Under the pieces are notes generated by a model. The model searched no databases and was not told where the DNA came from. It saw only the letters and a list, made by a program, of their open reading frames with translations. Both the position numbers and the translations under genes were made by a program. Of a DNA stretch of 64,000 bases, positions 1-64,000 are shown in pieces; within the stretch, counting starts at the first letter, position 1, and each line of letters opens with the position of its first letter. The stretch lies in the NCBI GenBank assembly GCA_964387865.1, contig CAYLXC010000002.1, forward strand, positions 18,676 to 82,675, given 5' to 3'. The DNA comes from an uncultured Gammaproteobacteria bacterium (GTDB lineage Bacteria; Patescibacteriota; Microgenomatia; Daviesbacterales; UBA10151).

Positions 1-7
1 TAATCCA

Positions 8-1555
8 GTGTTTCTTTCTACTTTTTGGGTTCCCGCCACCATATTTGTTCTAAATCAATTATGGCAGACAAGAAAAAATAAAAAAAATATTTTAGAGATA
101 CTTGTAAGTTTTGCAGTTGGATTAATACTTTGGTCGGCAGTTAACTTTTGGTGGTTATATCCAACATTAAATTTAGGAAGTTCCTGGACTGACCAAACTG
201 GACAAACATGGCAATCAGATTTAAGTTCATTGCATGCAGTTAGTAAATATTTTCCTGTTTGGGAAATTTTGCTTCTTCGTCAAAGCTGGTATCTGGGGCA
301 TGAAAACGATTGGTTTGATTTCTACCATAATCCTTTTATTTATCTTATTGGTTTAATGATACTTCTGATAGCTATTTATGGTGTTATTAAAAGTAAAGGT
401 TTTACTTATTGGAAATATTTAATAGTTCTTGCAGTAGTGGGATTATTTATCTCTAAAGGAACTAGCTTTCCTTTCGGATATACATTTTTTGAAATACTTT
501 TTTCAAAATTTTCTCTTACTGTTGCACTGCGAAATTCGTATGAAAAATTTGGAATAGTTTGGTTGCTACCTTATACAGTATTTTTTGCAATCGGATTTAG
601 TGTTCTTCTTCAAAAGTTTAACAAGATAAAAAGATATATAGTTGGAGGAATCATAATCTCTCTATCTTATGGATTACTAGTCTATCCTATGTGGACAGGT
701 GATATTTTTCCACAAAAACATAGACTTAATATTCCTCAATATTATATTGATGCAAATAACTATTTAAAGAAATACTCTGATAATAGAATTTTTCATATTC
801 CGTTTATTTTAGAAATTGAAAGATTGAGCTATTCGTGGGGCTATGTAGGAGAAGATCCATCAGATAACTTATTTGATCCTGAACCTGCTTCAAAACGAGG
901 AGTACCTCCTTATAGTTTGTTTTATAAACAGATGAGTAATCATTTAGAGAATAAGGAATTCTCTAGAATTCTAGGCTTATTAGGTATTGAAAATGTAATT
1001 TTTCATAAAGACAACATCTATCCCAAAATAGATTTAAAGAAAACGCAAGATGTTATCGAGAGTTGGAAAGGGATTAATGAAAAAAAAGAATTCGGTCTTT
1101 TAACTGTCTATTCACTAGATCAAGAATTAATTAGACCTCGAATTTTTACTGCTAATTCCTTTATCCACGTTCAATCAGTTGAAGAAGGAATACTTAAGAT
1201 ATTAAATGGAGCCATTGACTACATAAGTACTGTTTTTATATTGGAACAAAACACTATATTGGCACAAGATCTAATTCCCGATCCCTCATTGTTTTTGAAT
1301 GTCAAGAAAATGAGTAGTCCTAATATAACTTTTGAGAAAAAATCTAATGATTCTTATAAGGTGGTTGTTAAAGACGCCAAAGCACCGGTTATACTTGTTT
1401 TAAACAATACTTTTGATAAGTCATGGCAAGCTAAGATTGGAAAAGAAACAATTGTAAATCACATTTTTGTTAACGGTTTTGCTAACGGATGGATTATTGG
1501 AAATATAGGAGATTATGAGGTGAATATTAATCTTAAGGTTTGGCCGTGGGATTAA
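8..1555 (+). CDS. C-terminal fragment (5'-truncated at window edge; the frame is open from nt 2) of a family-A large polytopic membrane protein, YfhO/AftD-like GT-C glycosyltransferase candidate
   Basis: Shares the family-A motifs seen in 4013, 37850, 41816 and 44468: 'SKGTSFPFGY' (KG..PF), 'LRNSYEKFG' (FRNPFEK-like) and the C-terminal 'NGFANGWIIGNIGDYEV'. TM helices sit in the N-terminal part. Confidence 0.55.
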   Translation: MFLSTFWVPATIFVLNQLWQTRKNKKNILEILVSFAVGLILWSAVNFWWLYPTLNLGSSWTDQTGQTWQSDLSSLHAVSKYFPVWEILLLRQSWYLGHENDWFDFYHNPFIYLIGLMILLIAIYGVIKSKGFTYWKYLIVLAVVGLFISKGTSFPFGYTFFEILFSKFSLTVALRNSYEKFGIVWLLPYTVFFAIGFSVLLQKFNKIKRYIVGGIIISLSYGLLVYPMWTGDIFPQKHRLNIPQYYIDANNYLKKYSDNRIFHIPFILEIERLSYSWGYVGEDPSDNLFDPEPASKRGVPPYSLFYKQMSNHLENKEFSRILGLLGIENVIFHKDNIYPKIDLKKTQDVIESWKGINEKKEFGLLTVYSLDQELIRPRIFTANSFIHVQSVEEGILKILNGAIDYISTVFILEQNTILAQDLIPDPSLFLNVKKMSSPNITFEKKSNDSYKVVVKDAKAPVILVLNNTFDKSWQAKIGKETIVNHIFVNGFANGWIIGNIGDYEVNINLKVWPWD

Positions 1556-1563
1556 ACTTCTTT

Positions 1564-2334
1564 TTATAAATAGTTTAACAATTCTCCTTTTTTAATAAAG
1601 ATAGAATTTTCGTGTGCCATTGGTTCAAAAAGTGGATAAAAGTAGGAATCCTGCATCCTTCCTTTATAAATAAATCCTAATTTAGTTAGACCGGTATAAA
1701 TATCCTCAAAAAAACATGAATTTTTCCAGGTCTCAACAAAACCGGTTTCTACTATTATTAATGAAGCTTGTTTTAATAACTTCTGTCCACCTTTTATAAT
1801 TAAATCTTCTGTACCTTCGGTATCCATCTTAATAAAAATAGGTTTTTTTAATTTCTTATTGCTAAAATATCGATCTAATGTTGTAACCTCGACACTGTAG
1901 TTTTTTGCTACATATTTATTATGTATTTTAGGGTTTGGTTTTAAAAAAGATGATGCTGCTAAGAAATTATATTCATAAAAATTTTTATTGCCTGTATAAT
2001 CAGTTAACGCTAGATTTTCAACAATAAATTTATTAGATTTAATTTTCGATTTAATTAAACTGATCTTCTGTTTAAGCGGCTCGAAAGCATATATATCTGT
2101 TTGTGGAGAAATATAATTAATCACTTTAGAAACATTTCCGTCTAGAGCGCCGATATCTATGAATGTACCAATTTTGAATTTACTGATCCATTCAAACTGG
2201 AGATATTGTGGTAAATATGCACCTTTAAATGGAAGTATTAAAAGATTAGGTCTTGATAAAAGATAAAACGCAAAAAAAATGTAATTTTTGATTACGGCTC
2301 TAAAAAATTTATATATTTTTGATATGTTTTTCAT
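1564..2334 (-). CDS. FkbM-family SAM-dependent methyltransferase
   Basis: 'FIDIGALDGNVS' and 'IKMDTEGTEDLIIKGG' resemble the Methyltransf_21/FkbM signature (DIGAN.G / K.D.EG.E). Confidence 0.65.
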   Translation of the reverse strand: MKNISKIYKFFRAVIKNYIFFAFYLLSRPNLLILPFKGAYLPQYLQFEWISKFKIGTFIDIGALDGNVSKVINYISPQTDIYAFEPLKQKISLIKSKIKSNKFIVENLALTDYTGNKNFYEYNFLAASSFLKPNPKIHNKYVAKNYSVEVTTLDRYFSNKKLKKPIFIKMDTEGTEDLIIKGGQKLLKQASLIIVETGFVETWKNSCFFEDIYTGLTKLGFIYKGRMQDSYFYPLFEPMAHENSIFIKKGELLNYL

Positions 2335-2358
2335 AACCTTAGACTTATTCTGAAATGG

Positions 2359-3048
2359 TTAGTTCTTAAAAAAATAGAAACAAGTATTATTTACAAACGG
2401 TATATTAAACTTCACAGGAAATCCAAAGCTAAAAATTGAATGAAATCTATATAAAAAAGGAATAAAAGCAACCCTAGTAAATGATATTTCTCTATACCCC
2501 AAGCTTTTTCCTACACTTATCCAAAACGGCGGTTCATGAACATTAATATGCATAGGGTCTGCCAAAGTCTGTTTTGTTGGGGTTGGAGTAGAGAAGACTA
2601 ATGTGTCCTCCTTTTTAAGCAGTTTTTTCATATTTTCTAAAGCTTTTTTTGGATTCTTTAAATATTCAACAACTTCAAGAGCAAAAATATAGTCATATTT
2701 CTGTTTAATAGCTACTTCTTTCTCTATATCTAGAACTTCAAACTCTATATCACTTTGTAGTTTGCTTGCTTTTTCAATAATAAATTCTGAAATATCAGAT
2801 GCGACAACTTTAAAGCGGTTCTCTTTTAAGATTTTTGCAAAAGATCCAATAGCACAGCCTATCTCCAAAACATACTTACCTTCTCCATTTTTTATTGGAA
2901 GTAATTTATTTAAAAGATTAACCCAACTCTTAAACCACCTATAATAATACATAAACTCAGAATGGTTGTATTTTTTAAAGAATATGCCAAAATATCTTTT
3001 ATCAAACTCATCTTTACCATGTTGCATAACCTTAAATTTATAAAGCAT
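2359..3048 (-). CDS. Class I SAM-dependent methyltransferase
   Basis: Motif I 'VLEIGCAIGSF', 'VVASDISEFIIEKA', motif 'YDYIFALEVVEYLKNP'. Confidence 0.7.
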   Translation of the reverse strand: MLYKFKVMQHGKDEFDKRYFGIFFKKYNHSEFMYYYRWFKSWVNLLNKLLPIKNGEGKYVLEIGCAIGSFAKILKENRFKVVASDISEFIIEKASKLQSDIEFEVLDIEKEVAIKQKYDYIFALEVVEYLKNPKKALENMKKLLKKEDTLVFSTPTPTKQTLADPMHINVHEPPFWISVGKSLGYREISFTRVAFIPFLYRFHSIFSFGFPVKFNIPFVNNTCFYFFKN

Positions 3049-3056
3049 TTTTATTG

Positions 3057-3920
3057 TTACTCCTTTTTAGTCAATATCATAAGCCCGAGAGGTGATTCTC
3101 CTATTAAGTAAAAAAAGGTTTCCAGTATAAACGCTATAGGTGCCCCCACAATTAAGAGAGTAAGTGTGGGTAAATTTTTAATCACACCCAATCTTAAATC
3201 TAATGTGGGCAATTTTAATATCTGTATAATACCTGCAAGTAGGCAGTATGGAGAATACTGATAAGACATAATGCCTCTTTGAGCAAGTACCTTTAAATTA
3301 TTTTTTTTGGCAATATTTCTTATTCCGGTCTCTGTAAAATGGAATAAGTGTCTGGGAATATCACGCTGAAGCCAATATTTTCCTAAAATCTTTGACTCAA
3401 AGGAATCAAATCGTGGATATTCAACAAAGATGAGTCCGTTTTTTTTGAGCAAGGATGTTGCTTTTTTTAGAAATTTTATAGGGGTAGAAACATGTTCCAA
3501 ACTTTCCAAAAAAACAATTGCATCAAATCTTTTATTTGTTTTCCACCTTAGGAAGTCTACTTTAATTATATTTTTATTTTTAACTTTTGCACCCGGAAAC
3601 TCTAAATTTGTCATATTAAAATCTTGACCAAGCATTTTCCCAAATACGCCTTCACCGGAACCCACATCTAATACCTCTCCATTTGACAAATATTTTTTGA
3701 ACCATCTAACCCTTAGTTTTTGGAGAGAATTATGTAAACCTTGTCTCAAAGTAGAGAATCTACCTTGATTTTGCCAGTAAATTTCTGGGTAATATATTGA
3801 CATATTTTTAGGAACAGGTGAGACAAACCCATTTTGACAATTATCACAGAAATAAAGGTTAAATTTATTTTTATCAAGAAGCCTGATATTTTTACCATTA
3901 CGACAAAGAGAACAACTCAT
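3057..3920 (-). CDS. SAM-dependent methyltransferase with N-terminal Cys4 zinc-ribbon (sugar C/O-methyltransferase-like)
   Basis: N-terminal 'CSLCRNGK...CDNCQNGF' zinc ribbon, then 'VLDVGSGEGVF' motif I and 'FDAIVFLESLEHVSTP'. Same architecture as 32082..33356. Confidence 0.6.
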   Translation of the reverse strand: MSCSLCRNGKNIRLLDKNKFNLYFCDNCQNGFVSPVPKNMSIYYPEIYWQNQGRFSTLRQGLHNSLQKLRVRWFKKYLSNGEVLDVGSGEGVFGKMLGQDFNMTNLEFPGAKVKNKNIIKVDFLRWKTNKRFDAIVFLESLEHVSTPIKFLKKATSLLKKNGLIFVEYPRFDSFESKILGKYWLQRDIPRHLFHFTETGIRNIAKKNNLKVLAQRGIMSYQYSPYCLLAGIIQILKLPTLDLRLGVIKNLPTLTLLIVGAPIAFILETFFYLIGESPLGLMILTKKE

Positions 3921-4012
3921 ATATTCAATCAGACGATTATAGCTTATATTTGGCCAATTCTGAAGTTGTCATTCAAATGAAAGAATAGTACAGTATTACA
4001 AACTTTAGATTA
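3921..4012. promoter_or_regulatory. Divergent intergenic promoter region (MTase on -, family-A gene on +)
   Basis: A 92-nt AT-rich spacer between divergently transcribed genes. Confidence 0.25.
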
Positions 4013-6214
4013 ATGAAAATAGTTATTTCAATTTTTTGTCTGGCCACCATTTTAATTGTGATTTGGTTTAGAGACGGCAATATTATGGGGACAGCCGAAG
4101 ATAGCCTCATATTTTACAATATTTCCCGTTTCCTGCCGGAATCACAGTATGCCTGGATGGAGCACCCGGGACTTGGCAGAGTAACCGTACACTTAACTGC
4201 AGCTAGGCCAACTTATGAAGCGCTTAATTTTTTGCAAGTATTAGGTTTTCCTAATTATTTAATTCAGGCATTAACTTTTTGGTTTATCCTTGTTAGTGCG
4301 GGTTTAGGAGTTTATTTAACCGTTAAAGAATTTTTCCCTCAACTTCAAAATAGATATGTTCTGCTTTCAGTTTTATTCTACTTATTTAATCCCCTGTCTT
4401 TAGTAAATGTCTGGAATAGATTTTTATCGGATTACATCTTTGCTTTTGGCTTGCTGCCAATTGTAACTTTTATATTTATAAAGGGACTCAAGAAAAAGAA
4501 TTATCTTTGGAGTCTTGTTTTAGTTTTGGTACTCCCTCTCTATAGCTTTGCTTTTACTTACCTAGCATTCGACATTCTTTTATGGATATTCTTTTTTACT
4601 CTGACTTTGCTTTTCTTTGTAACCAATAAAGAATTAAATGCTCGAATATTTTATATTAAATATTTTTTTCTTACCCTTTTATTGTTTTCACTTACTAATC
4701 TTTGGTGGATCGGTCAGCTAATGAGTCTTAAGCTGTTTAAAAATATTCACTCATCGGTCCTTAATTTTGATATTTCCGGTAATTTAGACATTCTGGATGC
4801 CCTAAGCAAAAAAATGGGCAATCTATCCGACATCTTTAGACTGACAAATGCATCCTTTCTTAATGAAAATTCGCTTTGGTGGGTAAAAACTTTTCACTCG
4901 CTACCTTTTGTTATAATGCAATACCTGATCACATCTTTGATACTTTACTCAATTATTCGGGGTATTAGAAATAAGTCTGTATTAATTTTGGGTGGGTTAT
5001 TTTTTGTAAGCATATATTTGGCAAAAGGGATAAACCCCCCTTTCGGAGAATTGTATAAGTTAATTTTTACAAGCGTTCCATTTTTACAGGTCTTTCGCAA
5101 TCCTTTTGAAAAAGCATCGTTTATTTTAGCTTTATCGGCTACTCTATTAATAGGTTTTAGCGTATTCAACCTTGTTCGGCAACTTCCTAAAAAATTTGGA
5201 AATTTACTATATTTTGGTCTGTTGTGCTTTATTGTCTTAGTATGGGGTTTTCCGTTTTATACAGGATGGGTATTTACATCGCCGGATCCGCCAACAAATA
5301 ATTATAAGGTGGGATATAAAGTTAAAGTTCCTCATTATTATCATGAAGCTGATGGGTGGCTTAAAGGTAAGGGTGATAACTTCCGGTTTATTGGTTTTCC
5401 ACTGGGTGATGAAGGGATAACTTATAACTGGGAGAAAGGTTACTCAGGCGTAGAGCTTTCAACAGCTCTTTTTGCAACCCCGGGAATCTTACATAATACT
5501 GCAGTTCCATATTATCATGAGCTGGTTCCCCACATACAGAAGACCCTACTTTCTCAAGACAATTTCCTAAAGTTGGCAAACGTTTTAAATGTAAAATTTC
5601 TTTTTATCCGCCATGATATTGATTATAAGTTAAGGAAGATGGAAAATCCCGCTATCATTGATAAAAACTTTGCCGAAAGACAGAAGAATAATCAGATCAA
5701 AAAGGTTGCTAATTTTGGTCAGCTAAGTTTTTGGGAAAACATGCAATGGAAAGACAGGACTTTTTATCCTGGCAGAAGGATTGTGAAAAGTTCAAACGAT
5801 CAGCAAGTGTCGGAATTAACTGCTGTAGATGTGAATGAGGATGAAGTATTAATGGATGCAAAAAATATTCAAGCGTTAAATTCTGAGTCCGAGGTTAGTA
5901 TATCTTATGAAAAAATTAATCCTACCAGATATATTGTTCATGTTAAGAATGCGTCTCCTTTTATTTTAGTTTTTTCCGAGCTTTTCAACAACGCCTGGCA
6001 GGCATTTTATGAGGACAACAAACTTGACAAACATTTTAGAGTTAATTTCTATGCCAACGGATGGTATATTGAAAGAAGGGGAAATTATGATATTTTGATT
6101 GAATTTATCCCACAAAGATTACTTTTGGCAGGAGAAAAAATTTCATCTTTTTCATATGCTTCAGTCCTTTTGATATTATTTATTTATCTATTTAGAAAAA
6201 AATGGAAAGCATGA
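4013..6214 (+). CDS. Family-A large polytopic membrane protein (733 aa), YfhO/AftD-like GT-C glycosyltransferase candidate
   Basis: About 11 N-terminal TM helices. Conserved motifs 'AKGINPPFGE', 'FRNPFEKASF', 'NWEKGYSGVEL' and the C-terminal 'FSELFNNAWQAFY...FYANGWYIERRGNYDILIEFIPQ' followed by a terminal TM anchor. Paralogous to 37850, 41816, 44468 and 8..1555. Confidence 0.6.
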   Translation: MKIVISIFCLATILIVIWFRDGNIMGTAEDSLIFYNISRFLPESQYAWMEHPGLGRVTVHLTAARPTYEALNFLQVLGFPNYLIQALTFWFILVSAGLGVYLTVKEFFPQLQNRYVLLSVLFYLFNPLSLVNVWNRFLSDYIFAFGLLPIVTFIFIKGLKKKNYLWSLVLVLVLPLYSFAFTYLAFDILLWIFFFTLTLLFFVTNKELNARIFYIKYFFLTLLLFSLTNLWWIGQLMSLKLFKNIHSSVLNFDISGNLDILDALSKKMGNLSDIFRLTNASFLNENSLWWVKTFHSLPFVIMQYLITSLILYSIIRGIRNKSVLILGGLFFVSIYLAKGINPPFGELYKLIFTSVPFLQVFRNPFEKASFILALSATLLIGFSVFNLVRQLPKKFGNLLYFGLLCFIVLVWGFPFYTGWVFTSPDPPTNNYKVGYKVKVPHYYHEADGWLKGKGDNFRFIGFPLGDEGITYNWEKGYSGVELSTALFATPGILHNTAVPYYHELVPHIQKTLLSQDNFLKLANVLNVKFLFIRHDIDYKLRKMENPAIIDKNFAERQKNNQIKKVANFGQLSFWENMQWKDRTFYPGRRIVKSSNDQQVSELTAVDVNEDEVLMDAKNIQALNSESEVSISYEKINPTRYIVHVKNASPFILVFSELFNNAWQAFYEDNKLDKHFRVNFYANGWYIERRGNYDILIEFIPQRLLLAGEKISSFSYASVLLILFIYLFRKKWKA

Positions 6215-6420
6215 TTTATTGGTTAGTTTTAGGGATATTAATCGTTGCAGCTGCTTCTTTTAAAAAGAGAGCATCATTCTATCTTTCTTTAGCTTTTTAT
6301 CTTTTTATGGCTGGAGCAATACTTAGAATTATCGGTATAAATGATATAGCAGAGCTAATAATGAGGATAAGCCTTATAGGATGGTTAGTTGGACTAGGTC
6401 TATCTTTTAAGCAGTTGTGA
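6202..6420 (+). CDS. Small polytopic membrane protein (72 aa); partner of the family-A gene
   Basis: ATG overlaps the stop of 4013..6214 (ATGGAAAGCATGA). There are 2-3 TM helices. 'DIAELIMRISLIGWLVG' is similar to 'DIGEFIMRLSFIFLLVG' in the small protein at 41331. Confidence 0.4.
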   Translation: MESMIYWLVLGILIVAAASFKKRASFYLSLAFYLFMAGAILRIIGINDIAELIMRISLIGWLVGLGLSFKQL

Positions 6421-7968
6421 GAGTTTGTCTCTTGTAGTAGCGGTTGTGTCTATTAATTTATCAGTGCCTTCTAGCTGAAAGGTAAGTATATTTGTGAGAG
6501 ATATAGGTTGTTCCGGTAGCCCATGCTTAATTAAAGATTTTCCATCCGTCACGGCAGAAATTGATTCTTCAAAACTGCCTAAAGTTACCACTGATTTATA
6601 ATCAGCTAGGCCGTAAATAAGTTGTATTCTGGATGGAAAACCAAAAGTTAATACATTATGAACAATTTCTCCGTTCTCTCCTGTAAAATAAAATGCCAGT
6701 GGTCCTTTTGAAAAATCATCCTTTGAGAATTTTGGTATTTGTGACCAAATCTTATTACTTAACTGTTGATTTCTAACAGCCAACAGTTTGTTAAGGTAGC
6801 TACTAGTTGAAAAAAGATGAATTAGTGTTATTGTTAAAACAAGCAATAACATTATAAGCTTATTCTTTTTATCATGAACTATACTGATAAGAGCTGCTAG
6901 GAATAAGGAGAAACCCCCGGCAGAGATTATTAAATATCTATGAGTTGTGGGAAACATAAAGTTTGGGTCACGAATCCATGGTATTAAGAGAGGGAAAAGA
7001 GTCCAAAGTAGGGATATTATGAATATATCTGCAAGATAAGATTTTCTTTGTTTGATAACTAGCACTAGCCATACAATAATCAAAATCCCTCCAATTAGTG
7101 CAAATGGGATTTCAAACGTTCCTGAAAGATTTGGAATAAACATTCCCCCTATTTCTGCTAAGGCGTACAGCAAAAATTCGGACTGCCCATTTTGAATCAA
7201 TTTAAGACTTGATTCGACCCCTATTATCACTGTGGTTGCTATTCCTTTTGTTGAGGGTTTTATAGTTTGTTTATCCCAATCTGGGGATGAATATGTGGTA
7301 GTGCCTAGTAACAAAAATAGAAATATTAAAATTAACAATGATAATCTTAGGATTACTCTTTTCAATATTCGGGAATCACGATTATTAAGCAGCCAAAAAA
7401 GTTCTATGGAAATAATTAAAGGAACAAGACTGGTAGTTCTTATAGGTGAGCTAATTATGGTTGTATAAAAGAGGCTAGATGTTAGGATTAGTGATTTTAA
7501 TTTTGTATTTTCCCTCAATTTTATAAAAAAGTAAAGAAAAAAATTGAAAAAAGTTACTGTTAAATAAGAAGTCATATTGAAAACCCAATTTGTAGTTTCT
7601 AATCCGATGGGGGTGATAGAGAAAAAAAGAATGGCAAAAAAAGAAGCCAATTTATTTTTAGTAAGAAGGAGTGTAATGGGATAAAAAGAGAAAGATGCGA
7701 GGAGTCTCATTAAATAGGAGATGATATAATATGGTGCTGATTGGAAATCAAAAATTCTTGATAATAATCCCGTGGTGATATCTTGTGGACCATATAAGGT
7801 TTGAAAATATGTAAGGTGATTCCAAACTCCTTTTGAGAATATTCCTACCATTAATTCGTATCTCCATGCAGTTACCCAAAAATCTCCAAAAACAGCAAGA
7901 TTAAATGAAGGAAAGAAGACATACAGACTGGTAGATACTATTATGAGGATTGCTAAAAAATAATACAT
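6400..7968 (-). CDS. Polytopic membrane protein (522 aa), possible distant family-B/GT-C glycosyltransferase
   Basis: At least 10 predicted TM helices. After TM1 there is an 'AVFGDFWVTAW' motif that resembles the family-B 'GF..DDVW' acidic loop. The start overlaps the upstream methyltransferase's stop (TAATG). Confidence 0.4.
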   Translation of the reverse strand: MYYFLAILIIVSTSLYVFFPSFNLAVFGDFWVTAWRYELMVGIFSKGVWNHLTYFQTLYGPQDITTGLLSRIFDFQSAPYYIISYLMRLLASFSFYPITLLLTKNKLASFFAILFFSITPIGLETTNWVFNMTSYLTVTFFNFFLYFFIKLRENTKLKSLILTSSLFYTTIISSPIRTTSLVPLIISIELFWLLNNRDSRILKRVILRLSLLILIFLFLLLGTTTYSSPDWDKQTIKPSTKGIATTVIIGVESSLKLIQNGQSEFLLYALAEIGGMFIPNLSGTFEIPFALIGGILIIVWLVLVIKQRKSYLADIFIISLLWTLFPLLIPWIRDPNFMFPTTHRYLIISAGGFSLFLAALISIVHDKKNKLIMLLLVLTITLIHLFSTSSYLNKLLAVRNQQLSNKIWSQIPKFSKDDFSKGPLAFYFTGENGEIVHNVLTFGFPSRIQLIYGLADYKSVVTLGSFEESISAVTDGKSLIKHGLPEQPISLTNILTFQLEGTDKLIDTTATTRDKLSQLLKR

Positions 7969-8534
7969 TATATTTTTTTAATGTTTTCCAAGTAAAATGC
8001 AAAATGAGAGAATGGATACCAAAAGGGTTTTGATAGCTGTTTAACTTTAAAATTTATTCCCATTTGCTTAAATATTTTCTGCCAATCTTTAATATCTCTG
8101 AATGACAACGGTATATACAGTTGTCCATAATGTAATTTGTTAAGGATAGTATCTGCAAACTTACCATAAAAGGTAGGCTGAGCTTCAAATACTAGTACTG
8201 TTTTCGCCACCCTCAAAGCTTCCTGCAAAATACTTCTTTGGTCTTGCATCTTAACATGGTGTAGTACATCATTTAGTAAGACAACATCATAACTTTTATT
8301 TGAGAAAGGAAGCCTACTGTTTGATATTTTTACAAATGGTAAATCATAAGTTAAATGATTTTCAATGTCGCAGACTGTAATATTTACTCCTAAGTTAATT
8401 CTTAAAAAGTTTGCAACAGCCCCGTTACCGCATCCCATATCAAGGACCCTATCGCTTTTTTTAATCCAGTTTTTGTAAGCATTCATTATCAATTTACATC
8501 TGTATGGCATAGTTAATGTTGCAATGTTAATCAT
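7968..8534 (-). CDS. Class I SAM-dependent methyltransferase
   Basis: 'VLDMGCGNGAVANFL' motif I, 'YDVVLLNDVLHHV'. The ORF track extends to a TTG at 8591, but the ATG at 8534 (MINIATL...) gives the normal spacing to motif I. Confidence 0.6.
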   Translation of the reverse strand: MINIATLTMPYRCKLIMNAYKNWIKKSDRVLDMGCGNGAVANFLRINLGVNITVCDIENHLTYDLPFVKISNSRLPFSNKSYDVVLLNDVLHHVKMQDQRSILQEALRVAKTVLVFEAQPTFYGKFADTILNKLHYGQLYIPLSFRDIKDWQKIFKQMGINFKVKQLSKPFWYPFSHFAFYLENIKKI

Positions 8535-8584
8535 GGTATTATTTAAATTTAGTAGATCATATAATATTAAGACATTTGTATAAA

Positions 8585-9775
8585 ATGACAAGATTTAACT
8601 TTCATATTTTTGCCAATGCTGCATTAGGTAAAGGATTATCTGGTGGGGATAGGATTTTTATTGAATTTGCAAAAAGATTAAGTATTCACCAGAAGGTGAT
8701 AGTTTATGTATGGCAAGAAGGATATGAGATGTGTAGACGGCAGGGTTTATCTGAGTGTGTAAATTTTAAGATATTAAATGTTAATTTTTGGTGTAAATTT
8801 GGTTTTTTAATATGCTACATTGCCAGAATTTTTAAATCTATCTGGTTTGCTATTATAACCAAGATAGATAATAGTGAGAAAACTATTATCTATTCAGCAT
8901 CGGAATTTTGGATGGATTCACTCCCGGCATTTATTTTGAAGCTTAGATTTCCTCAGGTAAGGTGGGTAGCGGGTTGGTTCCAAACTGCCCCAAATCCTTT
9001 TACAGGTTTTACGGAGGGGGTAAGAGAAAGACAATATAGATTATCAGCATTTTTTTATTGGTTTGTGCAACTTCCTATAAAACCATTAATTAGAAGATGG
9101 GCAGATTTTGTTTTGGTTAATAATGAGCTAGAAAAAAAACAATTTAATAAACTTGATAAATTGGGTAGAGTATTGGTAATTCTTGGAGCTGTGAATATAG
9201 AAGATATTAGCCAATATCTTAGAAAGAACAAGGACTTGCCTAAAATTTATGATGTCGTTTTCCAGGGTAGATTTCACCCTCAAAAGGGTGTGATAGAGCT
9301 TATCGATATTTGGAAGTTTGTGACTAGTAGACTTCCGAATGCTAAACTTGCCATGATTGGAGATGGTCCTCTGATGGATCTAGTTAAGAAAAAGATAGAT
9401 GATCTTAGATTACAAAAGAATATAAAACTTTTCGGTTATGTTTTTGATGGGCCAAAAAAATACGGGATTTTTTCTGAAAGTAAGTTAGTAGTCCATCCAG
9501 CATTTTTTGATTCTGGAGGAATGGCTGCCCAAGAAGCGATGGCTTTTGGTCTGCCTTGTATTGGATTTGATTTAAGTTCCTATAAATCCTACTTTCCCAG
9601 CGGGATAGTTAAGGTTGCAGTTGGAGATTTGCAAGGATTTGCCAATATTATAGCTGAATTATTAGAAAATAAAAATAAAAGGGATAGGATTGGTAGGGAA
9701 GCTCAAAAAATGATTAATGAAAATTGGAGCTGGGATAAAAGAGTTGAACAGCTTACGACTATTTTAAAAACCTAG
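8585..9775 (+). CDS. GT4-family (GT-B) glycosyltransferase
   Basis: C-terminal 'ESKLVVHPAFFDSGGMAAQEAMAFGLPCIGFD' (E-x7-E-type motif) and 'FQGRFHPQKGVIELI'. The ORF track starts at a TTG at 8576; I prefer the ATG at 8585. Confidence 0.7.
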   Translation: MTRFNFHIFANAALGKGLSGGDRIFIEFAKRLSIHQKVIVYVWQEGYEMCRRQGLSECVNFKILNVNFWCKFGFLICYIARIFKSIWFAIITKIDNSEKTIIYSASEFWMDSLPAFILKLRFPQVRWVAGWFQTAPNPFTGFTEGVRERQYRLSAFFYWFVQLPIKPLIRRWADFVLVNNELEKKQFNKLDKLGRVLVILGAVNIEDISQYLRKNKDLPKIYDVVFQGRFHPQKGVIELIDIWKFVTSRLPNAKLAMIGDGPLMDLVKKKIDDLRLQKNIKLFGYVFDGPKKYGIFSESKLVVHPAFFDSGGMAAQEAMAFGLPCIGFDLSSYKSYFPSGIVKVAVGDLQGFANIIAELLENKNKRDRIGREAQKMINENWSWDKRVEQLTTILKT

Positions 9776-10715
9776 GGTTTTCTTTAAGATAAATTACGGT
9801 TTGTCGGATAGCTTCTCTAATTGTCAGTTTGGGTCTCCAGCCTAATCTCTTTAGTTTTTCGATAGATAAAAGTACAAATTCATTATCGCCCTTCCAATTA
9901 CTTTCTTTCCCAAGCCAAGTTTTTTTTACAGAAGTTTTACCCAAAACTTCAAGAATGCTATCAACAATCTGAGAAACTGTAAGTAAATCTTGATGCCCAA
10001 TATTGTATATACTGACTTGCTCTTTCGAGTTCGCAATTATTCTAAATATTGCATCAATCCCATCCAAAACAGCGAGAGAAGATTTCTTAGGTGAACCATC
10101 TGAAAAAAGCTTAATCGATTTTGGATTATGCTGCAATTTTTTTAAGACATCAAAAACTATTCCGTGAGTATAACGCGGACCCAAGAAAGAAACGAATCTA
10201 AAGATATAGGTTTTAATGTTATAGTAAGAAGAATAAGTATAAATGTAACTTTCACAAGCAGCTTTTGTTGCCCCATATAAAGAGGTTGGTTGAAATGGGT
10301 AATCTTCAGGAGTAGGATGGATTCTTGCATCTCCATAAACTGAAGAAGTAGAAGTAAACGCCAAATTTTTGACTCCGTAATTTATCATAGCTTCCAAAAC
10401 ATTACGTGTCATTTCCAAGTTTTGATCATGGTCGATAAAATGGTTTTCAAAGCCAGACTTAACATCAGCATGAGCAGCTAAATGAAAAACAGACTCTATA
10501 CCTTTCATAGATTCTTTGAGTTTTCGGATATTTGAGAGATCAGCTTTTACCAATTCAAAATTTCTATTTTTTAAATGTTGTCGGATAAAAATTTGCCTGC
10601 CGGTTGAAAAATTATCATATACTCTTACTTTATGTCCTTCACTCATTAACCTGTCAACAATATGGGAACCAATAAATCCGGCACCGCCTGTAATAAGATA
10701 TTTCATATCATACAA
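9759..10715 (-). CDS. NAD-dependent nucleotide-sugar epimerase/dehydratase (extended SDR)
   Basis: 'YLITGGAGFIGSHIVDRL' Rossmann motif and the catalytic 'YGATKAACE' (YxxxK). Confidence 0.75.
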   Translation of the reverse strand: MYDMKYLITGGAGFIGSHIVDRLMSEGHKVRVYDNFSTGRQIFIRQHLKNRNFELVKADLSNIRKLKESMKGIESVFHLAAHADVKSGFENHFIDHDQNLEMTRNVLEAMINYGVKNLAFTSTSSVYGDARIHPTPEDYPFQPTSLYGATKAACESYIYTYSSYYNIKTYIFRFVSFLGPRYTHGIVFDVLKKLQHNPKSIKLFSDGSPKKSSLAVLDGIDAIFRIIANSKEQVSIYNIGHQDLLTVSQIVDSILEVLGKTSVKKTWLGKESNWKGDNEFVLLSIEKLKRLGWRPKLTIREAIRQTVIYLKENPRFLK

Positions 10716-11685
10716 AATTTTTGTGGTAAAGTTTTTTAATTACACTCATAACATATAGAGCATCCTTTATACTACTATCGCTATAATCTTTTTGCTTAAT
10801 TCTTTTAAAGAAGAGGTTATTTTCAACTTTCCAGGAATTATCTTCTTCTCCAAATGAAAACTCACTAACATCAGGAGGACCCATTTCGGGTCTCATAGAA
10901 TATAAGACTAACCTTTCCTTACCATAGCTTCTGCCTAGCCCATCAATTTGAATCTTTCCCTTTTGCAACATAATTTCAAAAGAAAATATATTTTTCCATT
11001 CTACACAAGTTACTGAAAGATCAGCGATTTGATTTTTCTTATTTCGGAGTTGAAAAAAAGCAGCATCTTCCAAGTTTGTTTCCCAAAATAAGTTAGTCAC
11101 AAATCCTGTTATTTGAGACATTTGTCCACAAAAAAAGTTCACTAGATCAATTAAATGACAGCCCTGATCGATTAATTCCCCACCGCCTGACACTTTTTTT
11201 TGAAAACGCCATTCTTTTTCATAATTTAACCTACCACCGTGGCCATATCTAGCCCTGATAAATAAAAGGGGTCCCCAATTTTGGGAATCAACAATTTGTT
11301 TAGCCTTTTGTATTGCTGGATGAAATTTATGATTATATCCGTACATTACAACAACGGAGTTTCTCTTGTAGGCTTTATATGTATCTGATATTTGTCTAAA
11401 ATTTACCCCCCCGGGTTTCTCTATAAGAACATGTTTTCCGTTTTCAATTGCTGATATCGCTATTTTTGATAAATTATTATTTGTAACACAAACAAATATT
11501 GCATTGATATCCTTGTCCTTCACTACCTTATGCCAATCTTTTTCAAAGCCGCAGTTAAACTGGTGAGCAAATACTTCTCCTTTTTGCTCATCTATATCAC
11601 AAACAGTTGTTAAATTTACGCCTTTAGGTAAAGATTGTGCTCTTTTTCTTCCAACGTAACCTGCCCCTATTATTGCAATATTCAT
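10708..11685 (-). CDS. Gfo/Idh/MocA-family NAD(P)-dependent oxidoreductase (WbpB-like sugar dehydrogenase candidate)
   Basis: 'MNIAIIGAGYVGRKRAQSL' N-terminal Rossmann, 'EKPGG' motif. Sits with a nucleotide-sugar dehydrogenase and a DegT aminotransferase in the locus. Confidence 0.65.
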   Translation of the reverse strand: MNIAIIGAGYVGRKRAQSLPKGVNLTTVCDIDEQKGEVFAHQFNCGFEKDWHKVVKDKDINAIFVCVTNNNLSKIAISAIENGKHVLIEKPGGVNFRQISDTYKAYKRNSVVVMYGYNHKFHPAIQKAKQIVDSQNWGPLLFIRARYGHGGRLNYEKEWRFQKKVSGGGELIDQGCHLIDLVNFFCGQMSQITGFVTNLFWETNLEDAAFFQLRNKKNQIADLSVTCVEWKNIFSFEIMLQKGKIQIDGLGRSYGKERLVLYSMRPEMGPPDVSEFSFGEEDNSWKVENNLFFKRIKQKDYSDSSIKDALYVMSVIKKLYHKNFV

Positions 11686-12968
11686 TTTCCCTCTCCCATT
11701 CCGAGATAATTAAATCCAAAGTTTTTATATTTCTTTTTATCTAAAAAGTTTTTAGTATCTATAATAACTCTTTGTCTCATCAAATTTGAAACTAATTTGG
11801 GATTAATTTCTTTAAATTGAGGCCACTGTGTCATTAAAATTAATAAGTCTAATTTTTTTAAAAATTCCTCAATGGAACTTTTAATATTTACAAATTTTAG
11901 TCTTCCATTTTTTATAGCCGGATCAAAACCTCTAATTTCAGCTTTCTCTTTGGCTAATAAATTTGCTAATTCAAGAGATTGAGATCTTCTTAAGGTATTT
12001 GTATTAGGTTTGTAGGTTAAGCCTAGTATACCTATTTTTTTCCCATTAAGTTTGGGATAAATTTTTTTGACCTTCCTCATTAAATAATTTAGTCTATCTT
12101 GGTTGACCGCATAAATTGCATTAAGCAATTTAGCTGGATATTTAAATTTAGCGGAGAGTTTAATGAGAGTTTTAATATCACGACCCAAAGTTCCGCCGGC
12201 AAATCCTAATCCAGGATTAATAGGTGCTTTCGGACTTACCCTTGGATCGGACTTTAATCCTAAAACTACATCTTGTATATTTGCACCCAATAGTTCACAA
12301 AGATCAGAGAGTTCAGAGGCAAAACTTATATTTAGAGCTAAGTAAGAATTTAGAGCATGCTTTAACATTTCGGCACTCTCTATAGACATTTTCAAAACTT
12401 TACATTTAAAAATTGGAAAATCTTTTAGAAATTGCTCAATGATATCATTATTATCTGATCCTAGGACGATCCTTGGAGGTTTAAGAAAGTCATAAATTGC
12501 ACTTCCCAGTCTTAAGTTTTCAGGGAAATAAATTACCCTAGTGTTTGATTTTAATCTTTTTAAAAGAGAGCGGGTAGTTCCAATAGGGACTTGACTTGAA
12601 ATAACAATAATTGTTTTTTTTGAGATATATTTAACTACTAAATCAAATAATTTATTTAACAAACTTAAGTCAACTTCATCATAATCATTTATTGGCGTAT
12701 CTAAAGTAATAAAAATATAGTCTTTATTTTTGATTACTTCTTTTGGATTACTACTAAAATGCAAATTTTTGTTTAAATATTTTGTAAAATATCTGGTAAG
12801 ACTAGGTTCAAATATAGGAAGTTCTTTTGATTTTAGTTTGTTAACATTCTTTTTATCTAGGTCGAAGCAGGAAACTTTATATCCTGATTTAGCAAAGCAA
12901 ACACTATATACTAAACCCAGATGCCATAATCCTAAAACTCCGACAGATAACTTAAGACCCTTTTTCAT
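11682..12968 (-). CDS. Nucleotide-sugar dehydrogenase (UDP-glucose/GDP-mannose dehydrogenase family; UDP-GlcNAc/ManNAc dehydrogenase-like)
   Basis: N-terminal 'LSVGVLGLWHLGLVYSVCFAKSGYKVSCFD' NAD-binding region and the central 'GFAGGTLGRD' in the catalytic Cys region position. 428 aa. Confidence 0.65.
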   Translation of the reverse strand: MKKGLKLSVGVLGLWHLGLVYSVCFAKSGYKVSCFDLDKKNVNKLKSKELPIFEPSLTRYFTKYLNKNLHFSSNPKEVIKNKDYIFITLDTPINDYDEVDLSLLNKLFDLVVKYISKKTIIVISSQVPIGTTRSLLKRLKSNTRVIYFPENLRLGSAIYDFLKPPRIVLGSDNNDIIEQFLKDFPIFKCKVLKMSIESAEMLKHALNSYLALNISFASELSDLCELLGANIQDVVLGLKSDPRVSPKAPINPGLGFAGGTLGRDIKTLIKLSAKFKYPAKLLNAIYAVNQDRLNYLMRKVKKIYPKLNGKKIGILGLTYKPNTNTLRRSQSLELANLLAKEKAEIRGFDPAIKNGRLKFVNIKSSIEEFLKKLDLLILMTQWPQFKEINPKLVSNLMRQRVIIDTKNFLDKKKYKNFGFNYLGMGEGK

Positions 12969-13821
12969 AGATAAACTCTTGATCCACTCTTCTTAGTTTG
13001 TATAAATTATTACTAAGTTTATTCGTAGAAGAACTTTGTTCATTCTTTCTTAACTTTGCGGGTGGATTCCATTTGGCGCTTAGTAGCCTTCCAGTAATAT
13101 GGTTTGACTGAGTTGACGATAGATAGACTACTAGTTTTGCAGCAAGTTCAGGAGGCATTCCCCCTAACTTTTTTTGTTTAATGGCATTTTGATAAATTTC
13201 TTTACCGCTTTTTTTAGGTCCTTGTTTAATCAAATAATCGTTTAAATAAGTATTAACAGAACCAGGCGATATAGCGTTTACCTGAATATTTTTTTCTTTA
13301 AGCTCATCCGCTAAAACTTCACTGAATCCTGCAACAGCAAATTTAGAAGTAAAGTATGCGGAAAAGTTAGGCATTGTTTTGCTTCCTCCAACTCCAGCCC
13401 CACATAAATTAATAATTTTTCCCCCGCCCCCTTTTTCCATAAGCGGAATTACTAAATGTGATAAGTAGACAATACCCATGAAATTAATTTCAAAGGCCTT
13501 ATTCCAATTATTTAAACTTAAATTCTGAAAAGGTCCAATAGGACCATATATACCGGCATTGTTTACCAAAATATCTATTTTTTTTAACTTAATTTGTGCA
13601 AATTTTATTAATTTTTTGCAATCAGTAAATTTTGAGACATCACAAGATATTCCGTAAGCTACTACATTTTTCTTATTTAGAGCACTCAGTGCTTTTTGTA
13701 TTTCTGATTTAGTTCGCGAGCAAATTATAACAATTGCACCTTGATTAACCAGTTCTTTAGCAATTGCAAAACCGATCCCTCTAGCTCCGCCCGTGATCAA
13801 AGCAACTTTGTTAGATAACAT
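12952..13821 (-). CDS. Short-chain dehydrogenase/reductase (SDR) family oxidoreductase
   Basis: 'VALITGGARGIGFAIAKEL', 'NNAG' and 'YFTSKFAV' (YxxxK). Confidence 0.7.
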   Translation of the reverse strand: MLSNKVALITGGARGIGFAIAKELVNQGAIVIICSRTKSEIQKALSALNKKNVVAYGISCDVSKFTDCKKLIKFAQIKLKKIDILVNNAGIYGPIGPFQNLSLNNWNKAFEINFMGIVYLSHLVIPLMEKGGGGKIINLCGAGVGGSKTMPNFSAYFTSKFAVAGFSEVLADELKEKNIQVNAISPGSVNTYLNDYLIKQGPKKSGKEIYQNAIKQKKLGGMPPELAAKLVVYLSSTQSNHITGRLLSAKWNPPAKLRKNEQSSSTNKLSNNLYKLRRVDQEFIYEKGS

Positions 13822-13833
13822 AGAGAGATTATA

Positions 13834-14631
13834 TTACTTTTTCTGGAGTTTTTTCCAAGCTTGATCAAATTGTTCAATAGTTTCTATTGTTCGTTGACTA
13901 AAAAGCATAGAGTGTAAGATTTCTGGAGTTGTTGTAACAATATTAGCTCCAGCTGCGAACGCTTCTCCCACCATTGTCGCTGTACGTATACTTCCAACTA
14001 TTATTTTTGGATTTTCGTAGTCACCTTCTTTCAAAAACGATGAAATAGCAACTACTATATTTTTAGGATCATTATTAACGCTCGATTCCAGTCCTACTCT
14101 TTTGAAATCCGCCATATAGTCGAATCTACCCCTATACTTTACTTGATCCTCAAGGGAGCGTCCCCAAAAAAGGGAGATAAATGATGGTCTCTTACAATAT
14201 CTTGTGGCTAAAGCTGCCATAACCATTTGTTCAAAGGTCATCATAGTTGTGACATTTATAGCAATACCTAAATCTGAAAGTGCTTGGATAATTTCTAAAC
14301 TTTTGGTTGTGTCGGGGATTAGTGGCACTTTTACAACAATATTTTTGTCCATGCTATTTAATTTCCTACCTTCCTTAACCATCTCGTTTGTGGTTGCTGT
14401 ACTATCTGTAAGCTCTACTGAAACAGGTTTATCTTTCATCTCCTTGCAGATTTTTTTGATAACTATTTCTACGTCTTGTAAACGCAATCCATCCTGTAAC
14501 ATTATTACTTGATTTGTGGTTACACCGTCAATGATTCCAGTTGAATTCCATCTTTTTATTTCTTCTAAATTAGAGGAATCTATAAATAAGGATCGGTTAA
14601 AGGAGTAGATTTTTGGCATAACTTTAGACAT
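13834..14631 (-). CDS. Transaldolase/fructose-6-phosphate aldolase family protein
   Basis: N-terminal 'LFIDSSNLEEIKRW...GVTTNQVIM' matches the LFLDSA...GVTTNPSL signature. The Schiff-base region 'IVVKVPLIPDTTKSLEIIQALSDLGIAINVTTMMTFEQMVMAALA' is also present. Confidence 0.6.
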   Translation of the reverse strand: MSKVMPKIYSFNRSLFIDSSNLEEIKRWNSTGIIDGVTTNQVIMLQDGLRLQDVEIVIKKICKEMKDKPVSVELTDSTATTNEMVKEGRKLNSMDKNIVVKVPLIPDTTKSLEIIQALSDLGIAINVTTMMTFEQMVMAALATRYCKRPSFISLFWGRSLEDQVKYRGRFDYMADFKRVGLESSVNNDPKNIVVAISSFLKEGDYENPKIIVGSIRTATMVGEAFAAGANIVTTTPEILHSMLFSQRTIETIEQFDQAWKKLQKK

Positions 14632-14683
14632 AATTCTAGTTCATAAAACTGAATATATCAAGTGTAGGTGATATACTAATACA
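14632..14683. promoter_or_regulatory. Divergent promoter region (transaldolase operon on -, heptose genes on +)
   Basis: 52-nt AT-rich spacer containing -10-like 'GATATACT' and 'GAATATAT' between divergent genes. Confidence 0.25.
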
Positions 14684-15280
14684 ATGAAATGTGCAGTTTT
14701 TCTTGATCGGGACGGAGTTATAAATGAGTTAGTTTATGATTCACAACATGGAACAGTTGATAGTCCAATGTTTCCATCTCAAGTGAAATTAATGTATGGA
14801 ATTGATGAACTGATTAAAGACATAAATAAAACGGGATTTATCAGCATCATTTGTTCAAACCAACCAGCTGTGGCATTAGGAAAAACTACACTAAAAAATT
14901 TTAAGGCGGTAACTGAAGAAATTAAAACACAACTAAAGGCAAAGGGGGCAAGTATAGATTATGAATATCATTGTTTGCATCACCCATTTGCAAAGATTAA
15001 AAAATATAAAATTGTGTGCGAATGTAGAAAACCGAAGACAAGTCTTTTTCTGAAAGCCGCGTCTGAACACCATATTGATCTTAAGGATTCATGGATGATA
15101 GGTGATGGAGTAGATGACATAAAAGCTGGTAAAAAGGCAGGGTGTAAGACAATATTACTTGCTAATATTAATGCAACCGAGAATTTACGGATTATAGAAA
15201 ATCAGCTAGGATCTATAAATCCGGACTTTATAGTAAAAAATTTATTAGAAGCTTTAAAGATTATTAAGGAAAATTTATGA
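14684..15280 (+). CDS. gmhB: D-glycero-D-manno-heptose 1,7-bisphosphate phosphatase (HAD-IIIA, GmhB-like)
   Basis: 'FLDRDGVINE' HAD motif I, 'CECRKP' and 'MIGDGVDDIKAGKKAGCKTILL'. About 200 aa. Adjacent to the other heptose-pathway genes. Confidence 0.65.
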   Translation: MKCAVFLDRDGVINELVYDSQHGTVDSPMFPSQVKLMYGIDELIKDINKTGFISIICSNQPAVALGKTTLKNFKAVTEEIKTQLKAKGASIDYEYHCLHHPFAKIKKYKIVCECRKPKTSLFLKAASEHHIDLKDSWMIGDGVDDIKAGKKAGCKTILLANINATENLRIIENQLGSINPDFIVKNLLEALKIIKENL

Positions 15281-16035
15281 TAGCAATTATTGTTGCTGGT
15301 GGAAGAGGCGAAAGACTTGAACTTTTTACTAACAGGATTCCCAAACCTATGATAAAAGTTAGTGGAAAACCAATACTTTTACATGTTGTAGAACTACTTA
15401 AAAAATATGGTGTATCAGAATATATTTTTTCCTTATGTTACTTACCTAATGTAGTTAAAAATTATTTTGGGGATGGTAAAAAATTTGGAATAAAAATATC
15501 TTATACATTTGAAAAACCTAATTTACCGTTGGGTACTGCAGGAGCAATTTCGCTTGCAAGAAAATTAATTAACGATACCTTCATTGTGACTTATGCGGAT
15601 ATTTTAAGGGATTTGGATATAGGAAATATGATAAGTTTTCATAAGAAAAATAAATCATTTGCTACCTTAAATGTTTACAAAAGAGAAAGTAGGGATGCAA
15701 AAAGTAAAATAGTTTTAGACAATAAAAATCGGATCATTAAATTTATAGAAAGACCCAAATCAGATGATCTAAAAGAAGAATACATTTGGGTAAACGGATC
15801 ATTTTATATTTTGGAGCCGCAAATTTTTGATTGGATTCCAGATAATAAAAAATCTGATTTTGGAAAAGATATATTCCCAAAATTATTGAAATCAAAAAAA
15901 CCTCTTTATGCTTATCCTCCAAAAGGATATCTCGTTGATATAGGTAATATGGAAAAATTAGAGTATGCTAGAAAAACTTTCAGTAAGGTTCAATTTCCCG
16001 AAGTTCCGGGGAAAAAACTATTGCATGCCAAATAA
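15277..16035 (+). CDS. hddC: Sugar-1-phosphate nucleotidyltransferase (D-glycero-alpha-D-manno-heptose-1-phosphate guanylyltransferase HddC-like)
   Basis: 'MIAIIVAGGRGERLELFTNRIPKPMIKVSGKPIL' NTP-transferase motif. Start overlaps the gmhB stop (ATGA). Confidence 0.6.
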   Translation: MIAIIVAGGRGERLELFTNRIPKPMIKVSGKPILLHVVELLKKYGVSEYIFSLCYLPNVVKNYFGDGKKFGIKISYTFEKPNLPLGTAGAISLARKLINDTFIVTYADILRDLDIGNMISFHKKNKSFATLNVYKRESRDAKSKIVLDNKNRIIKFIERPKSDDLKEEYIWVNGSFYILEPQIFDWIPDNKKSDFGKDIFPKLLKSKKPLYAYPPKGYLVDIGNMEKLEYARKTFSKVQFPEVPGKKLLHAK

Positions 16036-16579
16036 GAACCTGAAAGCTTTCTGCAAAAGGAGTTATAAACTCATCTTTTACAACAGGCACCATGATACAC
16101 AGGTCAGCAACTTTTTTAGTATATCCCCCATCTCTGCTGACAATTCCAATTATGGAAGCTTTAATCTTTTTGGCATATTTTAATGCTTCCACTATATTAG
16201 GACTAATGTTCTTTTCCAAATTCCCACCACCGACTGATAGAATCATTAGTACATCTTTACTTGTGAGTTTGCTAACCTTTAACCAATTAATAAAAACTGT
16301 CTCCCATCCATCATCATTAGTTCTGGCTGTTAATTCTGATACATTATCAATTGGTGTGTAAGCTTCAATGTTGGCAATTTTTCTGAAATCATTAACAGCA
16401 TGAGAACTGTTAGCAGCACTGCCACCTACCCCTAGTAAAAACAATCTTCCTCTTCTTTGTCTAAGTTTAGTTAACAGGTTAATAGTTCTTTCAATATCCT
16501 TTTTGGAAATATTATTTATGGCAGTGATTGCTCCGTCTAAATAGTTTTGAATATATTCTGAAGTTTTCATATTTTTCAA
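15980..16579 (-). CDS. gmhA: Phosphoheptose (sedoheptulose-7-phosphate) isomerase, SIS domain
   Basis: 'RLFLLGVGGSAANSSHAVNDF' SIS signature. 199 aa. Confidence 0.7.
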   Translation of the reverse strand: MKNMKTSEYIQNYLDGAITAINNISKKDIERTINLLTKLRQRRGRLFLLGVGGSAANSSHAVNDFRKIANIEAYTPIDNVSELTARTNDDGWETVFINWLKVSKLTSKDVLMILSVGGGNLEKNISPNIVEALKYAKKIKASIIGIVSRDGGYTKKVADLCIMVPVVKDEFITPFAESFQVLIWHAIVFSPELREIEPY

Positions 16580-17628
16580 CTTAAATTAATCAATACCTTT
16601 GTTCCTTCCCAATCAAATTTAACTTTGCGTTCCTCAAGACCTATTTTTTGCATTCTATCACGGAAACTATTTTTGTTTTTATTAACATAGAATACGAACC
16701 AACCTCCTCCGCCTGCTCCCATAATTTTTCCGCCCAAGGCACCGGCTCTAAGGGCCTGATTATACCACTCATCAATCTGGGGATTAGATACTAGAGTGGA
16801 TAATTTTTTCTTCATTAGCCAGTGCGTATGCAAAGACGCTCCAAAATCATCGACCTTCCCCTTTAACAAAAATTTTTTAACGTCTTGGCCCAAAGTTTTA
16901 ATCTCATCTAAATTTCTAATTATCTCTTCGGTTTGTTTTGATTTTTTTCCTATTTTCTTTTTTTGATCAGATAAAACAGTTACCGCATCGCGTTGAATTC
17001 TGGTTCTAAAAAATAATAAATTACTTTCTAACTCTGCAATAGTATTAAAGCTTAAGTTTAAAGATTCTACATGAACCCTGCCTCTTGTATCAATTTCAAA
17101 ATAGTTGATTCCACCTAAAGCTGCTATATACTGATCCTGTGGTCCAACTGGCATTTTAAGTTTTCTTATCTCTATCTCTGCAGCCTCTTTGGCTAGATAT
17201 AATTTATCTACTGGTTGATTTCTGTATGTATAAAGGGCATTAAGCAGTCCTACTTCAAGTGCTCCTGAGCCACCTAAACCTGATTTAGCAGATGCATCAG
17301 CTAAAGTTGTGATTTCTATACCTTTGGTAACTTTGGTTAACTTTAAGCACTCTTTAATAATTGGATTTGGAATTTCCCTAAAATCATAGGTCATAGTTGC
17401 CTCAATGCCATGAGAAGCTTTAATGAGATTCCGGTCCTCTGTTTTGTTCAAAAAAATAAACACATATTTACCAATTGCTGCACTAATCCAAGCCCCTCCC
17501 TTTAGTTTGCTATACCATACTACATCTGTCCCTCCGCCACCTAAAGTTATTCTCATTGGTGTTTGAGTAATAATGAGAGCTCTCTCGCGAGATAGACTTT
17601 GATCTTTAGTTTTTAAAATTCTACGCAT
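16576..17628 (-). CDS. hddA: GHMP-family sugar kinase (D-glycero-alpha-D-manno-heptose 7-phosphate kinase HddA-like)
   Basis: GHMP motif 'SAKSGLGGSGALEVGLLNAL'. 350 aa. Start/stop overlap with gmhA (4 nt). Confidence 0.6.
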   Translation of the reverse strand: MRRILKTKDQSLSRERALIITQTPMRITLGGGGTDVVWYSKLKGGAWISAAIGKYVFIFLNKTEDRNLIKASHGIEATMTYDFREIPNPIIKECLKLTKVTKGIEITTLADASAKSGLGGSGALEVGLLNALYTYRNQPVDKLYLAKEAAEIEIRKLKMPVGPQDQYIAALGGINYFEIDTRGRVHVESLNLSFNTIAELESNLLFFRTRIQRDAVTVLSDQKKKIGKKSKQTEEIIRNLDEIKTLGQDVKKFLLKGKVDDFGASLHTHWLMKKKLSTLVSNPQIDEWYNQALRAGALGGKIMGAGGGGWFVFYVNKNKNSFRDRMQKIGLEERKVKFDWEGTKVLINLS

Positions 17629-17721
17629 TATTTACATTTGCTGTTAGTAACAGTTATTATATGTGTCAAGTGCTCAAATGCAAGGATTATATCTTTGATT
17701 TTAAGTAATGCAATAATCATT

Positions 17722-18444
17722 ATGAAAAAATATTACCTCTCGATAATCATCCCAGCGTATAATGAGGAAAAGAAAATAGAGAGAGACATACGAGAAGCTT
17801 TTAATTATTTTAAAAAAAAGAAAATTTCTGGGGAGGTTATAGTTTCAACAGATGGGATAACTGATGATACTAACAAAATAGTCCTCAATCTTGAGAATGA
17901 ATTCCCCGACCTGATTTTGCTGACTAAGAAAAAAAAGATTGGTAAAGGCACTGCAATTAAAAGTGGAGTGTCTAAAGCAAGAGGAAAATATATCATGTTT
18001 GCAGATGCAGGGTATTGTGTACCATTTAGATTAATTGATGCAGGAATTAAAAAGATAGAGGAAGGTTATGATCTGGCATTAGGAAATAGGGCTGATAAAT
18101 CTGCAGTTATAAAGTATGGGCAACCACTTTACAGAAGGATCGGGTCGAAAGTTTTTGGTTTAATTGTTAAATATGTGCTAGGGGTTCCTTCTCATATTAA
18201 AGATACCCAATGTGGATTTAAAATTTATAAGCACGATATGGCAAAAAAATTGTTTAAAGATTTGGAATCATCCACTATGATGTTTGATCTGGAACATATT
18301 TTAAGGGCAAAAAAATATGGATATAAAATAGCTGTTTTTCCTGTTGAATGGAATAATGATCCTGATACTAAATTCAATCCAATAAGTGGTGGAATAAAAT
18401 CCCTTAAAGAAATTTATAACATTAAATTTAGACTTAAACTTTAA
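17722..18444 (+). CDS. GT2 polyprenyl-phosphate glycosyltransferase (DPM1/GtrB/CsbB-like)
   Basis: 'LSIIIPAYNEEKKI', 'VIVSTDGITDDT', 'DTQCGFKIYKHD'. About 240 aa from the ATG at 17722. The ORF track begins upstream at 17638. Confidence 0.7.
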   Translation: MKKYYLSIIIPAYNEEKKIERDIREAFNYFKKKKISGEVIVSTDGITDDTNKIVLNLENEFPDLILLTKKKKIGKGTAIKSGVSKARGKYIMFADAGYCVPFRLIDAGIKKIEEGYDLALGNRADKSAVIKYGQPLYRRIGSKVFGLIVKYVLGVPSHIKDTQCGFKIYKHDMAKKLFKDLESSTMMFDLEHILRAKKYGYKIAVFPVEWNNDPDTKFNPISGGIKSLKEIYNIKFRLKL

Positions 18445-18451
18445 AAATTAA

Positions 18452-19207
18452 ATGGAAACATACTTTTATGATTTAAGGTATCAGGTTGATAAATATGAGT
18501 GGAGAGCCAGAGCCAAAAGAGATTTAGTTTTTCAACTCTTTGGAAAATATCGAAATCAGGATTTAAGAAATGAAACGACTAGGATTTTAGACTTCGGCTG
18601 TGGTACTGGAGTTCTTCTAGAAGAATTTGAAAAAAAATTTAATGTAGAAGGATTCGGAATAGATAACTCCAAAAAAGCAATTGATTACTGTAAGAAAAGA
18701 GGATTTGGCCGAGTTAAGATATCTGATGGGGTAAAAATTCCTTTTAAAGCTGGATATTTTGATTTAGTTACAGCTATAGATGTACTGGAGCATATAGAAA
18801 ACGATTTGGAAGCATTAGGTCAAATTAAAAGAGTTTTAAAAAAGTTAGGCTTGGCAATCTTTTTAGTTCCTGCTCATCCTAAACTTTGGTCAACAAGAGA
18901 CATTAATTTACAACACTTTAGAAGATATAAAATTGGAGAATTGGAAAGTAAATGCAAAAAATTAGGATTTAAGTTATTAGAGAATAAAAATGCTGATTTT
19001 GCGCTCTACTTTTTGTTCGCTCTAATTTGCTTACTGGCTCCTAAAAAAAATGGAATACCAAATCTAAAAATGGATACTGCCACTGCTTCTACTAATAAAT
19101 TTATTAATGAAATAATCTTTATGTACGAACAATTGGAAAATAAATTACAGCAATTTACTACCTTCCCAATAGGATTATCGATTGTAGTGGTTGTACAAAA
19201 AATTTGA
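18452..19207 (+). CDS. Class I SAM-dependent methyltransferase (type 11)
   Basis: 'ILDFGCGTGVLLEEF', 'FDLVTAIDVLEHIEND'. Confidence 0.7.
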   Translation: METYFYDLRYQVDKYEWRARAKRDLVFQLFGKYRNQDLRNETTRILDFGCGTGVLLEEFEKKFNVEGFGIDNSKKAIDYCKKRGFGRVKISDGVKIPFKAGYFDLVTAIDVLEHIENDLEALGQIKRVLKKLGLAIFLVPAHPKLWSTRDINLQHFRRYKIGELESKCKKLGFKLLENKNADFALYFLFALICLLAPKKNGIPNLKMDTATASTNKFINEIIFMYEQLENKLQQFTTFPIGLSIVVVVQKI

Positions 19208-19232
19208 TACTGTTACAATCTTCTTTGAGAAT

Positions 19233-20411
19233 ATGGCAAGTAAGAAAAAATTTATTCCCGGAAAAACAAGAGTTTTGTATGGTGGAGTTGCTTTTGGAAA
19301 AGAAGAACGGAGAGCAATTGATGAAATTTTAGATAAGAATTGGTGGGGATTATCCGAACAGGGAAAACTATTTGAAAAGGAGTTAGCAGAAACACAGGGA
19401 GTAAAAAGAGCAATCCTTGCAAATTCAGGATCTTCTGCATTAGACCTTGGCATTAGAGCGCTACAGCTCCCTAAAGGAAGTGAAGTAATTGTTCCTGCCT
19501 GTACATTCCCGACTCCAATAGCATCTTTAATAAATTATGGTCTTAAACCAGTGGTTGCTGATATAGAAATTGGTAATTATTTCTTTAGCCCAAAATCTTT
19601 AGAAAGGTCAATAAGCAAAAAGACCGCTGCAATTCTACTTGTTTATGTTGCCGGATTAGTGGGTGATTTAGACAAAATATTAAATATTGCAAAGAAAAAT
19701 AAATTAAAAGTAATTGAAGATAATTGTGATGGATTTGGTGGAATATGGAAAGGTAGAATGCTTGGAAGTTTTGGTGAGTTTTCTACAATCTCCACGCATG
19801 CAGCACATATAATCTCAACAGGTGAAGGTGGGGTAGTCTTAACCAATGATGATGAATTGGCAGATAGAGTTATATCTATAAGGGATTGGGGAAGAATTTT
19901 AGATTTTGAGGATAGGAAAAAGGAACTAGGAGATTTTCCTGCAGATTATAGGAGATACATATATTCGGAATTAGGATCAAACCTTAAACCGTTAGAACTA
20001 CAAGCTGCAATGGGTAGAGTACAACTGAGAAGATTACAAGAATTTAAAAAGAAAAGAAAAAGGAATGCTGAAGTTTTAAGAAAAATACTTTCTGAATATA
20101 AAGATAGAGTTATTTTGCCATCCCATCATCCTAATGCAGATGTCTGTTGGTATACTTTCCCGGTTACATTAAGAAGGGGCTCCAGAAAAAAAGTTTTGGA
20201 GGCTTTAGACAAAGCAAACATCGAATGGAGGCCAATTTTGGCAGGAAACATTGCTCGTCAACCAGCTTTTGTTAATCATATAATAGTTCGAGATAAATTA
20301 AATAATTCAGATCAATTATTGAACCAAAGTTTTTGGGTATCTGTGCATCCTACACATTCAATCGAGGTTATGGAATTTGTAGCAAACACAATAAAAAAAG
20401 CTCTTGATTAA
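19233..20411 (+). CDS. DegT/DnrJ/EryC1/StrS-family PLP-dependent sugar aminotransferase
   Basis: 'FGKEERRAIDEILDKNWW...QGKLFEKELAETQGVKRAILANSGSSALDLGIRAL' and 'VFSTISTHAAHIISTGEGG', with a probable PLP-binding Lys nearby. Confidence 0.8.
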   Translation: MASKKKFIPGKTRVLYGGVAFGKEERRAIDEILDKNWWGLSEQGKLFEKELAETQGVKRAILANSGSSALDLGIRALQLPKGSEVIVPACTFPTPIASLINYGLKPVVADIEIGNYFFSPKSLERSISKKTAAILLVYVAGLVGDLDKILNIAKKNKLKVIEDNCDGFGGIWKGRMLGSFGEFSTISTHAAHIISTGEGGVVLTNDDELADRVISIRDWGRILDFEDRKKELGDFPADYRRYIYSELGSNLKPLELQAAMGRVQLRRLQEFKKKRKRNAEVLRKILSEYKDRVILPSHHPNADVCWYTFPVTLRRGSRKKVLEALDKANIEWRPILAGNIARQPAFVNHIIVRDKLNNSDQLLNQSFWVSVHPTHSIEVMEFVANTIKKALD

Positions 20412-20417
20412 ATTAAT

Positions 20418-21344
20418 ATGTCTGCCAAAAACATTCACACACTTCTGATTACCGGTTCAACTGGTTTGGTTGGATCAAGATTTGTTGAACTTTTTAAAAA
20501 CAATTTTTCAATCGTTACTATCGGAAGAAGTAATGTAGATAATCAGATAGATTTAACTTCCAAAGAAGAAGTATTCAGAACTATTCAATCATCTGATGCT
20601 GATGCTGTAATCAATTTTGCAGCTTACACTAATGTAGATGAAGCGGAAAAAGAAAAAGGAGATACAAAAGGAGAGGTATACACCATAAATACACTACTGC
20701 CATTTTGGCTTGCAAAAAGTTGCCAAACTTCCGGAAAGAAACTTTATCATATCTCGACCGATTATGTTTTTGATGGAAAACAAACGAATAGGTCCTACAC
20801 AGAAGAAGATATTCCTAAACCGGTTGACTGTTGGTATTCAATAACAAAATATGAAGGAGAAATTGGCGTTGCTAACGGTTTTAAAAAACAGGAAAATTTT
20901 TCAATTATTCGGATATCCTATCCATACAGCGGTGTTTATAAGAGAAAATTAGATGTTGCCAGAGCTATTATAGAAAGGTTGGTTAGGAAAGAGTCCTATT
21001 TTGGTATAACAGATCAGAAAGTAAAACCAACTAGTGTGGATGATATTGCAAATGCTTTAAATCTGCTGCTAAAAAAGAGGGTCTATGGTATATTTCATAT
21101 TGCAGGTAATTTTTCTCCAAATGAATACATTACTCCTTATGACTTTGCACTCAAAATTGCTGAAACTTTCGAATTGGATTCTTCGTTAATTAAGCCTATA
21201 ACCTTTTTAGAATTTTCAAAAGAAAGGATTACACCAAGGCCTCAACATACATGGCTTGATACTACAAAAATAGAATCGCTTGGTTTTAGTATTACTAATA
21301 CTAATCAAGCTCTAAATAGATTAAGACAACAATTTAACCACTAG
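20418..21344 (+). CDS. RmlD-like NAD(P)-dependent reductase/epimerase (dTDP-4-dehydrorhamnose reductase family SDR)
   Basis: 'LLITGSTGLVGSRFVEL' and 'YSITKYEGE' (YxxxK). About 300 aa. Paralog of 35274..36167. Confidence 0.6.
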   Translation: MSAKNIHTLLITGSTGLVGSRFVELFKNNFSIVTIGRSNVDNQIDLTSKEEVFRTIQSSDADAVINFAAYTNVDEAEKEKGDTKGEVYTINTLLPFWLAKSCQTSGKKLYHISTDYVFDGKQTNRSYTEEDIPKPVDCWYSITKYEGEIGVANGFKKQENFSIIRISYPYSGVYKRKLDVARAIIERLVRKESYFGITDQKVKPTSVDDIANALNLLLKKRVYGIFHIAGNFSPNEYITPYDFALKIAETFELDSSLIKPITFLEFSKERITPRPQHTWLDTTKIESLGFSITNTNQALNRLRQQFNH

Positions 21345-22077
21345 TAATTAAAAAATTTGCCTTTCTGATATTTAGGCGATGAAAGATATACTCTATGAGT
21401 AACCTTATATTTTCAATCCCATGTTTTATGGAACCAATAAGGTTAGGTGAGATAGCTTCTTTAGAGTACCTTTTTGTAACAGGTACCTCGGCAATTTTAA
21501 ATCCAAAGTAAACAGTTTGAATTATCAGCTGAGGATCAAAAAGATAACCATTACCATTTTTCATAAAAGGAATCGTTTTGAGTAGTTTCTTTGTATATCC
21601 TCTATATCCTGAATTAACTTCTATTAAATTTGTACCCAATACAAGATTAAAAAGTAGCGCAATTATCCTAAGTGATAATGATTTATAAACTGGTGTCTGA
21701 TTAATCCCGGTTGTTAAAAAACGCGATCCTAAGATTAGGTCCCCTTTGCCTTGCTTAAGTGCCCTTATAAACTTAGGTATTTCTCCACCATCATATTGTC
21801 CATCCGGATGCAACATTATGATATAATCCGCTTCCCTTTTTAAGCTTTCTGTATAGAGAGTTTTTTGATTGGCTCCATATCCTAAATTTCTTTTGTGAAC
21901 AATAGGTTTTATATCTAGACTTTTTATCACTTCAACAGTTCTATCTTTCGATCCATCATCAACTATAATGATCTCATCGACAAAAGACTTTGGAATTTTT
22001 ATATAAACATCCTTTAATGTCCTTTCCGAATTATAAGCAGGAATTACTACCAAAACTTTACCATCTCCGTCTTTCAT
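21334..22077 (-). CDS. GT2 polyprenyl-phosphate glycosyltransferase (DPM1/GtrB-like)
   Basis: 'VLVVIPAYNSERTL', 'EIIIVDDGSKDRT'. About 247 aa. Confidence 0.7.
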   Translation of the reverse strand: MKDGDGKVLVVIPAYNSERTLKDVYIKIPKSFVDEIIIVDDGSKDRTVEVIKSLDIKPIVHKRNLGYGANQKTLYTESLKREADYIIMLHPDGQYDGGEIPKFIRALKQGKGDLILGSRFLTTGINQTPVYKSLSLRIIALLFNLVLGTNLIEVNSGYRGYTKKLLKTIPFMKNGNGYLFDPQLIIQTVYFGFKIAEVPVTKRYSKEAISPNLIGSIKHGIENIRLLIEYIFHRLNIRKANFLITSG

Positions 22078-22130
22078 ATTTTAAATCACAAATGATAATA
22101 TCATAATAATGTCTGTTAACCAATTGACCC

Positions 22131-24002
22131 ATGAAGATAATTGCAGGTAGTTTCTTGATTGTTAAAATCTTTATTGTGATTTTGCTAGTATGGGCCATAC
22201 AAACCCTTTTTCTTCATGAGCTAGTTAATAACGGTATATCTGGAGACGACCTGGAATGGCTTTTCTATTTTCATGCATATAGAGGCGATCTTATTAGCCA
22301 GTTCCCTTTTATTTGGAATGATAGGACCATTTACATTGTACAAGAAATATATTATATGGGAATGCTGGAGGGTATTTTTGGCTTTTTAAATCTACCCGCT
22401 TTTCAACTGACCCATCTGTTATTTAAATCTCTGGCTACTTTATCATTATATTTCTTAATCTTCAGCTTGCTTAAAAACAGGCTTTTTGCTTTTTTAGCAG
22501 CATTCTTCTTTATTATTTCTTCCTCAACAACCGGGGTATTTGAACTAGTAGTGTATGGTACATGTTTCTTATCTATAAGCTTTATTTGTTTTTTCATTCT
22601 TTTTTATATCCAGTCTTTAAAAGATAGTAAAAAGATTTTACTAGCCTCACTATTTCTCTTTCTGGCACTTGTTCTATGTCCACCGAGAACTTTTCCTATC
22701 ATAGTAGTTCCTTTTGTTGTGGAATTAATTCGTTTGATTAGGAAATTTAGACCCTTTGTTTTTTTACGAAGACTATTAATTTTTTACTTTCTGCCATTTA
22801 CATTATTCGGGGGGGATGCAAGACATGTTACAGGGGGGTCATGGGTTGTTCATCTTTATGATTTTACAGCGGGCAATTATTATTCGATCACATACCCTCT
22901 TCAAGTACTCAGCTCTCTTTTTATTGATAAAAGCTTCCTGGAATATATTTTCGGCCAATGGAAGAATGTAAATTTAAATGTAGTTTTAGCATTACAGCTA
23001 CTCTTGCTTCCTTTCTCGATATTTCTGGGCTTAATCATAAAAACGAAGAAGCTCGGTATTTTCCTTGTTAAGATAACATTGTTAACTTTTCTCCTGCAAG
23101 CTATTCTGTATGTGCTTGGTTCCCTAAGCCATGATTTACCACCAGGGTTTGCTATTATACAAAAAGTAAATTTTAACACCATATCATTTTTACAAGCATC
23201 CCTGGGAGGATACCTCTTAATCTTTGGATTATTCTTAGGGTTTGAGTGCTGGCAGAATCAAAGGAATAATCATCTGATGAGGGTTTTAGTGGCAGCTTGG
23301 CTTTGGACAGTAATATCTTTAATTTTAATATGGTTTAGTGCTGGGGGAGTGCAGATAGCAGATCAAGTTGATCGAAGATATGTATTACTTACATCTTTAG
23401 GAGCTGTTGTTTTCACTGCTGGAATATTTACCTTAGCTATTGAAAGTTTACTGAAAATAAGAAATCGAGCTGCTAAAATATCATCACTTTTTCTAATATG
23501 TGTTGCCCTACTAACAATTACTTTTGGCAATTACAGATTTTTGGATCAATATTTTTATAAGAGAAATCAGGAGTTGGGTTTTGATTCTTCCTGGCAAAAA
23601 CTTATGTATCAACGGTTTCTAAACAAATTCGGAAAAGCTAACTTACATAAAGACGCCTTTATATACATAGATTTTAGTGGGAGTGAGGAGAAAGATAGAA
23701 TATTCTACACAAATTCAGTTGGAATTATTTATAAACTGATATATTATGAAGATGGTCACCTAATAAGGGATAACTGTAAGGCGGTAGTTCATGACCCCAG
23801 AGTTTTAAAGAAGTCTTATACTGTTGTCAATGGGGAAAAAGGTTTTATCTTTGATACCATCTGTGTCAATCCTGTTATAGGACAAGATGGTAAACCTCAT
23901 TACTATTCTTTGGATAATTTTTATGCTTATTCACTGCAAAATAGGGAATTTGTAGACATTAAGGAAAAAACTATAGCCGAGCTTGATCAAGCTGTACCTT
24001 AG
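22131..24002 (+). CDS. Family-B polytopic membrane protein (623 aa), GT-C-type glycosyltransferase candidate
   Basis: About 12-13 TM helices. First loop 'NGISGDDLEW' (acidic GT-C-like motif). C-terminal soluble region ends 'NFYAYSLQNREFVDIKEKTIAEL'. Confidence 0.5.
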   Translation: MKIIAGSFLIVKIFIVILLVWAIQTLFLHELVNNGISGDDLEWLFYFHAYRGDLISQFPFIWNDRTIYIVQEIYYMGMLEGIFGFLNLPAFQLTHLLFKSLATLSLYFLIFSLLKNRLFAFLAAFFFIISSSTTGVFELVVYGTCFLSISFICFFILFYIQSLKDSKKILLASLFLFLALVLCPPRTFPIIVVPFVVELIRLIRKFRPFVFLRRLLIFYFLPFTLFGGDARHVTGGSWVVHLYDFTAGNYYSITYPLQVLSSLFIDKSFLEYIFGQWKNVNLNVVLALQLLLLPFSIFLGLIIKTKKLGIFLVKITLLTFLLQAILYVLGSLSHDLPPGFAIIQKVNFNTISFLQASLGGYLLIFGLFLGFECWQNQRNNHLMRVLVAAWLWTVISLILIWFSAGGVQIADQVDRRYVLLTSLGAVVFTAGIFTLAIESLLKIRNRAAKISSLFLICVALLTITFGNYRFLDQYFYKRNQELGFDSSWQKLMYQRFLNKFGKANLHKDAFIYIDFSGSEEKDRIFYTNSVGIIYKLIYYEDGHLIRDNCKAVVHDPRVLKKSYTVVNGEKGFIFDTICVNPVIGQDGKPHYYSLDNFYAYSLQNREFVDIKEKTIAELDQAVP

Positions 24003-24026
24003 GCTAATTTGTTATTATAAAAGAAA

Positions 24027-25892
24027 ATGGGAAAAAATTTAGTCTTAATTGTGATCCTGATAATAATAGTTTTTGCTTCACAATTTATATTAGCTCGAAA
24101 ACAGCTTGATTATGGATTCTACAATGATGATTGGTATGTTCTAGGGTGGTATAAACAAGTTGTTGGAAATCCTATTTTGGATATGCCGAAAGCCTTCAAG
24201 GAGATTGGTCCTCACAACTTTGTTCATGCTTATTATATGGGGGTAATGTTTGATTTTTTTAAACTGAACTATCCTTACTACCATGTTATAAATACATTAC
24301 TTAAAGCTTTAGCTGTTTTAAGCTTTTTTCCTGTAGTTTATCTTCTGTTTAAGAGTAAATTCTTAGCCTTTTTAGCCACTTTTATTTTTGCAGTCCACTT
24401 CTCTCCATATGGAGTGATATACCATGTGATAGGAGGAGAAGGTTCTCTAGTTGTTATTTTTATGAATTTGTTTTTGGCAGTCTATATTTATTCTTCCCAA
24501 AAACATTTGCTTAACAATGTAAAAATTTTATTTCTACTACTTGCACTTCTTTTAACAACAGCTTCCTTTGAGATTACCAGGGCTTATCCGGTTTTATTAT
24601 TCTTGCCCTTTTTAGAATTTATAAATTTTTTTGTTAACAGAGCATCAACCAATGTTAAAGCAATACTCTTAAGACTTCTATTTCTCTATTCTCCATTCAT
24701 TTTCCTACTGGCTTACCATCCTTCAGCTCTAAACGAAATAAATTTTAACAAATTTATACGTATTATAGATTGGGGTAACTATCAACTAATCCTTACTATT
24801 TTTAGTTCATTTGGAAGTACTTTTGTTCCGGAAGGTCTGATAGATCAGTTAAATTTGTTTGCAAGAATAGGAGAGGGTGTTCTTTACAGGGATTTGGAAA
24901 CCTTTCTTACCTTCCTGATTTTTAGATTTTTGATAATCTCTATTCCGTTACTTATAGTCATAAGCTCATTGGTTGGTCTGAAGCCTAAATGGATTTTGAG
25001 AAGTTTATTTTTAATCATTAGTTTTTCGATCCTAGCCTTTTGGCTTGCTAATCATTGGTTGTATCTTGACCCTAAGCTTCGTGCCCCGGTTGATCCTTCA
25101 ACATATTTCATTCCAGCCTTAATTGGTTTGTTTGTATTTTCTTGCGCAATTTCATTTTTGATTGAGTGGTTTTATAATAGGGGAAATAATCTTCTTTTTT
25201 CGCTTGCCTTAGCCCCCATTTTTTCTCTTCTTTATACTTTTTTAACCTGGATTTTGGTTGATGATAATGCTATTTTTATGGGAGTTCATGCTTACTTGAA
25301 TATTCCTGCCATAGGATCCAGTTTATTTCTTGCGATACTGCTCTATTTGACCTTTCAAAAACTTTTATCTAATCAATCTAAAATAATTGGCAAATTTGTT
25401 GCCTCCTTCACTATCATTTATTTTTTATTTTTCATAACTTTCAGTGCACACCAGATTGATAAATTCTTCTCCTATTGGCTAAAAACTGGTTTTGCCGCTT
25501 CAGAACAGGAGCGTATGCATAATAGTTTTTGGAAGGAAGTTGGACTAGGTAAATCTGAAACTCAAGATCCAGTTCTGATTTACCACGATGGTTCACAAGA
25601 TAACGAAAATGGATACTTTTATGCTAATTCTTTTGTCTGGTCTATTCCAGCAATGTTGACTGTAGAAAAGGGTTTACCTTTTGATCCCGGCGGATATTGC
25701 AAAGCAGCGATGTCTTATAAAGATTTTGAAAACTTAAGAATTGAGGAAGTTAATGGTAAAAAAATGGTTGTTCAAAGTGGTTGTGGTAATGATCTTTATT
25801 ATTCCTTGGAAAACTTTTTTGCTTTTAAGATGATTAATCGGGATCTTGTTCCAATCAGATTGGAGGTTCTCAAACTGTTAGGAATTGAGTAA
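24027..25892 (+). CDS. Family-B polytopic membrane protein (621 aa), GT-C-type glycosyltransferase candidate
   Basis: 'YGFYNDDWYVLGW' first-loop motif, 'AYLNIPAIGSSLF' and C-terminal 'NFFAFKMINRDLVPIRLEVL'. Confidence 0.5.
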   Translation: MGKNLVLIVILIIIVFASQFILARKQLDYGFYNDDWYVLGWYKQVVGNPILDMPKAFKEIGPHNFVHAYYMGVMFDFFKLNYPYYHVINTLLKALAVLSFFPVVYLLFKSKFLAFLATFIFAVHFSPYGVIYHVIGGEGSLVVIFMNLFLAVYIYSSQKHLLNNVKILFLLLALLLTTASFEITRAYPVLLFLPFLEFINFFVNRASTNVKAILLRLLFLYSPFIFLLAYHPSALNEINFNKFIRIIDWGNYQLILTIFSSFGSTFVPEGLIDQLNLFARIGEGVLYRDLETFLTFLIFRFLIISIPLLIVISSLVGLKPKWILRSLFLIISFSILAFWLANHWLYLDPKLRAPVDPSTYFIPALIGLFVFSCAISFLIEWFYNRGNNLLFSLALAPIFSLLYTFLTWILVDDNAIFMGVHAYLNIPAIGSSLFLAILLYLTFQKLLSNQSKIIGKFVASFTIIYFLFFITFSAHQIDKFFSYWLKTGFAASEQERMHNSFWKEVGLGKSETQDPVLIYHDGSQDNENGYFYANSFVWSIPAMLTVEKGLPFDPGGYCKAAMSYKDFENLRIEEVNGKKMVVQSGCGNDLYYSLENFFAFKMINRDLVPIRLEVLKLLGIE

Positions 25893-25896
25893 CCAT

Positions 25897-27744
25897 TTAA
25901 AGTTGGGGTCTAATTTTTTCCATTATTTCTGACTTTATATTAATAATATCCTTATTTTGTAATTTGAATGCATAAAAATCTTTTAGAGGGAAAAACTTAT
26001 CTGCCCCACCAAAATCCTTATAGAAAAAGCCTTCTGTATTATTTGATAAACCATAGCTTGATATAAGTTTTTCTTCATCGTTAACCAAAAGAGCAACTGG
26101 GCAAGGTAATTTAGAATGGAATGGTCCATAAAGGTTGTACCACCTGTCAAATCTGTCAACCATAATAACGTTATGGGAGTATTCATTTTGCTGATCACCT
26201 TTTGTATATAAATAAAAAAATTTATTACAAGACTGCGGTTCTTCAATAAGTTTCCAAAATTGGTTTTTCATGCTGACTTGATCTGAGGCTCTCATCCCGC
26301 CGCTATCAAGAAACCTTTTTAGATATAATTGCATTTGGTCATTACTAAGGAAGAAATATGGTATTAATATTAAAAAAATAGCAGGAGCGAAATTTTTAAG
26401 AATTTTGTTGTTTTTGAATTTTGTATAAACATAAGTCAAAATAGAGGCAATCGCTGCCGAGATACCCATGCTGGGGAGGGTTGAATAACCATTTATTCCG
26501 AGCGGTATATAAACATGATCTTGTAGAATCCAGGTAAACAATATAGAAGTTAGCGCAAAAGACATTCCTAGAAGGTATAGTTTAAGGTATATATTCTGTT
26601 TATCATTTTGCCACTGTTTAAATATAAAGATTGTTAAAACAGTAATATAGATTCCAAATAGAGCAGCAGGAGTATAGGTTGTAGGGTCGTAATACTTTTT
26701 TATATCTGGGGGTAAATTTAAGGCATGGTCAATTATTAAAAAAACAATTAACTGCAGAATAAAATTTATAATGAAAACTAGAAAAAAAAATTTAAGCGGT
26801 TTTTTTGATAGAACTTTTGATAAAAAAAGCGTGAGAGATCCAAGAATTACCAAAGGACCACCAATAAAAAAGGGTATAAAACTTTCTAAATTCCAGGATG
26901 CGGAACTAAGAAACTTCAGCCCATCACCTACTAAGAAAAGACCACCTATTGTTGTAAAAGGAGTAAGGAATACTTGTAAATTTCCTAAGTATGCATTGCG
27001 TATATTTGCTACAAAGTTTCCATAGGGAGTTCCCTGGTTTCCCATGACAATAAGAAAGACAACGAAGGGTAAAAGAAATATTATGAGGGTTTTTGAGATC
27101 CATAAAAGATTAGAAAGCGATTTGTCTTTTAAATATATTATAGCCCCAAGAAAGATAATAAACATTAGGATTGGATACGCCCTTATCGGATTAATAAAAA
27201 AAGAAAAGAATAAGAATACAGAAGTTAGTATGGTCCATAAAATATTTTTGGGTCTTTTTTTATAAAGCAAGTAAAAGAAGATGAAAAAAATGTTCATTGC
27301 AGGCATTAATAAATAATCTTGCGTTCTGGATACCATTTCAAATGATCCAATAGAACCATAATGTATAGAAAATATAAGTGCGGAGATAAAAGCTAGTAAA
27401 CGAGTGTTAAATACAACTTGAATTAAGATATAGAAACTTATAATAGATAAAATTTTAAAAATTAAGCTGGTTATCTGATATGCTTCGTAATTAAAGCCAA
27501 ATAAGCTGAAAAGAATACCACTATAATAAATATGAGGGGCATGATAGGGTCCTGCATCCTGCCATACCTGATTAAATTTTAAAAAGGGGTTTGATCCAAG
27601 ACTCGAAAAATCAGAGAAGAACCAAACATCATCTGGAGAAAAACCAAATTCCAAATGGGGTTTTAGGATTAAGCTTTGGGAAAAACTTATAAGCAGAATA
27701 AATATTAATAAAAAAAGCCATTCCTTCTTAAAATAAGATATCAT
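25897..27744 (-). CDS. Family-B polytopic membrane protein (615 aa), GT-C-type glycosyltransferase candidate (inverted copy)
   Basis: 'FGFSPDDVWFFSDF', C-terminal 'DFYAFKLQNKDIINIKSEIMEK'. Confidence 0.5.
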   Translation of the reverse strand: MISYFKKEWLFLLIFILLISFSQSLILKPHLEFGFSPDDVWFFSDFSSLGSNPFLKFNQVWQDAGPYHAPHIYYSGILFSLFGFNYEAYQITSLIFKILSIISFYILIQVVFNTRLLAFISALIFSIHYGSIGSFEMVSRTQDYLLMPAMNIFFIFFYLLYKKRPKNILWTILTSVFLFFSFFINPIRAYPILMFIIFLGAIIYLKDKSLSNLLWISKTLIIFLLPFVVFLIVMGNQGTPYGNFVANIRNAYLGNLQVFLTPFTTIGGLFLVGDGLKFLSSASWNLESFIPFFIGGPLVILGSLTLFLSKVLSKKPLKFFFLVFIINFILQLIVFLIIDHALNLPPDIKKYYDPTTYTPAALFGIYITVLTIFIFKQWQNDKQNIYLKLYLLGMSFALTSILFTWILQDHVYIPLGINGYSTLPSMGISAAIASILTYVYTKFKNNKILKNFAPAIFLILIPYFFLSNDQMQLYLKRFLDSGGMRASDQVSMKNQFWKLIEEPQSCNKFFYLYTKGDQQNEYSHNVIMVDRFDRWYNLYGPFHSKLPCPVALLVNDEEKLISSYGLSNNTEGFFYKDFGGADKFFPLKDFYAFKLQNKDIINIKSEIMEKIRPQL

Positions 27745-27777
27745 TTTAGTTTGTAACTGATATATAATAAGGCAAAA
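27745..27777. promoter_or_regulatory. Compact divergent promoter between two family-B genes
   Basis: A 33-nt spacer containing 'TGATATATAAT' (extended -10-like TATAAT) about 10 nt upstream of the GTG start at 27778. Confidence 0.3.
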
Positions 27778-29709
27778 GTGAGAGGTTTACTACTAGATAA
27801 AAAAAATTTACTTACACTTCTTTTTTTACTAATCCTCACGGTTACTTTGAATAGTCTAATTTTTTCAAACCAGTTAAATTATGGATTTAGAGATGTAGAT
27901 TGGCAAGTGCTTTATTATTTTAAGCTTTTCGGTAATTTATCTTTAGATCATTTGCTAGAAAATATTAAAGTTTTGGGGGTTTATATTTCTGAATCATACT
28001 ATGTTGGATTACTTGAGAAACTCTTTGGATTAAACTTTATAAAGCTTCATCAGGTCAGCCATTTTTTCAAAGTCGCTGCCGCAATAAGTGTTTATATACT
28101 TATATTAATAGTTTTCAAAAAGAGGCTACTGGCATTTATTACAAGTTTAATATACACAATTTCTTATACTCATGCAGGAGTTCTTTTTCAATTAGCATCC
28201 GGGGTAATTTTTTTAACCACAATACTCATGAATTCATTTTTAATTACATATTATTACAGTTTATTAGGAAAAGACATTATAAAACACTCTATCATTGCTG
28301 GTGTTTTGTTAATTTCTGCACTAATCTTAAAGCCTGAAAGGATGTATCCGTTGATAGCTTTAATCCTACTTGTAGAAATTTTTTTAGTTGTGCGAGGCAA
28401 TTTTTTAAAAAGTTTACAAATTTCATGTTTAAAGCGAACCGTTACCATTTTTTTGCCGCTTATTTTTCTTGTTGTTTTCTATATATTCCTACTTAAAGAT
28501 ATTGCCCCTTCAGGGTTTACTCCCAATCAATTTTTTGAAAGTACAAGTATAAGGATTGATAGTGTTACCGGTGGGAATTGGCAGCTTTTAATATATCCTT
28601 TTGCATCATTTGGAAGTATATTTTTATATGAGGATTACTGGAAGCTTCTGGGCATGTTAAATTTTCAAAATTTCACAGCATATCTTTCTTCCTTAATTTT
28701 TGGTCCAGTTTTTCGGTTGGGAGTAGTCGCATTTATTCTCATTTCAGTAATTTTTAGAAAATCTTTCAAATTAACATTAATTACCATGGTTTCGGTTTTT
28801 ATTTTCGGGCTAATAATCTTTTGGTTAAACACTAATTGGCAGCATATAAATATGTCGGTACGTATCCACTTTGATCCAAATTTAATGGCTCAACCTGCCA
28901 TATTTGGTTTCTATATTTTTATACTGAACCTTATATTTTTTATTAAGTGGATCAGAAGTAATGATCCGATGCTCCTTCCCCTTATTGTTGGTTTTTCCTT
29001 TGCGATTTTATTTACCCTGCTTAGCTGGATTCCCTCTGACATACAGCTAATATTTATGGGGCCTCAAAGATATTTAAGCATACCCTCAATCGGCACAAGT
29101 CTTTTTATCTCTGGACTGCTGGTGATAGTTTTCAATAGATTACAAGAAGTAAAATTTACTAAACAGTTTGCCTGGATAATTTTTTTAATTTTAGCCCCTT
29201 TAATTTTTGTAAATTTCCAGGTTGCCAATAAATTTTTTGATTACGAACTGACGTTTGCCGGATTGATAGGAAGCGATCAAATAAGAATGAAAAACAAGTT
29301 TCGTTATCTTGCAAAAGATCTTAGCCAGGAAGACAAATCACTATTTTATTTTGATGAAACTGCGGATAAAGATAATGGATACTTTGACGAAGGTACCACA
29401 ATGGCAGGATTTGAATTTTGGACTAGGATCAACAGTGACGGCACTTTAAACACTTTTCCGGAGCCAGGAATGTTGAGGACCAATGTTCAATGTATTGAAC
29501 ATACTCATCAAAGTTGTTTAAAAATGTTGCATAAAGGATTAGCAGAAGAAAATGGCGAGAAAGGAATTTGGTATAAAGATGTAATTAGAGCTAAACAAGG
29601 ACTACGTTTTTATAAACTTACTAATTTTTACGCATTTAGATTTATCAATAAAGATATAGTGGATATTAGGAAAGAAGTTTTAGAAGAGCTAACTGCTACA
29701 AATCACTAA
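27778..29709 (+). CDS. Family-B polytopic membrane protein (643 aa), GT-C-type glycosyltransferase candidate
   Basis: GTG start. 'YGFRDVDWQVLYYF', 'RYLSIPSIGTSLF', C-terminal 'NFYAFRFINKDIVDIRKEVLEEL'. Confidence 0.5.
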   Translation: MRGLLLDKKNLLTLLFLLILTVTLNSLIFSNQLNYGFRDVDWQVLYYFKLFGNLSLDHLLENIKVLGVYISESYYVGLLEKLFGLNFIKLHQVSHFFKVAAAISVYILILIVFKKRLLAFITSLIYTISYTHAGVLFQLASGVIFLTTILMNSFLITYYYSLLGKDIIKHSIIAGVLLISALILKPERMYPLIALILLVEIFLVVRGNFLKSLQISCLKRTVTIFLPLIFLVVFYIFLLKDIAPSGFTPNQFFESTSIRIDSVTGGNWQLLIYPFASFGSIFLYEDYWKLLGMLNFQNFTAYLSSLIFGPVFRLGVVAFILISVIFRKSFKLTLITMVSVFIFGLIIFWLNTNWQHINMSVRIHFDPNLMAQPAIFGFYIFILNLIFFIKWIRSNDPMLLPLIVGFSFAILFTLLSWIPSDIQLIFMGPQRYLSIPSIGTSLFISGLLVIVFNRLQEVKFTKQFAWIIFLILAPLIFVNFQVANKFFDYELTFAGLIGSDQIRMKNKFRYLAKDLSQEDKSLFYFDETADKDNGYFDEGTTMAGFEFWTRINSDGTLNTFPEPGMLRTNVQCIEHTHQSCLKMLHKGLAEENGEKGIWYKDVIRAKQGLRFYKLTNFYAFRFINKDIVDIRKEVLEELTATNH

Positions 29710-29726
29710 ATATTTGTGGTATCATC

Positions 29727-31088
29727 ATGGAGTTTAAAAGAGAAATGCCAAAGAAAACTTTAAATGCTTTTTATGATTTGGTTATAGTAGGAGGCCTTGG
29801 TCATGTAGGTCTTCCATTAGGTATTGCATTTGCAGAAAAAGGACTTAAAGTTTGCCTTTATGATATTGATAAGAGTAAAGGTGAAATGGTCAAAAAAGGT
29901 AGTATACCTTTTATAGAATATGGTGCACAAGAAATTTTGGAAAAAGTATTAAAGGCAGGAACCCTTACAGTTTCCTATGATATTAAAGATATATCAAAGG
30001 CTAAATATGTAATTGTAACTATTGGTACTCCAGTGGATGAACACCTTACTCCAAAAACAAGAGCTTTTTTGGAATTTTTTGAAAATATTCGAGATTATTT
30101 AAACCCTAATCAAATAATAATTATTCGAAGTACAGTTTATCCTAATACCTGTCAACAGCTGCTAAGGATGCTAGGAAATGGTAAGCAGTGGCATATAGCA
30201 TATTGTCCAGAACGGATTACCGAGGGATATGCTATTAAAGAGTTAAAAGAACTGCCACAAATTGTAGCAGGTTTGAGTGAGCATGCAATAAATAATGCTG
30301 CAGCATTATTTAGTACAATTTCCACAAAAATTATAAAAACTGCAATGGGAGAGGCGGAATTGGTTAAATTATTTTCAAATGCTTGGAGATATATTCATTT
30401 CGCCTTGGCAAATCAATTTTATATGATCTCTTATAGATTTGGAGTTGATTATGAAAGAGTTCGTTGGGCGATGAAAGAAGGTTATGAAAGAGCAGCCACC
30501 TTGCCAGTTGCAGGTTTCGCCGCAGGACCATGCCTTTTAAAAGACACCATGCAGCTTGTGGCATTTGATAGCAATAATTTTCTTTTGGGACATGCGGCAA
30601 TGATGATTAATGAAGGCTTACCAAATTTTATTGTTGAGGATCTTCGCAAAAGATATGATTTACAGAAAACTAAAGTGGGAATTTTAGGCATGGCTTTTAA
30701 AGCGGATGTAGATGATATAAGAGACTCCTTATCATATAAGTTAGGAAAAATTCTTAGATTTCACGGTGCCCAGGTTTATTACTGTGATGAATATGTCAAA
30801 AATCCTACATTTTCATCTAAAGAAAAACTAATCAAAGAATGCGATGTGATAATTATAGGAGTTCCACACTCTGCCTATAAAAGACTTGTTATGCCAGAAA
30901 AAGTAGAAGTTGTAGATTTATGGGGTGTTACTGCTGGAGGTAGGCGTACAATCCCAAAGGGCTATATAACTTCTGAATATAGAGCTATTGATTCTTTTGG
31001 TCAAACTAGTGCTAATCAATATGCGGAAGGTTCTACTTTTCAACTCGCAGTCAGAATGAAAAGGTCAACTAAATCAACAAGTAAGTGA
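29727..31088 (+). CDS. Nucleotide-sugar dehydrogenase (UDP-glucose/GDP-mannose 6-dehydrogenase family)
   Basis: 'FYDLVIVGGLGHVGLPLGIAFAEKGLKVCLYDID' NAD-binding region and the catalytic-region 'FAAGPCLLKD' (GGSCFPKD-like). Confidence 0.75.
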   Translation: MEFKREMPKKTLNAFYDLVIVGGLGHVGLPLGIAFAEKGLKVCLYDIDKSKGEMVKKGSIPFIEYGAQEILEKVLKAGTLTVSYDIKDISKAKYVIVTIGTPVDEHLTPKTRAFLEFFENIRDYLNPNQIIIIRSTVYPNTCQQLLRMLGNGKQWHIAYCPERITEGYAIKELKELPQIVAGLSEHAINNAAALFSTISTKIIKTAMGEAELVKLFSNAWRYIHFALANQFYMISYRFGVDYERVRWAMKEGYERAATLPVAGFAAGPCLLKDTMQLVAFDSNNFLLGHAAMMINEGLPNFIVEDLRKRYDLQKTKVGILGMAFKADVDDIRDSLSYKLGKILRFHGAQVYYCDEYVKNPTFSSKEKLIKECDVIIIGVPHSAYKRLVMPEKVEVVDLWGVTAGGRRTIPKGYITSEYRAIDSFGQTSANQYAEGSTFQLAVRMKRSTKSTSK

Positions 31089-32089
31089 AAATACCTCAGG
31101 TAATGAAAAAAAGATTTCTGGTTACAGGTGGGGCGGGATTTATTGGCAGTGCCTTAGTAAGGGTTTTGGTGAATGATGGCAAAAGCGTTAGAGTATTGGA
31201 TAATGAGTTCCGTGGAGAAGTAGATAGATTGAAGGATATTAGGGATAAATTTGAAATGATAAATGGAGATATCAGAGATCCTAAATTAGTTGTGAAGGTT
31301 TGTCGAGGTATAGATAGTGTTATTCATCTTGCCTATATTAACGGTACCCAGTTTTTCTATACAAAACCTGAGTTGGTACTTGAGGTTGGAGTTAAAGGGA
31401 TAGTTAATATTTTGGACGGGTGTATAAAAAATAATGTAGGTGAGTTATTTCTAGCTTCAACTTCAGAAGTTTATCAAACCCCAAAGATTATTCCTACTCC
31501 TGAAACAGTTCCCATGGTTATTCCGGATCCACTAAATCCCAGATATTCTTATGGTGGGGGGAAAATAATTAGTGAGCTGATGGCTATAAATTATGGACGA
31601 AAATATTTTAAACGTGCTGTAATTTTTAGACCGCATAATGTTTATGGTCCTGATATGGGTTGGGAACATGTTGTACCTCAACTTATCTTAAGTATTAAAA
31701 ATTTAATAGAAAGGAATAAAAAAAGTAATACTATCCATTTACCAATTCAAGGATCAGGAGATGAGACAAGAGCCTTTATTTATATAGATGATTTTCTTGA
31801 GGGACTTAAACTTGTAATAGATAAGGGTGAACATTTGGGAATTTATCATATTGGTACCATGGATGAAGTATCAATTAAAGAACTTGCAAAACAAATAGGT
31901 TACCATTTTGGTAGAAAGATTATAGTATTGCCAGGAGAATTGACAAAAGGAAGTACCAAACGTCGTTGTCCGGATATTAGTAAACTAAAAAAGTTAGGGT
32001 TTAAACCGAAAGTTTCACTTAAAGAGGGTTTACAGGGGACAGTGAAATGGTATAATGCTTTCGCCCATTTACAACCTAAATATGAGTAA
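31085..32089 (+). CDS. NAD-dependent epimerase/dehydratase (UDP-glucuronate decarboxylase/4-epimerase-like extended SDR)
   Basis: 'FLVTGGAGFIGSALVRVL' and 'YSYGGGKIISE' (YxxxK). The GTG at 31085 overlaps the upstream stop (GTGA); an alternative ATG lies at 31103. Confidence 0.75.
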   Translation: MKIPQVMKKRFLVTGGAGFIGSALVRVLVNDGKSVRVLDNEFRGEVDRLKDIRDKFEMINGDIRDPKLVVKVCRGIDSVIHLAYINGTQFFYTKPELVLEVGVKGIVNILDGCIKNNVGELFLASTSEVYQTPKIIPTPETVPMVIPDPLNPRYSYGGGKIISELMAINYGRKYFKRAVIFRPHNVYGPDMGWEHVVPQLILSIKNLIERNKKSNTIHLPIQGSGDETRAFIYIDDFLEGLKLVIDKGEHLGIYHIGTMDEVSIKELAKQIGYHFGRKIIVLPGELTKGSTKRRCPDISKLKKLGFKPKVSLKEGLQGTVKWYNAFAHLQPKYE

Positions 32090-33356
32090 AGGTAAGAAAA
32101 AACTGGCTTTTGGAACCGGGAAAAGTATAGTGGTAGAAAATTGCCAAGTCTGTAACAACCCTAATTTAGAATCGATACTATTTTTAGGTTACTTACCTTC
32201 GGTAAATCAGATGTATCCAATAGGATCGAGACCCAAAGAGCAACCGAGTTACCCTGCCGAACTTCTTCATTGTACAAAGTGTCATTTGGTTCAACTGGGC
32301 TTAATAGTTGATCCAAAAATTATTTTTCCGAAAGAATATCCATATACCTCTGGAACAACCAAAATTCTAAGAGATAATTTTGCCGAACTTTCTTTAGAAG
32401 CTAAAAAGATTTTAGATTTAAAGTCAGATGATTTGGTGATTGATATAGGGTCAAATGACGGTACACTTTTAAATAACTTCAAAGATGATGTTAGAGTACT
32501 GGGAATAACCCCTGAAGAAATTGGTCAACTTGCCATTGAAAAGGGAATACCAACAATTTTGGACTATTTTACATCCCGTACAGTGAAGAAAGTCAAGAAG
32601 AAATATGGCAAGGCCAAGCTTGTAACAGCTGCTAATGTATTTGCTCATATAGAAGATGTAAGTGTGGTTTTGGAAAATATTTTAAATCTCCTAAAACCAG
32701 ATGGGGTGTTTATTTCGGAATCGCATTATCTTTATTCACTAATTAAATTTGTTCAATATGATACTATCTACCATGAACATTTAAGATATTACTCACTGGC
32801 TTCCCTTAAATATATTTTAAATATGCATGGACTGGAAGTTTTTCATGCAAAACAAATTCCTACTCATGGAGGATCAATCAGAGTTTATGCCGCAAGAAAG
32901 GGTCTATATCCTGTTAAGGATTCTGTAAACAAGCTACTTCAAAAAGAAAAGCCATATGTAACAAACAAAAAAAGTTTATTAAAATTTAAGGAGAATGTTG
33001 TCTTATCAAAACTTGAACTTCACTCCTTACTTTGGGATCTGAAGAGAAAGGGGAAAAAGATATATGGCATTTCTGCCCCGTCCAGAGCCAGCACTTTAAT
33101 AAATTATGTTGGGTTGGACGATGACATAATAGATTGCATTTTAGAAATTAAAGGATCATATAAAATAGGAAATTACATACCTGGAACTCTTATTCCTATT
33201 GTGGAAGAGAGCAGCTTATTTGAGCAGCAACCTGACTATGCTTTGCTTTTATCTTGGCATATTGCTAAAGAATTGATGCCAAAACTTAAACAAAAAGGAT
33301 TTAAAGGAGACTTCATAGTTCCTCTCCCCAGGCCTTTGATTATAAAAGGCTTTTGA
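32082..33356 (+). CDS. Zn-ribbon-containing SAM-dependent (C-)methyltransferase, NDP-sugar C-methyltransferase-like
   Basis: 'CQVCNNPNLESILFLGYLPSVNQ...CTKCHLVQL' N-terminal zinc-binding domain, 'VIDIGSNDGTLLNNF' motif I and a roughly 150-aa C-terminal extension. The ATG at 32082 overlaps the upstream stop (ATGAGTAA); the ORF track start is 32055. Confidence 0.55.
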   Translation: MSKGKKKLAFGTGKSIVVENCQVCNNPNLESILFLGYLPSVNQMYPIGSRPKEQPSYPAELLHCTKCHLVQLGLIVDPKIIFPKEYPYTSGTTKILRDNFAELSLEAKKILDLKSDDLVIDIGSNDGTLLNNFKDDVRVLGITPEEIGQLAIEKGIPTILDYFTSRTVKKVKKKYGKAKLVTAANVFAHIEDVSVVLENILNLLKPDGVFISESHYLYSLIKFVQYDTIYHEHLRYYSLASLKYILNMHGLEVFHAKQIPTHGGSIRVYAARKGLYPVKDSVNKLLQKEKPYVTNKKSLLKFKENVVLSKLELHSLLWDLKRKGKKIYGISAPSRASTLINYVGLDDDIIDCILEIKGSYKIGNYIPGTLIPIVEESSLFEQQPDYALLLSWHIAKELMPKLKQKGFKGDFIVPLPRPLIIKGF

Positions 33357-35247
33357 GTCCTAGAGTTTGCATAATCTCATCTCTTATATCATATAGATCT
33401 CTATTTTTAAACCTAAATGCGTAAAAGTTTTCTGGTTTATAGAAAACACCACTAAAGAGAAATCCTTTGATACCATCCTTTTCCACTATTGCCTCCTTTA
33501 GCTTTTCTGGACAGACTTTCTCATTTCCGCCGCAAAGAAAATAAGTTCTTAAAAGTAGAGGAGTAAGTTCTGGCTTTAAGACTCTATCTTCCTGAAACAT
33601 CATCCAGAAATTGAAACCTGCCATAATTATTGTCTCATTAAAATAGCTATTATTATGGTCTTGTGATTCATCAAAATAAAAAACTGAGGGTTCAGTCAAA
33701 CTAAAATTTTTAAGGTATGACTTTAGTTTTCCCTTCATTCTAATATGTTCAGATGCCTTGGTTCCTGCCACGTTTAATTCATAGTCAAAGTAATTAGCTA
33801 TAGACTTACTATAAATTACAAACATAAGAAGAGGTAGTAAAAAAACAGCTAATGCAAAAGGCCTAGTGAAATTTTTTGGATATAACTTTTCATAAATTAA
33901 GACAAAAGCAGTTGCAATAAGAAGACTTACCCCTATAGCTGGTATAGTAAGGTAGCGGTGTATACCTACAAATACTAAAGCTATATCAGCGGGTAACCAT
34001 GTAATAAATATGAAAAGGAATGCCATTGCAGGACCCATAAATAAACAAAGGGTAAGATTATCCTTCATTTTTCTATCAATCCATTCAAGGAAAAAAGCGC
34101 ATGCTAAAGAAAGAACAAACATCCCGACTAAAGCATTGGGCATTACAAAACTTGGGTCAAAATATATCCTTGAAGAAGGATCAATACCTAACCGACGGGT
34201 AGCAATATAGAAGGAAGCTAGAAAAAGAGTTATGAGTATGGTCAATGTTACGAGTATAAACTTACGAGGGTTTTTAGATAAAAGATAACCTGAAATTAAA
34301 ATAATATTGCCAAAAATAAATAAAGGCCCCCCTAACAAGAATTTTAAATAACCAGTTAAATTATCTAAATTAATTACGCCTAGAGGTAAAGGATATTCTT
34401 TTGGTAGAAACATACTTCCTAAAGAAGCAAATGGTGTGAAAAGTAGGTGTGAATTTCCTTCAAATATTTTTTGGAAAAGCCCCATGCTGTTTCCTATAAA
34501 AAAAGGAATCATGTCGCTTTGAATATTTGGCCTAATAAATATTAGAAGAATTACTGGGGTAAAAAGTAGTAATAATCTTTTTGCCCCTAAAACAATAGAG
34601 GATTTGGAGAATTTTTGACTGCAAATATAGAGAAACTCACCTATAATTACAAGCGGCATTAGGGGATACATTCTCTCTGTTGCCAGAAAAAAGGCGAGAT
34701 AAAAGGTGAGTATGACAGAAATTAGCAATCTCCAATCTGTTCTTTTTTTTTGGGCAAGATACCAATATATCCAAAGAAATATATTCATAAATGTAATTCC
34801 GAGATAATTTATGGTAGTCATTACCGTATAGAGAGCTGCCACAGTTGTAAAAGAATAAGCATAGATTAATGTTCCAAGTGTGGCGATTAATTTTCGTTTG
34901 GTGATTATGTAAAATAAAGGAAAGGCAGTAATAGTTGAAAGAAACTTTAAAATATAAGCTACTATATTATATTGGTAGAAGTCTAAACCAAAAAAATATT
35001 CCTGAATACCTAAATAATAATATTGTGTTGCATAGACTCCGCTTCTATTCCACATGTTTAAAAAACTTTCAAGTGAAAAGGGATTTTTTAGATGTTTAAA
35101 TTGCAATAACCCCCCCCAATCTATATCAGCAAAAGCGTAGCTTAGGTGAGGCTTGAGCATAAAATATTGTATCAGGGCAATTATCAAAGCTGTAAATAAA
35201 AACAACCAAATACTTGAATGGGTTTTAAGACTATTTAACATACGCAA
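33340..35247 (-). CDS. Family-B polytopic membrane protein (635 aa), GT-C-type glycosyltransferase candidate
   Basis: 'YAFADIDWGGLLQF', 'RYLTIPAIGVSLL', C-terminal 'NFYAFRFKNRDLYDIRDEIMQTL'. Confidence 0.5.
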   Translation of the reverse strand: MRMLNSLKTHSSIWLFLFTALIIALIQYFMLKPHLSYAFADIDWGGLLQFKHLKNPFSLESFLNMWNRSGVYATQYYYLGIQEYFFGLDFYQYNIVAYILKFLSTITAFPLFYIITKRKLIATLGTLIYAYSFTTVAALYTVMTTINYLGITFMNIFLWIYWYLAQKKRTDWRLLISVILTFYLAFFLATERMYPLMPLVIIGEFLYICSQKFSKSSIVLGAKRLLLLFTPVILLIFIRPNIQSDMIPFFIGNSMGLFQKIFEGNSHLLFTPFASLGSMFLPKEYPLPLGVINLDNLTGYLKFLLGGPLFIFGNIILISGYLLSKNPRKFILVTLTILITLFLASFYIATRRLGIDPSSRIYFDPSFVMPNALVGMFVLSLACAFFLEWIDRKMKDNLTLCLFMGPAMAFLFIFITWLPADIALVFVGIHRYLTIPAIGVSLLIATAFVLIYEKLYPKNFTRPFALAVFLLPLLMFVIYSKSIANYFDYELNVAGTKASEHIRMKGKLKSYLKNFSLTEPSVFYFDESQDHNNSYFNETIIMAGFNFWMMFQEDRVLKPELTPLLLRTYFLCGGNEKVCPEKLKEAIVEKDGIKGFLFSGVFYKPENFYAFRFKNRDLYDIRDEIMQTLGLKSLL

Positions 35248-35273
35248 AATATATTATAGTACACTAATTCGGT
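35248..35273. promoter_or_regulatory. Compact divergent promoter (family-B gene on -, RmlD-like gene on +)
   Basis: A 26-nt spacer containing 'TATATTATAGT' -10-like elements. Confidence 0.25.
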
Positions 35274-36167
35274 ATGATTAGAAAAGATAAAGATAAAAGG
35301 ATTTTACTTTTTGGAGGGAGTGGCTTAGTTGGCTCAAGGATTATAAAGCTCCTTAATAATCGTTTCCAAATAATTGCCCCCCCACATATGAAAGTGGATG
35401 TTACCCAAAGAGCCCAAGTAGATAAAATCATTGAACAGGTTTTGCCAGATCATATAATTTATGCTGTGGGTTTAACAAGTGTGGATAAAGCGGAAGAGAA
35501 TTCTAAATTGGCTTATTTATTAAACACAAAGGCACCCACTATGGTGGCCGAAAAGGCTAGTCAACTTCACATTCCAATACTTTATTTCTCAACAGATGCT
35601 GTTTTTGATGGAACAAAAAGCATCAGTCCTTATGAGGAAAGCGATAAGACTAACCCTATCTCAATGTATGGTAAATCAAAGCTTTTGGGTGAGCAAATGG
35701 TTCTGGCCCTTTCTGACAAAAATTGTGTAGTAAGAATTATTACGGTTTACTCACACGTCACAACTGAGAAAAGAGGCTTTGTTCAAGCTGTACTTGAGGC
35801 TTTATCAAAAGGAGAAAAATTTCAAGGAATTACAGATCAAATAATCAATCCGATCTATGTTGATGATATAGTAAAGGCCATATATCTTTTGATTAATAGT
35901 AAAAGCTTTGGCATATATCATTTAGGTGCAACAGATTATATTACAAACTATAATTTTATTAGGAAACTAGCCAAACACCTTAGTTTGGATGAGAAGCTGA
36001 TAGAAGGGATAACCTTTAAGGAATTTTTTAAAAATAAATTGGCAAAGAGAACCAAATATTGTTGGCTAGATACTTCTCTTTTCAGAAAAGAATTTGGTGA
36101 AAACGTCCTTCATACTGTGGATGAAAGCATCATGCTTTTTAAGAAAAATTTAAAGAGGCCATCTTGA
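35274..36167 (+). CDS. RmlD-like NAD(P)-dependent reductase/epimerase (paralog of 20418..21344)
   Basis: 'ILLFGGSGLVGSRIIKLL' and 'YGKSKLLGE' (YxxxK). 297 aa. Confidence 0.6.
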   Translation: MIRKDKDKRILLFGGSGLVGSRIIKLLNNRFQIIAPPHMKVDVTQRAQVDKIIEQVLPDHIIYAVGLTSVDKAEENSKLAYLLNTKAPTMVAEKASQLHIPILYFSTDAVFDGTKSISPYEESDKTNPISMYGKSKLLGEQMVLALSDKNCVVRIITVYSHVTTEKRGFVQAVLEALSKGEKFQGITDQIINPIYVDDIVKAIYLLINSKSFGIYHLGATDYITNYNFIRKLAKHLSLDEKLIEGITFKEFFKNKLAKRTKYCWLDTSLFRKEFGENVLHTVDESIMLFKKNLKRPS

Positions 36168-36885
36168 AGTGTTTAAATCTTTTAACTATCCCCCAAAGGT
36201 ACCAATAAATATATCTTGGTAACCATTTAAATAGTTTGAATTTAGATTTGCCAAAATGTCTTTCTTTCCAAATAGATGGGGTTTCTGTGATTTTATATCC
36301 CAAAAGATAAGCTTTGATTAAAATTTCCATGGCAAATTCCCAGCCCCCAAGGGATTGAATTTTTATTCTTTTTAAAACTTGCCTTCGATACATCTTATAT
36401 CCATTAGTTAAATCAGAAGTTGGAATACCAAGAAGGATGGGGGTAGTAAGTCCTGCAATTTTTGAGAGAATAGTTTTTATAAATCTTCCGCCTACTTGTT
36501 TCCCACCTTTTGAATAACGGGTAGCACAGACAATGTCAAAATCCCTCTTTGCCAGTTGATACATTTTATTGATAGTTTCTGGGTCATCAGCCAAATCTGC
36601 TGGCATAACCACAATAAATTCTCCCAAGCTTTCCATAAAACCAGTTTTAACAGCATTGATCAAACCACCACCCCAAGCATTCTTTACAAGCTTCACATTT
36701 GGAATTTTATTCTTAAGTTTTTTTATAACTGTTATTGTGTCGTCATTATCGAAATCATATACAATAATTACCTCATGTTCACTCTTTACAGCAGATTCCA
36801 AAGAATAAAGGAAGGCAGATATATTTGGACCCTCATTCAAAACAGGTACAATAATGCTGATTGGAAATTTTTGTTTAGTAAGCAT
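36139..36885 (-). CDS. GT2 polyprenyl-phosphate glycosyltransferase (DPM1/GtrB-like)
   Basis: 'ISIIVPVLNEGPNI', 'EVIIVYDFDNDDT', 'TNGYKMYRRQVL'. 248 aa. Confidence 0.7.
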   Translation of the reverse strand: MLTKQKFPISIIVPVLNEGPNISAFLYSLESAVKSEHEVIIVYDFDNDDTITVIKKLKNKIPNVKLVKNAWGGGLINAVKTGFMESLGEFIVVMPADLADDPETINKMYQLAKRDFDIVCATRYSKGGKQVGGRFIKTILSKIAGLTTPILLGIPTSDLTNGYKMYRRQVLKRIKIQSLGGWEFAMEILIKAYLLGYKITETPSIWKERHFGKSKFKLFKWLPRYIYWYLWGIVKRFKHFKMASLNFS

Positions 36886-36975
36886 AATCCCTATTAGTCT
36901 AGAATTATTTTATTTTTTAAACAAGAACCAATACAAAAAATTGCCAAAACAACATTGATATGATAGAAAAGGATT

Positions 36976-37842
36976 GTGAAAAAAGTTTCAGTTATTATAC
37001 CTACTTATAATAGTTGGAAGACGCTTAAAAGTTGTATTATATCTATTCAAAATCAAACTATTAAACCTAAGGAGATTATAGTTGTGGATAATGGATCAAC
37101 TGATGGGACTGCTCAAAAAGTAAAAAAACTTTTCACAAAGATCAAATTGATTACCCTAGATAAAAATACAGGGGTTACCGGTGGTAGAAATACTGGTATA
37201 AAAAGAGCTAACTCTATGTCAGATTATTTATTTTTTTTTGATCATGATATGGTGGCTGAAAAAGATATGCTTAAAGAATTAATAAAAGTGACAGATACGG
37301 ATACTAACATTGGGATTGTTACCCCAAAGATTTATTATTATGGGAAGAAAAAAAGAATTTGGTCAGCAGGAACGGGGATTAATCTTTGGACAGGACAAGT
37401 TTTATTCAGAGGGGGAGATGACCGTGCTCAATACGAGAGAGTGGAAGAAGTACAGGTTGCCCCAGCTGCAATTTTGGTGAGAAAAGAGGTTATTAAGAAA
37501 ATAGGCGGATTCGATAACAGATACTTTGCCACTTATGAAGATACAGATTTTTGTTTCCGTGCTAGGAAGATAGGTTTTAAGACATTTTATGTCCCAAAAG
37601 CAAGAGCTTATCATAAGTTATCTTGGGATCCAAAAGATGATGCTGCAAGAGTCTTGTCAAGATCTTACTGGGTTGGAAGAAATCGTGTAATTTTTATGAA
37701 GGATTTTGGTAAAAATTTTTTCATATTCCTTATGTTTTTGCCAATCTACTTTGTTTATTATTTATATGTAGCATTAAAAAATAAAAATATTGGAGGATGG
37801 TTTAAATTTATACAAGGCACAATTTACGGTTTTTTTACTTGA
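36976..37842 (+). CDS. GT2-family glycosyltransferase (GT-A, DXD)
   Basis: 'VSVIIPTYNSWKTLKSCIISIQNQT...EIIVVDNGSTDGT' and 'FFDHDM' (DXD). GTG start. Confidence 0.7.
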   Translation: MKKVSVIIPTYNSWKTLKSCIISIQNQTIKPKEIIVVDNGSTDGTAQKVKKLFTKIKLITLDKNTGVTGGRNTGIKRANSMSDYLFFFDHDMVAEKDMLKELIKVTDTDTNIGIVTPKIYYYGKKKRIWSAGTGINLWTGQVLFRGGDDRAQYERVEEVQVAPAAILVRKEVIKKIGGFDNRYFATYEDTDFCFRARKIGFKTFYVPKARAYHKLSWDPKDDAARVLSRSYWVGRNRVIFMKDFGKNFFIFLMFLPIYFVYYLYVALKNKNIGGWFKFIQGTIYGFFT

Positions 37843-37849
37843 AAAATAG

Positions 37850-40800
37850 ATGAGCTTAAGGATAAATATAACATTGCTGATACTCCTGCTCATTCCCACC
37901 TTGCTAGTCTTAATTTGGTTTAGACATGGTAATATTATGGCTACGGGGGAATCAGGAATTCCCTTCTATGATTTTAATATACAATTAAAAATTAACAAGG
38001 ATGCTTGGGCAGATTATACTCTAGGACATCCTACTAATATTGGTGTTGCTGCCACTCCTACGTACTGGTTCTTTGCAAGTTTGCAAAGCTTTGGAATTCC
38101 AGACTTCTTACTTCAAGCTTTTTTCTTTTGGTTGGTTTTAGTAATTTCCGGTATCAGTATTTTTTTATTATCCAAAGAACTTTTTAATAAATTAGATAGT
38201 AAATTTTTAATACTTGCTGTATTTTTTTATTGGTTTAACCCATTTGCCTTAGTTAACATTTGGAATAGATTTTTAAATAATTATTTTGTTTTTTATGCAT
38301 TTGTACCACTTGCGCTGCTTCTTTTCATAAAAGGGATCAGATTGCAAAGATATATTTATTCTATCTTGATAGGTCTTTTGTCTGCAATATTCTCTTATTC
38401 TCAAACATCTATGGCATTAAATGTAATATTTTGGTTAGTCCTATTTTATACCGCTATATTTTATATATTTGTAGAAAACAGCTGGATAAATAGATTCTTT
38501 ATAATTAAGTTTTTTATATTGACATTTATTTTTTGGTTTGTAGTTAATAGTTGGTGGATTAATCAAGTTTTTAATTATATATCATCAGGCAGTTTTGATG
38601 CTGTTTCTACAGGTTCCTTCACAGCAATTGGAAATTATCAAACATTCGCTAACTTAAGCGCAATACTTGGAAATATATCAGACCTAATTAGATTACGTCA
38701 TGACTATTTTTTTAACAATCCAGATATATCTTGGATAAAAATTTATAATTCCCCAATATTTACTTTATTTAATTTTTTTATGGCTATGCTAATTTCTATT
38801 CCCATCATTTTTATAAAAAATCGAGCAGTACTTTTTACTGGAGGATTATTTTTAATAGGTATTTTTTTAACTAAAGGTAATAATCCTCCTTTTGGTGAGA
38901 TCAATGACAGTGTGTTTTTGTTCTCCCCATTAATGCAGCTATTCAGAAATCCATTCGAGAAGTTTGGATTTATACTTGCTTTATCATCAACGCTTTTATT
39001 TATACAAGGCTCAAAATCTATATGCGATTTATTAAAAAATAAAGCCAGGGAACTATTTTATTTCTCTGTCGTTATAATAATTACTTTAGTTTGGGGAATA
39101 TCTTTTTGGACAGGTTCTGTATTCATAGGCGCAGAAAGACCAATCAATGATTCTAAGATAGGTTATCAGGTTAAGGTACCAGAGCATTACAAACAAGCAT
39201 CTGAATGGTTGAGATCCCAAAATGATGACTTTAGATTAATCGTTTTGCCAATAGGGGGGGAAGGGATAACTTATAAATGGGAAAAAGGTTATTCTGGGGT
39301 TGAATTAACTAATCAGTTGTTACCTAAAACTGCCATATCTTTTAGTACTAATATTCCGTTTTATGATGATGTTTCAAAAAATATTGAGAGATTATTTCTT
39401 ACAACAAACTTATTGCCATCCCTATCCAATGCACTAAACACAAAATATATATTATATAGACCAGATATAGACTGGGAGGTAAGGAAAATGAGAGATCCCA
39501 AAGTAGTACTCTCTAAATTGGAGGAAAAACAACAAAAAGGGGAATTAACAAAAGTTGCTCAATTTGGTGATTTGATTTTCTTTCAGATTACATCCAAGGA
39601 CAAAGAGGAGATTTATACAGCTAACACTACATTCTTAAGTTATTCAAAACCGAATATTTCTGATTTAGAATTCTCTCAAAGTAATTTGGTAATTAGTACG
39701 GGGAATAAAATAGATAAGATACCGAAAAATAAAATCGAGGGGGAAGTTATACACCCTAAGGCGCAATTTTTTTTAGATTATAAAAAAGAGCCTGTTTTTG
39801 AGATTAGACAAGATATTTTTCCGCATGTGGCAATTTTACCGAAACAAATAAGTTATCCTTTTGTTGTAATTAAAGATAGACTTAAGGAGGAAACCATTAA
39901 AGACAGAGAAGAATTATTGGAATATAGACTTGTTATTTTAGGAAAGAGATTGGTTGAGGCTAAGTTTTCAGCGGATTTAAATGATGAAGGCGGGATACGT
40001 ATAGCAATAGTTCATTACCATACACTTTTGGATAGGACAATTAGATTGCTTGAACAGCTTTATATGATTGATCAGGGAAATAAACAAGCTTCACTCCAAG
40101 GTAAGCTATACTTAATATTTTCAAGGCATGTTAAAGTTTTAGAAGATTTGCAAAATAGGTTTGGGCAAACTAGCAAAACAGGAGTAGAGGTAGAAAGTAC
40201 TTTAAAATTGCTAAAGACAAGTCTGATCCGAGCCCATATTTATCCCGCTTACGGTTTTTTGGAAGATTTAGAATTCCCGCTAAAAAGGAGAATGATATAT
40301 CATTTTGAAGTTAAAAAGAGCGGGGAATATGAGTTACTTTGGGATGAGAAGATATTGAATGGCTATTACAAAATATCTTCAGGCGATCAAATAGTGCTAC
40401 AAGTTGACGATGAACTTTCTAAAATGAATTTAAAAACTGATGGTAAAGGTCATGTCAGCTTAGGTAAAGTTTATTTTGAAGAAGGTAGTCACGAAATTGG
40501 ATTAAACTTGCCAGAGGAAATAAATCTTATAGAGGTTCCTTTAAGCATGAATTTTAAGGTTGATCATGGAAGTAAAGTTGATTACTTTCCGATCAAAAAT
40601 TACGATTCTTATTCAAGCTACAACATTAATTTTGATTATTGGATAAAAAAAGGCAATGGTGTTCAAATTTTAGTATACGATAAAAAGCCTGAAGATATAA
40701 TATCTACAACGAAGCCTCGTAAGGAGTCCGTAGTAGGACCGGATTTATATGATTATACACCTAAAAATTATTTTGGGTTGTTTAAACTATCTGAAGGTGC

Positions 40801-41338
40801 TGAAGAGGCAACTATTGCATTAGAAGTAATTCCTTGGAATGACTGCGAAACAATATTCTACTCTAACAGAAGGGAACGGTGCAAAACTGAGGATTTTAGG
40901 AGACCATACGATAAGACCACAGATGTTGATATCAGTAAACTGAGTGTAACGCGTAGCTTTTCTGATTTGCCAGTTTTAGTAAAAAAAGATCTAGTTGATA
41001 AATCTTTATCTCCCCAACACAAATTTAAGAAATTAGATACAACAACTTATCAGATAGAAATAAAGGAGGTCAAAAAACCCTTCTTTCTTGTTTTTTCCGA
41101 ATTGTTTGATCCGGGTTGGAGATTGATGGATACTGATGGAAAGATTTTAAATTATCAACACTTCTTGGCAAATGGTTATGCCAATGGTTGGTATATTGAT
41201 AGGATGGGTAATTTTCAAATAATCCTAAAATTTACTCCTCAAGATTTATTAAAATTGGGTGAAAAAATATCTTTCGTAGGAGTTTCTTTTGGATTAATAT
41301 TTGTAGCCTATGAAATTTGGTGGAGAAAAAATGCTTAA
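37850..41338 (+). CDS. Family-A large polytopic membrane protein (1162 aa), YfhO/AftD-like GT-C glycosyltransferase candidate with an expanded extracytoplasmic domain
   Basis: N-terminal 'IWFRHGNIMATGESG' (compare 4013 'IWFRDGNIMGTAEDS'). Motifs 'TKGNNPPFGE', 'FRNPFEKFGF', 'KWEKGYSGVEL' and C-terminal 'FSELFDPGWRL...LANGYANGWYIDRMGNFQIILKFTPQ' followed by a terminal TM. The roughly 430-aa excess over 4013 lies in the soluble region. Confidence 0.6.
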   Translation: MSLRINITLLILLLIPTLLVLIWFRHGNIMATGESGIPFYDFNIQLKINKDAWADYTLGHPTNIGVAATPTYWFFASLQSFGIPDFLLQAFFFWLVLVISGISIFLLSKELFNKLDSKFLILAVFFYWFNPFALVNIWNRFLNNYFVFYAFVPLALLLFIKGIRLQRYIYSILIGLLSAIFSYSQTSMALNVIFWLVLFYTAIFYIFVENSWINRFFIIKFFILTFIFWFVVNSWWINQVFNYISSGSFDAVSTGSFTAIGNYQTFANLSAILGNISDLIRLRHDYFFNNPDISWIKIYNSPIFTLFNFFMAMLISIPIIFIKNRAVLFTGGLFLIGIFLTKGNNPPFGEINDSVFLFSPLMQLFRNPFEKFGFILALSSTLLFIQGSKSICDLLKNKARELFYFSVVIIITLVWGISFWTGSVFIGAERPINDSKIGYQVKVPEHYKQASEWLRSQNDDFRLIVLPIGGEGITYKWEKGYSGVELTNQLLPKTAISFSTNIPFYDDVSKNIERLFLTTNLLPSLSNALNTKYILYRPDIDWEVRKMRDPKVVLSKLEEKQQKGELTKVAQFGDLIFFQITSKDKEEIYTANTTFLSYSKPNISDLEFSQSNLVISTGNKIDKIPKNKIEGEVIHPKAQFFLDYKKEPVFEIRQDIFPHVAILPKQISYPFVVIKDRLKEETIKDREELLEYRLVILGKRLVEAKFSADLNDEGGIRIAIVHYHTLLDRTIRLLEQLYMIDQGNKQASLQGKLYLIFSRHVKVLEDLQNRFGQTSKTGVEVESTLKLLKTSLIRAHIYPAYGFLEDLEFPLKRRMIYHFEVKKSGEYELLWDEKILNGYYKISSGDQIVLQVDDELSKMNLKTDGKGHVSLGKVYFEEGSHEIGLNLPEEINLIEVPLSMNFKVDHGSKVDYFPIKNYDSYSSYNINFDYWIKKGNGVQILVYDKKPEDIISTTKPRKESVVGPDLYDYTPKNYFGLFKLSEGAEEATIALEVIPWNDCETIFYSNRRERCKTEDFRRPYDKTTDVDISKLSVTRSFSDLPVLVKKDLVDKSLSPQHKFKKLDTTTYQIEIKEVKKPFFLVFSELFDPGWRLMDTDGKILNYQHFLANGYANGWYIDRMGNFQIILKFTPQDLLKLGEKISFVGVSFGLIFVAYEIWWRKNA

Positions 41339-41648
41339 GATAATTAAAATTAGTTTACCTTTGATTTGGTTTTCAGGGATTGTTTATCTTCTTATTAGCT
41401 CTTTAATTGAGAATCGTTTCCTTGAGGAATATATTTATTGGTTAGTTTTGATAGGCTTAATTTTTTTTATATGGTTATGGAAGAGAAACAGCAAATTTTC
41501 ATTGTATTCTTCTTTTACTCTATTTTTAATTTCTGCACTAATTGTGACCTTTGGTTTTAAAGATATCGGGGAATTTATAATGAGGTTAAGTTTTATTTTT
41601 TTGTTGGTAGGTTACATTCAATCATTGGTAGAGTATAAAAGGGAGTAG
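41331..41648 (+). CDS. Small 4-TM membrane protein (105 aa); partner of the family-A gene
   Basis: ATG overlaps the stop of 37850..41338 (ATGCTTAA). Four predicted TM helices. 'FKDIGEFIMRLSFIFLLVGY' is conserved with the ORF at 6202. Confidence 0.4.
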   Translation: MLKIIKISLPLIWFSGIVYLLISSLIENRFLEEYIYWLVLIGLIFFIWLWKRNSKFSLYSSFTLFLISALIVTFGFKDIGEFIMRLSFIFLLVGYIQSLVEYKRE

Positions 41649-41655
41649 TGTTTCG

Positions 41656-41826
41656 ATGAAAAGTAAATACTTATTTTCGGTATTTCTATTAGGTCTTCTC
41701 ATAAGTTTTGTCTCGCTAATTTTAGATCATCCAGGTTTTGCTTTGCGGATTGTTATTTACAATTACTTCATATTGAGTTTAGCGGTAGTAGTGTATATAT
41801 GGGAGATAAAGAAAAATGAAAAATAA
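41656..41826 (+). CDS. Very small membrane protein (56 aa, 2 TM), below the ORF-track length cutoff
   Basis: ATG at 41656 reads MKSKYLFSVFLLGLLISFVSLILDHPGFALRIVIYNYFILSLAVVVYIWEIKKNEK and stops at 41824..41826. It overlaps the start of 41816..44455 by 11 nt. Confidence 0.3.
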   Translation: MKSKYLFSVFLLGLLISFVSLILDHPGFALRIVIYNYFILSLAVVVYIWEIKKNEK

Positions 41827-44455
41827 TAAAATATTCCCAATTTTAATTTTGGCCATTTTCTTAATCTTTATTTACTGGAAGTGGTGGTTGCCCGGACCAA
41901 GGGTGGCTAATGATTTTTCGTTTACCTCCAATTCTTTACTTAAATCTTTAGCGGACTTTCCTTATGTATGGATGGAAAAAGCATCAGAGGGTTTAGGTGA
42001 ATATACTATTTTTACTCTTTGGTCTTATCCTTTAAATTTCATTTCCGGTGTTTTGGCAAATCTTGGTCTTGGTTTTGTTATACAAGAAAGGATTCTTTTT
42101 CTAATACCAATTTTACTATTTGGAGCATGGGGTATTTGGAGGCTTTTTGGAAAAGTAAATGTATCAAGTTATGCAAAACTTGTTGCTACTTTATTTTATT
42201 TAGCCAACACCTATATTCTGCTTTTAATTGATGGAGGACAATTTAATGTTGCTTTGGCGTACTCCTTTTTTCCAATAAGCTTTGTAGCTGTGGAGCAATC
42301 GGTCAAGGGAGGTTTGAGGAGTAAAATTTTGGCAGGTTTGATAGTATTCGTATTAGGATTTTTTGATATTAGATTTATTTATATCTTGTTTTTTTTAAGT
42401 TTCTTGCGGTTCTTATACCAGCCAACGAATATCCTGAGTTGGATAAAAAGCGGGTTTTCTATTACCGTAATTTTGATGGGACTAAATGCTTATTGGCTTC
42501 TGCCTTACCTTAAGGTACCACTTTCTGAGACTACTTATGCTTTCTTAACAGAAACCTCTTCCATAAGTTTCACTAATTTGGGGCATGGAATTCTTCTTCT
42601 TGCGCCACATTGGCATAAGAATGTTTTTGGCCAAATTACCCCTTTAAGATGGGAGTTTATGTTTATACCAATCTTAGTTTTTCTTGCTCCAATCTTAGGG
42701 AAAAGAAGTAATAAGATCGGTTTTTGGCTTTTGGTGGCCTTAATTTCTACTTTTTTAGTTAAGGGTACCTCTGAACCTTTTACTCAAGTTTATCTGTGGC
42801 TTTTTCACAACCTGCCAGGTTTTTCATTATTTCGAGACCCTAGCAAATTTTTCTTTTTAGTAACTCTGTCGTATAGCGTCTTAATGGCTATATCTTTGGA
42901 TGTGATTATAAAAAAATTGGCTCATTGGTCAAAAATTAAATTTTTATTCATATCATCAGTAATTTTTTATCTAATTTTTCTTGTTAGGCCAGTGTGGCTA
43001 GGGCAGATGACTGGAACATTTTCTCAGCCTCTTTTTGAGAAAGAATATTCTCAACTAGATCAAATTTTGGCACAAGATCAGAAATTTAGTCGCGTATTTT
43101 GGATGCCTACTATTGCACCTTTAACCCGGCAAATTTTAGAACATCCTTCTTTAGAAGCTGCCCGTTTAGTCGGCAAAAGGCCTTTTGCCGTTGGAACTGT
43201 CGGTACATATGAAACATTTAATTTTTTAAGAGAAGCTCCCTTTATGGGAGAAATTTTTGATGTGGCTGGTATAGGTTATATAGCATATCCCTATCTCGAT
43301 AAAAGAAGAGATAATTTACACTCAGATAATATTAGATATTATTATACTTTCTCAGATCAATTATCTAAACTTTCTTGGTTAGCAAAAGTAGATAATGTAC
43401 CAATGCCTTTATGGAAAGTCAGCCAGCATCAAGGTAAGTTTTTTATTACCCCCAATGTATGGTGGATTATAGGATCAGACAGTATTTACAATGAGGCAAC
43501 TAAAAGTGCTCAACTTAAACTTTTCAAGAACGCTTTAATATTTACTGAAGAACGTGCAGGATTAGGAAAGAGATTAGATGAATTACCACAGGCAAAAGTT
43601 GTCCTCAACCGTAAGACTTTGATTGATTTTGCCGCCAGCTTTATTGACCCATCAAGAATAATCTTTCCAGCAAGGAATCTTGGAGTTAGTCCTGATCAAT
43701 CAGGGTGGTGGAAGAGGGAAGCTAAAGATTTGATAAGCTGGAGAGATTTCCTGCAAGCCGAATATGGCATAGATAATTTGGATTTTGATTTAGGTGGAGG
43801 TTGGGCTGTAGGAGAGGGAAATTTAAAATTAAAAGTTAAAAGTGAAAAATTAAAGCAAAAACAGGTTTTATTGGTTCGAACCCTTGAAAGTACTCGGAGC
43901 GGACAATTAAGTTTTTATCAAGATGATAAATTAATTGGACAAATAAATACCAGAAAAGAAGGAAATAATGTTAGGTGGTTTGAGGTAGGCCAGCTGATCG
44001 AAGATGGCGAACTGATAATGAAATCAGAAGGTGATATTAATGTGGTTAATGCATTAGCTGTGTTAGATAAAAAGGAGTGGATTGTAATTCAAAATAAAGC
44101 AAAGGAAAAACAAAATAGAATTGCTAATTTTGATGAGAAGAATACTCAACAAGCTCTCCCAAGTGTGACATATCAGCAAATAAATTCTACTAAATATAGA
44201 GTCTCCATCAATAACTTGACTCAACCAAGTTTTATTGTTTTTTCTCAAAGTTATGACAATGGCTGGAAAATGGATGGTGAAAAATCACTACCGGCTTATA
44301 GTCTGCTTAATGGATTTAGAATAGAGAAAGATGGTACTTATGAGGTAAGGTTTGTACCTCAGAGCTGGGTTTATCCAGGTCTAATAATATCAGGGATCTC
44401 CTTTTTTGTTCTAATAGTTGTTTTAACTATGTCCAAAGTTAGAAGTAGGAGCTGA
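41816..44455 (+). CDS. Family-A large polytopic membrane protein (879 aa), divergent YfhO/AftD-like GT-C candidate
   Basis: 'VKGTSEPFTQ', 'FRDPSKFFF' and C-terminal 'FSQSYDNGWKMDGEK...LLNGFRIEKDGTYEVRFVPQ' followed by a terminal TM. The most diverged member of family A. Confidence 0.55.
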   Translation: MKNNKIFPILILAIFLIFIYWKWWLPGPRVANDFSFTSNSLLKSLADFPYVWMEKASEGLGEYTIFTLWSYPLNFISGVLANLGLGFVIQERILFLIPILLFGAWGIWRLFGKVNVSSYAKLVATLFYLANTYILLLIDGGQFNVALAYSFFPISFVAVEQSVKGGLRSKILAGLIVFVLGFFDIRFIYILFFLSFLRFLYQPTNILSWIKSGFSITVILMGLNAYWLLPYLKVPLSETTYAFLTETSSISFTNLGHGILLLAPHWHKNVFGQITPLRWEFMFIPILVFLAPILGKRSNKIGFWLLVALISTFLVKGTSEPFTQVYLWLFHNLPGFSLFRDPSKFFFLVTLSYSVLMAISLDVIIKKLAHWSKIKFLFISSVIFYLIFLVRPVWLGQMTGTFSQPLFEKEYSQLDQILAQDQKFSRVFWMPTIAPLTRQILEHPSLEAARLVGKRPFAVGTVGTYETFNFLREAPFMGEIFDVAGIGYIAYPYLDKRRDNLHSDNIRYYYTFSDQLSKLSWLAKVDNVPMPLWKVSQHQGKFFITPNVWWIIGSDSIYNEATKSAQLKLFKNALIFTEERAGLGKRLDELPQAKVVLNRKTLIDFAASFIDPSRIIFPARNLGVSPDQSGWWKREAKDLISWRDFLQAEYGIDNLDFDLGGGWAVGEGNLKLKVKSEKLKQKQVLLVRTLESTRSGQLSFYQDDKLIGQINTRKEGNNVRWFEVGQLIEDGELIMKSEGDINVVNALAVLDKKEWIVIQNKAKEKQNRIANFDEKNTQQALPSVTYQQINSTKYRVSINNLTQPSFIVFSQSYDNGWKMDGEKSLPAYSLLNGFRIEKDGTYEVRFVPQSWVYPGLIISGISFFVLIVVLTMSKVRSRS

Positions 44456-44467
44456 TATAATGAAATC

Positions 44468-47400
44468 ATGCTTAAATCTGGTGTTCTATTTTTACTTATT
44501 GCCTTAGTTTTAGTCACAATTTGGTTTAGACAGGGATTAATCTTTGGTGGAGCAGAGGTAGGCATACTTACCTATAATCCTAAAAGGTTTTTGGAGATAC
44601 AACAGTACATTTGGTGGGGTGCTGTAGCCCCTGGGATGCTTGTTCCTCACTTTACTACTGGTGTTCCCCTTTACCTTGTATTGTCTCTAATACAAGGTAT
44701 ATTTTCTCTGGTGATTTTACAAGCTGGAATTTTTTTCTGCTTACTCTTTCTGATGGGTTACGGAATGTATCTTTTCTCTCTTGCCATATTTGGTACAGAT
44801 AAGAAACTTTATGCCCTACTGGCTGGAATTTTTTACATGTTTAATTCCTATACAGTAGTTGAGATCTGGCACCGCTTTTTATATACCGGTTTTTTCCTTG
44901 CTGCCTTTCTGCCTTTCTTTGCTCTTTTTTGGAAGAAGTGGATAAATAAGGGTCAATTCTTATTTTTAGTTCTTTTTCTGCTGACTAGTTTAATCTCTTC
45001 TTACATGTTTGGAAATTTAGCGTCTATCTTGACTGTGTGGTTACTGATACTGCTTATTACTATTTCTGATGCAATTTTTCCTTTAAGAAAAAATGAACTA
45101 ATTAAAATAGGTTTGAGATTCTTTTTAGGAGTTTTTTTCTGGTTGGTTACTAATGTTTGGTGGTTAATTCCTGTTTTAGGAGTTTCAACAGGTTTACTAC
45201 CTGAGCAACATTCCAGCGAAGACAACATCAATACTTTAATAAATATAGGCAAACAAACAATACTTCCCTTTACGCTTCAGTTTGCTAACCCTTTCTATCT
45301 TTTTTACACTGCTGAGCTGGGACAAATTTACAACAGTTTATTTTTTAAAATTCTTCCTTGGATTCCAACTATAATTATTTTTAGTGGTCTTTTAGCTGCC
45401 TTTAAACAAAAAAATTTGGCCAAATTTTCACTGATTTATCTTTTAGTAATAATATTTTCCAAGGGGCCCACTTCACCTTTTGGTTACCCTTATATATGGA
45501 GTTTTATGAACATTTATGCCTTAGGAGTGATAAGGAATCCCTTTGAGAAATTAGGAATTTTGTTACCCTTTTTTGGCAGTATTCTTTTTGTAGTAGGAGT
45601 GACTTTGGTTTACTCTTGGGGTATTAAAAAAATTGGATTATTAGGTTCCAGATTTTTAATTGCTGTAAGTTTATTATCCATATTAGTTTATGCTTGGCCT
45701 ATGTTTACAGGTAAGGTGATTAGTAAACCCTTGGAGCCGTTACAAGTTAGTATCCCGTCTTATTACAAACAAGCAGATGATTTTCTTAAAAATCAGATAG
45801 AAAAAGAAGGCAATATCTTGCACTTACCTTTTTCAGGAAGAGATGTAGTTACCTACAATTGGCAAAATGGTTACCATGGAGTTGATATAAATCAAATTTT
45901 ATTTAGCTCTTCGCCTTCCATATCCAGAAACATGGGGCTTAAAAGAGTAGATGATACTTTAAAAAGCCTGACTTTAGTATTTAGTAACCCCCTTTCAAAA
46001 AAAGAGGATTTAGTCATAAGACTTTTACAAGATCTGAATGTTAAATTTATAGTACTCCATAAAGAGGTAAAATGGACAGATATATCTACTTATGGCAAAG
46101 ATATTAGGTTGATTAATCCTCAAGAAATCGAAGCGACTTTAAACGGTTATGACTTTTTAGAGAGACAAATAAGTTTTGGAGATTTAATTATTTATAAGCT
46201 GAAAGATAATTCTTTTAAAGGCAAAATTGCCTTCTCTGAGACTGCCAGCTTAGTTTATCCGGGAGAAAGTAGTTATCTGCAAATAAATACATTTACTGAT
46301 AAAGACAATATAATTACAACTCAAAGTAATAATCTTTCTGAACAAACTTTATCAAAAATTAAAGATATTTTTCTCTTTCCAGAAAGTAGCCTAAATTATT
46401 CGGTAGCTTCTGAGAGCGCCATAATAGATTTGATAAACAATCATGATTCCTTGATAAATCAGTTAACCTTTATGAAAAATTATTTTTCCCAAACAGGGCT
46501 ATTGATGAGTGAGGAGTTAACAGAAAAGATTTTAAAAGCAACCGAAAAATTACTTAAAATTTCTAACTCAGGATTGATATCATTTGAGACTTATGAGAAT
46601 TCACTGAATGATATATTTAAAAATAATTTTAAAGATATAAGTCTATTAAAACTATTTAAGTCCCAAATAATTAATACTTTTTATCTGCATTCGTATATTC
46701 TAGAAAAATCGAGTAAAGGGCATTCTGCGAGGAAAATTTTAATGGAGGGTTTAAAGGAGAATGATTTGTTACCCCTTTACTTACAATCCAATATTATATC
46801 TGAGGAGGAAATAAATAAGAGAATAGCTCGATTTAAAGTTCCGTTCAAATCAAAGTATGAAATTTTAATAGTTCCTCCTAGGATTGCAGATTTATACGCT
46901 GATTTTTTACCTAAATTAGATGTTCGAGTAAATGATAACACTTTAGAAACTAAAGGTAAACTGGATAAAAATATTATTTCATTTGGAGAGTTTGATTTTG
47001 ATGAAAATACATATGAAATAAGTTACAATTCACTCCTTTCATTTAATTTATTACCTTCCATTGATAAAATCTTAAAGATGGGAAATGTAGAGCTTAAGGA
47101 AGGTAGTGTACATCTAATCTCTGGCGAGCAAGAGATAGCTTATTTAGAAGCTCCTTTGAGGGGAGTTAGTGGCAATGATGTCTACAATATTACCTTTGAT
47201 GTGTTATTTGAGATGGGAAATGAGTTTTATATAGAAATAATGCAAGAGAGTGAAGACTTCGATAACCAAAAGGAATATCAAACAATTCAATCAAATGAAT
47301 GTTTTGTGCATACTTGTTATCCCATAAAATTAGATCCTAGTAAAAGTGGTTGGCAAAAATATTCTCTTTTGACATCGCCTCTAAATCCTATCAGTCAAAG

Positions 47401-47893
47401 AGCAAATTTTAGAATTATAGTATTTTCCAAATTTGAAAATTCTCAAAAAATCCATGGAGATATTTTCATTAAAAACTTACAAGTAAACAAAGTCTTTGAT
47501 GGAGAAGTCGTTTTAAGAAAGAAAGTATCGAAAAGCTTAGGAAATTCCTCAGGCGAGCTAATTACCATAAATCATCAAACACCAATATCTTATTTTGGGA
47601 AAATTAAATTAAATCAACCTTCATTTCTTCTGTTTAAAGAGACCTTTCACCCTGGATGGAGTTTAACACTTACCCAAGGTGATAACCTTTATAAGATAGA
47701 TAAACACTTTATGGGCAATCTATATGCTAACTCTTATTTTATAGAAAAAGTAGGAGAGTATGATTTTAAACTTGAATTTGAACCGCAAAAGGGGGTAGTG
47801 AGGGGACTTTTGATAACACTGTTAGGATGGGTTATCGTACTTATGATTTTTATTTGGTCACAATTCAGAGGGAGAAAGTATGAAAGAGACTAA
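44468..47893 (+). CDS. Family-A large polytopic membrane protein (1141 aa), YfhO/AftD-like GT-C glycosyltransferase candidate
   Basis: 'IWFRQGLIFGGAEVG', 'SKGPTSPFGYPY', 'IRNPFEKLGI', 'NWQNGYHGVDI' and C-terminal 'FKETFHPGWSL...LYANSYFIEKVGEYDFKLEFEPQ' followed by a terminal TM. Confidence 0.6.
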   Translation: MLKSGVLFLLIALVLVTIWFRQGLIFGGAEVGILTYNPKRFLEIQQYIWWGAVAPGMLVPHFTTGVPLYLVLSLIQGIFSLVILQAGIFFCLLFLMGYGMYLFSLAIFGTDKKLYALLAGIFYMFNSYTVVEIWHRFLYTGFFLAAFLPFFALFWKKWINKGQFLFLVLFLLTSLISSYMFGNLASILTVWLLILLITISDAIFPLRKNELIKIGLRFFLGVFFWLVTNVWWLIPVLGVSTGLLPEQHSSEDNINTLINIGKQTILPFTLQFANPFYLFYTAELGQIYNSLFFKILPWIPTIIIFSGLLAAFKQKNLAKFSLIYLLVIIFSKGPTSPFGYPYIWSFMNIYALGVIRNPFEKLGILLPFFGSILFVVGVTLVYSWGIKKIGLLGSRFLIAVSLLSILVYAWPMFTGKVISKPLEPLQVSIPSYYKQADDFLKNQIEKEGNILHLPFSGRDVVTYNWQNGYHGVDINQILFSSSPSISRNMGLKRVDDTLKSLTLVFSNPLSKKEDLVIRLLQDLNVKFIVLHKEVKWTDISTYGKDIRLINPQEIEATLNGYDFLERQISFGDLIIYKLKDNSFKGKIAFSETASLVYPGESSYLQINTFTDKDNIITTQSNNLSEQTLSKIKDIFLFPESSLNYSVASESAIIDLINNHDSLINQLTFMKNYFSQTGLLMSEELTEKILKATEKLLKISNSGLISFETYENSLNDIFKNNFKDISLLKLFKSQIINTFYLHSYILEKSSKGHSARKILMEGLKENDLLPLYLQSNIISEEEINKRIARFKVPFKSKYEILIVPPRIADLYADFLPKLDVRVNDNTLETKGKLDKNIISFGEFDFDENTYEISYNSLLSFNLLPSIDKILKMGNVELKEGSVHLISGEQEIAYLEAPLRGVSGNDVYNITFDVLFEMGNEFYIEIMQESEDFDNQKEYQTIQSNECFVHTCYPIKLDPSKSGWQKYSLLTSPLNPISQRANFRIIVFSKFENSQKIHGDIFIKNLQVNKVFDGEVVLRKKVSKSLGNSSGELITINHQTPISYFGKIKLNQPSFLLFKETFHPGWSLTLTQGDNLYKIDKHFMGNLYANSYFIEKVGEYDFKLEFEPQKGVVRGLLITLLGWVIVLMIFIWSQFRGRKYERD

Positions 47894-48221
47894 AAAGATT
47901 TTTATTGCTCTAGTTTTGGTAATAATACTTACCATTATATTTACTATTTTAGACTCTGGGCTACGTATCAAGCAATTGAACTTACTAATTCAACCATTAA
48001 TTTTTGCCCTCGTAGCTACAATTAGCTTTCTTTTTGGATCATACAGAAAATTGCTTTTATTTTTTTCCGCCAATTTACTATCTTTAATGATTATTACTTA
48101 CCTATTTAACCTACTTGATGCTGCTAATTGGGTAGGAAGTTTGGGTTTTGGCATACTAATTATTGTTTTTTGTTCCTACATTCCAGTATTAATTAAAAGG
48201 GATCATATTGAAAAATTTTAA
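47880..48221 (+). CDS. Small 4-TM membrane protein (113 aa); partner of the family-A gene
   Basis: Start overlaps the last 14 nt of 44468..47893. Four predicted TM helices. Confidence 0.4.
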   Translation: MKETKKIFIALVLVIILTIIFTILDSGLRIKQLNLLIQPLIFALVATISFLFGSYRKLLLFFSANLLSLMIITYLFNLLDAANWVGSLGFGILIIVFCSYIPVLIKRDHIEKF

Positions 48222-49485
48222 ATTTATGTTTAATTCTATTTTTAAGACTGCAACCTTTCGACAATCTCAGATTACCATTTTTGGAACACTTATAAATGGC
48301 ACTTTAGGAGCACTTTTTTATATCCTGTTGGCACGCTTCTTAGGTCCTTCGGATTTTGGACTTATTACAATTGCCCTTACAACAATGGTTTTAATTGCGG
48401 ATATTGCGGATATTGGAACTAATACCGGTTTGGTCCGCTTTGTATCTTCAAATTTGGAAAGAAATAAAGAAAAAGCCTACAGGTTTTTAAAATTAAGTTT
48501 GGAAATTAAACTCATTGCTTGGGCAATATCTTTTTTGACCTTTTTTTTATTAGTGCCTTTTTTGGCAACGAACATCTTTCATAAGGAGCAGTTAATTTTT
48601 CCCTTAAGACTGGTTACTTTTGGAGTAGGAGGAGCGCTTCTTTTTACATTTGCAACATCCTCCCTGCAAGCTTATCAAAGATATTTTACCTGGAGCTTAA
48701 TAAATATCCTAACCAATTGCTTAAGACTCCTGTTAATATTAGCTTTAGGTTATTACACGATTCTTAATGTAGAAAACAGCCTATTTGTTTATATAGTTTT
48801 GCCCTTTTTCGGTTTTTTTGTGACGCTTTTTATTCTTCCTTCAGGAAAAATACTGCAGAGTAAAAATGAATTCAGTTTAGCTAAAGAACTTTTTAAATAT
48901 AATATCCCAGTTGCTATATTTACAATGATCGCTGCTTTTTCTGCAAGGTTGGATACTTATTTAATTGCCACTTTACTTTCTATCAGAGAGGTTGGAATAT
49001 ATGGAGCTGCAAATCAACTAGTACAGTTTATGCCACAACTTGTTTCTGCATTGGGTTTGGTTTCCTCACCAAAATTTGCATCTTTTGCAAATAACCGGCA
49101 AATGTTAATTTACTTTAGGAAATTCCAGTTTCTTGTTTCAGGACTTTGTGTACTAGGAATATTAACAATTCCTATCTCAGTTTATCTTATTCCGATACTT
49201 TTTGGCCCACAATATCAGGAGGCAGTTGTACCGTTTATCTTTTTATTTCTTGGGATGCTTATTTTCCTTTTCTCCATACCGGTACATCACAGTGTGATTT
49301 TTTATTTTGGCAGGCCTGATGTTTTTATATGGGTGTCCATAGGTCACTTATTAATAATCGGAGGATTAGGATATTTTATGATTTCCAGTTTTGGACTAGT
49401 TGGTGCATCAACAACAGTTTTAGTTGGAACAGTTTTTAACTTCCTAATTCCTTTTGGCTGGTTATTATATAAGTTAAGGAAATAA
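48208..49485 (+). CDS. Wzx-like lipid-linked oligosaccharide flippase (MOP superfamily, polysaccharide biosynthesis protein)
   Basis: 425 aa with about 12 TM helices. N-terminal 'ITIFGTLINGTLGALFYILLARFLGPSDFGLITIALTTMVLIADIADIGTNTGLVRFVS' is typical of Polysacc_synt/Wzx. TTG start at 48208, alternative ATG at 48226. Confidence 0.6.
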   Translation: MKNFKFMFNSIFKTATFRQSQITIFGTLINGTLGALFYILLARFLGPSDFGLITIALTTMVLIADIADIGTNTGLVRFVSSNLERNKEKAYRFLKLSLEIKLIAWAISFLTFFLLVPFLATNIFHKEQLIFPLRLVTFGVGGALLFTFATSSLQAYQRYFTWSLINILTNCLRLLLILALGYYTILNVENSLFVYIVLPFFGFFVTLFILPSGKILQSKNEFSLAKELFKYNIPVAIFTMIAAFSARLDTYLIATLLSIREVGIYGAANQLVQFMPQLVSALGLVSSPKFASFANNRQMLIYFRKFQFLVSGLCVLGILTIPISVYLIPILFGPQYQEAVVPFIFLFLGMLIFLFSIPVHHSVIFYFGRPDVFIWVSIGHLLIIGGLGYFMISSFGLVGASTTVLVGTVFNFLIPFGWLLYKLRK

Positions 49486-49493
49486 TATTTTCC

Positions 49494-50297
49494 ATGAAAA
49501 AAACAATCTGGGTAAATACTATAGTTAATAATGAAGAAAATTTTATCTATTTTGCAATTATGAGTATTGTGAATCATGTAGATAAAGTTTTAGTTTGGGA
49601 CAGCGGATCTGAAGACAAAACTGTAGAAGTAATAAAAGAGATTGAAAAAATTAAGGGTGAGAAAATTTTATTTAAAGAGGTGGGGAAAGTAAATGAGATT
49701 GAATTTACAAAGATGAGACAGAAAATGCTTAACGAATCCGATAGTGACTGGATTTTAATTTTGGATGGTGATGAAATCTGGTGGGAGGAATCAATAAAAA
49801 GGTTGAGAAAGACCATAGATAATAAGGGTGATCGGATTGACGGTATTTATGTGCCTATGATTTTGCCGGTAGGGGATATATATCATATCCAAGAAGAAAA
49901 AGCAGGTAAGTATCAAATTCATGGAAAGATTGGAAACATAAGTTTAAAAGCAATAAATAAGAAAATTCCTGGATTACATGTTGAATCACCATATGGAAAG
50001 GAGGGGTATATTGATGAAAATAATATTCCAGTTCAAGAAAGAGAAAATCTACTTTTTTTGGATGCACCCCTTTTACATATGACTCATTTAAAAAGATCAA
50101 GTGTAAGAAGACGGTTTGAAAAATTTAAGATTGAGTTAGGAAAGGAAGTACCCAAAAATTTTGCATTTCCTGAAGTTTTTTACAGAAAATATCCTTCCAT
50201 AATCCCCTCCCCTTGGAAGAGATTACAGGGTGTTGAACTATTTAAAGCAAAACTATTAACACCAATAAGAAAGCTTAAAAGGAGTTTATATGGGTAA
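49494..50297 (+). CDS. GT2-like (DXD) glycosyltransferase-family protein
   Basis: 'VLVWDSGSEDKTVEVIK' and 'WILILDGDEIWWEE' (DGD). Paralog of 54052..54804 ('VILDLGSTDNS', 'WILVLDPDEEI'). Confidence 0.45.
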   Translation: MKKTIWVNTIVNNEENFIYFAIMSIVNHVDKVLVWDSGSEDKTVEVIKEIEKIKGEKILFKEVGKVNEIEFTKMRQKMLNESDSDWILILDGDEIWWEESIKRLRKTIDNKGDRIDGIYVPMILPVGDIYHIQEEKAGKYQIHGKIGNISLKAINKKIPGLHVESPYGKEGYIDENNIPVQERENLLFLDAPLLHMTHLKRSSVRRRFEKFKIELGKEVPKNFAFPEVFYRKYPSIIPSPWKRLQGVELFKAKLLTPIRKLKRSLYG

Positions 50298-50985
50298 ATT
50301 TTCAGGATTTGAAACTTTGGAATCTATGAGTCAAGCAGTCTGGTATAACAAGTGGACTGTTAAAAAATTTGCACCATTTTTAAATGGAGATATTCTTGAA
50401 GTAGGTTGTGGTATCGGCAATTTCACAAATGCTCTCACAAAATTCGGAAATGTTTGGGCTATAGATGTAAAGAAGAATTATATTAAACAAACAAAAAAAA
50501 TAATTCTAGATAGTACAGAGGTAGGATTTGGAGATATTGAGAATGGTAAATACTTTTTTGATAAAAGAGCTTTCGATTGTATAGTTTGCTTAAATGTTTT
50601 AGAGCACATAAATTATGATACCAAAGCTTTAGTCAATATGTACAAGCTTTTAGCCACTAGTGGTGTTCTTATTATACTTGTTCCTTCTCATAACTTTTTA
50701 TTTGGTGAGATTGATAAATCAATTGGACACATCAGGCGTTATGAAAAAGATAGCCTTTTGAAAATACTTGAAAGCATTGGTTTTAAGATAAAATTTGTTC
50801 GAATTCTAAATTTTTTGGGTGCAATTGGCTGGTATGTTTGGGGTAAAATACTAAAGGATAAAAAAATAGATTTAGTTAGTATAAATTTATTTAACTTAGT
50901 AGCACCATTCATACTAAGTATGGAAAACTTAATTGAACCTCCAGTTGGCACATCTATTTTAATTATTGCAGAAAAAATTAAATGA
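50290..50985 (+). CDS. Class I SAM-dependent methyltransferase
   Basis: 'ILEVGCGIGNFTNAL', 'FDCIVCLNVLEHINYD'. An AAGGAG Shine-Dalgarno sits 5 nt upstream of the ATG. Confidence 0.7.
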   Translation: MGKFSGFETLESMSQAVWYNKWTVKKFAPFLNGDILEVGCGIGNFTNALTKFGNVWAIDVKKNYIKQTKKIILDSTEVGFGDIENGKYFFDKRAFDCIVCLNVLEHINYDTKALVNMYKLLATSGVLIILVPSHNFLFGEIDKSIGHIRRYEKDSLLKILESIGFKIKFVRILNFLGAIGWYVWGKILKDKKIDLVSINLFNLVAPFILSMENLIEPPVGTSILIIAEKIK

Positions 50986-51692
50986 AATTATCAATAATTA
51001 TCCCTCTTTACAATGAGGAAAAAACGATCAATAAGCTTTTATCAAAAGTTGTCCTTGCAAAGGTCCCGAAATCAATTAAAAAAGAGATTATTGTTATAAA
51101 TGATGGGTCAATTGATAATTCAAAGTTAAAAATTAAAAGTTTAAAGTTAAGAGGAGCAAAAAAAATTTATCATGAAAATAATTTGGGGAAAGGTGCTGCA
51201 ATAAGAAGTGGACTTAGGATTGCAAAGGGTGATTATGTAATTATTCAGGATGCTGATCTGGAATATGATCCAAACGATTATTCAAAATTATTATGGCCCA
51301 TCATACATAATAAGGCACTTGTTGTATACGGAACAAGACTCATCAATTATCCATTGAGGTTTTGGGGCAAGGACAAAACCGTATTGCCCTCACATCTTTT
51401 GGCAAATAAATTCTTGACTTTTTTGACTAATTTATTATATGGATCAGAATTAACAGATATGGAAACAGGTTACAAATTAATTGATGCAAATATTTTAAAA
51501 AAAATTAAATTTAAATCAAATAGATTTGATTTTGAGCCGGAAATTACTGCAAAGATTTTAAAATTAAAAATCCCAATTGTTGAGGTACCAATTGATGTTA
51601 AACCAAGGACTTATAAAGAGGGTAAAAAAATTAGTTGGAAAGATGGACTAATTGCAATTTGGACACTTATAAAATATAGAATTGTTGATTAA
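50982..51692 (+). CDS. GT2 polyprenyl-phosphate glycosyltransferase (DPM1/GtrB-like)
   Basis: 'LSIIIPLYNEEKTI', 'EIIVINDGSIDNS', 'IIQDADLEYDP' and 'ETGYKLIDANILKK'. Confidence 0.7.
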   Translation: MKLSIIIPLYNEEKTINKLLSKVVLAKVPKSIKKEIIVINDGSIDNSKLKIKSLKLRGAKKIYHENNLGKGAAIRSGLRIAKGDYVIIQDADLEYDPNDYSKLLWPIIHNKALVVYGTRLINYPLRFWGKDKTVLPSHLLANKFLTFLTNLLYGSELTDMETGYKLIDANILKKIKFKSNRFDFEPEITAKILKLKIPIVEVPIDVKPRTYKEGKKISWKDGLIAIWTLIKYRIVD

Positions 51693-51731
51693 ATTTAAAT
51701 TATTAGAATAATCGAAGTAAAATACGATAAG

Positions 51732-52679
51732 ATGAAGCTGTTATTTTTAAGTAGGTACCAAAATAATGTAGGAAGAGGAGCTGAAAATTTTGTTGAAGAG
51801 TTATCTAAAAGATTATCATACCATCATTCAATTGACATTTTTAGTGGGGAAGATGCAGATTATTTTAAAAAAGTAATATATGGAAATTATGATATTGTTA
51901 TTCCAATAAATGGAAGATCGCAAAGTTTAAAGGCATCTTTAGGAAGGATAATAGGAAGATATAAAATATTAATAACTGGACACAGTGGTATAGGATGGGA
52001 TGATATTCTAAATGTTTTGGTAAGACCGGATGTATTTGTTGCCCTTACTGATGGGCAAAAAAAATGGGCTAAGAATTGGGCATGGGGTAGTAAGATTATA
52101 AAAATCCCAAACGGTATAGATTTAGATAAATTTTCACCACATGGAAAAAAAATAAATATTGATTTACCAAGACCCATTATTTTATCTGTTGGTGCACTAG
52201 CTTGGTATAAATATCATGATAGGGTAATTGAGGCAATATCCAAACTAGGAAGAGGATCTGTATTAATTGTAGGGGACGGTCCTTTGAAAGAAAAACTCAT
52301 TAGAGCGGGTAAAAGCTTATTAGGAAGTAGGTTTAAAATAGCCTCATTTCAGTATGAAGATATGCCGAATATCTATCGCTGCGCTGATTTATTTACACTA
52401 CCTTCTTGGGATAGGGAGGCGTTTGGGATTGTGTATCTTGAGGCTATGGCTTCAGGATTACCAGTAGTTGCTCCTGATGATTTATCAAGAAGGGAAATTA
52501 TTAATGGAGCTGGAATATTAACAGATGTTTCAAAATCACAAGAGTATGCAAAGGCTTTAAATGATTGCTTGGAAAAAGATTGGAAAGATATTCCAAGAAA
52601 ACAAGCTGAAAAATTTTCCTGGGAGAAAGTATCTCAAATGTATGAAGAGGCAATGTTAAATATGTTAAAAGTAAAATAA
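51732..52679 (+). CDS. GT4-family (GT-B) glycosyltransferase
   Basis: 'REAFGIVYLEAMASGLPVVAPD' C-terminal GT-B motif. Confidence 0.65.
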   Translation: MKLLFLSRYQNNVGRGAENFVEELSKRLSYHHSIDIFSGEDADYFKKVIYGNYDIVIPINGRSQSLKASLGRIIGRYKILITGHSGIGWDDILNVLVRPDVFVALTDGQKKWAKNWAWGSKIIKIPNGIDLDKFSPHGKKINIDLPRPIILSVGALAWYKYHDRVIEAISKLGRGSVLIVGDGPLKEKLIRAGKSLLGSRFKIASFQYEDMPNIYRCADLFTLPSWDREAFGIVYLEAMASGLPVVAPDDLSRREIINGAGILTDVSKSQEYAKALNDCLEKDWKDIPRKQAEKFSWEKVSQMYEEAMLNMLKVK

Positions 52680-54055
52680 TGATTCAAAAATTACTAATAT
52701 CCCTCGTCTTATTTATTTTATCTATAATATTAATTGGTCAAAATCTCAGTAAACCTTTTTGGGGTGAACATGATTGGAATGGGGTAAGATATGGAAATAT
52801 TGCAAGAAATTATTTAAGGTATGGAATTTTAGATTTGCAATTTGCTCAAATTGAAAATTCAGGAACTTTAAATAACAAAAAGGAATACTTTACCCATTAC
52901 CCTCCCCTGTTGCCAATTATAATCTCACTTTCATATAAAATGTTTGGAATATCTGAGTGGTCTACAAGAATTGTTCCACTTTTTGCAACCTCTGGAAGCA
53001 TTGTTCTTATTTTTTTAATTGGTAATAAATTGTGGAATATAAAAACAGGAATTCTTGCAAGTCTACTTGCCTTATGTTTACCTATAATTCTTTATTTTGG
53101 AAAAAATCCTGTTCATGAACCAATTGTTTTATTTTTTATACTTTTGTCATTTCTTGCCTACCTGTACTTAAAATCATCGAATAACAAGATCTTTAAAATA
53201 TGGTTTATACTAGCCTTGATTGCTGCTCATTTTACAACATGGGCTGGGTATTTTTTATTGCCGGCTATAGCGCTTATAACACTAATTAGGAGAGATAAGA
53301 TTTTATTTAAAAGACTTATTTCATACTGGTTAATTCCGGTAATTATGTTTCCCCTATATTTAATATTTTTATACTTCCAAACAGGAAGCTTGTTGGGAGG
53401 AGATTTGTTAGGTGTATTTTTACAACGAAGCAGCATTTCTAAGGAGTTACAGCCAATGGATTTTAATTTAATTAACTATTTAGGAAAACTTAGACTCTGG
53501 TTTTTTAGTTTGTTTTCAGGCACGTTAGCTTTTATTGTATTTTTTTGGTTTATATATCACATAATAAAGAGATTTGGTAAGGCAGATTTACAATTACTAA
53601 CTTTACTCTTTTTTGGGATACCATATTTTGTATTTTTTCCAAACGCTGCTTTCATACATAATTATTTAGTATTTTATTTTGTGCCTTTTTTTGTTTTGGC
53701 AGTATCTCAAGCGATATGGAATCTAGCAGAAATTAAACCTCTAAAAAGATTAAGTTTTTTAGTTCCAATAATATTTCTTGTCCCTATCTTTTTTGAAAGA
53801 AAACCATTTCTTGACGTTTTATACAAAAGTCAAGGTGATAAATTTGAAGTGGAGGTAGGATGGGCTATCAATCAACAGACTAATTTGGATGATGTTATTT
53901 TGATATCTCCTTTTAAATTCTCATATTCGGCTGATAAGTTCTTAAGATTCTATTCAGATAGAAAGTTAATATATTCTGATTATGATGATATGGAACATAA
54001 TGTTAGAGTTTTAGTTGATACAGATAATCAAAAATTTGAGATAATTAAAAAATGA
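52679..54055 (+). CDS. GT-C membrane glycosyltransferase (ArnT/PMT-like, GT39/GT83-type)
   Basis: About 11 TM helices. 'KPFWGEHDWNGVRYGNIARNYLRYG' acidic first-loop motif typical of lipid-phosphate-sugar-dependent GT-C enzymes. Confidence 0.5.
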   Translation: MIQKLLISLVLFILSIILIGQNLSKPFWGEHDWNGVRYGNIARNYLRYGILDLQFAQIENSGTLNNKKEYFTHYPPLLPIIISLSYKMFGISEWSTRIVPLFATSGSIVLIFLIGNKLWNIKTGILASLLALCLPIILYFGKNPVHEPIVLFFILLSFLAYLYLKSSNNKIFKIWFILALIAAHFTTWAGYFLLPAIALITLIRRDKILFKRLISYWLIPVIMFPLYLIFLYFQTGSLLGGDLLGVFLQRSSISKELQPMDFNLINYLGKLRLWFFSLFSGTLAFIVFFWFIYHIIKRFGKADLQLLTLLFFGIPYFVFFPNAAFIHNYLVFYFVPFFVLAVSQAIWNLAEIKPLKRLSFLVPIIFLVPIFFERKPFLDVLYKSQGDKFEVEVGWAINQQTNLDDVILISPFKFSYSADKFLRFYSDRKLIYSDYDDMEHNVRVLVDTDNQKFEIIKK

Positions 54056-54804
54056 TTTCTACAGTTTATATTTCCTATAATGATGCACAAAAAATTAAAA
54101 ATAGTTTGGAAAGTGTAAAAAACTTTGCAGACGAAATTGTTATTTTGGACCTTGGATCCACTGATAATTCAAAGGAAATTGGTGAAAACTTCAAGGCAAA
54201 AATTTTTTATCATGATTATGTTTCTTATGTCGAATTAGTAAGAAACTATGCAAATGATTTGGCAAAGGGAGATTGGATTTTAGTTTTGGATCCTGATGAA
54301 GAAATATCTGAGAAATTGAAAAACAAATTAAAGGAAATTAGGAAGCAAAATAAATATGACGCGGTAAATATTCCAAGAAAAAATATTTTTTTTAATAAGT
54401 GGATTTCTCATACAAACTGGTGGCCGGATAGACATGTAAGGTTTTTTAAAAAAGAAAAAGTAAAATGGTCTGATAAAATCCATAAATACCCGAAGGTTAT
54501 TGGGAAAATTCTAAATTTGAATGCAAATGAGGAGTTGGCAATAATTCACCATGGTTATAAATCCATAGGTGAGTTTTTAGACAGGCAAAATAGATACGCA
54601 TCATCAAAGGCGGATAATTTATATGAGGAAGGGGCAAGATTTTCATATGGTCTGCTTATTTGGAATCCCGTAAGGGAGTTTTTGATACGGTTTATTAAAC
54701 ATAAAGGATTTCTGGACGGAATTTATGGATTCAGTCTTACACTTTTAATGATGATCTATCAGATGGAAGTTATGATTAAACTTTGGGAGAAGGAGAAAAA
54801 GTGA
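54052..54804 (+). CDS. GT2-like (DXD) glycosyltransferase-family protein (paralog of 49494..50297)
   Basis: 'ISYNDAQKIKNSLESV', 'VILDLGSTDNS', 'DWILVLDPDEEI'. Confidence 0.45.
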   Translation: MISTVYISYNDAQKIKNSLESVKNFADEIVILDLGSTDNSKEIGENFKAKIFYHDYVSYVELVRNYANDLAKGDWILVLDPDEEISEKLKNKLKEIRKQNKYDAVNIPRKNIFFNKWISHTNWWPDRHVRFFKKEKVKWSDKIHKYPKVIGKILNLNANEELAIIHHGYKSIGEFLDRQNRYASSKADNLYEEGARFSYGLLIWNPVREFLIRFIKHKGFLDGIYGFSLTLLMMIYQMEVMIKLWEKEKK

Positions 54805-56222
54805 TGATATGGATAATTTTGGTCTTGTCATTAACTTTGAGACTAATCAGTCTAAATCAGAGTCTTTGGCTTGATGAAGCAATTAATGTATTGGCTACCC
54901 AAAATTTTTCTCTTTTAGGAATGGTTACTGAGTATGCAAAAGCTGATTTTCATCCACCCCTCTATTTTATAATACTTTGGATTTGGACAAAAATGTTTGG
55001 AATCAGTGAATTTGCAGTGAGAATTCCCTCAGTAATTTTTGGCGTACTAACAATTTATTTAGTTTTTTTAATAGGCCAAAAATTACATTCTAAAACTTTA
55101 GGATTATTTTCCGCATTTCTCTTGGCAATAAATCCACTGCATATTTATTATTCTCAAGAAGCCAGAATGTATTCTTTGGCTGCGTTTGCAGTGTCCACTA
55201 ATGTCTTCTATCTAACAAAACTTATTCAGGGTGAAAAGCCAAGGTTTATTTTATTAATAATAAGCAATTTTTTAGTACTGACTTCAGATTACCTTGCATA
55301 TTTTATTTTTCCTGCCCAGCTAATTTTTTTGTTTATCCAAAGGAATAGAGAAACTATTAAAAAATGGCTTCTTGCATTAGGAGTTTCTGTGTTATTTAGT
55401 ATTTGGTGGTTGCCAATGTTATTAGCACAGCTAGATGTTGGAGCAGTTGCTGCAGAAAGACTTCCAGCATGGAAATTTATTGTGGGTGGTTTTGATTTAA
55501 GGGGAATTCCTCTAACTTTTGTAAAATTTATTATTGGGAGAATAAGTTATCCTGATAAGATAGTTTATGCAGTAACTTTATTACCTGTTTGCTTTTTATT
55601 TCTATACCTTATCTTTAGGGGGATAAGATTTATCGGAAGTATTGGAAAAAAATTACTCCTCTTATGGTTTGGAGTTCCCATTATTTTAGGAACTTTCATT
55701 TCACTTTTTATTCCCATTTACAGTTACTTTAGAATGCTTTTTACTCTTCCGAGTTTTATATTTTTAATTGCATTAGGTATTATTTCTTTTAAATCCCAAT
55801 TAAGATACGCTTTTTTACTTGCGGTCCTGTTAGTTGAGCTTTTTTCCACTTCCATATATTTATCAAATTCATCCTATCAAAGGGATGATTGGAGGGGACT
55901 TGTGAATCACTTGAAAATGACAGATAATAATTCATTAATTTTGTTTGAAAGCTCAGGAACACTACCTCCATTTGATTATTATGCCAAAGGAAGTTTAAAC
56001 GCAATAGGTGCTTTGAAGGATTTTCCAGCAATTAATAACAGTGATTTGGTTGATTTGGAAAGCATTTCAAAAAAACAAAAAGATATATATCTGATTGAGT
56101 TTTTGGTAGATATATCGGATCCAAATAGATTAGTTAATAAAAAGCTAGTTAGTTTGGGGTATAAACAAATTGAGATATTAAATTTTGTGGGTGTAGGATT
56201 TGTTTATCATTATGTTAAGTAA
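54804..56222 (+). CDS. GT-C membrane glycosyltransferase (ArnT/PMT_2-like, GT39/GT83 family)
   Basis: 'LWLDEAINVLATQNF...ADFHPPLYFIILWIWTKMFGISEFAVRIPSVIFGVLTIY' is a classic DE motif plus HPPLY. 11-13 TM helices. ATG at 54804 overlaps the upstream stop by 1 nt; the ORF track starts at a TTG at 54783. Confidence 0.65.
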   Translation: MIWIILVLSLTLRLISLNQSLWLDEAINVLATQNFSLLGMVTEYAKADFHPPLYFIILWIWTKMFGISEFAVRIPSVIFGVLTIYLVFLIGQKLHSKTLGLFSAFLLAINPLHIYYSQEARMYSLAAFAVSTNVFYLTKLIQGEKPRFILLIISNFLVLTSDYLAYFIFPAQLIFLFIQRNRETIKKWLLALGVSVLFSIWWLPMLLAQLDVGAVAAERLPAWKFIVGGFDLRGIPLTFVKFIIGRISYPDKIVYAVTLLPVCFLFLYLIFRGIRFIGSIGKKLLLLWFGVPIILGTFISLFIPIYSYFRMLFTLPSFIFLIALGIISFKSQLRYAFLLAVLLVELFSTSIYLSNSSYQRDDWRGLVNHLKMTDNNSLILFESSGTLPPFDYYAKGSLNAIGALKDFPAINNSDLVDLESISKKQKDIYLIEFLVDISDPNRLVNKKLVSLGYKQIEILNFVGVGFVYHYVK

Positions 56223-57567
56223 ACTAACAATTATTTTACTTGGGATAATCATTTTTGCTCATAGTCTAATTTTAACTAAACTATTTTTTTTTCCGTATCC
56301 GGAACTTTTTGTTTATCCTTATTTAACAAACCATGGATTAAAACCATATTATGAGATTTTAGATCAGCATTTTCCAGGACTGATGTTTTTTCCAATTAAT
56401 TTGGACAATCTGGGGATGAATACAGCAGAAGATGCGAGAATTTTGTTAATTGCATTAGTAATACTTACCCATGTTCTGCTTTTCTTAATAGGCAAAAAAG
56501 TTTTCAAAAGCGAAGGGAAGGCATTGCTCGTAAATTTTTTATATCTCGTTTGGCAACCGTTTTTTGAAGGATGGGTTTTTTGGATAGATAATTTTCTGCC
56601 GTTACTATTGCTCCCAGCATTCTATACCCTTTTAAAAAGAAAGATTTTTTTAGCAGGAATACTCATGGGTTGTGCAATTGTTTTTAAACAGGTATTGATA
56701 CCTCTTGCTTTGATAATTTCCATCTACTTATGGTGGGAAAGTAAAAAAATTAAGGTTATTATTAATTATATTTCAGGTTTATTTATTCCAATTTTACTGA
56801 TGGTTATTTATTTAATAAGTATTGGAGTTTTTAATGATTTTATATATTGGGCAATTATTTTTAACCTTACAATTTATGCGAAGTTTGGAAGAGGTATGGT
56901 GCCTGATTTAGCCCATCTTTCGAGAGTTGTGTTAGTCTTTGGTACTGCTTTCATAATTTTAAGAAAAATAAAAGAAAGAATAACTCAGTTGCTAATAATT
57001 TTCTTAATAGGAAGCTTAATTGGACTTTCCACAAGGTTTGATTTTGTGCACTTTCAACCAGCCTTACCTTTTGCTATCTTTGCAACAGTATTTGGATTGG
57101 GGAAATTGGAGAAATGGGGGAGATTGGGGAAAATCTTAATAGCAAGCTATGTACTTATTGCAGTATGGTGGGTGAACATTTTTTATAGGGGGCACATAGG
57201 GGATAAAGTTTTCTTTTTTGATTCTCAAACTATAGAGATTGCAAATAAAATCAAAGAGTACACAAATATGGGTGATAAGATTTTTGTTCTTGGAGCTCCG
57301 CCAATTTTGTATCAGATGACTAAGACAATCCCTGCAGGAAATATTTTTGTTTTTCAATTCCCTTGGTTTTTAAAAGTGGTTGAAGATAGAATTTTGGAGG
57401 GAATTATTATGGATAAACCAGATATAGTGGTTTCAGATAGGACCGTGAAAATTGAGGATCAACCCATCACAGAATTTGCAAAAGAAATTGATAAATATAT
57501 TCAGGAAAATTATGAAGTTATAGATCGGGTCGGAATAACAACTATTTTACGCCGCAAAACTCATTAA
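56200..57567 (+). CDS. Polytopic membrane protein (455 aa), possible GT-C-type glycosyltransferase (DUF2029/GT87-like)
   Basis: About 10 TM helices with a roughly 110-aa C-terminal soluble tail. No recognisable soluble catalytic motif. Translationally coupled in the GT-C/GT4 gene array. Confidence 0.3.
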   Translation: MFIIMLSKLTIILLGIIIFAHSLILTKLFFFPYPELFVYPYLTNHGLKPYYEILDQHFPGLMFFPINLDNLGMNTAEDARILLIALVILTHVLLFLIGKKVFKSEGKALLVNFLYLVWQPFFEGWVFWIDNFLPLLLLPAFYTLLKRKIFLAGILMGCAIVFKQVLIPLALIISIYLWWESKKIKVIINYISGLFIPILLMVIYLISIGVFNDFIYWAIIFNLTIYAKFGRGMVPDLAHLSRVVLVFGTAFIILRKIKERITQLLIIFLIGSLIGLSTRFDFVHFQPALPFAIFATVFGLGKLEKWGRLGKILIASYVLIAVWWVNIFYRGHIGDKVFFFDSQTIEIANKIKEYTNMGDKIFVLGAPPILYQMTKTIPAGNIFVFQFPWFLKVVEDRILEGIIMDKPDIVVSDRTVKIEDQPITEFAKEIDKYIQENYEVIDRVGITTILRRKTH

Positions 57568-57584
57568 TCTGCTACAATTGATTC

Positions 57585-58601
57585 ATGCTACGAGTTGGGA
57601 TGGATATTTCGCAGATTGCTCACGGGGGTGGAGTGGCAACATATACCCGGAATTTATCTGAGAAGCTTTCCAAATTTAAAGATTTGGAAATGGTTTACTT
57701 TTATTCCTCTCTAAGAAAAGCTTATCATGGGCCTTTAAAAAATGTTAAAAAATACCGTCTTCCTCCAACTCTTTTTGAAATGCTATTTAACAGGTGGAGG
57801 AATGTTGGAATTGAAAAATTCCTAGGTCCTTTGGATGTTTTTCATTCTTCTGATTGGACTCAACCTCCTACAAAGGCAAAAAAAATTACAACCTATCATG
57901 ACGTTATTCCTCTAAAATACCCGCAGTGGTCTCATCCTAAAATAGTTTCTGTACACAGAAGACGATTAGCTATTGTTGAAAAAGAAGTTGACTTAATTAT
58001 TGCTGTTTCAGAATCTACAAAAAAGGATCTTATTGAAGTTTCAAACATTCCTGAAGGGAAAATTACGGTAATTTATGAGGGGCCAACAGGAGATTTTAAA
58101 CCTCAACCTAAAGAGAAATTGGATAAATTTAGGAAAAAATATAAATTACCCAAAAATTATGTGTTAGCAATAGGCGGAATAGGGGAGAGGAGGAATCTAA
58201 AAAGGATAAAAGAAGCTTCTAAAGATTATCATTTGGTGATTGCCGGACAAACAATCCCATGGCTTGAAATTGATGAATTAGAGCTACTTTTTAGTTCGGC
58301 TACTGTTTTACTTTACGCATCCCTCTATGAAGGATTTGGTTTACCAATTTTGGATTGTTTCGCATGCGGAGTACCGGTTATTACATCAAATATCTCATCT
58401 ATACCGGAGGTTGGTGGAGACGCTGCAATTTATGTTGACCCATTAAATGCAGAGGATATAAAAAGGAAACTAAAGCTTATAATGGAAAATAAAGAGATTA
58501 GAGAAGATTTAATTAAAAAAGGATTTGAGCAAGTTAAGAAATTTTCCTGGGAAAAGTGTGCTAGGGAGACAGCTGAAGTGTACCGGGAGGTAATAAGATG
58601 A
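57585..58601 (+). CDS. GT4-family (GT-B) glycosyltransferase
   Basis: 'EGFGLPILDCFACGVPVITSNISSIPEVGGDAAIYVDP'. Confidence 0.7.
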   Translation: MLRVGMDISQIAHGGGVATYTRNLSEKLSKFKDLEMVYFYSSLRKAYHGPLKNVKKYRLPPTLFEMLFNRWRNVGIEKFLGPLDVFHSSDWTQPPTKAKKITTYHDVIPLKYPQWSHPKIVSVHRRRLAIVEKEVDLIIAVSESTKKDLIEVSNIPEGKITVIYEGPTGDFKPQPKEKLDKFRKKYKLPKNYVLAIGGIGERRNLKRIKEASKDYHLVIAGQTIPWLEIDELELLFSSATVLLYASLYEGFGLPILDCFACGVPVITSNISSIPEVGGDAAIYVDPLNAEDIKRKLKLIMENKEIREDLIKKGFEQVKKFSWEKCARETAEVYREVIR

Positions 58602-59752
58602 GGATTGCAGTAGATGGATATGAAGCAAATGTACCACAAAGGCTTGGATCATCACTCGTGGGATTTGAGTTAATTAGAAATTTTGAGAGGATTGATAAAA
58701 AGAATGAGTTCACAATTTTGTTACCAAGTAAGCCCCTGGATGATTTTCCTAAAGAAAGAAGTGGGTGGGAATATAAAATATTAAAGCCAAAAAGGTTTTG
58801 GACAAGGATTGCCTTGCCATTTTCTCTCTATACAATTAAAAGGAAACCAGATTTAATTTTCTCTCCTACTCACTATATTCCCAGATTTTCTCCAGTCAAT
58901 AGAGTTGTAACTATCTTCGATTTATCTTTTTTGCACTTTCCTGAAATGTTTAATGCTAAAGATTTATGGCAGCTAAGAAATTGGACGAAGTTTTCTGCCG
59001 AAAATGCGGATCACATTATTACAATTTCTAAATTTTCAAAACAGGATATTATCGAGCAATATAGTGTGGATAAAAAAAATATAACAGTTGCTTATCCAGG
59101 ATATGATGAGGAAAAATTCAAAGTTCAAAATGTTTCAGAAGAAACTGCCTTCGGCAGGACAAAATTCAAAATTGAAGAAACAAAAAGGAAGTACAAAATA
59201 GGTGATAACTATATCATATATGTAGGAACCATACAGCCTAGGAAAAATCTAATAAGGTTGATTGAGGCAGTTTCCAGAATTGAAAATATAAGACTAATTA
59301 TTGTAGGGAAGACTAAAGGGGAAGGTAAAGAGGGATGGATGTTTCAAGAAACACTGGATGCACCTAAGAGATTGGGTATTGAGGATAGGGTAATCTTTAC
59401 AGGCTACGTTCCATCAGAAGATTTACCTTATCTTTTACAAGCGGCTCAAGCTTTCATCTTACCTTCTCTTTGGGAGGGATTTGGTATTCCGGTTTTGGAG
59501 GCAATGGCTTGCGGAGTACCGGTTTTAGCTTCCAATGTTTCATCACTTCCTGAAGTTTGTGGAAACGCAGGATTAACTTTTGATCCGTATTCAGTTGATC
59601 AAATTGAGCAGGCAATAAGAACAATAATTTCTGATAAAAAATTGGCGAATAAATTGTCCAAACAAGGATTAAAGCAAGCCAAAAAATTTTCCTGGGAAAA
59701 AATGGCTAAAACGGTTTTAAAAGTATTTGAGAAAGTGGTTTCAAAGTCATAA
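58598..59752 (+). CDS. GT4-family (GT-B) glycosyltransferase
   Basis: '[38 protein letters not shown]'. A GGAGG Shine-Dalgarno lies upstream. Start overlaps the previous stop (ATGA). Confidence 0.7.
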
Positions 59753-59773
59753 ACTCGTTATAATAAGCTTAAT

Positions 59774-60376
59774 ATGGCTATTTTTCATGACAAAATGGGC
59801 AGGGAATTGACTACCCGAGAGGCTTTTAGAAAAATTACAAACAGGATTTATAATGTTGTTTTAGATTTAGAAGTTATGATGCTTAGATGGGTCGGGCATA
59901 TCCCGTTTCATTCTATAAGAAATCTAATTTACAAACTGGACGGAGTAAAAATTGGTAAGGGATCAACTATTCACATGTGGGCAAATTTTTTTTATACACT
60001 AAATATTCAGATTGGAGAGGATTCAATAATTGGTGATCATGTTTTTTTAGATGGAAGAGACAAATTAAAAATTGGTGATCATGTTGATGTTGCATCTGAT
60101 GTAATGATTTATAACAGTGAGCATGATATTAATTCTGAGGATTTTCATGCTACTTTGGCTCCTGTTGAAATAGGAGATTATGTTTTTATTGGGCCCAGGG
60201 CAATCATTTTGCCTGGAGTAAAAATTGGAAAAGGGGCGGTAGTTGGAGCCGGAGCTGTTGTTACAAAAGATGTGCCTGAGTTTGCAATAGTCGGTGGAGT
60301 CCCAGCACAAGTGATAGGTGAGAGGAAGTTGAAAAATCCACATTATAAGTTGGGTAGAGCCAGACTCTTTCAATAA
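59774..60376 (+). CDS. Hexapeptide-repeat (LbH) sugar O-/N-acetyltransferase (WcaF/WbpD-like)
   Basis: Hexapeptide repeats 'IGDHVFLDG', 'IGDHVDVASDVMI', 'IGDYVFIGPRAIILPGVKIGKGAVVGAGAVV' and 'VGGVPAQVIG'. Confidence 0.75.
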   Translation: MAIFHDKMGRELTTREAFRKITNRIYNVVLDLEVMMLRWVGHIPFHSIRNLIYKLDGVKIGKGSTIHMWANFFYTLNIQIGEDSIIGDHVFLDGRDKLKIGDHVDVASDVMIYNSEHDINSEDFHATLAPVEIGDYVFIGPRAIILPGVKIGKGAVVGAGAVVTKDVPEFAIVGGVPAQVIGERKLKNPHYKLGRARLFQ

Positions 60377-60389
60377 AAATTAAAATTGT

Positions 60390-60965
60390 TTGGAATTTGT
60401 TATTTGGAATTTTATGAAAATAGTTTATGTATTTTTTTCATTATTATTGCTAATTTACATGCTTTGGCCCGGACCTAACCATATTTCACAGTTTCCTCCT
60501 TTGCCATCTTCAGAAAAATCGACACTTGAGGGGGATACAATACAAATTCCAAATGTTGCAGCATACTTTTCTGATAATTTTAGAGAATTTGTTTTGTCCT
60601 TTTATTCTACTTCTTATAAAAATTTAACTAAATTACCCTTTCCTCCGCTAAAGCTAAACCATCCTCCGGAATATTCCTGGATAGCAATTAAAAGACACAC
60701 AGATTCAACTTATATAGAAGAGCTGATATATCCTTTAAGAGATTCTTTGTATGTGAACGGATTTGAGCCTCTTTACTCTGACGGTATGCCCAAATGGTGG
60801 GGGGCTTCAAAGTTTGAAGTTGGTGGGCAACAATACTTTACAAAAACAACCCTGAGATTTTATCCATCACCTATTTGGGCAAGATTCGTTGTTTGGTTAG
60901 GCATTATTTTATCAACTTTTTTGCTTTTTAAATTAGGTAAGGAAATTCTTGGAGTAAATAAATGA
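60390..60965 (+). CDS. Bitopic membrane protein (191 aa), function unknown; candidate accessory of the ligase/polymerase
   Basis: N-terminal TM 'IVYVFFSLLLLIYMLW' and C-terminal TM 'FVVWLGIILSTFLLF' flank a roughly 130-aa soluble domain. Stop overlaps the start of 60962. Confidence 0.3.
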   Translation: MEFVIWNFMKIVYVFFSLLLLIYMLWPGPNHISQFPPLPSSEKSTLEGDTIQIPNVAAYFSDNFREFVLSFYSTSYKNLTKLPFPPLKLNHPPEYSWIAIKRHTDSTYIEELIYPLRDSLYVNGFEPLYSDGMPKWWGASKFEVGGQQYFTKTTLRFYPSPIWARFVVWLGIILSTFLLFKLGKEILGVNK

Positions 60966-62383
60966 AAAGTTTTATTAATATTTTTGAGAAAGCCTTATTT
61001 TTTTCAACCCTTTTTATTTTTGCTTTTATTCCTTTATACCCAAAATTTCCCCTACTAAACATAACTGGCACATTTGTTGCAATAAGGCTAGAAGATGTTT
61101 TAATTGCAACAGTTATAGGTACTTGGGGAATATATTTATCTCTTACGGGCCAACTAAAAGTTTTTTTTAAGGACAGACTTAATCAATCTCTCGTACTATT
61201 TTTTTTGATAGGCCTTTTGTCAATTTTTTCAGCAAATTTTGTTACTCATTCAGCTTCAGCAAATTTAAGTTTACTTCATTGGGCAAGAAGGGTTGAGTTT
61301 ATGTTGCTGCTTCCTGTAGTTGCGTCTGTAGTTAGAAATAGAAGACAGCTAATGACTGTTTTAATAAGTCTAGCTTTGGTTTTATTAGTTGTAAATATTT
61401 ATGCTTTAGGTCAACAGTACTTAAAGTGGCCTGTTATTTCAACTACTAATTCTGAGTTCTCAAAGGGGTTAATTTTATATCTTACGCCGGGGGCTAGAGT
61501 TAACTCCACTTTTGCAGGGCACTATGATTTGGCGGTATTTTTGGCAATGGCGGTTGTACTGTTGTCATCAATCTTTTTTGCGTTCAGAAATATTTTTATA
61601 AAGACGTTGGTTGGTTTCTTATCCATTATTTCATTTTGGGTTTTAATAATGACAGCTGCAAGACTTTCATTTGTGGCAGCGGTTTTTGGGATTTTAGCAA
61701 CGTTAATTTTACTGGGTAAGAAAAAATTTATTTTAATCTTTTTTCTCATTATTGTGTTAGTACTTTCGTATCCTTCTCAGTTGAGGGACAGATTGATCTC
61801 AACAGTAACAGTAAATATTTTAAATATGGGTCAAAGATATGAAGGACAAACAGAGGATCAAAAAATAAGAAACAAACTCAATATTCCAACTGTTGCGATA
61901 AAAACTTCATCAAAGTCAGCTGATGCTGCTTTCTTTGCAGCGGCTTCTTCTGGGTCTGCATCAGATATTGCACCAGGTGAGCCTCTTGATACAACTCAGT
62001 TAGGAGTCTATAGATCTTTTGAAATAAGGTTAAATGTTGAGTGGCCCCGTGCAATTAATGCTTTTTTGAAGAATCCGCTTCTGGGAACTGGTTATTCCTC
62101 AATAGATATAGCAACAGATAATGATTTCTTAAGGTCGTTTGGGGAAATTGGATTACTCGGAACCTGTGCTTTTGGTTTAGTGTTAATTGAGTCTATGAAA
62201 AGAATTTATATTACATTTAAAAAAAGTGATAAGTTCATTAAAGCTTTTTCTGCTGGAATTTTTGCAATGATCTTGGCGTTTTTATTAAATGGATTTTTTA
62301 TTGATGTGTTTGAGGCATCCAAGGTTGCGTCACTTTTTTGGATGATGTTAGGACTTGGTTTGGCAACAAGTAAGTTTAGATAA
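60962..62383 (+). CDS. O-antigen ligase/polymerase-like membrane protein (Wzy_C/WaaL family)
   Basis: About 11 TM helices. A large extracytoplasmic loop near the C-terminus carries 'RSFEIRLNVEWPRAINAFLKNPLLGTGYSS', which resembles the Wzy_C 'R..W......PLFGVGLGNF' signature. Confidence 0.5.
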   Translation: MKSFINIFEKALFFSTLFIFAFIPLYPKFPLLNITGTFVAIRLEDVLIATVIGTWGIYLSLTGQLKVFFKDRLNQSLVLFFLIGLLSIFSANFVTHSASANLSLLHWARRVEFMLLLPVVASVVRNRRQLMTVLISLALVLLVVNIYALGQQYLKWPVISTTNSEFSKGLILYLTPGARVNSTFAGHYDLAVFLAMAVVLLSSIFFAFRNIFIKTLVGFLSIISFWVLIMTAARLSFVAAVFGILATLILLGKKKFILIFFLIIVLVLSYPSQLRDRLISTVTVNILNMGQRYEGQTEDQKIRNKLNIPTVAIKTSSKSADAAFFAAASSGSASDIAPGEPLDTTQLGVYRSFEIRLNVEWPRAINAFLKNPLLGTGYSSIDIATDNDFLRSFGEIGLLGTCAFGLVLIESMKRIYITFKKSDKFIKAFSAGIFAMILAFLLNGFFIDVFEASKVASLFWMMLGLGLATSKFR

Positions 62384-62385
62384 AA

Positions 62386-63849
62386 ATGCTTAAGATTTTA
62401 TTTAATCAATATTTTTGGTTGGGTGTAATTTTACTTATGGCCTTTTTGGTAAGGCTATATAAAATTGATGCACCAATAGCGGATTGGCATTCCTGGAGGC
62501 AAGCTGATACTGCAGCTGTAACAAGGAATTTTATTAAGACGGGATTTAATCCTTTTTTACCAAAATTTGATGATATGTCCGGAATTGCGGAAAACCCTTT
62601 AATAAACCTTAACCATTTAAGATTTGTAGAATTTCCAACTTATAACATAGCAGTCTATCCATTTTATCTATTAATTGGAGTTAATGAAGTTTATCATAGG
62701 TTGGTTTCGTTACTTTTTTCATTAGGTAGTATTATTTTTGTTTTCTTGATTGCGAAAAGATATTTAGGTGTAGTTACTACCTTACTCTCTGCATTAATAT
62801 TTGCATTACTTCCATTCAATGTATTTTTCTCAAGAACTACCTTACCAGAACCCACGTTTATCTTTTTTGCTTTAGGGATGGTTTATTTTGTTGATAGATG
62901 GATATGGGAGGGCAGGAGAATTTGGGGAATATGGGGATTTGTATTTACAACTGCTTCTTTTTTAGTAAAACCCTGGGCAATATTTTTTGTTCCACCGCTT
63001 GTTTACTCTGCCATAAAAAAAGAAGGGATAGGAGAAAGTTTGAAGTATTTATTTTTTTTTATCGCTGCACTTTTGCCTTTTATTTTTTGGAGGCTTTGGA
63101 TCCTGCAACAACCAGAAGGGATACCTGCCTCAAACTGGCTACTTAATGGCGATGGGATAAGGTTTCGACCTGCATTTTTCTGGTGGATTATTTCAGAAAG
63201 ACTAGGAAGAGAAATACTTGGTACAACAGGTTTAGTATTAGCTTTTATAGGGATTATTGCTAAATTGGAGAGTCGAAGTCTTTTTTTTCACATATGGTTG
63301 TTGTCAATGGGTGCATATTTAATTATTCTTGCAACTGGAAATGTTACGCATAATTATTATCAACTAATGATTATTCCAATACTTTCTATATTTTTAGCAA
63401 GGGGATTTGTATACTTATTTAAAGGAAATAAAGATTTTATTCCAAGAATTTGGACTGTCCCTTTGGCGATATTTTTGCTATTGTCGAGTTTTTATTTTAC
63501 TTACAAAATTGATAAAGAATTTTATAAAATAAATAATCCTCAAATTGTGGAGGCAGGCAAAATGGCAGATCGGATCTTGCCAAAAGATGCTGTGGTTTTG
63601 GCCCCATACAATGGGGATACGGCCTTTTTGTATCAATTGAACCGTCCAGGATTTCCTAATGCTCCACTTCCTCTTAAACAATTGGTTTCAGATTATAGTG
63701 TGACACATTATGTTTCAGTAAATTTCGATGAAAAAACTAACTGGGTTAAGCGACATTTTGAGATAATATTTGAAAATGAAAAATTTGTGATTGCGGATTT
63801 AACAAAAATTAAAAGTCCTCTTGATGATATTTTAGATGCCGAGCCTTAA
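62386..63849 (+). CDS. GT-C membrane glycosyltransferase (ArnT/PMT-like)
   Basis: 'DAPIADWHSWRQADTAAVTRNF' acidic first-loop motif after TM1. About 12 TM helices and a roughly 120-aa C-terminal soluble domain. Confidence 0.5.
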   Translation: MLKILFNQYFWLGVILLMAFLVRLYKIDAPIADWHSWRQADTAAVTRNFIKTGFNPFLPKFDDMSGIAENPLINLNHLRFVEFPTYNIAVYPFYLLIGVNEVYHRLVSLLFSLGSIIFVFLIAKRYLGVVTTLLSALIFALLPFNVFFSRTTLPEPTFIFFALGMVYFVDRWIWEGRRIWGIWGFVFTTASFLVKPWAIFFVPPLVYSAIKKEGIGESLKYLFFFIAALLPFIFWRLWILQQPEGIPASNWLLNGDGIRFRPAFFWWIISERLGREILGTTGLVLAFIGIIAKLESRSLFFHIWLLSMGAYLIILATGNVTHNYYQLMIIPILSIFLARGFVYLFKGNKDFIPRIWTVPLAIFLLLSSFYFTYKIDKEFYKINNPQIVEAGKMADRILPKDAVVLAPYNGDTAFLYQLNRPGFPNAPLPLKQLVSDYSVTHYVSVNFDEKTNWVKRHFEIIFENEKFVIADLTKIKSPLDDILDAEP

Positions 63850-63854
63850 ATACA

Positions 63855-64000
63855 ATGAGAGTACTGATGTTAACACCTTATCTGCCATACCCACTCTTAA
63901 CTGGTGGACAAACTAGGTCTTATAATCTTATTAAAAGGTTATCTCAACTGGGTCATAAGATTACATTATTCTGTTTAGTTAAAGATGGAAATGAAAAAAA
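63855..64000 (+). CDS. GT4-family glycosyltransferase, N-terminal fragment (3'-truncated at window edge)
   Basis: 'MRVLMLTPYLPYPLLTGGQTRSYNLIKRLSQLGHKITL' is the typical GT4 N-terminal motif. Confidence 0.5.
   Translation, partial: MRVLMLTPYLPYPLLTGGQTRSYNLIKRLSQLGHKITLFCLVKDGNEK

Follow-up and report, generated by a model that had tools for sequence, protein, structure and literature searches.

In Actinomadura madurae, the MdpA1-A6 pathway to the aminosugar of maduropeptin was proposed from the gene cluster, and in that proposal a TDP-glucose dehydrogenase (MdpA2) is followed by a decarboxylase that yields a 4-keto-pentose (MdpA3), a C-methyltransferase (MdpA4) and an aminotransferase (MdpA5), with a 3-methyl-4-amino-pentose as the proposed product (PMC10951976). 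A second described system is the Arn pathway of L-Ara4N lipid A (Ugd, ArnA, ArnB, ArnC and ArnT), in which a uronate is converted to a 4-keto-pentose that is loaded onto undecaprenyl phosphate by a GT2 enzyme and then transferred by a GT-C enzyme. Here we analyse a three-gene operon from an uncultured, ultra-small CPR bacterium, a host presumably without lipid A, together with its neighbours in the window, by which we mean the whole 64,000-nucleotide stretch under study. Starting from a common nucleotide sugar, the operon most likely makes a rare pentose with a methyl branch, destined for the cell surface.

The chemistry in question has already been proposed for MdpA2-A5, and we liken the two systems by the described roles of their enzymes, not by sequence: an NDP-glucose dehydrogenase, a decarboxylase, a C-methyltransferase and processing of the C4 keto group, with a 4-aminotransferase also found in one third of the loci related to ours. 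The Mdp pathway is TDP-linked, with its own thymidylyltransferase, and serves a secondary metabolite, ending with a soluble glycosyltransferase that acts on an enediyne. In the window, in contrast, no nucleotidyltransferase adjoins the operon and a reductase takes the place of the aminotransferase; polyprenyl phosphate and GT-C enzymes appear to receive the sugar, and the same gene set recurs in many bacterial and archaeal phyla. The proposed pathway would share these uronate, GT2 and GT-C steps with Arn, but compared with Arn the locus has an extra C-methyltransferase, a stand-alone short-chain dehydrogenase/reductase (SDR) that is not specifically related to the C-terminal domain of ArnA, and no equivalents of ArnB, the formyltransferase or ArnD adjoining the operon. 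In a search of the literature, we found no study of the three-gene set outside the one antibiotic pathway and no biochemically characterised member of the three ortholog groups.

Results

The three genes are real and correspond to long plus-strand open reading frames at 29727-31088, 31085-32089 and 32055/32082-33356 (Table 1). An earlier note on this DNA had described them as overlapping at a GTGA and a ATGAGTAA junction. The second overlap stands, with the methyltransferase ATG at 32082, also the start in the public gene call, preceding the SDR stop codon TAA at 32087-32089. At the first, the letters are present (GTG at 31085-31087, TGA at 31086-31088), but their use as the SDR start is uncertain: the public gene call begins at ATG 31103 and ortholog N-termini match the resulting length, so the overlap is doubtful and the dehydrogenase and SDR genes may instead be separated by 14 nt. 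The membrane-protein gene upstream ends 17 nt before the dehydrogenase gene and is probably co-transcribed with it, while the one downstream is convergent with the methyltransferase gene and overlaps its end.

Table 1. Features of the locus, in window coordinates
Feature	Length (aa)	Coordinates	Strand	Evidence
GT-C-like membrane protein paralog		22131-24002	+	25-29% identity to 27778-29709 protein
GT-C-like membrane protein paralog		24027-25892	+	25-29% identity to 27778-29709 protein
GT-C-like membrane protein paralog		25897-27744	-	25-29% identity to 27778-29709 protein
GT-C-fold membrane glycosyltransferase candidate	643	27778-29709	+	AlphaFold2 model and Foldseek PDB matches
Nucleotide-sugar 6-dehydrogenase	453	29727-31088	+	Pfam/NCBIfam, invariant residues
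Extended SDR	328 (ATG 31103) or 334 (GTG 31085)	31103-32089	+	PF01370, motifs
TylC3/TcaB9/MtmC-type sugar C-methyltransferase	424	32082-33356	+	Three Pfam domains, PDB relatives
GT-C-like membrane paralog	635	33340-35247	-	34% identity to 27778-29709 protein
RmlD-like NDP-4-keto-sugar 4-reductase	297	35274-36167	+	PF04321, TIGR01214 below cut-off
GT2 polyprenyl-phosphate glycosyltransferase (DPMS/GtrB/ArnC type)	248	36139-36885	-	PF00535

The first product had been assigned to the UDP-Glc/GDP-Man dehydrogenase family, and a Pfam profile search agrees, with PF03721, PF00984 and PF03720 above cut-off; TIGR03026 matches at 281.7 bits (cut-off 189.8). Its C terminus is extended by about 50 aa, and K214, N218, C269 and D273 are invariant among 38 orthologs. 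Its best PDB matches are the UDP-ManNAc dehydrogenase 4R16, Cap5O, the UDP-glucose dehydrogenase 3VTF and CalS8. The family as a whole scores highest against UDP-ManNAc dehydrogenases (4R16, 230 bits; Cap5O, 214 bits) and shares their CPER-type motif, and it is a dedicated ortholog group tied to the SDR-methyltransferase pair rather than housekeeping Ugd. This proximity makes the starting sugar uncertain, and it favours a scheme with UDP-GlcNAc or UDP-ManNAc as the substrate of the dehydrogenase, in which the SDR would decarboxylate UDP-GlcNAcA and a C-methylated 2-acetamido-pentose would result. However, UDP- and TDP-glucose dehydrogenases score nearly as high (3VTF, 167 bits; CalS8, 158 bits; likewise the TuaD and AglM models), the known Arn pathway, which some related loci resemble, has Ugd acting on UDP-glucose as its first step, and the maduropeptin route begins at TDP-glucose (PMC10951976). 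We hold an acetamido sugar to be a minor but serious possibility.

The second product is an extended SDR (PF01370, 145 bits). Its residues S125, S127, E128, Y156, K160, R294 and P296, invariant in 50 orthologs, align with T118/S119/E120, Y147, K151 and R277 of hUXS1 and with the STSE, YxxxK and HRKPS motifs of ArnA, and make up the decarboxylase signature S-[ST]-S-E, Y-x3-K, R-x-P of UXS and ArnA. UXS, RsU4kpxs and CalS8-CalS9 likewise share T/S-S-E, Y-x3-K, the arginine of R-x-P and a partner of the UDPG_MGDP_dh family, CalS8 itself being among the solved relatives of our dehydrogenase. The description of the protein as UXS-like is borne out by this motif set, although overall similarity places it in no characterised clade, that of UXS included. 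Its family is a clade of its own, monophyletic in 100 of 100 bootstraps of a neighbour-joining tree that fixes no sister group, and the curated NCBIfam models for ArnA (55 bits, cut-off 777) and 4-keto-pentose/UDP-xylose synthase (64 bits, cut-off 294) score far under their cut-offs. UXS reduces its intermediate to xylose, whereas the product here must remain a ketone for the methyltransferase; from the motifs, we predict an NDP-hexuronate C4-oxidase/decarboxylase that releases a 4-keto-pentose.

Alternatively, the SDR could work as a 4-epimerase or as a 4,6-dehydratase of the GMD kind, with the dehydrogenase in a separate uronic-acid branch and the methyltransferase using a 4-keto-6-deoxyhexose, as happens in classical deoxysugar pathways. 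Its best overall PDB match, 8RDG, is indeed a GDP-sugar 4-epimerase (PMC12171764), the family profile scoring 176 bits against it, 163 against 8VR2, 153 against hUXS1, 144 against RmlB and 96 against the ArnA-like PbgP3, and in NCBIfam it scores best with the models for the dehydratases LegB and RmlB, though far under either cut-off. Judged by total score, the family thus stands no nearer to UXS or ArnA than to other extended SDRs. Moreover, S-T-S-E alone is not diagnostic because GDP-mannose 4,6-dehydratase (Gmd) shares it. Against this, the invariant Glu128 is missing from the 4-epimerases compared (GalE, SSAT; 8RDG, SSST), a serine replaces the aspartate of RmlB (STDE), neither the TDE of RmlB nor the SAT of GalE was found in the SDR by motif comparison, and the family has the R-x-P arginine, R277 in hUXS1 and with an equivalent in ArnA, which Gmd, GalE and 8RDG all lack. 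The SDR is not a GalE-type 4-epimerase, raised in the earlier note as a finding that would overturn its assignment: its invariant S-x-S-E, Y-x3-K and R-x-P are like those of hUXS1 and ArnA.

The SDR and methyltransferase genes are near-obligate neighbours. The former lies directly upstream of the latter in 69 of 80 genome loci found with the methyltransferase, spread over more than 15 phyla including archaea, and the same order holds in 64 of 68 metagenome contigs found independently with the SDR. Of 63 loci, 52 have an orthologous dehydrogenase (41-77% identity) beside the pair and 49 have a related GT2 gene at most 10 kb away. With an epimerase or dehydratase this dehydrogenase would be left unexplained, because a 6-deoxy sugar is not oxidisable at C6, and we judge that interpretation very unlikely. 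A keto-finishing enzyme is present in 59 of the 63 loci, 58 of which have one class only (GFO_IDH_MocA, 27; DegT 4-aminotransferase, 18; small RmlD-like, 8; RmlD-like, 5), while aminotransferase and GFO occur together in a single locus; this pattern supports a keto intermediate. One Omnitrophota locus resembles Arn even further, with a PMT-family GT-C protein, the dehydrogenase, an ArnA-type formyltransferase, a 4-aminotransferase, the GT2, the SDR and the methyltransferase in one row. Comparative genomics is strong, independent support for a route from dehydrogenase to decarboxylase to C-methylation.

The third product had been described as a methyltransferase with a Cys4 zinc ribbon and a C-terminal extension of the C-methyltransferase type, and the Pfam search recovers all three of the domains named at the time above cut-off (PF08421, 49.5 bits; PF13489, 54.8 bits; PF08484, 140.1 bits), with the Cys4 site at C21, C24, C64 and C67; no NCBIfam model covers the protein. 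Its best solved relatives, the D-mycarose 3-C-methyltransferase 4RV9 (6.6e-67), TcaB9 (6e-56) and also 5T64, set it apart, as does PF08484, from generic O-methyltransferases. With the NDP-hexose 3-C-methyltransferases TylC3, TcaB9, KijD1 and MtmC it shares the three domains, the zinc site, the SAM motif and the catalytic Tyr/His/Glu/His, the TcaB9 residues being kept as Y86, H189, Y230, E232 and H233. Orthologs from bacteria and archaea are 56-100% identical, and across 84 of them 124 of the 424 positions are at least 95% conserved, including the zinc cysteines, Y86, H189 and Y230-H-E-H233. Unlike those enzymes, to the nearest solved of which it is roughly 35-40% identical as read from the alignment (229 bits), it is predicted to use a 4-keto-pentose with a 3-OH rather than a TDP-2,6-dideoxy or 3-amino hexose. 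A second zinc-ribbon methyltransferase of the same build had been claimed at 3057-3920, but that minus-strand gene lacks PF08421 and PF08484; its product has an N-terminal CxxC...CxxC, a PF13489 core and a hydrophobic tail at its end, and its resemblance to the operon enzyme is not significant (pairwise E = 0.02).

The position of methylation, C3 or C5, is not readable from the methyltransferase sequence, and neither its relatives nor its conserved residues fix it. The same pathway might therefore place the methyl on C5 of the 4-keto-pentose, an unhindered CH2 beside the ketone, with the regiochemistry of NovU; the family presumably has C5-methylating members too. A 4-keto-6-deoxyhexose would then be rebuilt, and the product would be a 6-deoxyhexose or a 4-amino-4,6-dideoxyhexose instead of a branched pentose. 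We think this unlikely, as the solved relatives are all 3-C-methyltransferases whose active-site residues are conserved here, a detour through three enzymes would make little sense when a single 4,6-dehydratase step would yield that product, and the only pathway with the same enzyme logic is reported to lead to a 3-methyl pentose (PMC10951976).

Discussion

We consider it reasonably probable that the operon encodes the central steps in the synthesis of a nucleotide-linked, C-methyl-branched pentose. The earlier note had suggested a methyl-branched or methylated pentose or uronate precursor, and the C-methyltransferase domain, the SDR motifs, the gene linkage and the maduropeptin precedent all support that suggestion. 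The presence and linkage of the genes, their domain content and the conservation of catalytic residues are observed, and from these we infer the substrates, step order, methylation position, product and acceptor of the pathway. According to this view, the dehydrogenase would oxidise C6 of an NDP-hexose, most simply UDP-glucose with a UDP-HexNAc as the alternative, to the uronic acid. The SDR would then oxidise C4, decarboxylate the resulting beta-keto acid and, like ArnA, release the NDP-4-keto-pentose instead of reducing it. The zinc-ribbon methyltransferase would deprotonate the carbon beside the ketone, most likely C3 by homology and with His233 and Glu232 as the base, and add a methyl group from SAM. 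In the window, the nearby RmlD-like enzyme may reduce C4 of the methylated 4-keto-pentose, after which the DPMS/ArnC-like GT2 would load the sugar onto polyprenyl phosphate and the GT-C-fold membrane paralogs would pass it on, outside the membrane, to acceptors in the envelope.

A convergent membrane-protein gene separates the RmlD-like and GT2 genes from the operon, and their proposed place in the pathway comes from linkage only. The RmlD-like protein matches PF04321 (202.7 bits) and falls just under the cut-off of TIGR01214 (209.6 bits against 224), and all of its PDB matches above 60 bits are dTDP-4-dehydrorhamnose reductases. No rhamnose pathway in the window accounts for it, because a scan of 52 of the window's ORFs revealed no rmlA, rmlB or rmlC. 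CPR loci, and some others, have an ortholog of it alongside the SDR-methyltransferase pair, almost never together with the aminotransferase or GFO alternatives. The GT2 (PF00535, 97.5 bits) has ArnC, PgfS and a dolichyl-P hexose transferase as its best NCBIfam matches, and dolichol-P-mannose synthase 5MLZ (93 bits), GtrB and ArnC as its three top-scoring PDB proteins.

The membrane protein upstream of the dehydrogenase belongs to a set of five paralogs within the window and has no Pfam or NCBIfam match. Its AlphaFold2 model (pLDDT 77.6, pTM 0.80) makes it a candidate glycosyltransferase of the GT-C fold, since its top Foldseek matches in the PDB are all GT-C enzymes (AglB, PglB, STT3, ArnT, AftA, DPY19 and Pmt), with probabilities of about 1.0, E of about 1e-3 and TM of 0.3-0.4. 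The three paralogs further upstream (22131-27744), which have no Pfam matches, share 31 invariant columns with it and may each transfer the lipid-linked sugar to a particular acceptor. A Daviesbacteria locus (L002) repeats the window's order of membrane protein, dehydrogenase, SDR and methyltransferase, and there, as in locus L003, an ortholog of the convergent membrane protein occupies the same position.

Results

Layout of the operon

The three consecutive genes described in the earlier note are all present as plus-strand reading frames (see table), and they encode a nucleotide-sugar 6-dehydrogenase (DH), an extended SDR that is a predicted decarboxylase, and a methyltransferase (MT) of the TylC3/TcaB9/MtmC type. 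The proposed SDR/MT overlap, ATGAGTAA, is confirmed: the MT start codon at 32082, which is also the start in the public gene call, lies ahead of the SDR stop codon TAA at 32087-32089. The GTGA string claimed for the DH-SDR junction likewise exists (GTG 31085-31087, TGA 31086-31088), but the public call puts the SDR start at ATG 31103. Given this start and the N-termini of orthologs, DH and SDR may be separated by a 14-nt spacer instead of overlapping. The operon probably begins with a membrane protein whose gene ends 17 nt ahead of DH, and the same order is found in a Daviesbacteria locus. The window belongs to a metagenome contig of 163 kb (ENA ERZ27284378) and has a GC content of ~32%; its nearest named relatives are Daviesbacteria and Microgenomates (CPR/Patescibacteria). 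Promoter-like sites (37 versus 41 expected) and terminator-like sites (3 versus 6 expected) are at or below chance, so the operon boundaries were drawn from gene spacing only. An Rfam scan of the window returned no RNA family, and ARAGORN no tRNA.

Features of the window, with positions, strands and product lengths as far as recorded
Position	Strand	Length	Feature
1564-3048			Two methyltransferase genes
3057-3920	-		Zn-ribbon class I methyltransferase
10708-11685, 9759-10715, 12952-13821	-		Partners of the gene at 11682-12968: GFO_IDH_MocA oxidoreductase, extended SDR (motif STSSVYG), classical SDR
11682-12968	-		Second UDPG_MGDP_dh-family gene
13834-14631			Transaldolase-family gene
14684-17628			HAD phosphatase, NTP_transferase, SIS isomerase and GHMP kinase genes
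17638-22077			Second small sugar set: GT2, class I methyltransferase, RfbH-like DegT, RmlD-like reductase, convergent GT2
19191-20411			RfbH-like DegT gene
22131-29709 and 33340-35247		615-643 aa	Five paralogous membrane proteins
27778-29709		643 aa	Membrane paralog, probable start of the operon
29727-31088	+	453 aa	DH
30940-31088		~50 aa	C-terminal extension of DH
31085-32089 (GTG) or from 31103 (ATG)	+	334 or 328 aa	SDR
32055/32082-33356	+	424 aa from ATG 32082	MT
35274-36167			RmlD-like reductase
36139-36885		248 aa	GT2
37850-41648		1162 aa	Very large protein
44468-48221		1141 aa	Very large protein

The dehydrogenase and the methyltransferase

DH scores above the cut-offs for PF03721, PF00984, PF03720 and TIGR03026 (281.7 versus 189.8 bits). 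Its residues K214, N218, C269 and D273, the catalytic residues of this family as known from UGDH (a Cys nucleophile with Lys, Asn and Asp), are invariant among 38 orthologs. Membership in the UDP-glucose/GDP-mannose dehydrogenase family is thus beyond doubt, but the identity of the substrate (UDP-Glc, UDP-HexNAc or TDP-Glc) is uncertain. Among solved structures the best relatives are UDP-ManNAc dehydrogenases (4R16, Cap5O); next come a UDP-glucose dehydrogenase from an archaeon and CalS8, which acts on TDP-glucose. Profile scores are 230 bits for 4R16, 167 for UGDH 3VTF and 158 for CalS8, and the equivalog models all fall far under their cut-offs. Orthologs in related loci share 41-77% identity with the window DH and an invariant GPCLLKDT motif. 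The window protein has a C-terminal extension that makes it longer than most orthologs (~395-410 aa); the Daviesbacteria ortholog has 438 aa.

The claim that the MT combines a Cys4 zinc ribbon with a sugar C-methyltransferase architecture agrees with the Pfam search, in which all three relevant domains exceeded their cut-offs: the N-terminal Cys4 Zn-binding domain PF08421 (49.5 bits, cut-off 31.3), PF13489 (54.8 bits) and the C-terminal C-methyltransferase domain PF08484 (140.1 bits, with the whole 160-position profile covered). Among 84 aligned orthologs the zinc cysteines C21, C24, C64 and C67 are kept, and Y86, H189, Y230, E232 and H233 are each at least 95% conserved. The latter five align with the TcaB9 active-site residues Tyr76, His181, Tyr222, Glu224 and His225. 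Over its full length the MT aligns with solved sugar 3-C-methyltransferases (4RV9, 6.6e-67; TcaB9, 6e-56; 5T64). Domains and active-site residues thus support an NDP-4-keto-sugar C-methyltransferase type, for which methylation on carbon is predicted. Public records label this family, whose members share 56-100% identity, merely "class I SAM-dependent methyltransferase".

A second methyltransferase of the same build had been reported at 3057-3920, a claim that did not survive. This protein lies on the minus strand, has no C-methyltransferase domains and is not an enzyme of that build; it combines a CxxC...CxxC N-terminus with a generic PF13489 core and a hydrophobic C-terminal tail, and appears unrelated to the sugar C-methyltransferase. 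Two further methyltransferase genes adjoin it.

The SDR

Of the three protein assignments, that of the SDR is the most tentative. Its catalytic T/S-S-E plus Y-x3-K motif consists of S125-T126-S127-E128, Y156 and K160, and S125, S127, E128, Y156, K160, R294 and P296 are invariant among 50 orthologs. The motif residues align with T118/S119/E120, Y147, K151 and R277 of human UDP-xylose synthase (hUXS1), R294 (R-R-C-P-D) matching both K-R277-K-P-D of hUXS1 and H-R-K-P-S of ArnA. A C-terminal arginine is required for decarboxylation in these enzymes (R277 in hUXS1, R619 in ArnA), and the equivalent arginine is missing from GalE, Gmd and 8RDG. In a motif table with E. coli ArnA, RfbB, RffG, GalE, Gmd and Fcl as references, the combination of S-[ST]-S-E, R-x-x-Y-x3-K and R-x-P is seen only in the SDR family, ArnA, hUXS1 and the solved protein 8VR2. 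RmlB has T-D-E instead, GalE S-A-T and 8RDG S-S-T; Gmd has S-T-S-E as in the SDR family, but without the R-x-P arginine.

Overall similarity does not place the protein inside the UXS/ArnA clade, whether by curated models or by tree. The top PDB match is 8RDG, a GDP-sugar 4-epimerase (PMC12171764), and the SDR scores about equally distant from 8RDG, 8VR2, human UDP-xylose synthase and dTDP-glucose dehydratases. None of the curated models searched came near its own cut-off (PRK11908, 64 bits against 294; ArnA, 55 bits against 777). In a neighbor-joining tree, for which reference sequences came from E. coli, human and the PDB, the SDR family is monophyletic in 100/100 bootstraps and has no resolved sister group, a mixed group including UXS and ArnA receiving 34% support. 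The "UXS-like" description in the earlier note holds for the UXS/ArnA catalytic motifs and arginine, but not for placement by score or tree.

The second-best structural relative, 8VR2, is a solved "NAD-dependent epimerase/dehydratase" for which our literature search found no description of function. This uncharacterised SDR shares the STSE, R-W-T-Y...K (RWTY..K), FRPFNVYGP and R-I-P motifs with the SDR family.

Linkage and distribution

Homologs of the MT number in the thousands, the best 120 all being at least 68% identical. Taking one genome per species gave 80 MT loci (56-71% identity), in which reading frames were called and then searched with the window proteins. Bacterial hosts are Planctomycetes, Verrucomicrobia, Acidobacteria, Chloroflexi, Melainabacteria, Omnitrophota, CPR phyla, and Alpha- and Gammaproteobacteria including Pelagibacter; the archaeal ones are DPANN and Methanoperedens/Methanosarcinales. 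In 69 of the 80 loci, all with enough flank, an SDR ortholog immediately precedes the MT and shares its strand; in the other 11 it is mostly nearby or split. An independent SDR-based search of metagenome contigs found the MT immediately downstream in 64 of 68 orthologs, and just two of the 68 SDR loci (L138 and L144) had no MT within the visible flank. SDR and MT are therefore near-obligate partners. The remaining counts are restricted to the 63 loci whose upstream flank spans at least 6 kb; of these, 52 have an orthologous DH and 49 a related GT2.

Nearly all of these loci (59/63) also encode an enzyme able to process a sugar keto group, 58 of them from a single class: a GFO_IDH_MocA oxidoreductase (27 loci), a DegT-type 4-aminotransferase (18), a short RmlD-like reductase (8) or a full RmlD-like reductase (5). 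One locus has aminotransferase and GFO together. This one-class pattern is as expected if the MT product is a keto sugar that needs reduction or transamination. In the window, an RmlD-like reductase and a GT2 follow just past the convergent membrane paralog. Every PDB match of the reductase that scores above 60 bits is a dTDP-4-dehydrorhamnose reductase. We reject a place for it in a rhamnose pathway, since rmlA, rmlB and rmlC are absent from the 52 window reading frames scanned. The sole DegT gene among these frames, 10 kb from the operon, was rejected as the pathway aminotransferase because it is RfbH-like (321 bits, cut-off 423).

In Planctomycetia loci (L006, 3120-6232) the GT2 is separated from the SDR-MT pair by genes for a DUF362 protein, a further GT2 and a radical SAM protein.

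Membrane proteins and the GT2

The five membrane paralogs are 25-34% identical and have no Pfam or NCBIfam match; a PDB sequence profile search with them gave nothing meaningful. An AlphaFold2 model of the paralog preceding DH, built on an alignment of the five window paralogs only, reached a pLDDT of 77.6 and a pTM of 0.80, with a predicted GT-C fold and a C-terminal alpha/beta domain. High-probability matches in a fold search with this model were only to GT-C enzymes (AglB, PglB, STT3, ArnT, AftA, DPY19, Pmt); their TM-scores are modest (0.28-0.43, at E about 1e-3 to 2e-2) and the matches speak at the level of fold only, ArnT included. The five seem to form a GT-C family without annotation that has expanded in CPR genomes. 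The three top solved relatives of the GT2 are dolichol-phosphate mannose synthase (93 bits), GtrB and ArnC (41 bits).

Farther downstream are two very large proteins, each followed by an overlapping reading frame of ~112 aa without a family match; the 1162-aa protein has a weak AftD-type GT-C match.

Discussion

Proposed pathway

The reading we find most coherent is a six-step route. DH would form an NDP-hexuronate, and the SDR would oxidise C4 so that the resulting beta-keto acid loses CO2 and a 4-keto-pentose is released, as in ArnA. The MT would then make the enolate and methylate the neighbouring carbon, after which the RmlD-like enzyme would reduce C4, the GT2 would load the sugar onto polyprenyl phosphate and the GT-C enzymes would hand it on to acceptors in the envelope. 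We observe directly that the genes are present and linked, which domains they encode and that their catalytic residues are conserved; from this we infer every substrate, the order of the steps, the site of methylation, the nucleotide and the acceptor. The observation of the earlier note is real, and its interpretation, an operon for a methyl-branched or methylated pentose or uronate precursor, is supported as far as sequence analysis goes.

The chemistry has a precedent in the route proposed for the maduropeptin aminosugar, in which the dehydrogenase MdpA2, the decarboxylase MdpA3, which yields NDP-threo-pentapyranosyl-4-ulose, the C-methyltransferase MdpA4 and the aminotransferase MdpA5 lead to TDP-4-amino-4-deoxy-3-methyl-ribose (PMC10951976, a review of Actinomadura metabolites). 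Compared by this pathway description, the window likewise encodes dehydrogenase, decarboxylase and C-methyltransferase together, but it has no adjacent C4 aminotransferase or dedicated thymidylyltransferase, and an RmlD-like reductase is linked instead. We favour C3 as the likely methylation site on two grounds: every solved MT relative is a 3-C-methyltransferase, and the maduropeptin route provides a precedent.

The pathway would also work as Arn does, with C-methylation added. The window pathway is nonetheless not a member of Arn, because the operon neighbourhood has neither an ArnB-type 4-aminotransferase nor an ArnA-type formyltransferase and the SDR is not related to ArnA by score. Both missing enzymes are present in related loci such as L001 (Omnitrophota), L013 and L016. 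L001 has, in a single row, a PMT-family GT-C, DH, ArnA-type formyltransferase, 4-aminotransferase, GT2, SDR and MT, and from its gene content appears to be an Arn-like set plus a C-methylation step.

We tentatively propose, at somewhat less than even odds, that the three genes are the core of an unrecognised lipid-linked pathway, widespread among prokaryotes, that puts a C-methyl-branched pentose on cell envelopes, with about a third of carriers making a C-methylated Ara4N analogue, which would sometimes involve a formyltransferase as in Arn. Carriers of the module include CPR bacteria, DPANN and methanogen-related archaea, Planctomycetes, Verrucomicrobia, Acidobacteria, Pelagibacter and others. 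Culturable carriers exist as well, for example among Planctomycetes, Verrucomicrobia, Chitinophaga and relatives of Pseudolabrys or Pseudorhodoplanes. Our literature search found no report of the module in cell-envelope glycan loci, nor any that describes its wide distribution or its link with GT-C enzymes and a polyprenyl-phosphate GT2. Antibiotic biosynthesis is the main other setting in which branched-chain pentoses of this kind are known. If the proposal is correct, a single compact module would account for a new and common surface sugar, a branched-chain pentose, in diverse and mostly uncultured prokaryotes, and would give a testable function to the MT family, a distinct SDR clade and the unannotated GT-C-like proteins that have multiplied in CPR genomes. 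It might also amount, in Gram-negative carriers, to a new lipid A modification with a bearing on cationic-peptide resistance: where aminotransferase and formyltransferase are both encoded, lipid A would be expected to bear a methylated sugar resembling Ara4N, with a mass shift of +145 Da versus +131 Da by our calculation. The chemistry itself is unsurprising to a specialist; the breadth, the tight SDR-MT pairing and the Arn-like variants are what is noteworthy.

Other sugar genes

The genome of another module carrier, L004, has a second set at 12856-17263 (-) with an NTP_transferase, a 366-aa epimerase/dehydratase, a 450-aa dehydrogenase, a paralogous C-methyltransferase and a GFO_IDH_MocA enzyme, so the pairing of dehydrogenase with C-methyltransferase recurs with a different nucleotide-activation step. 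In the window, a second UDPG_MGDP_dh-family gene stands in a minus-strand row of four. Thr replaces the catalytic Cys in its product (GFAGGTLGRD versus GFAAGPCLLKD), which may thus not catalyse the oxidation in two steps that is usual for such enzymes. The phosphatase, NTP_transferase, isomerase and kinase genes are grouped in a likeness to the nucleotide-heptose pathway, and the transaldolase-family gene adjoins them. The second small sugar set, whose RmlD-like reductase is 33% identical to the one linked to the operon, suggests that a further lipid-linked sugar route runs alongside.
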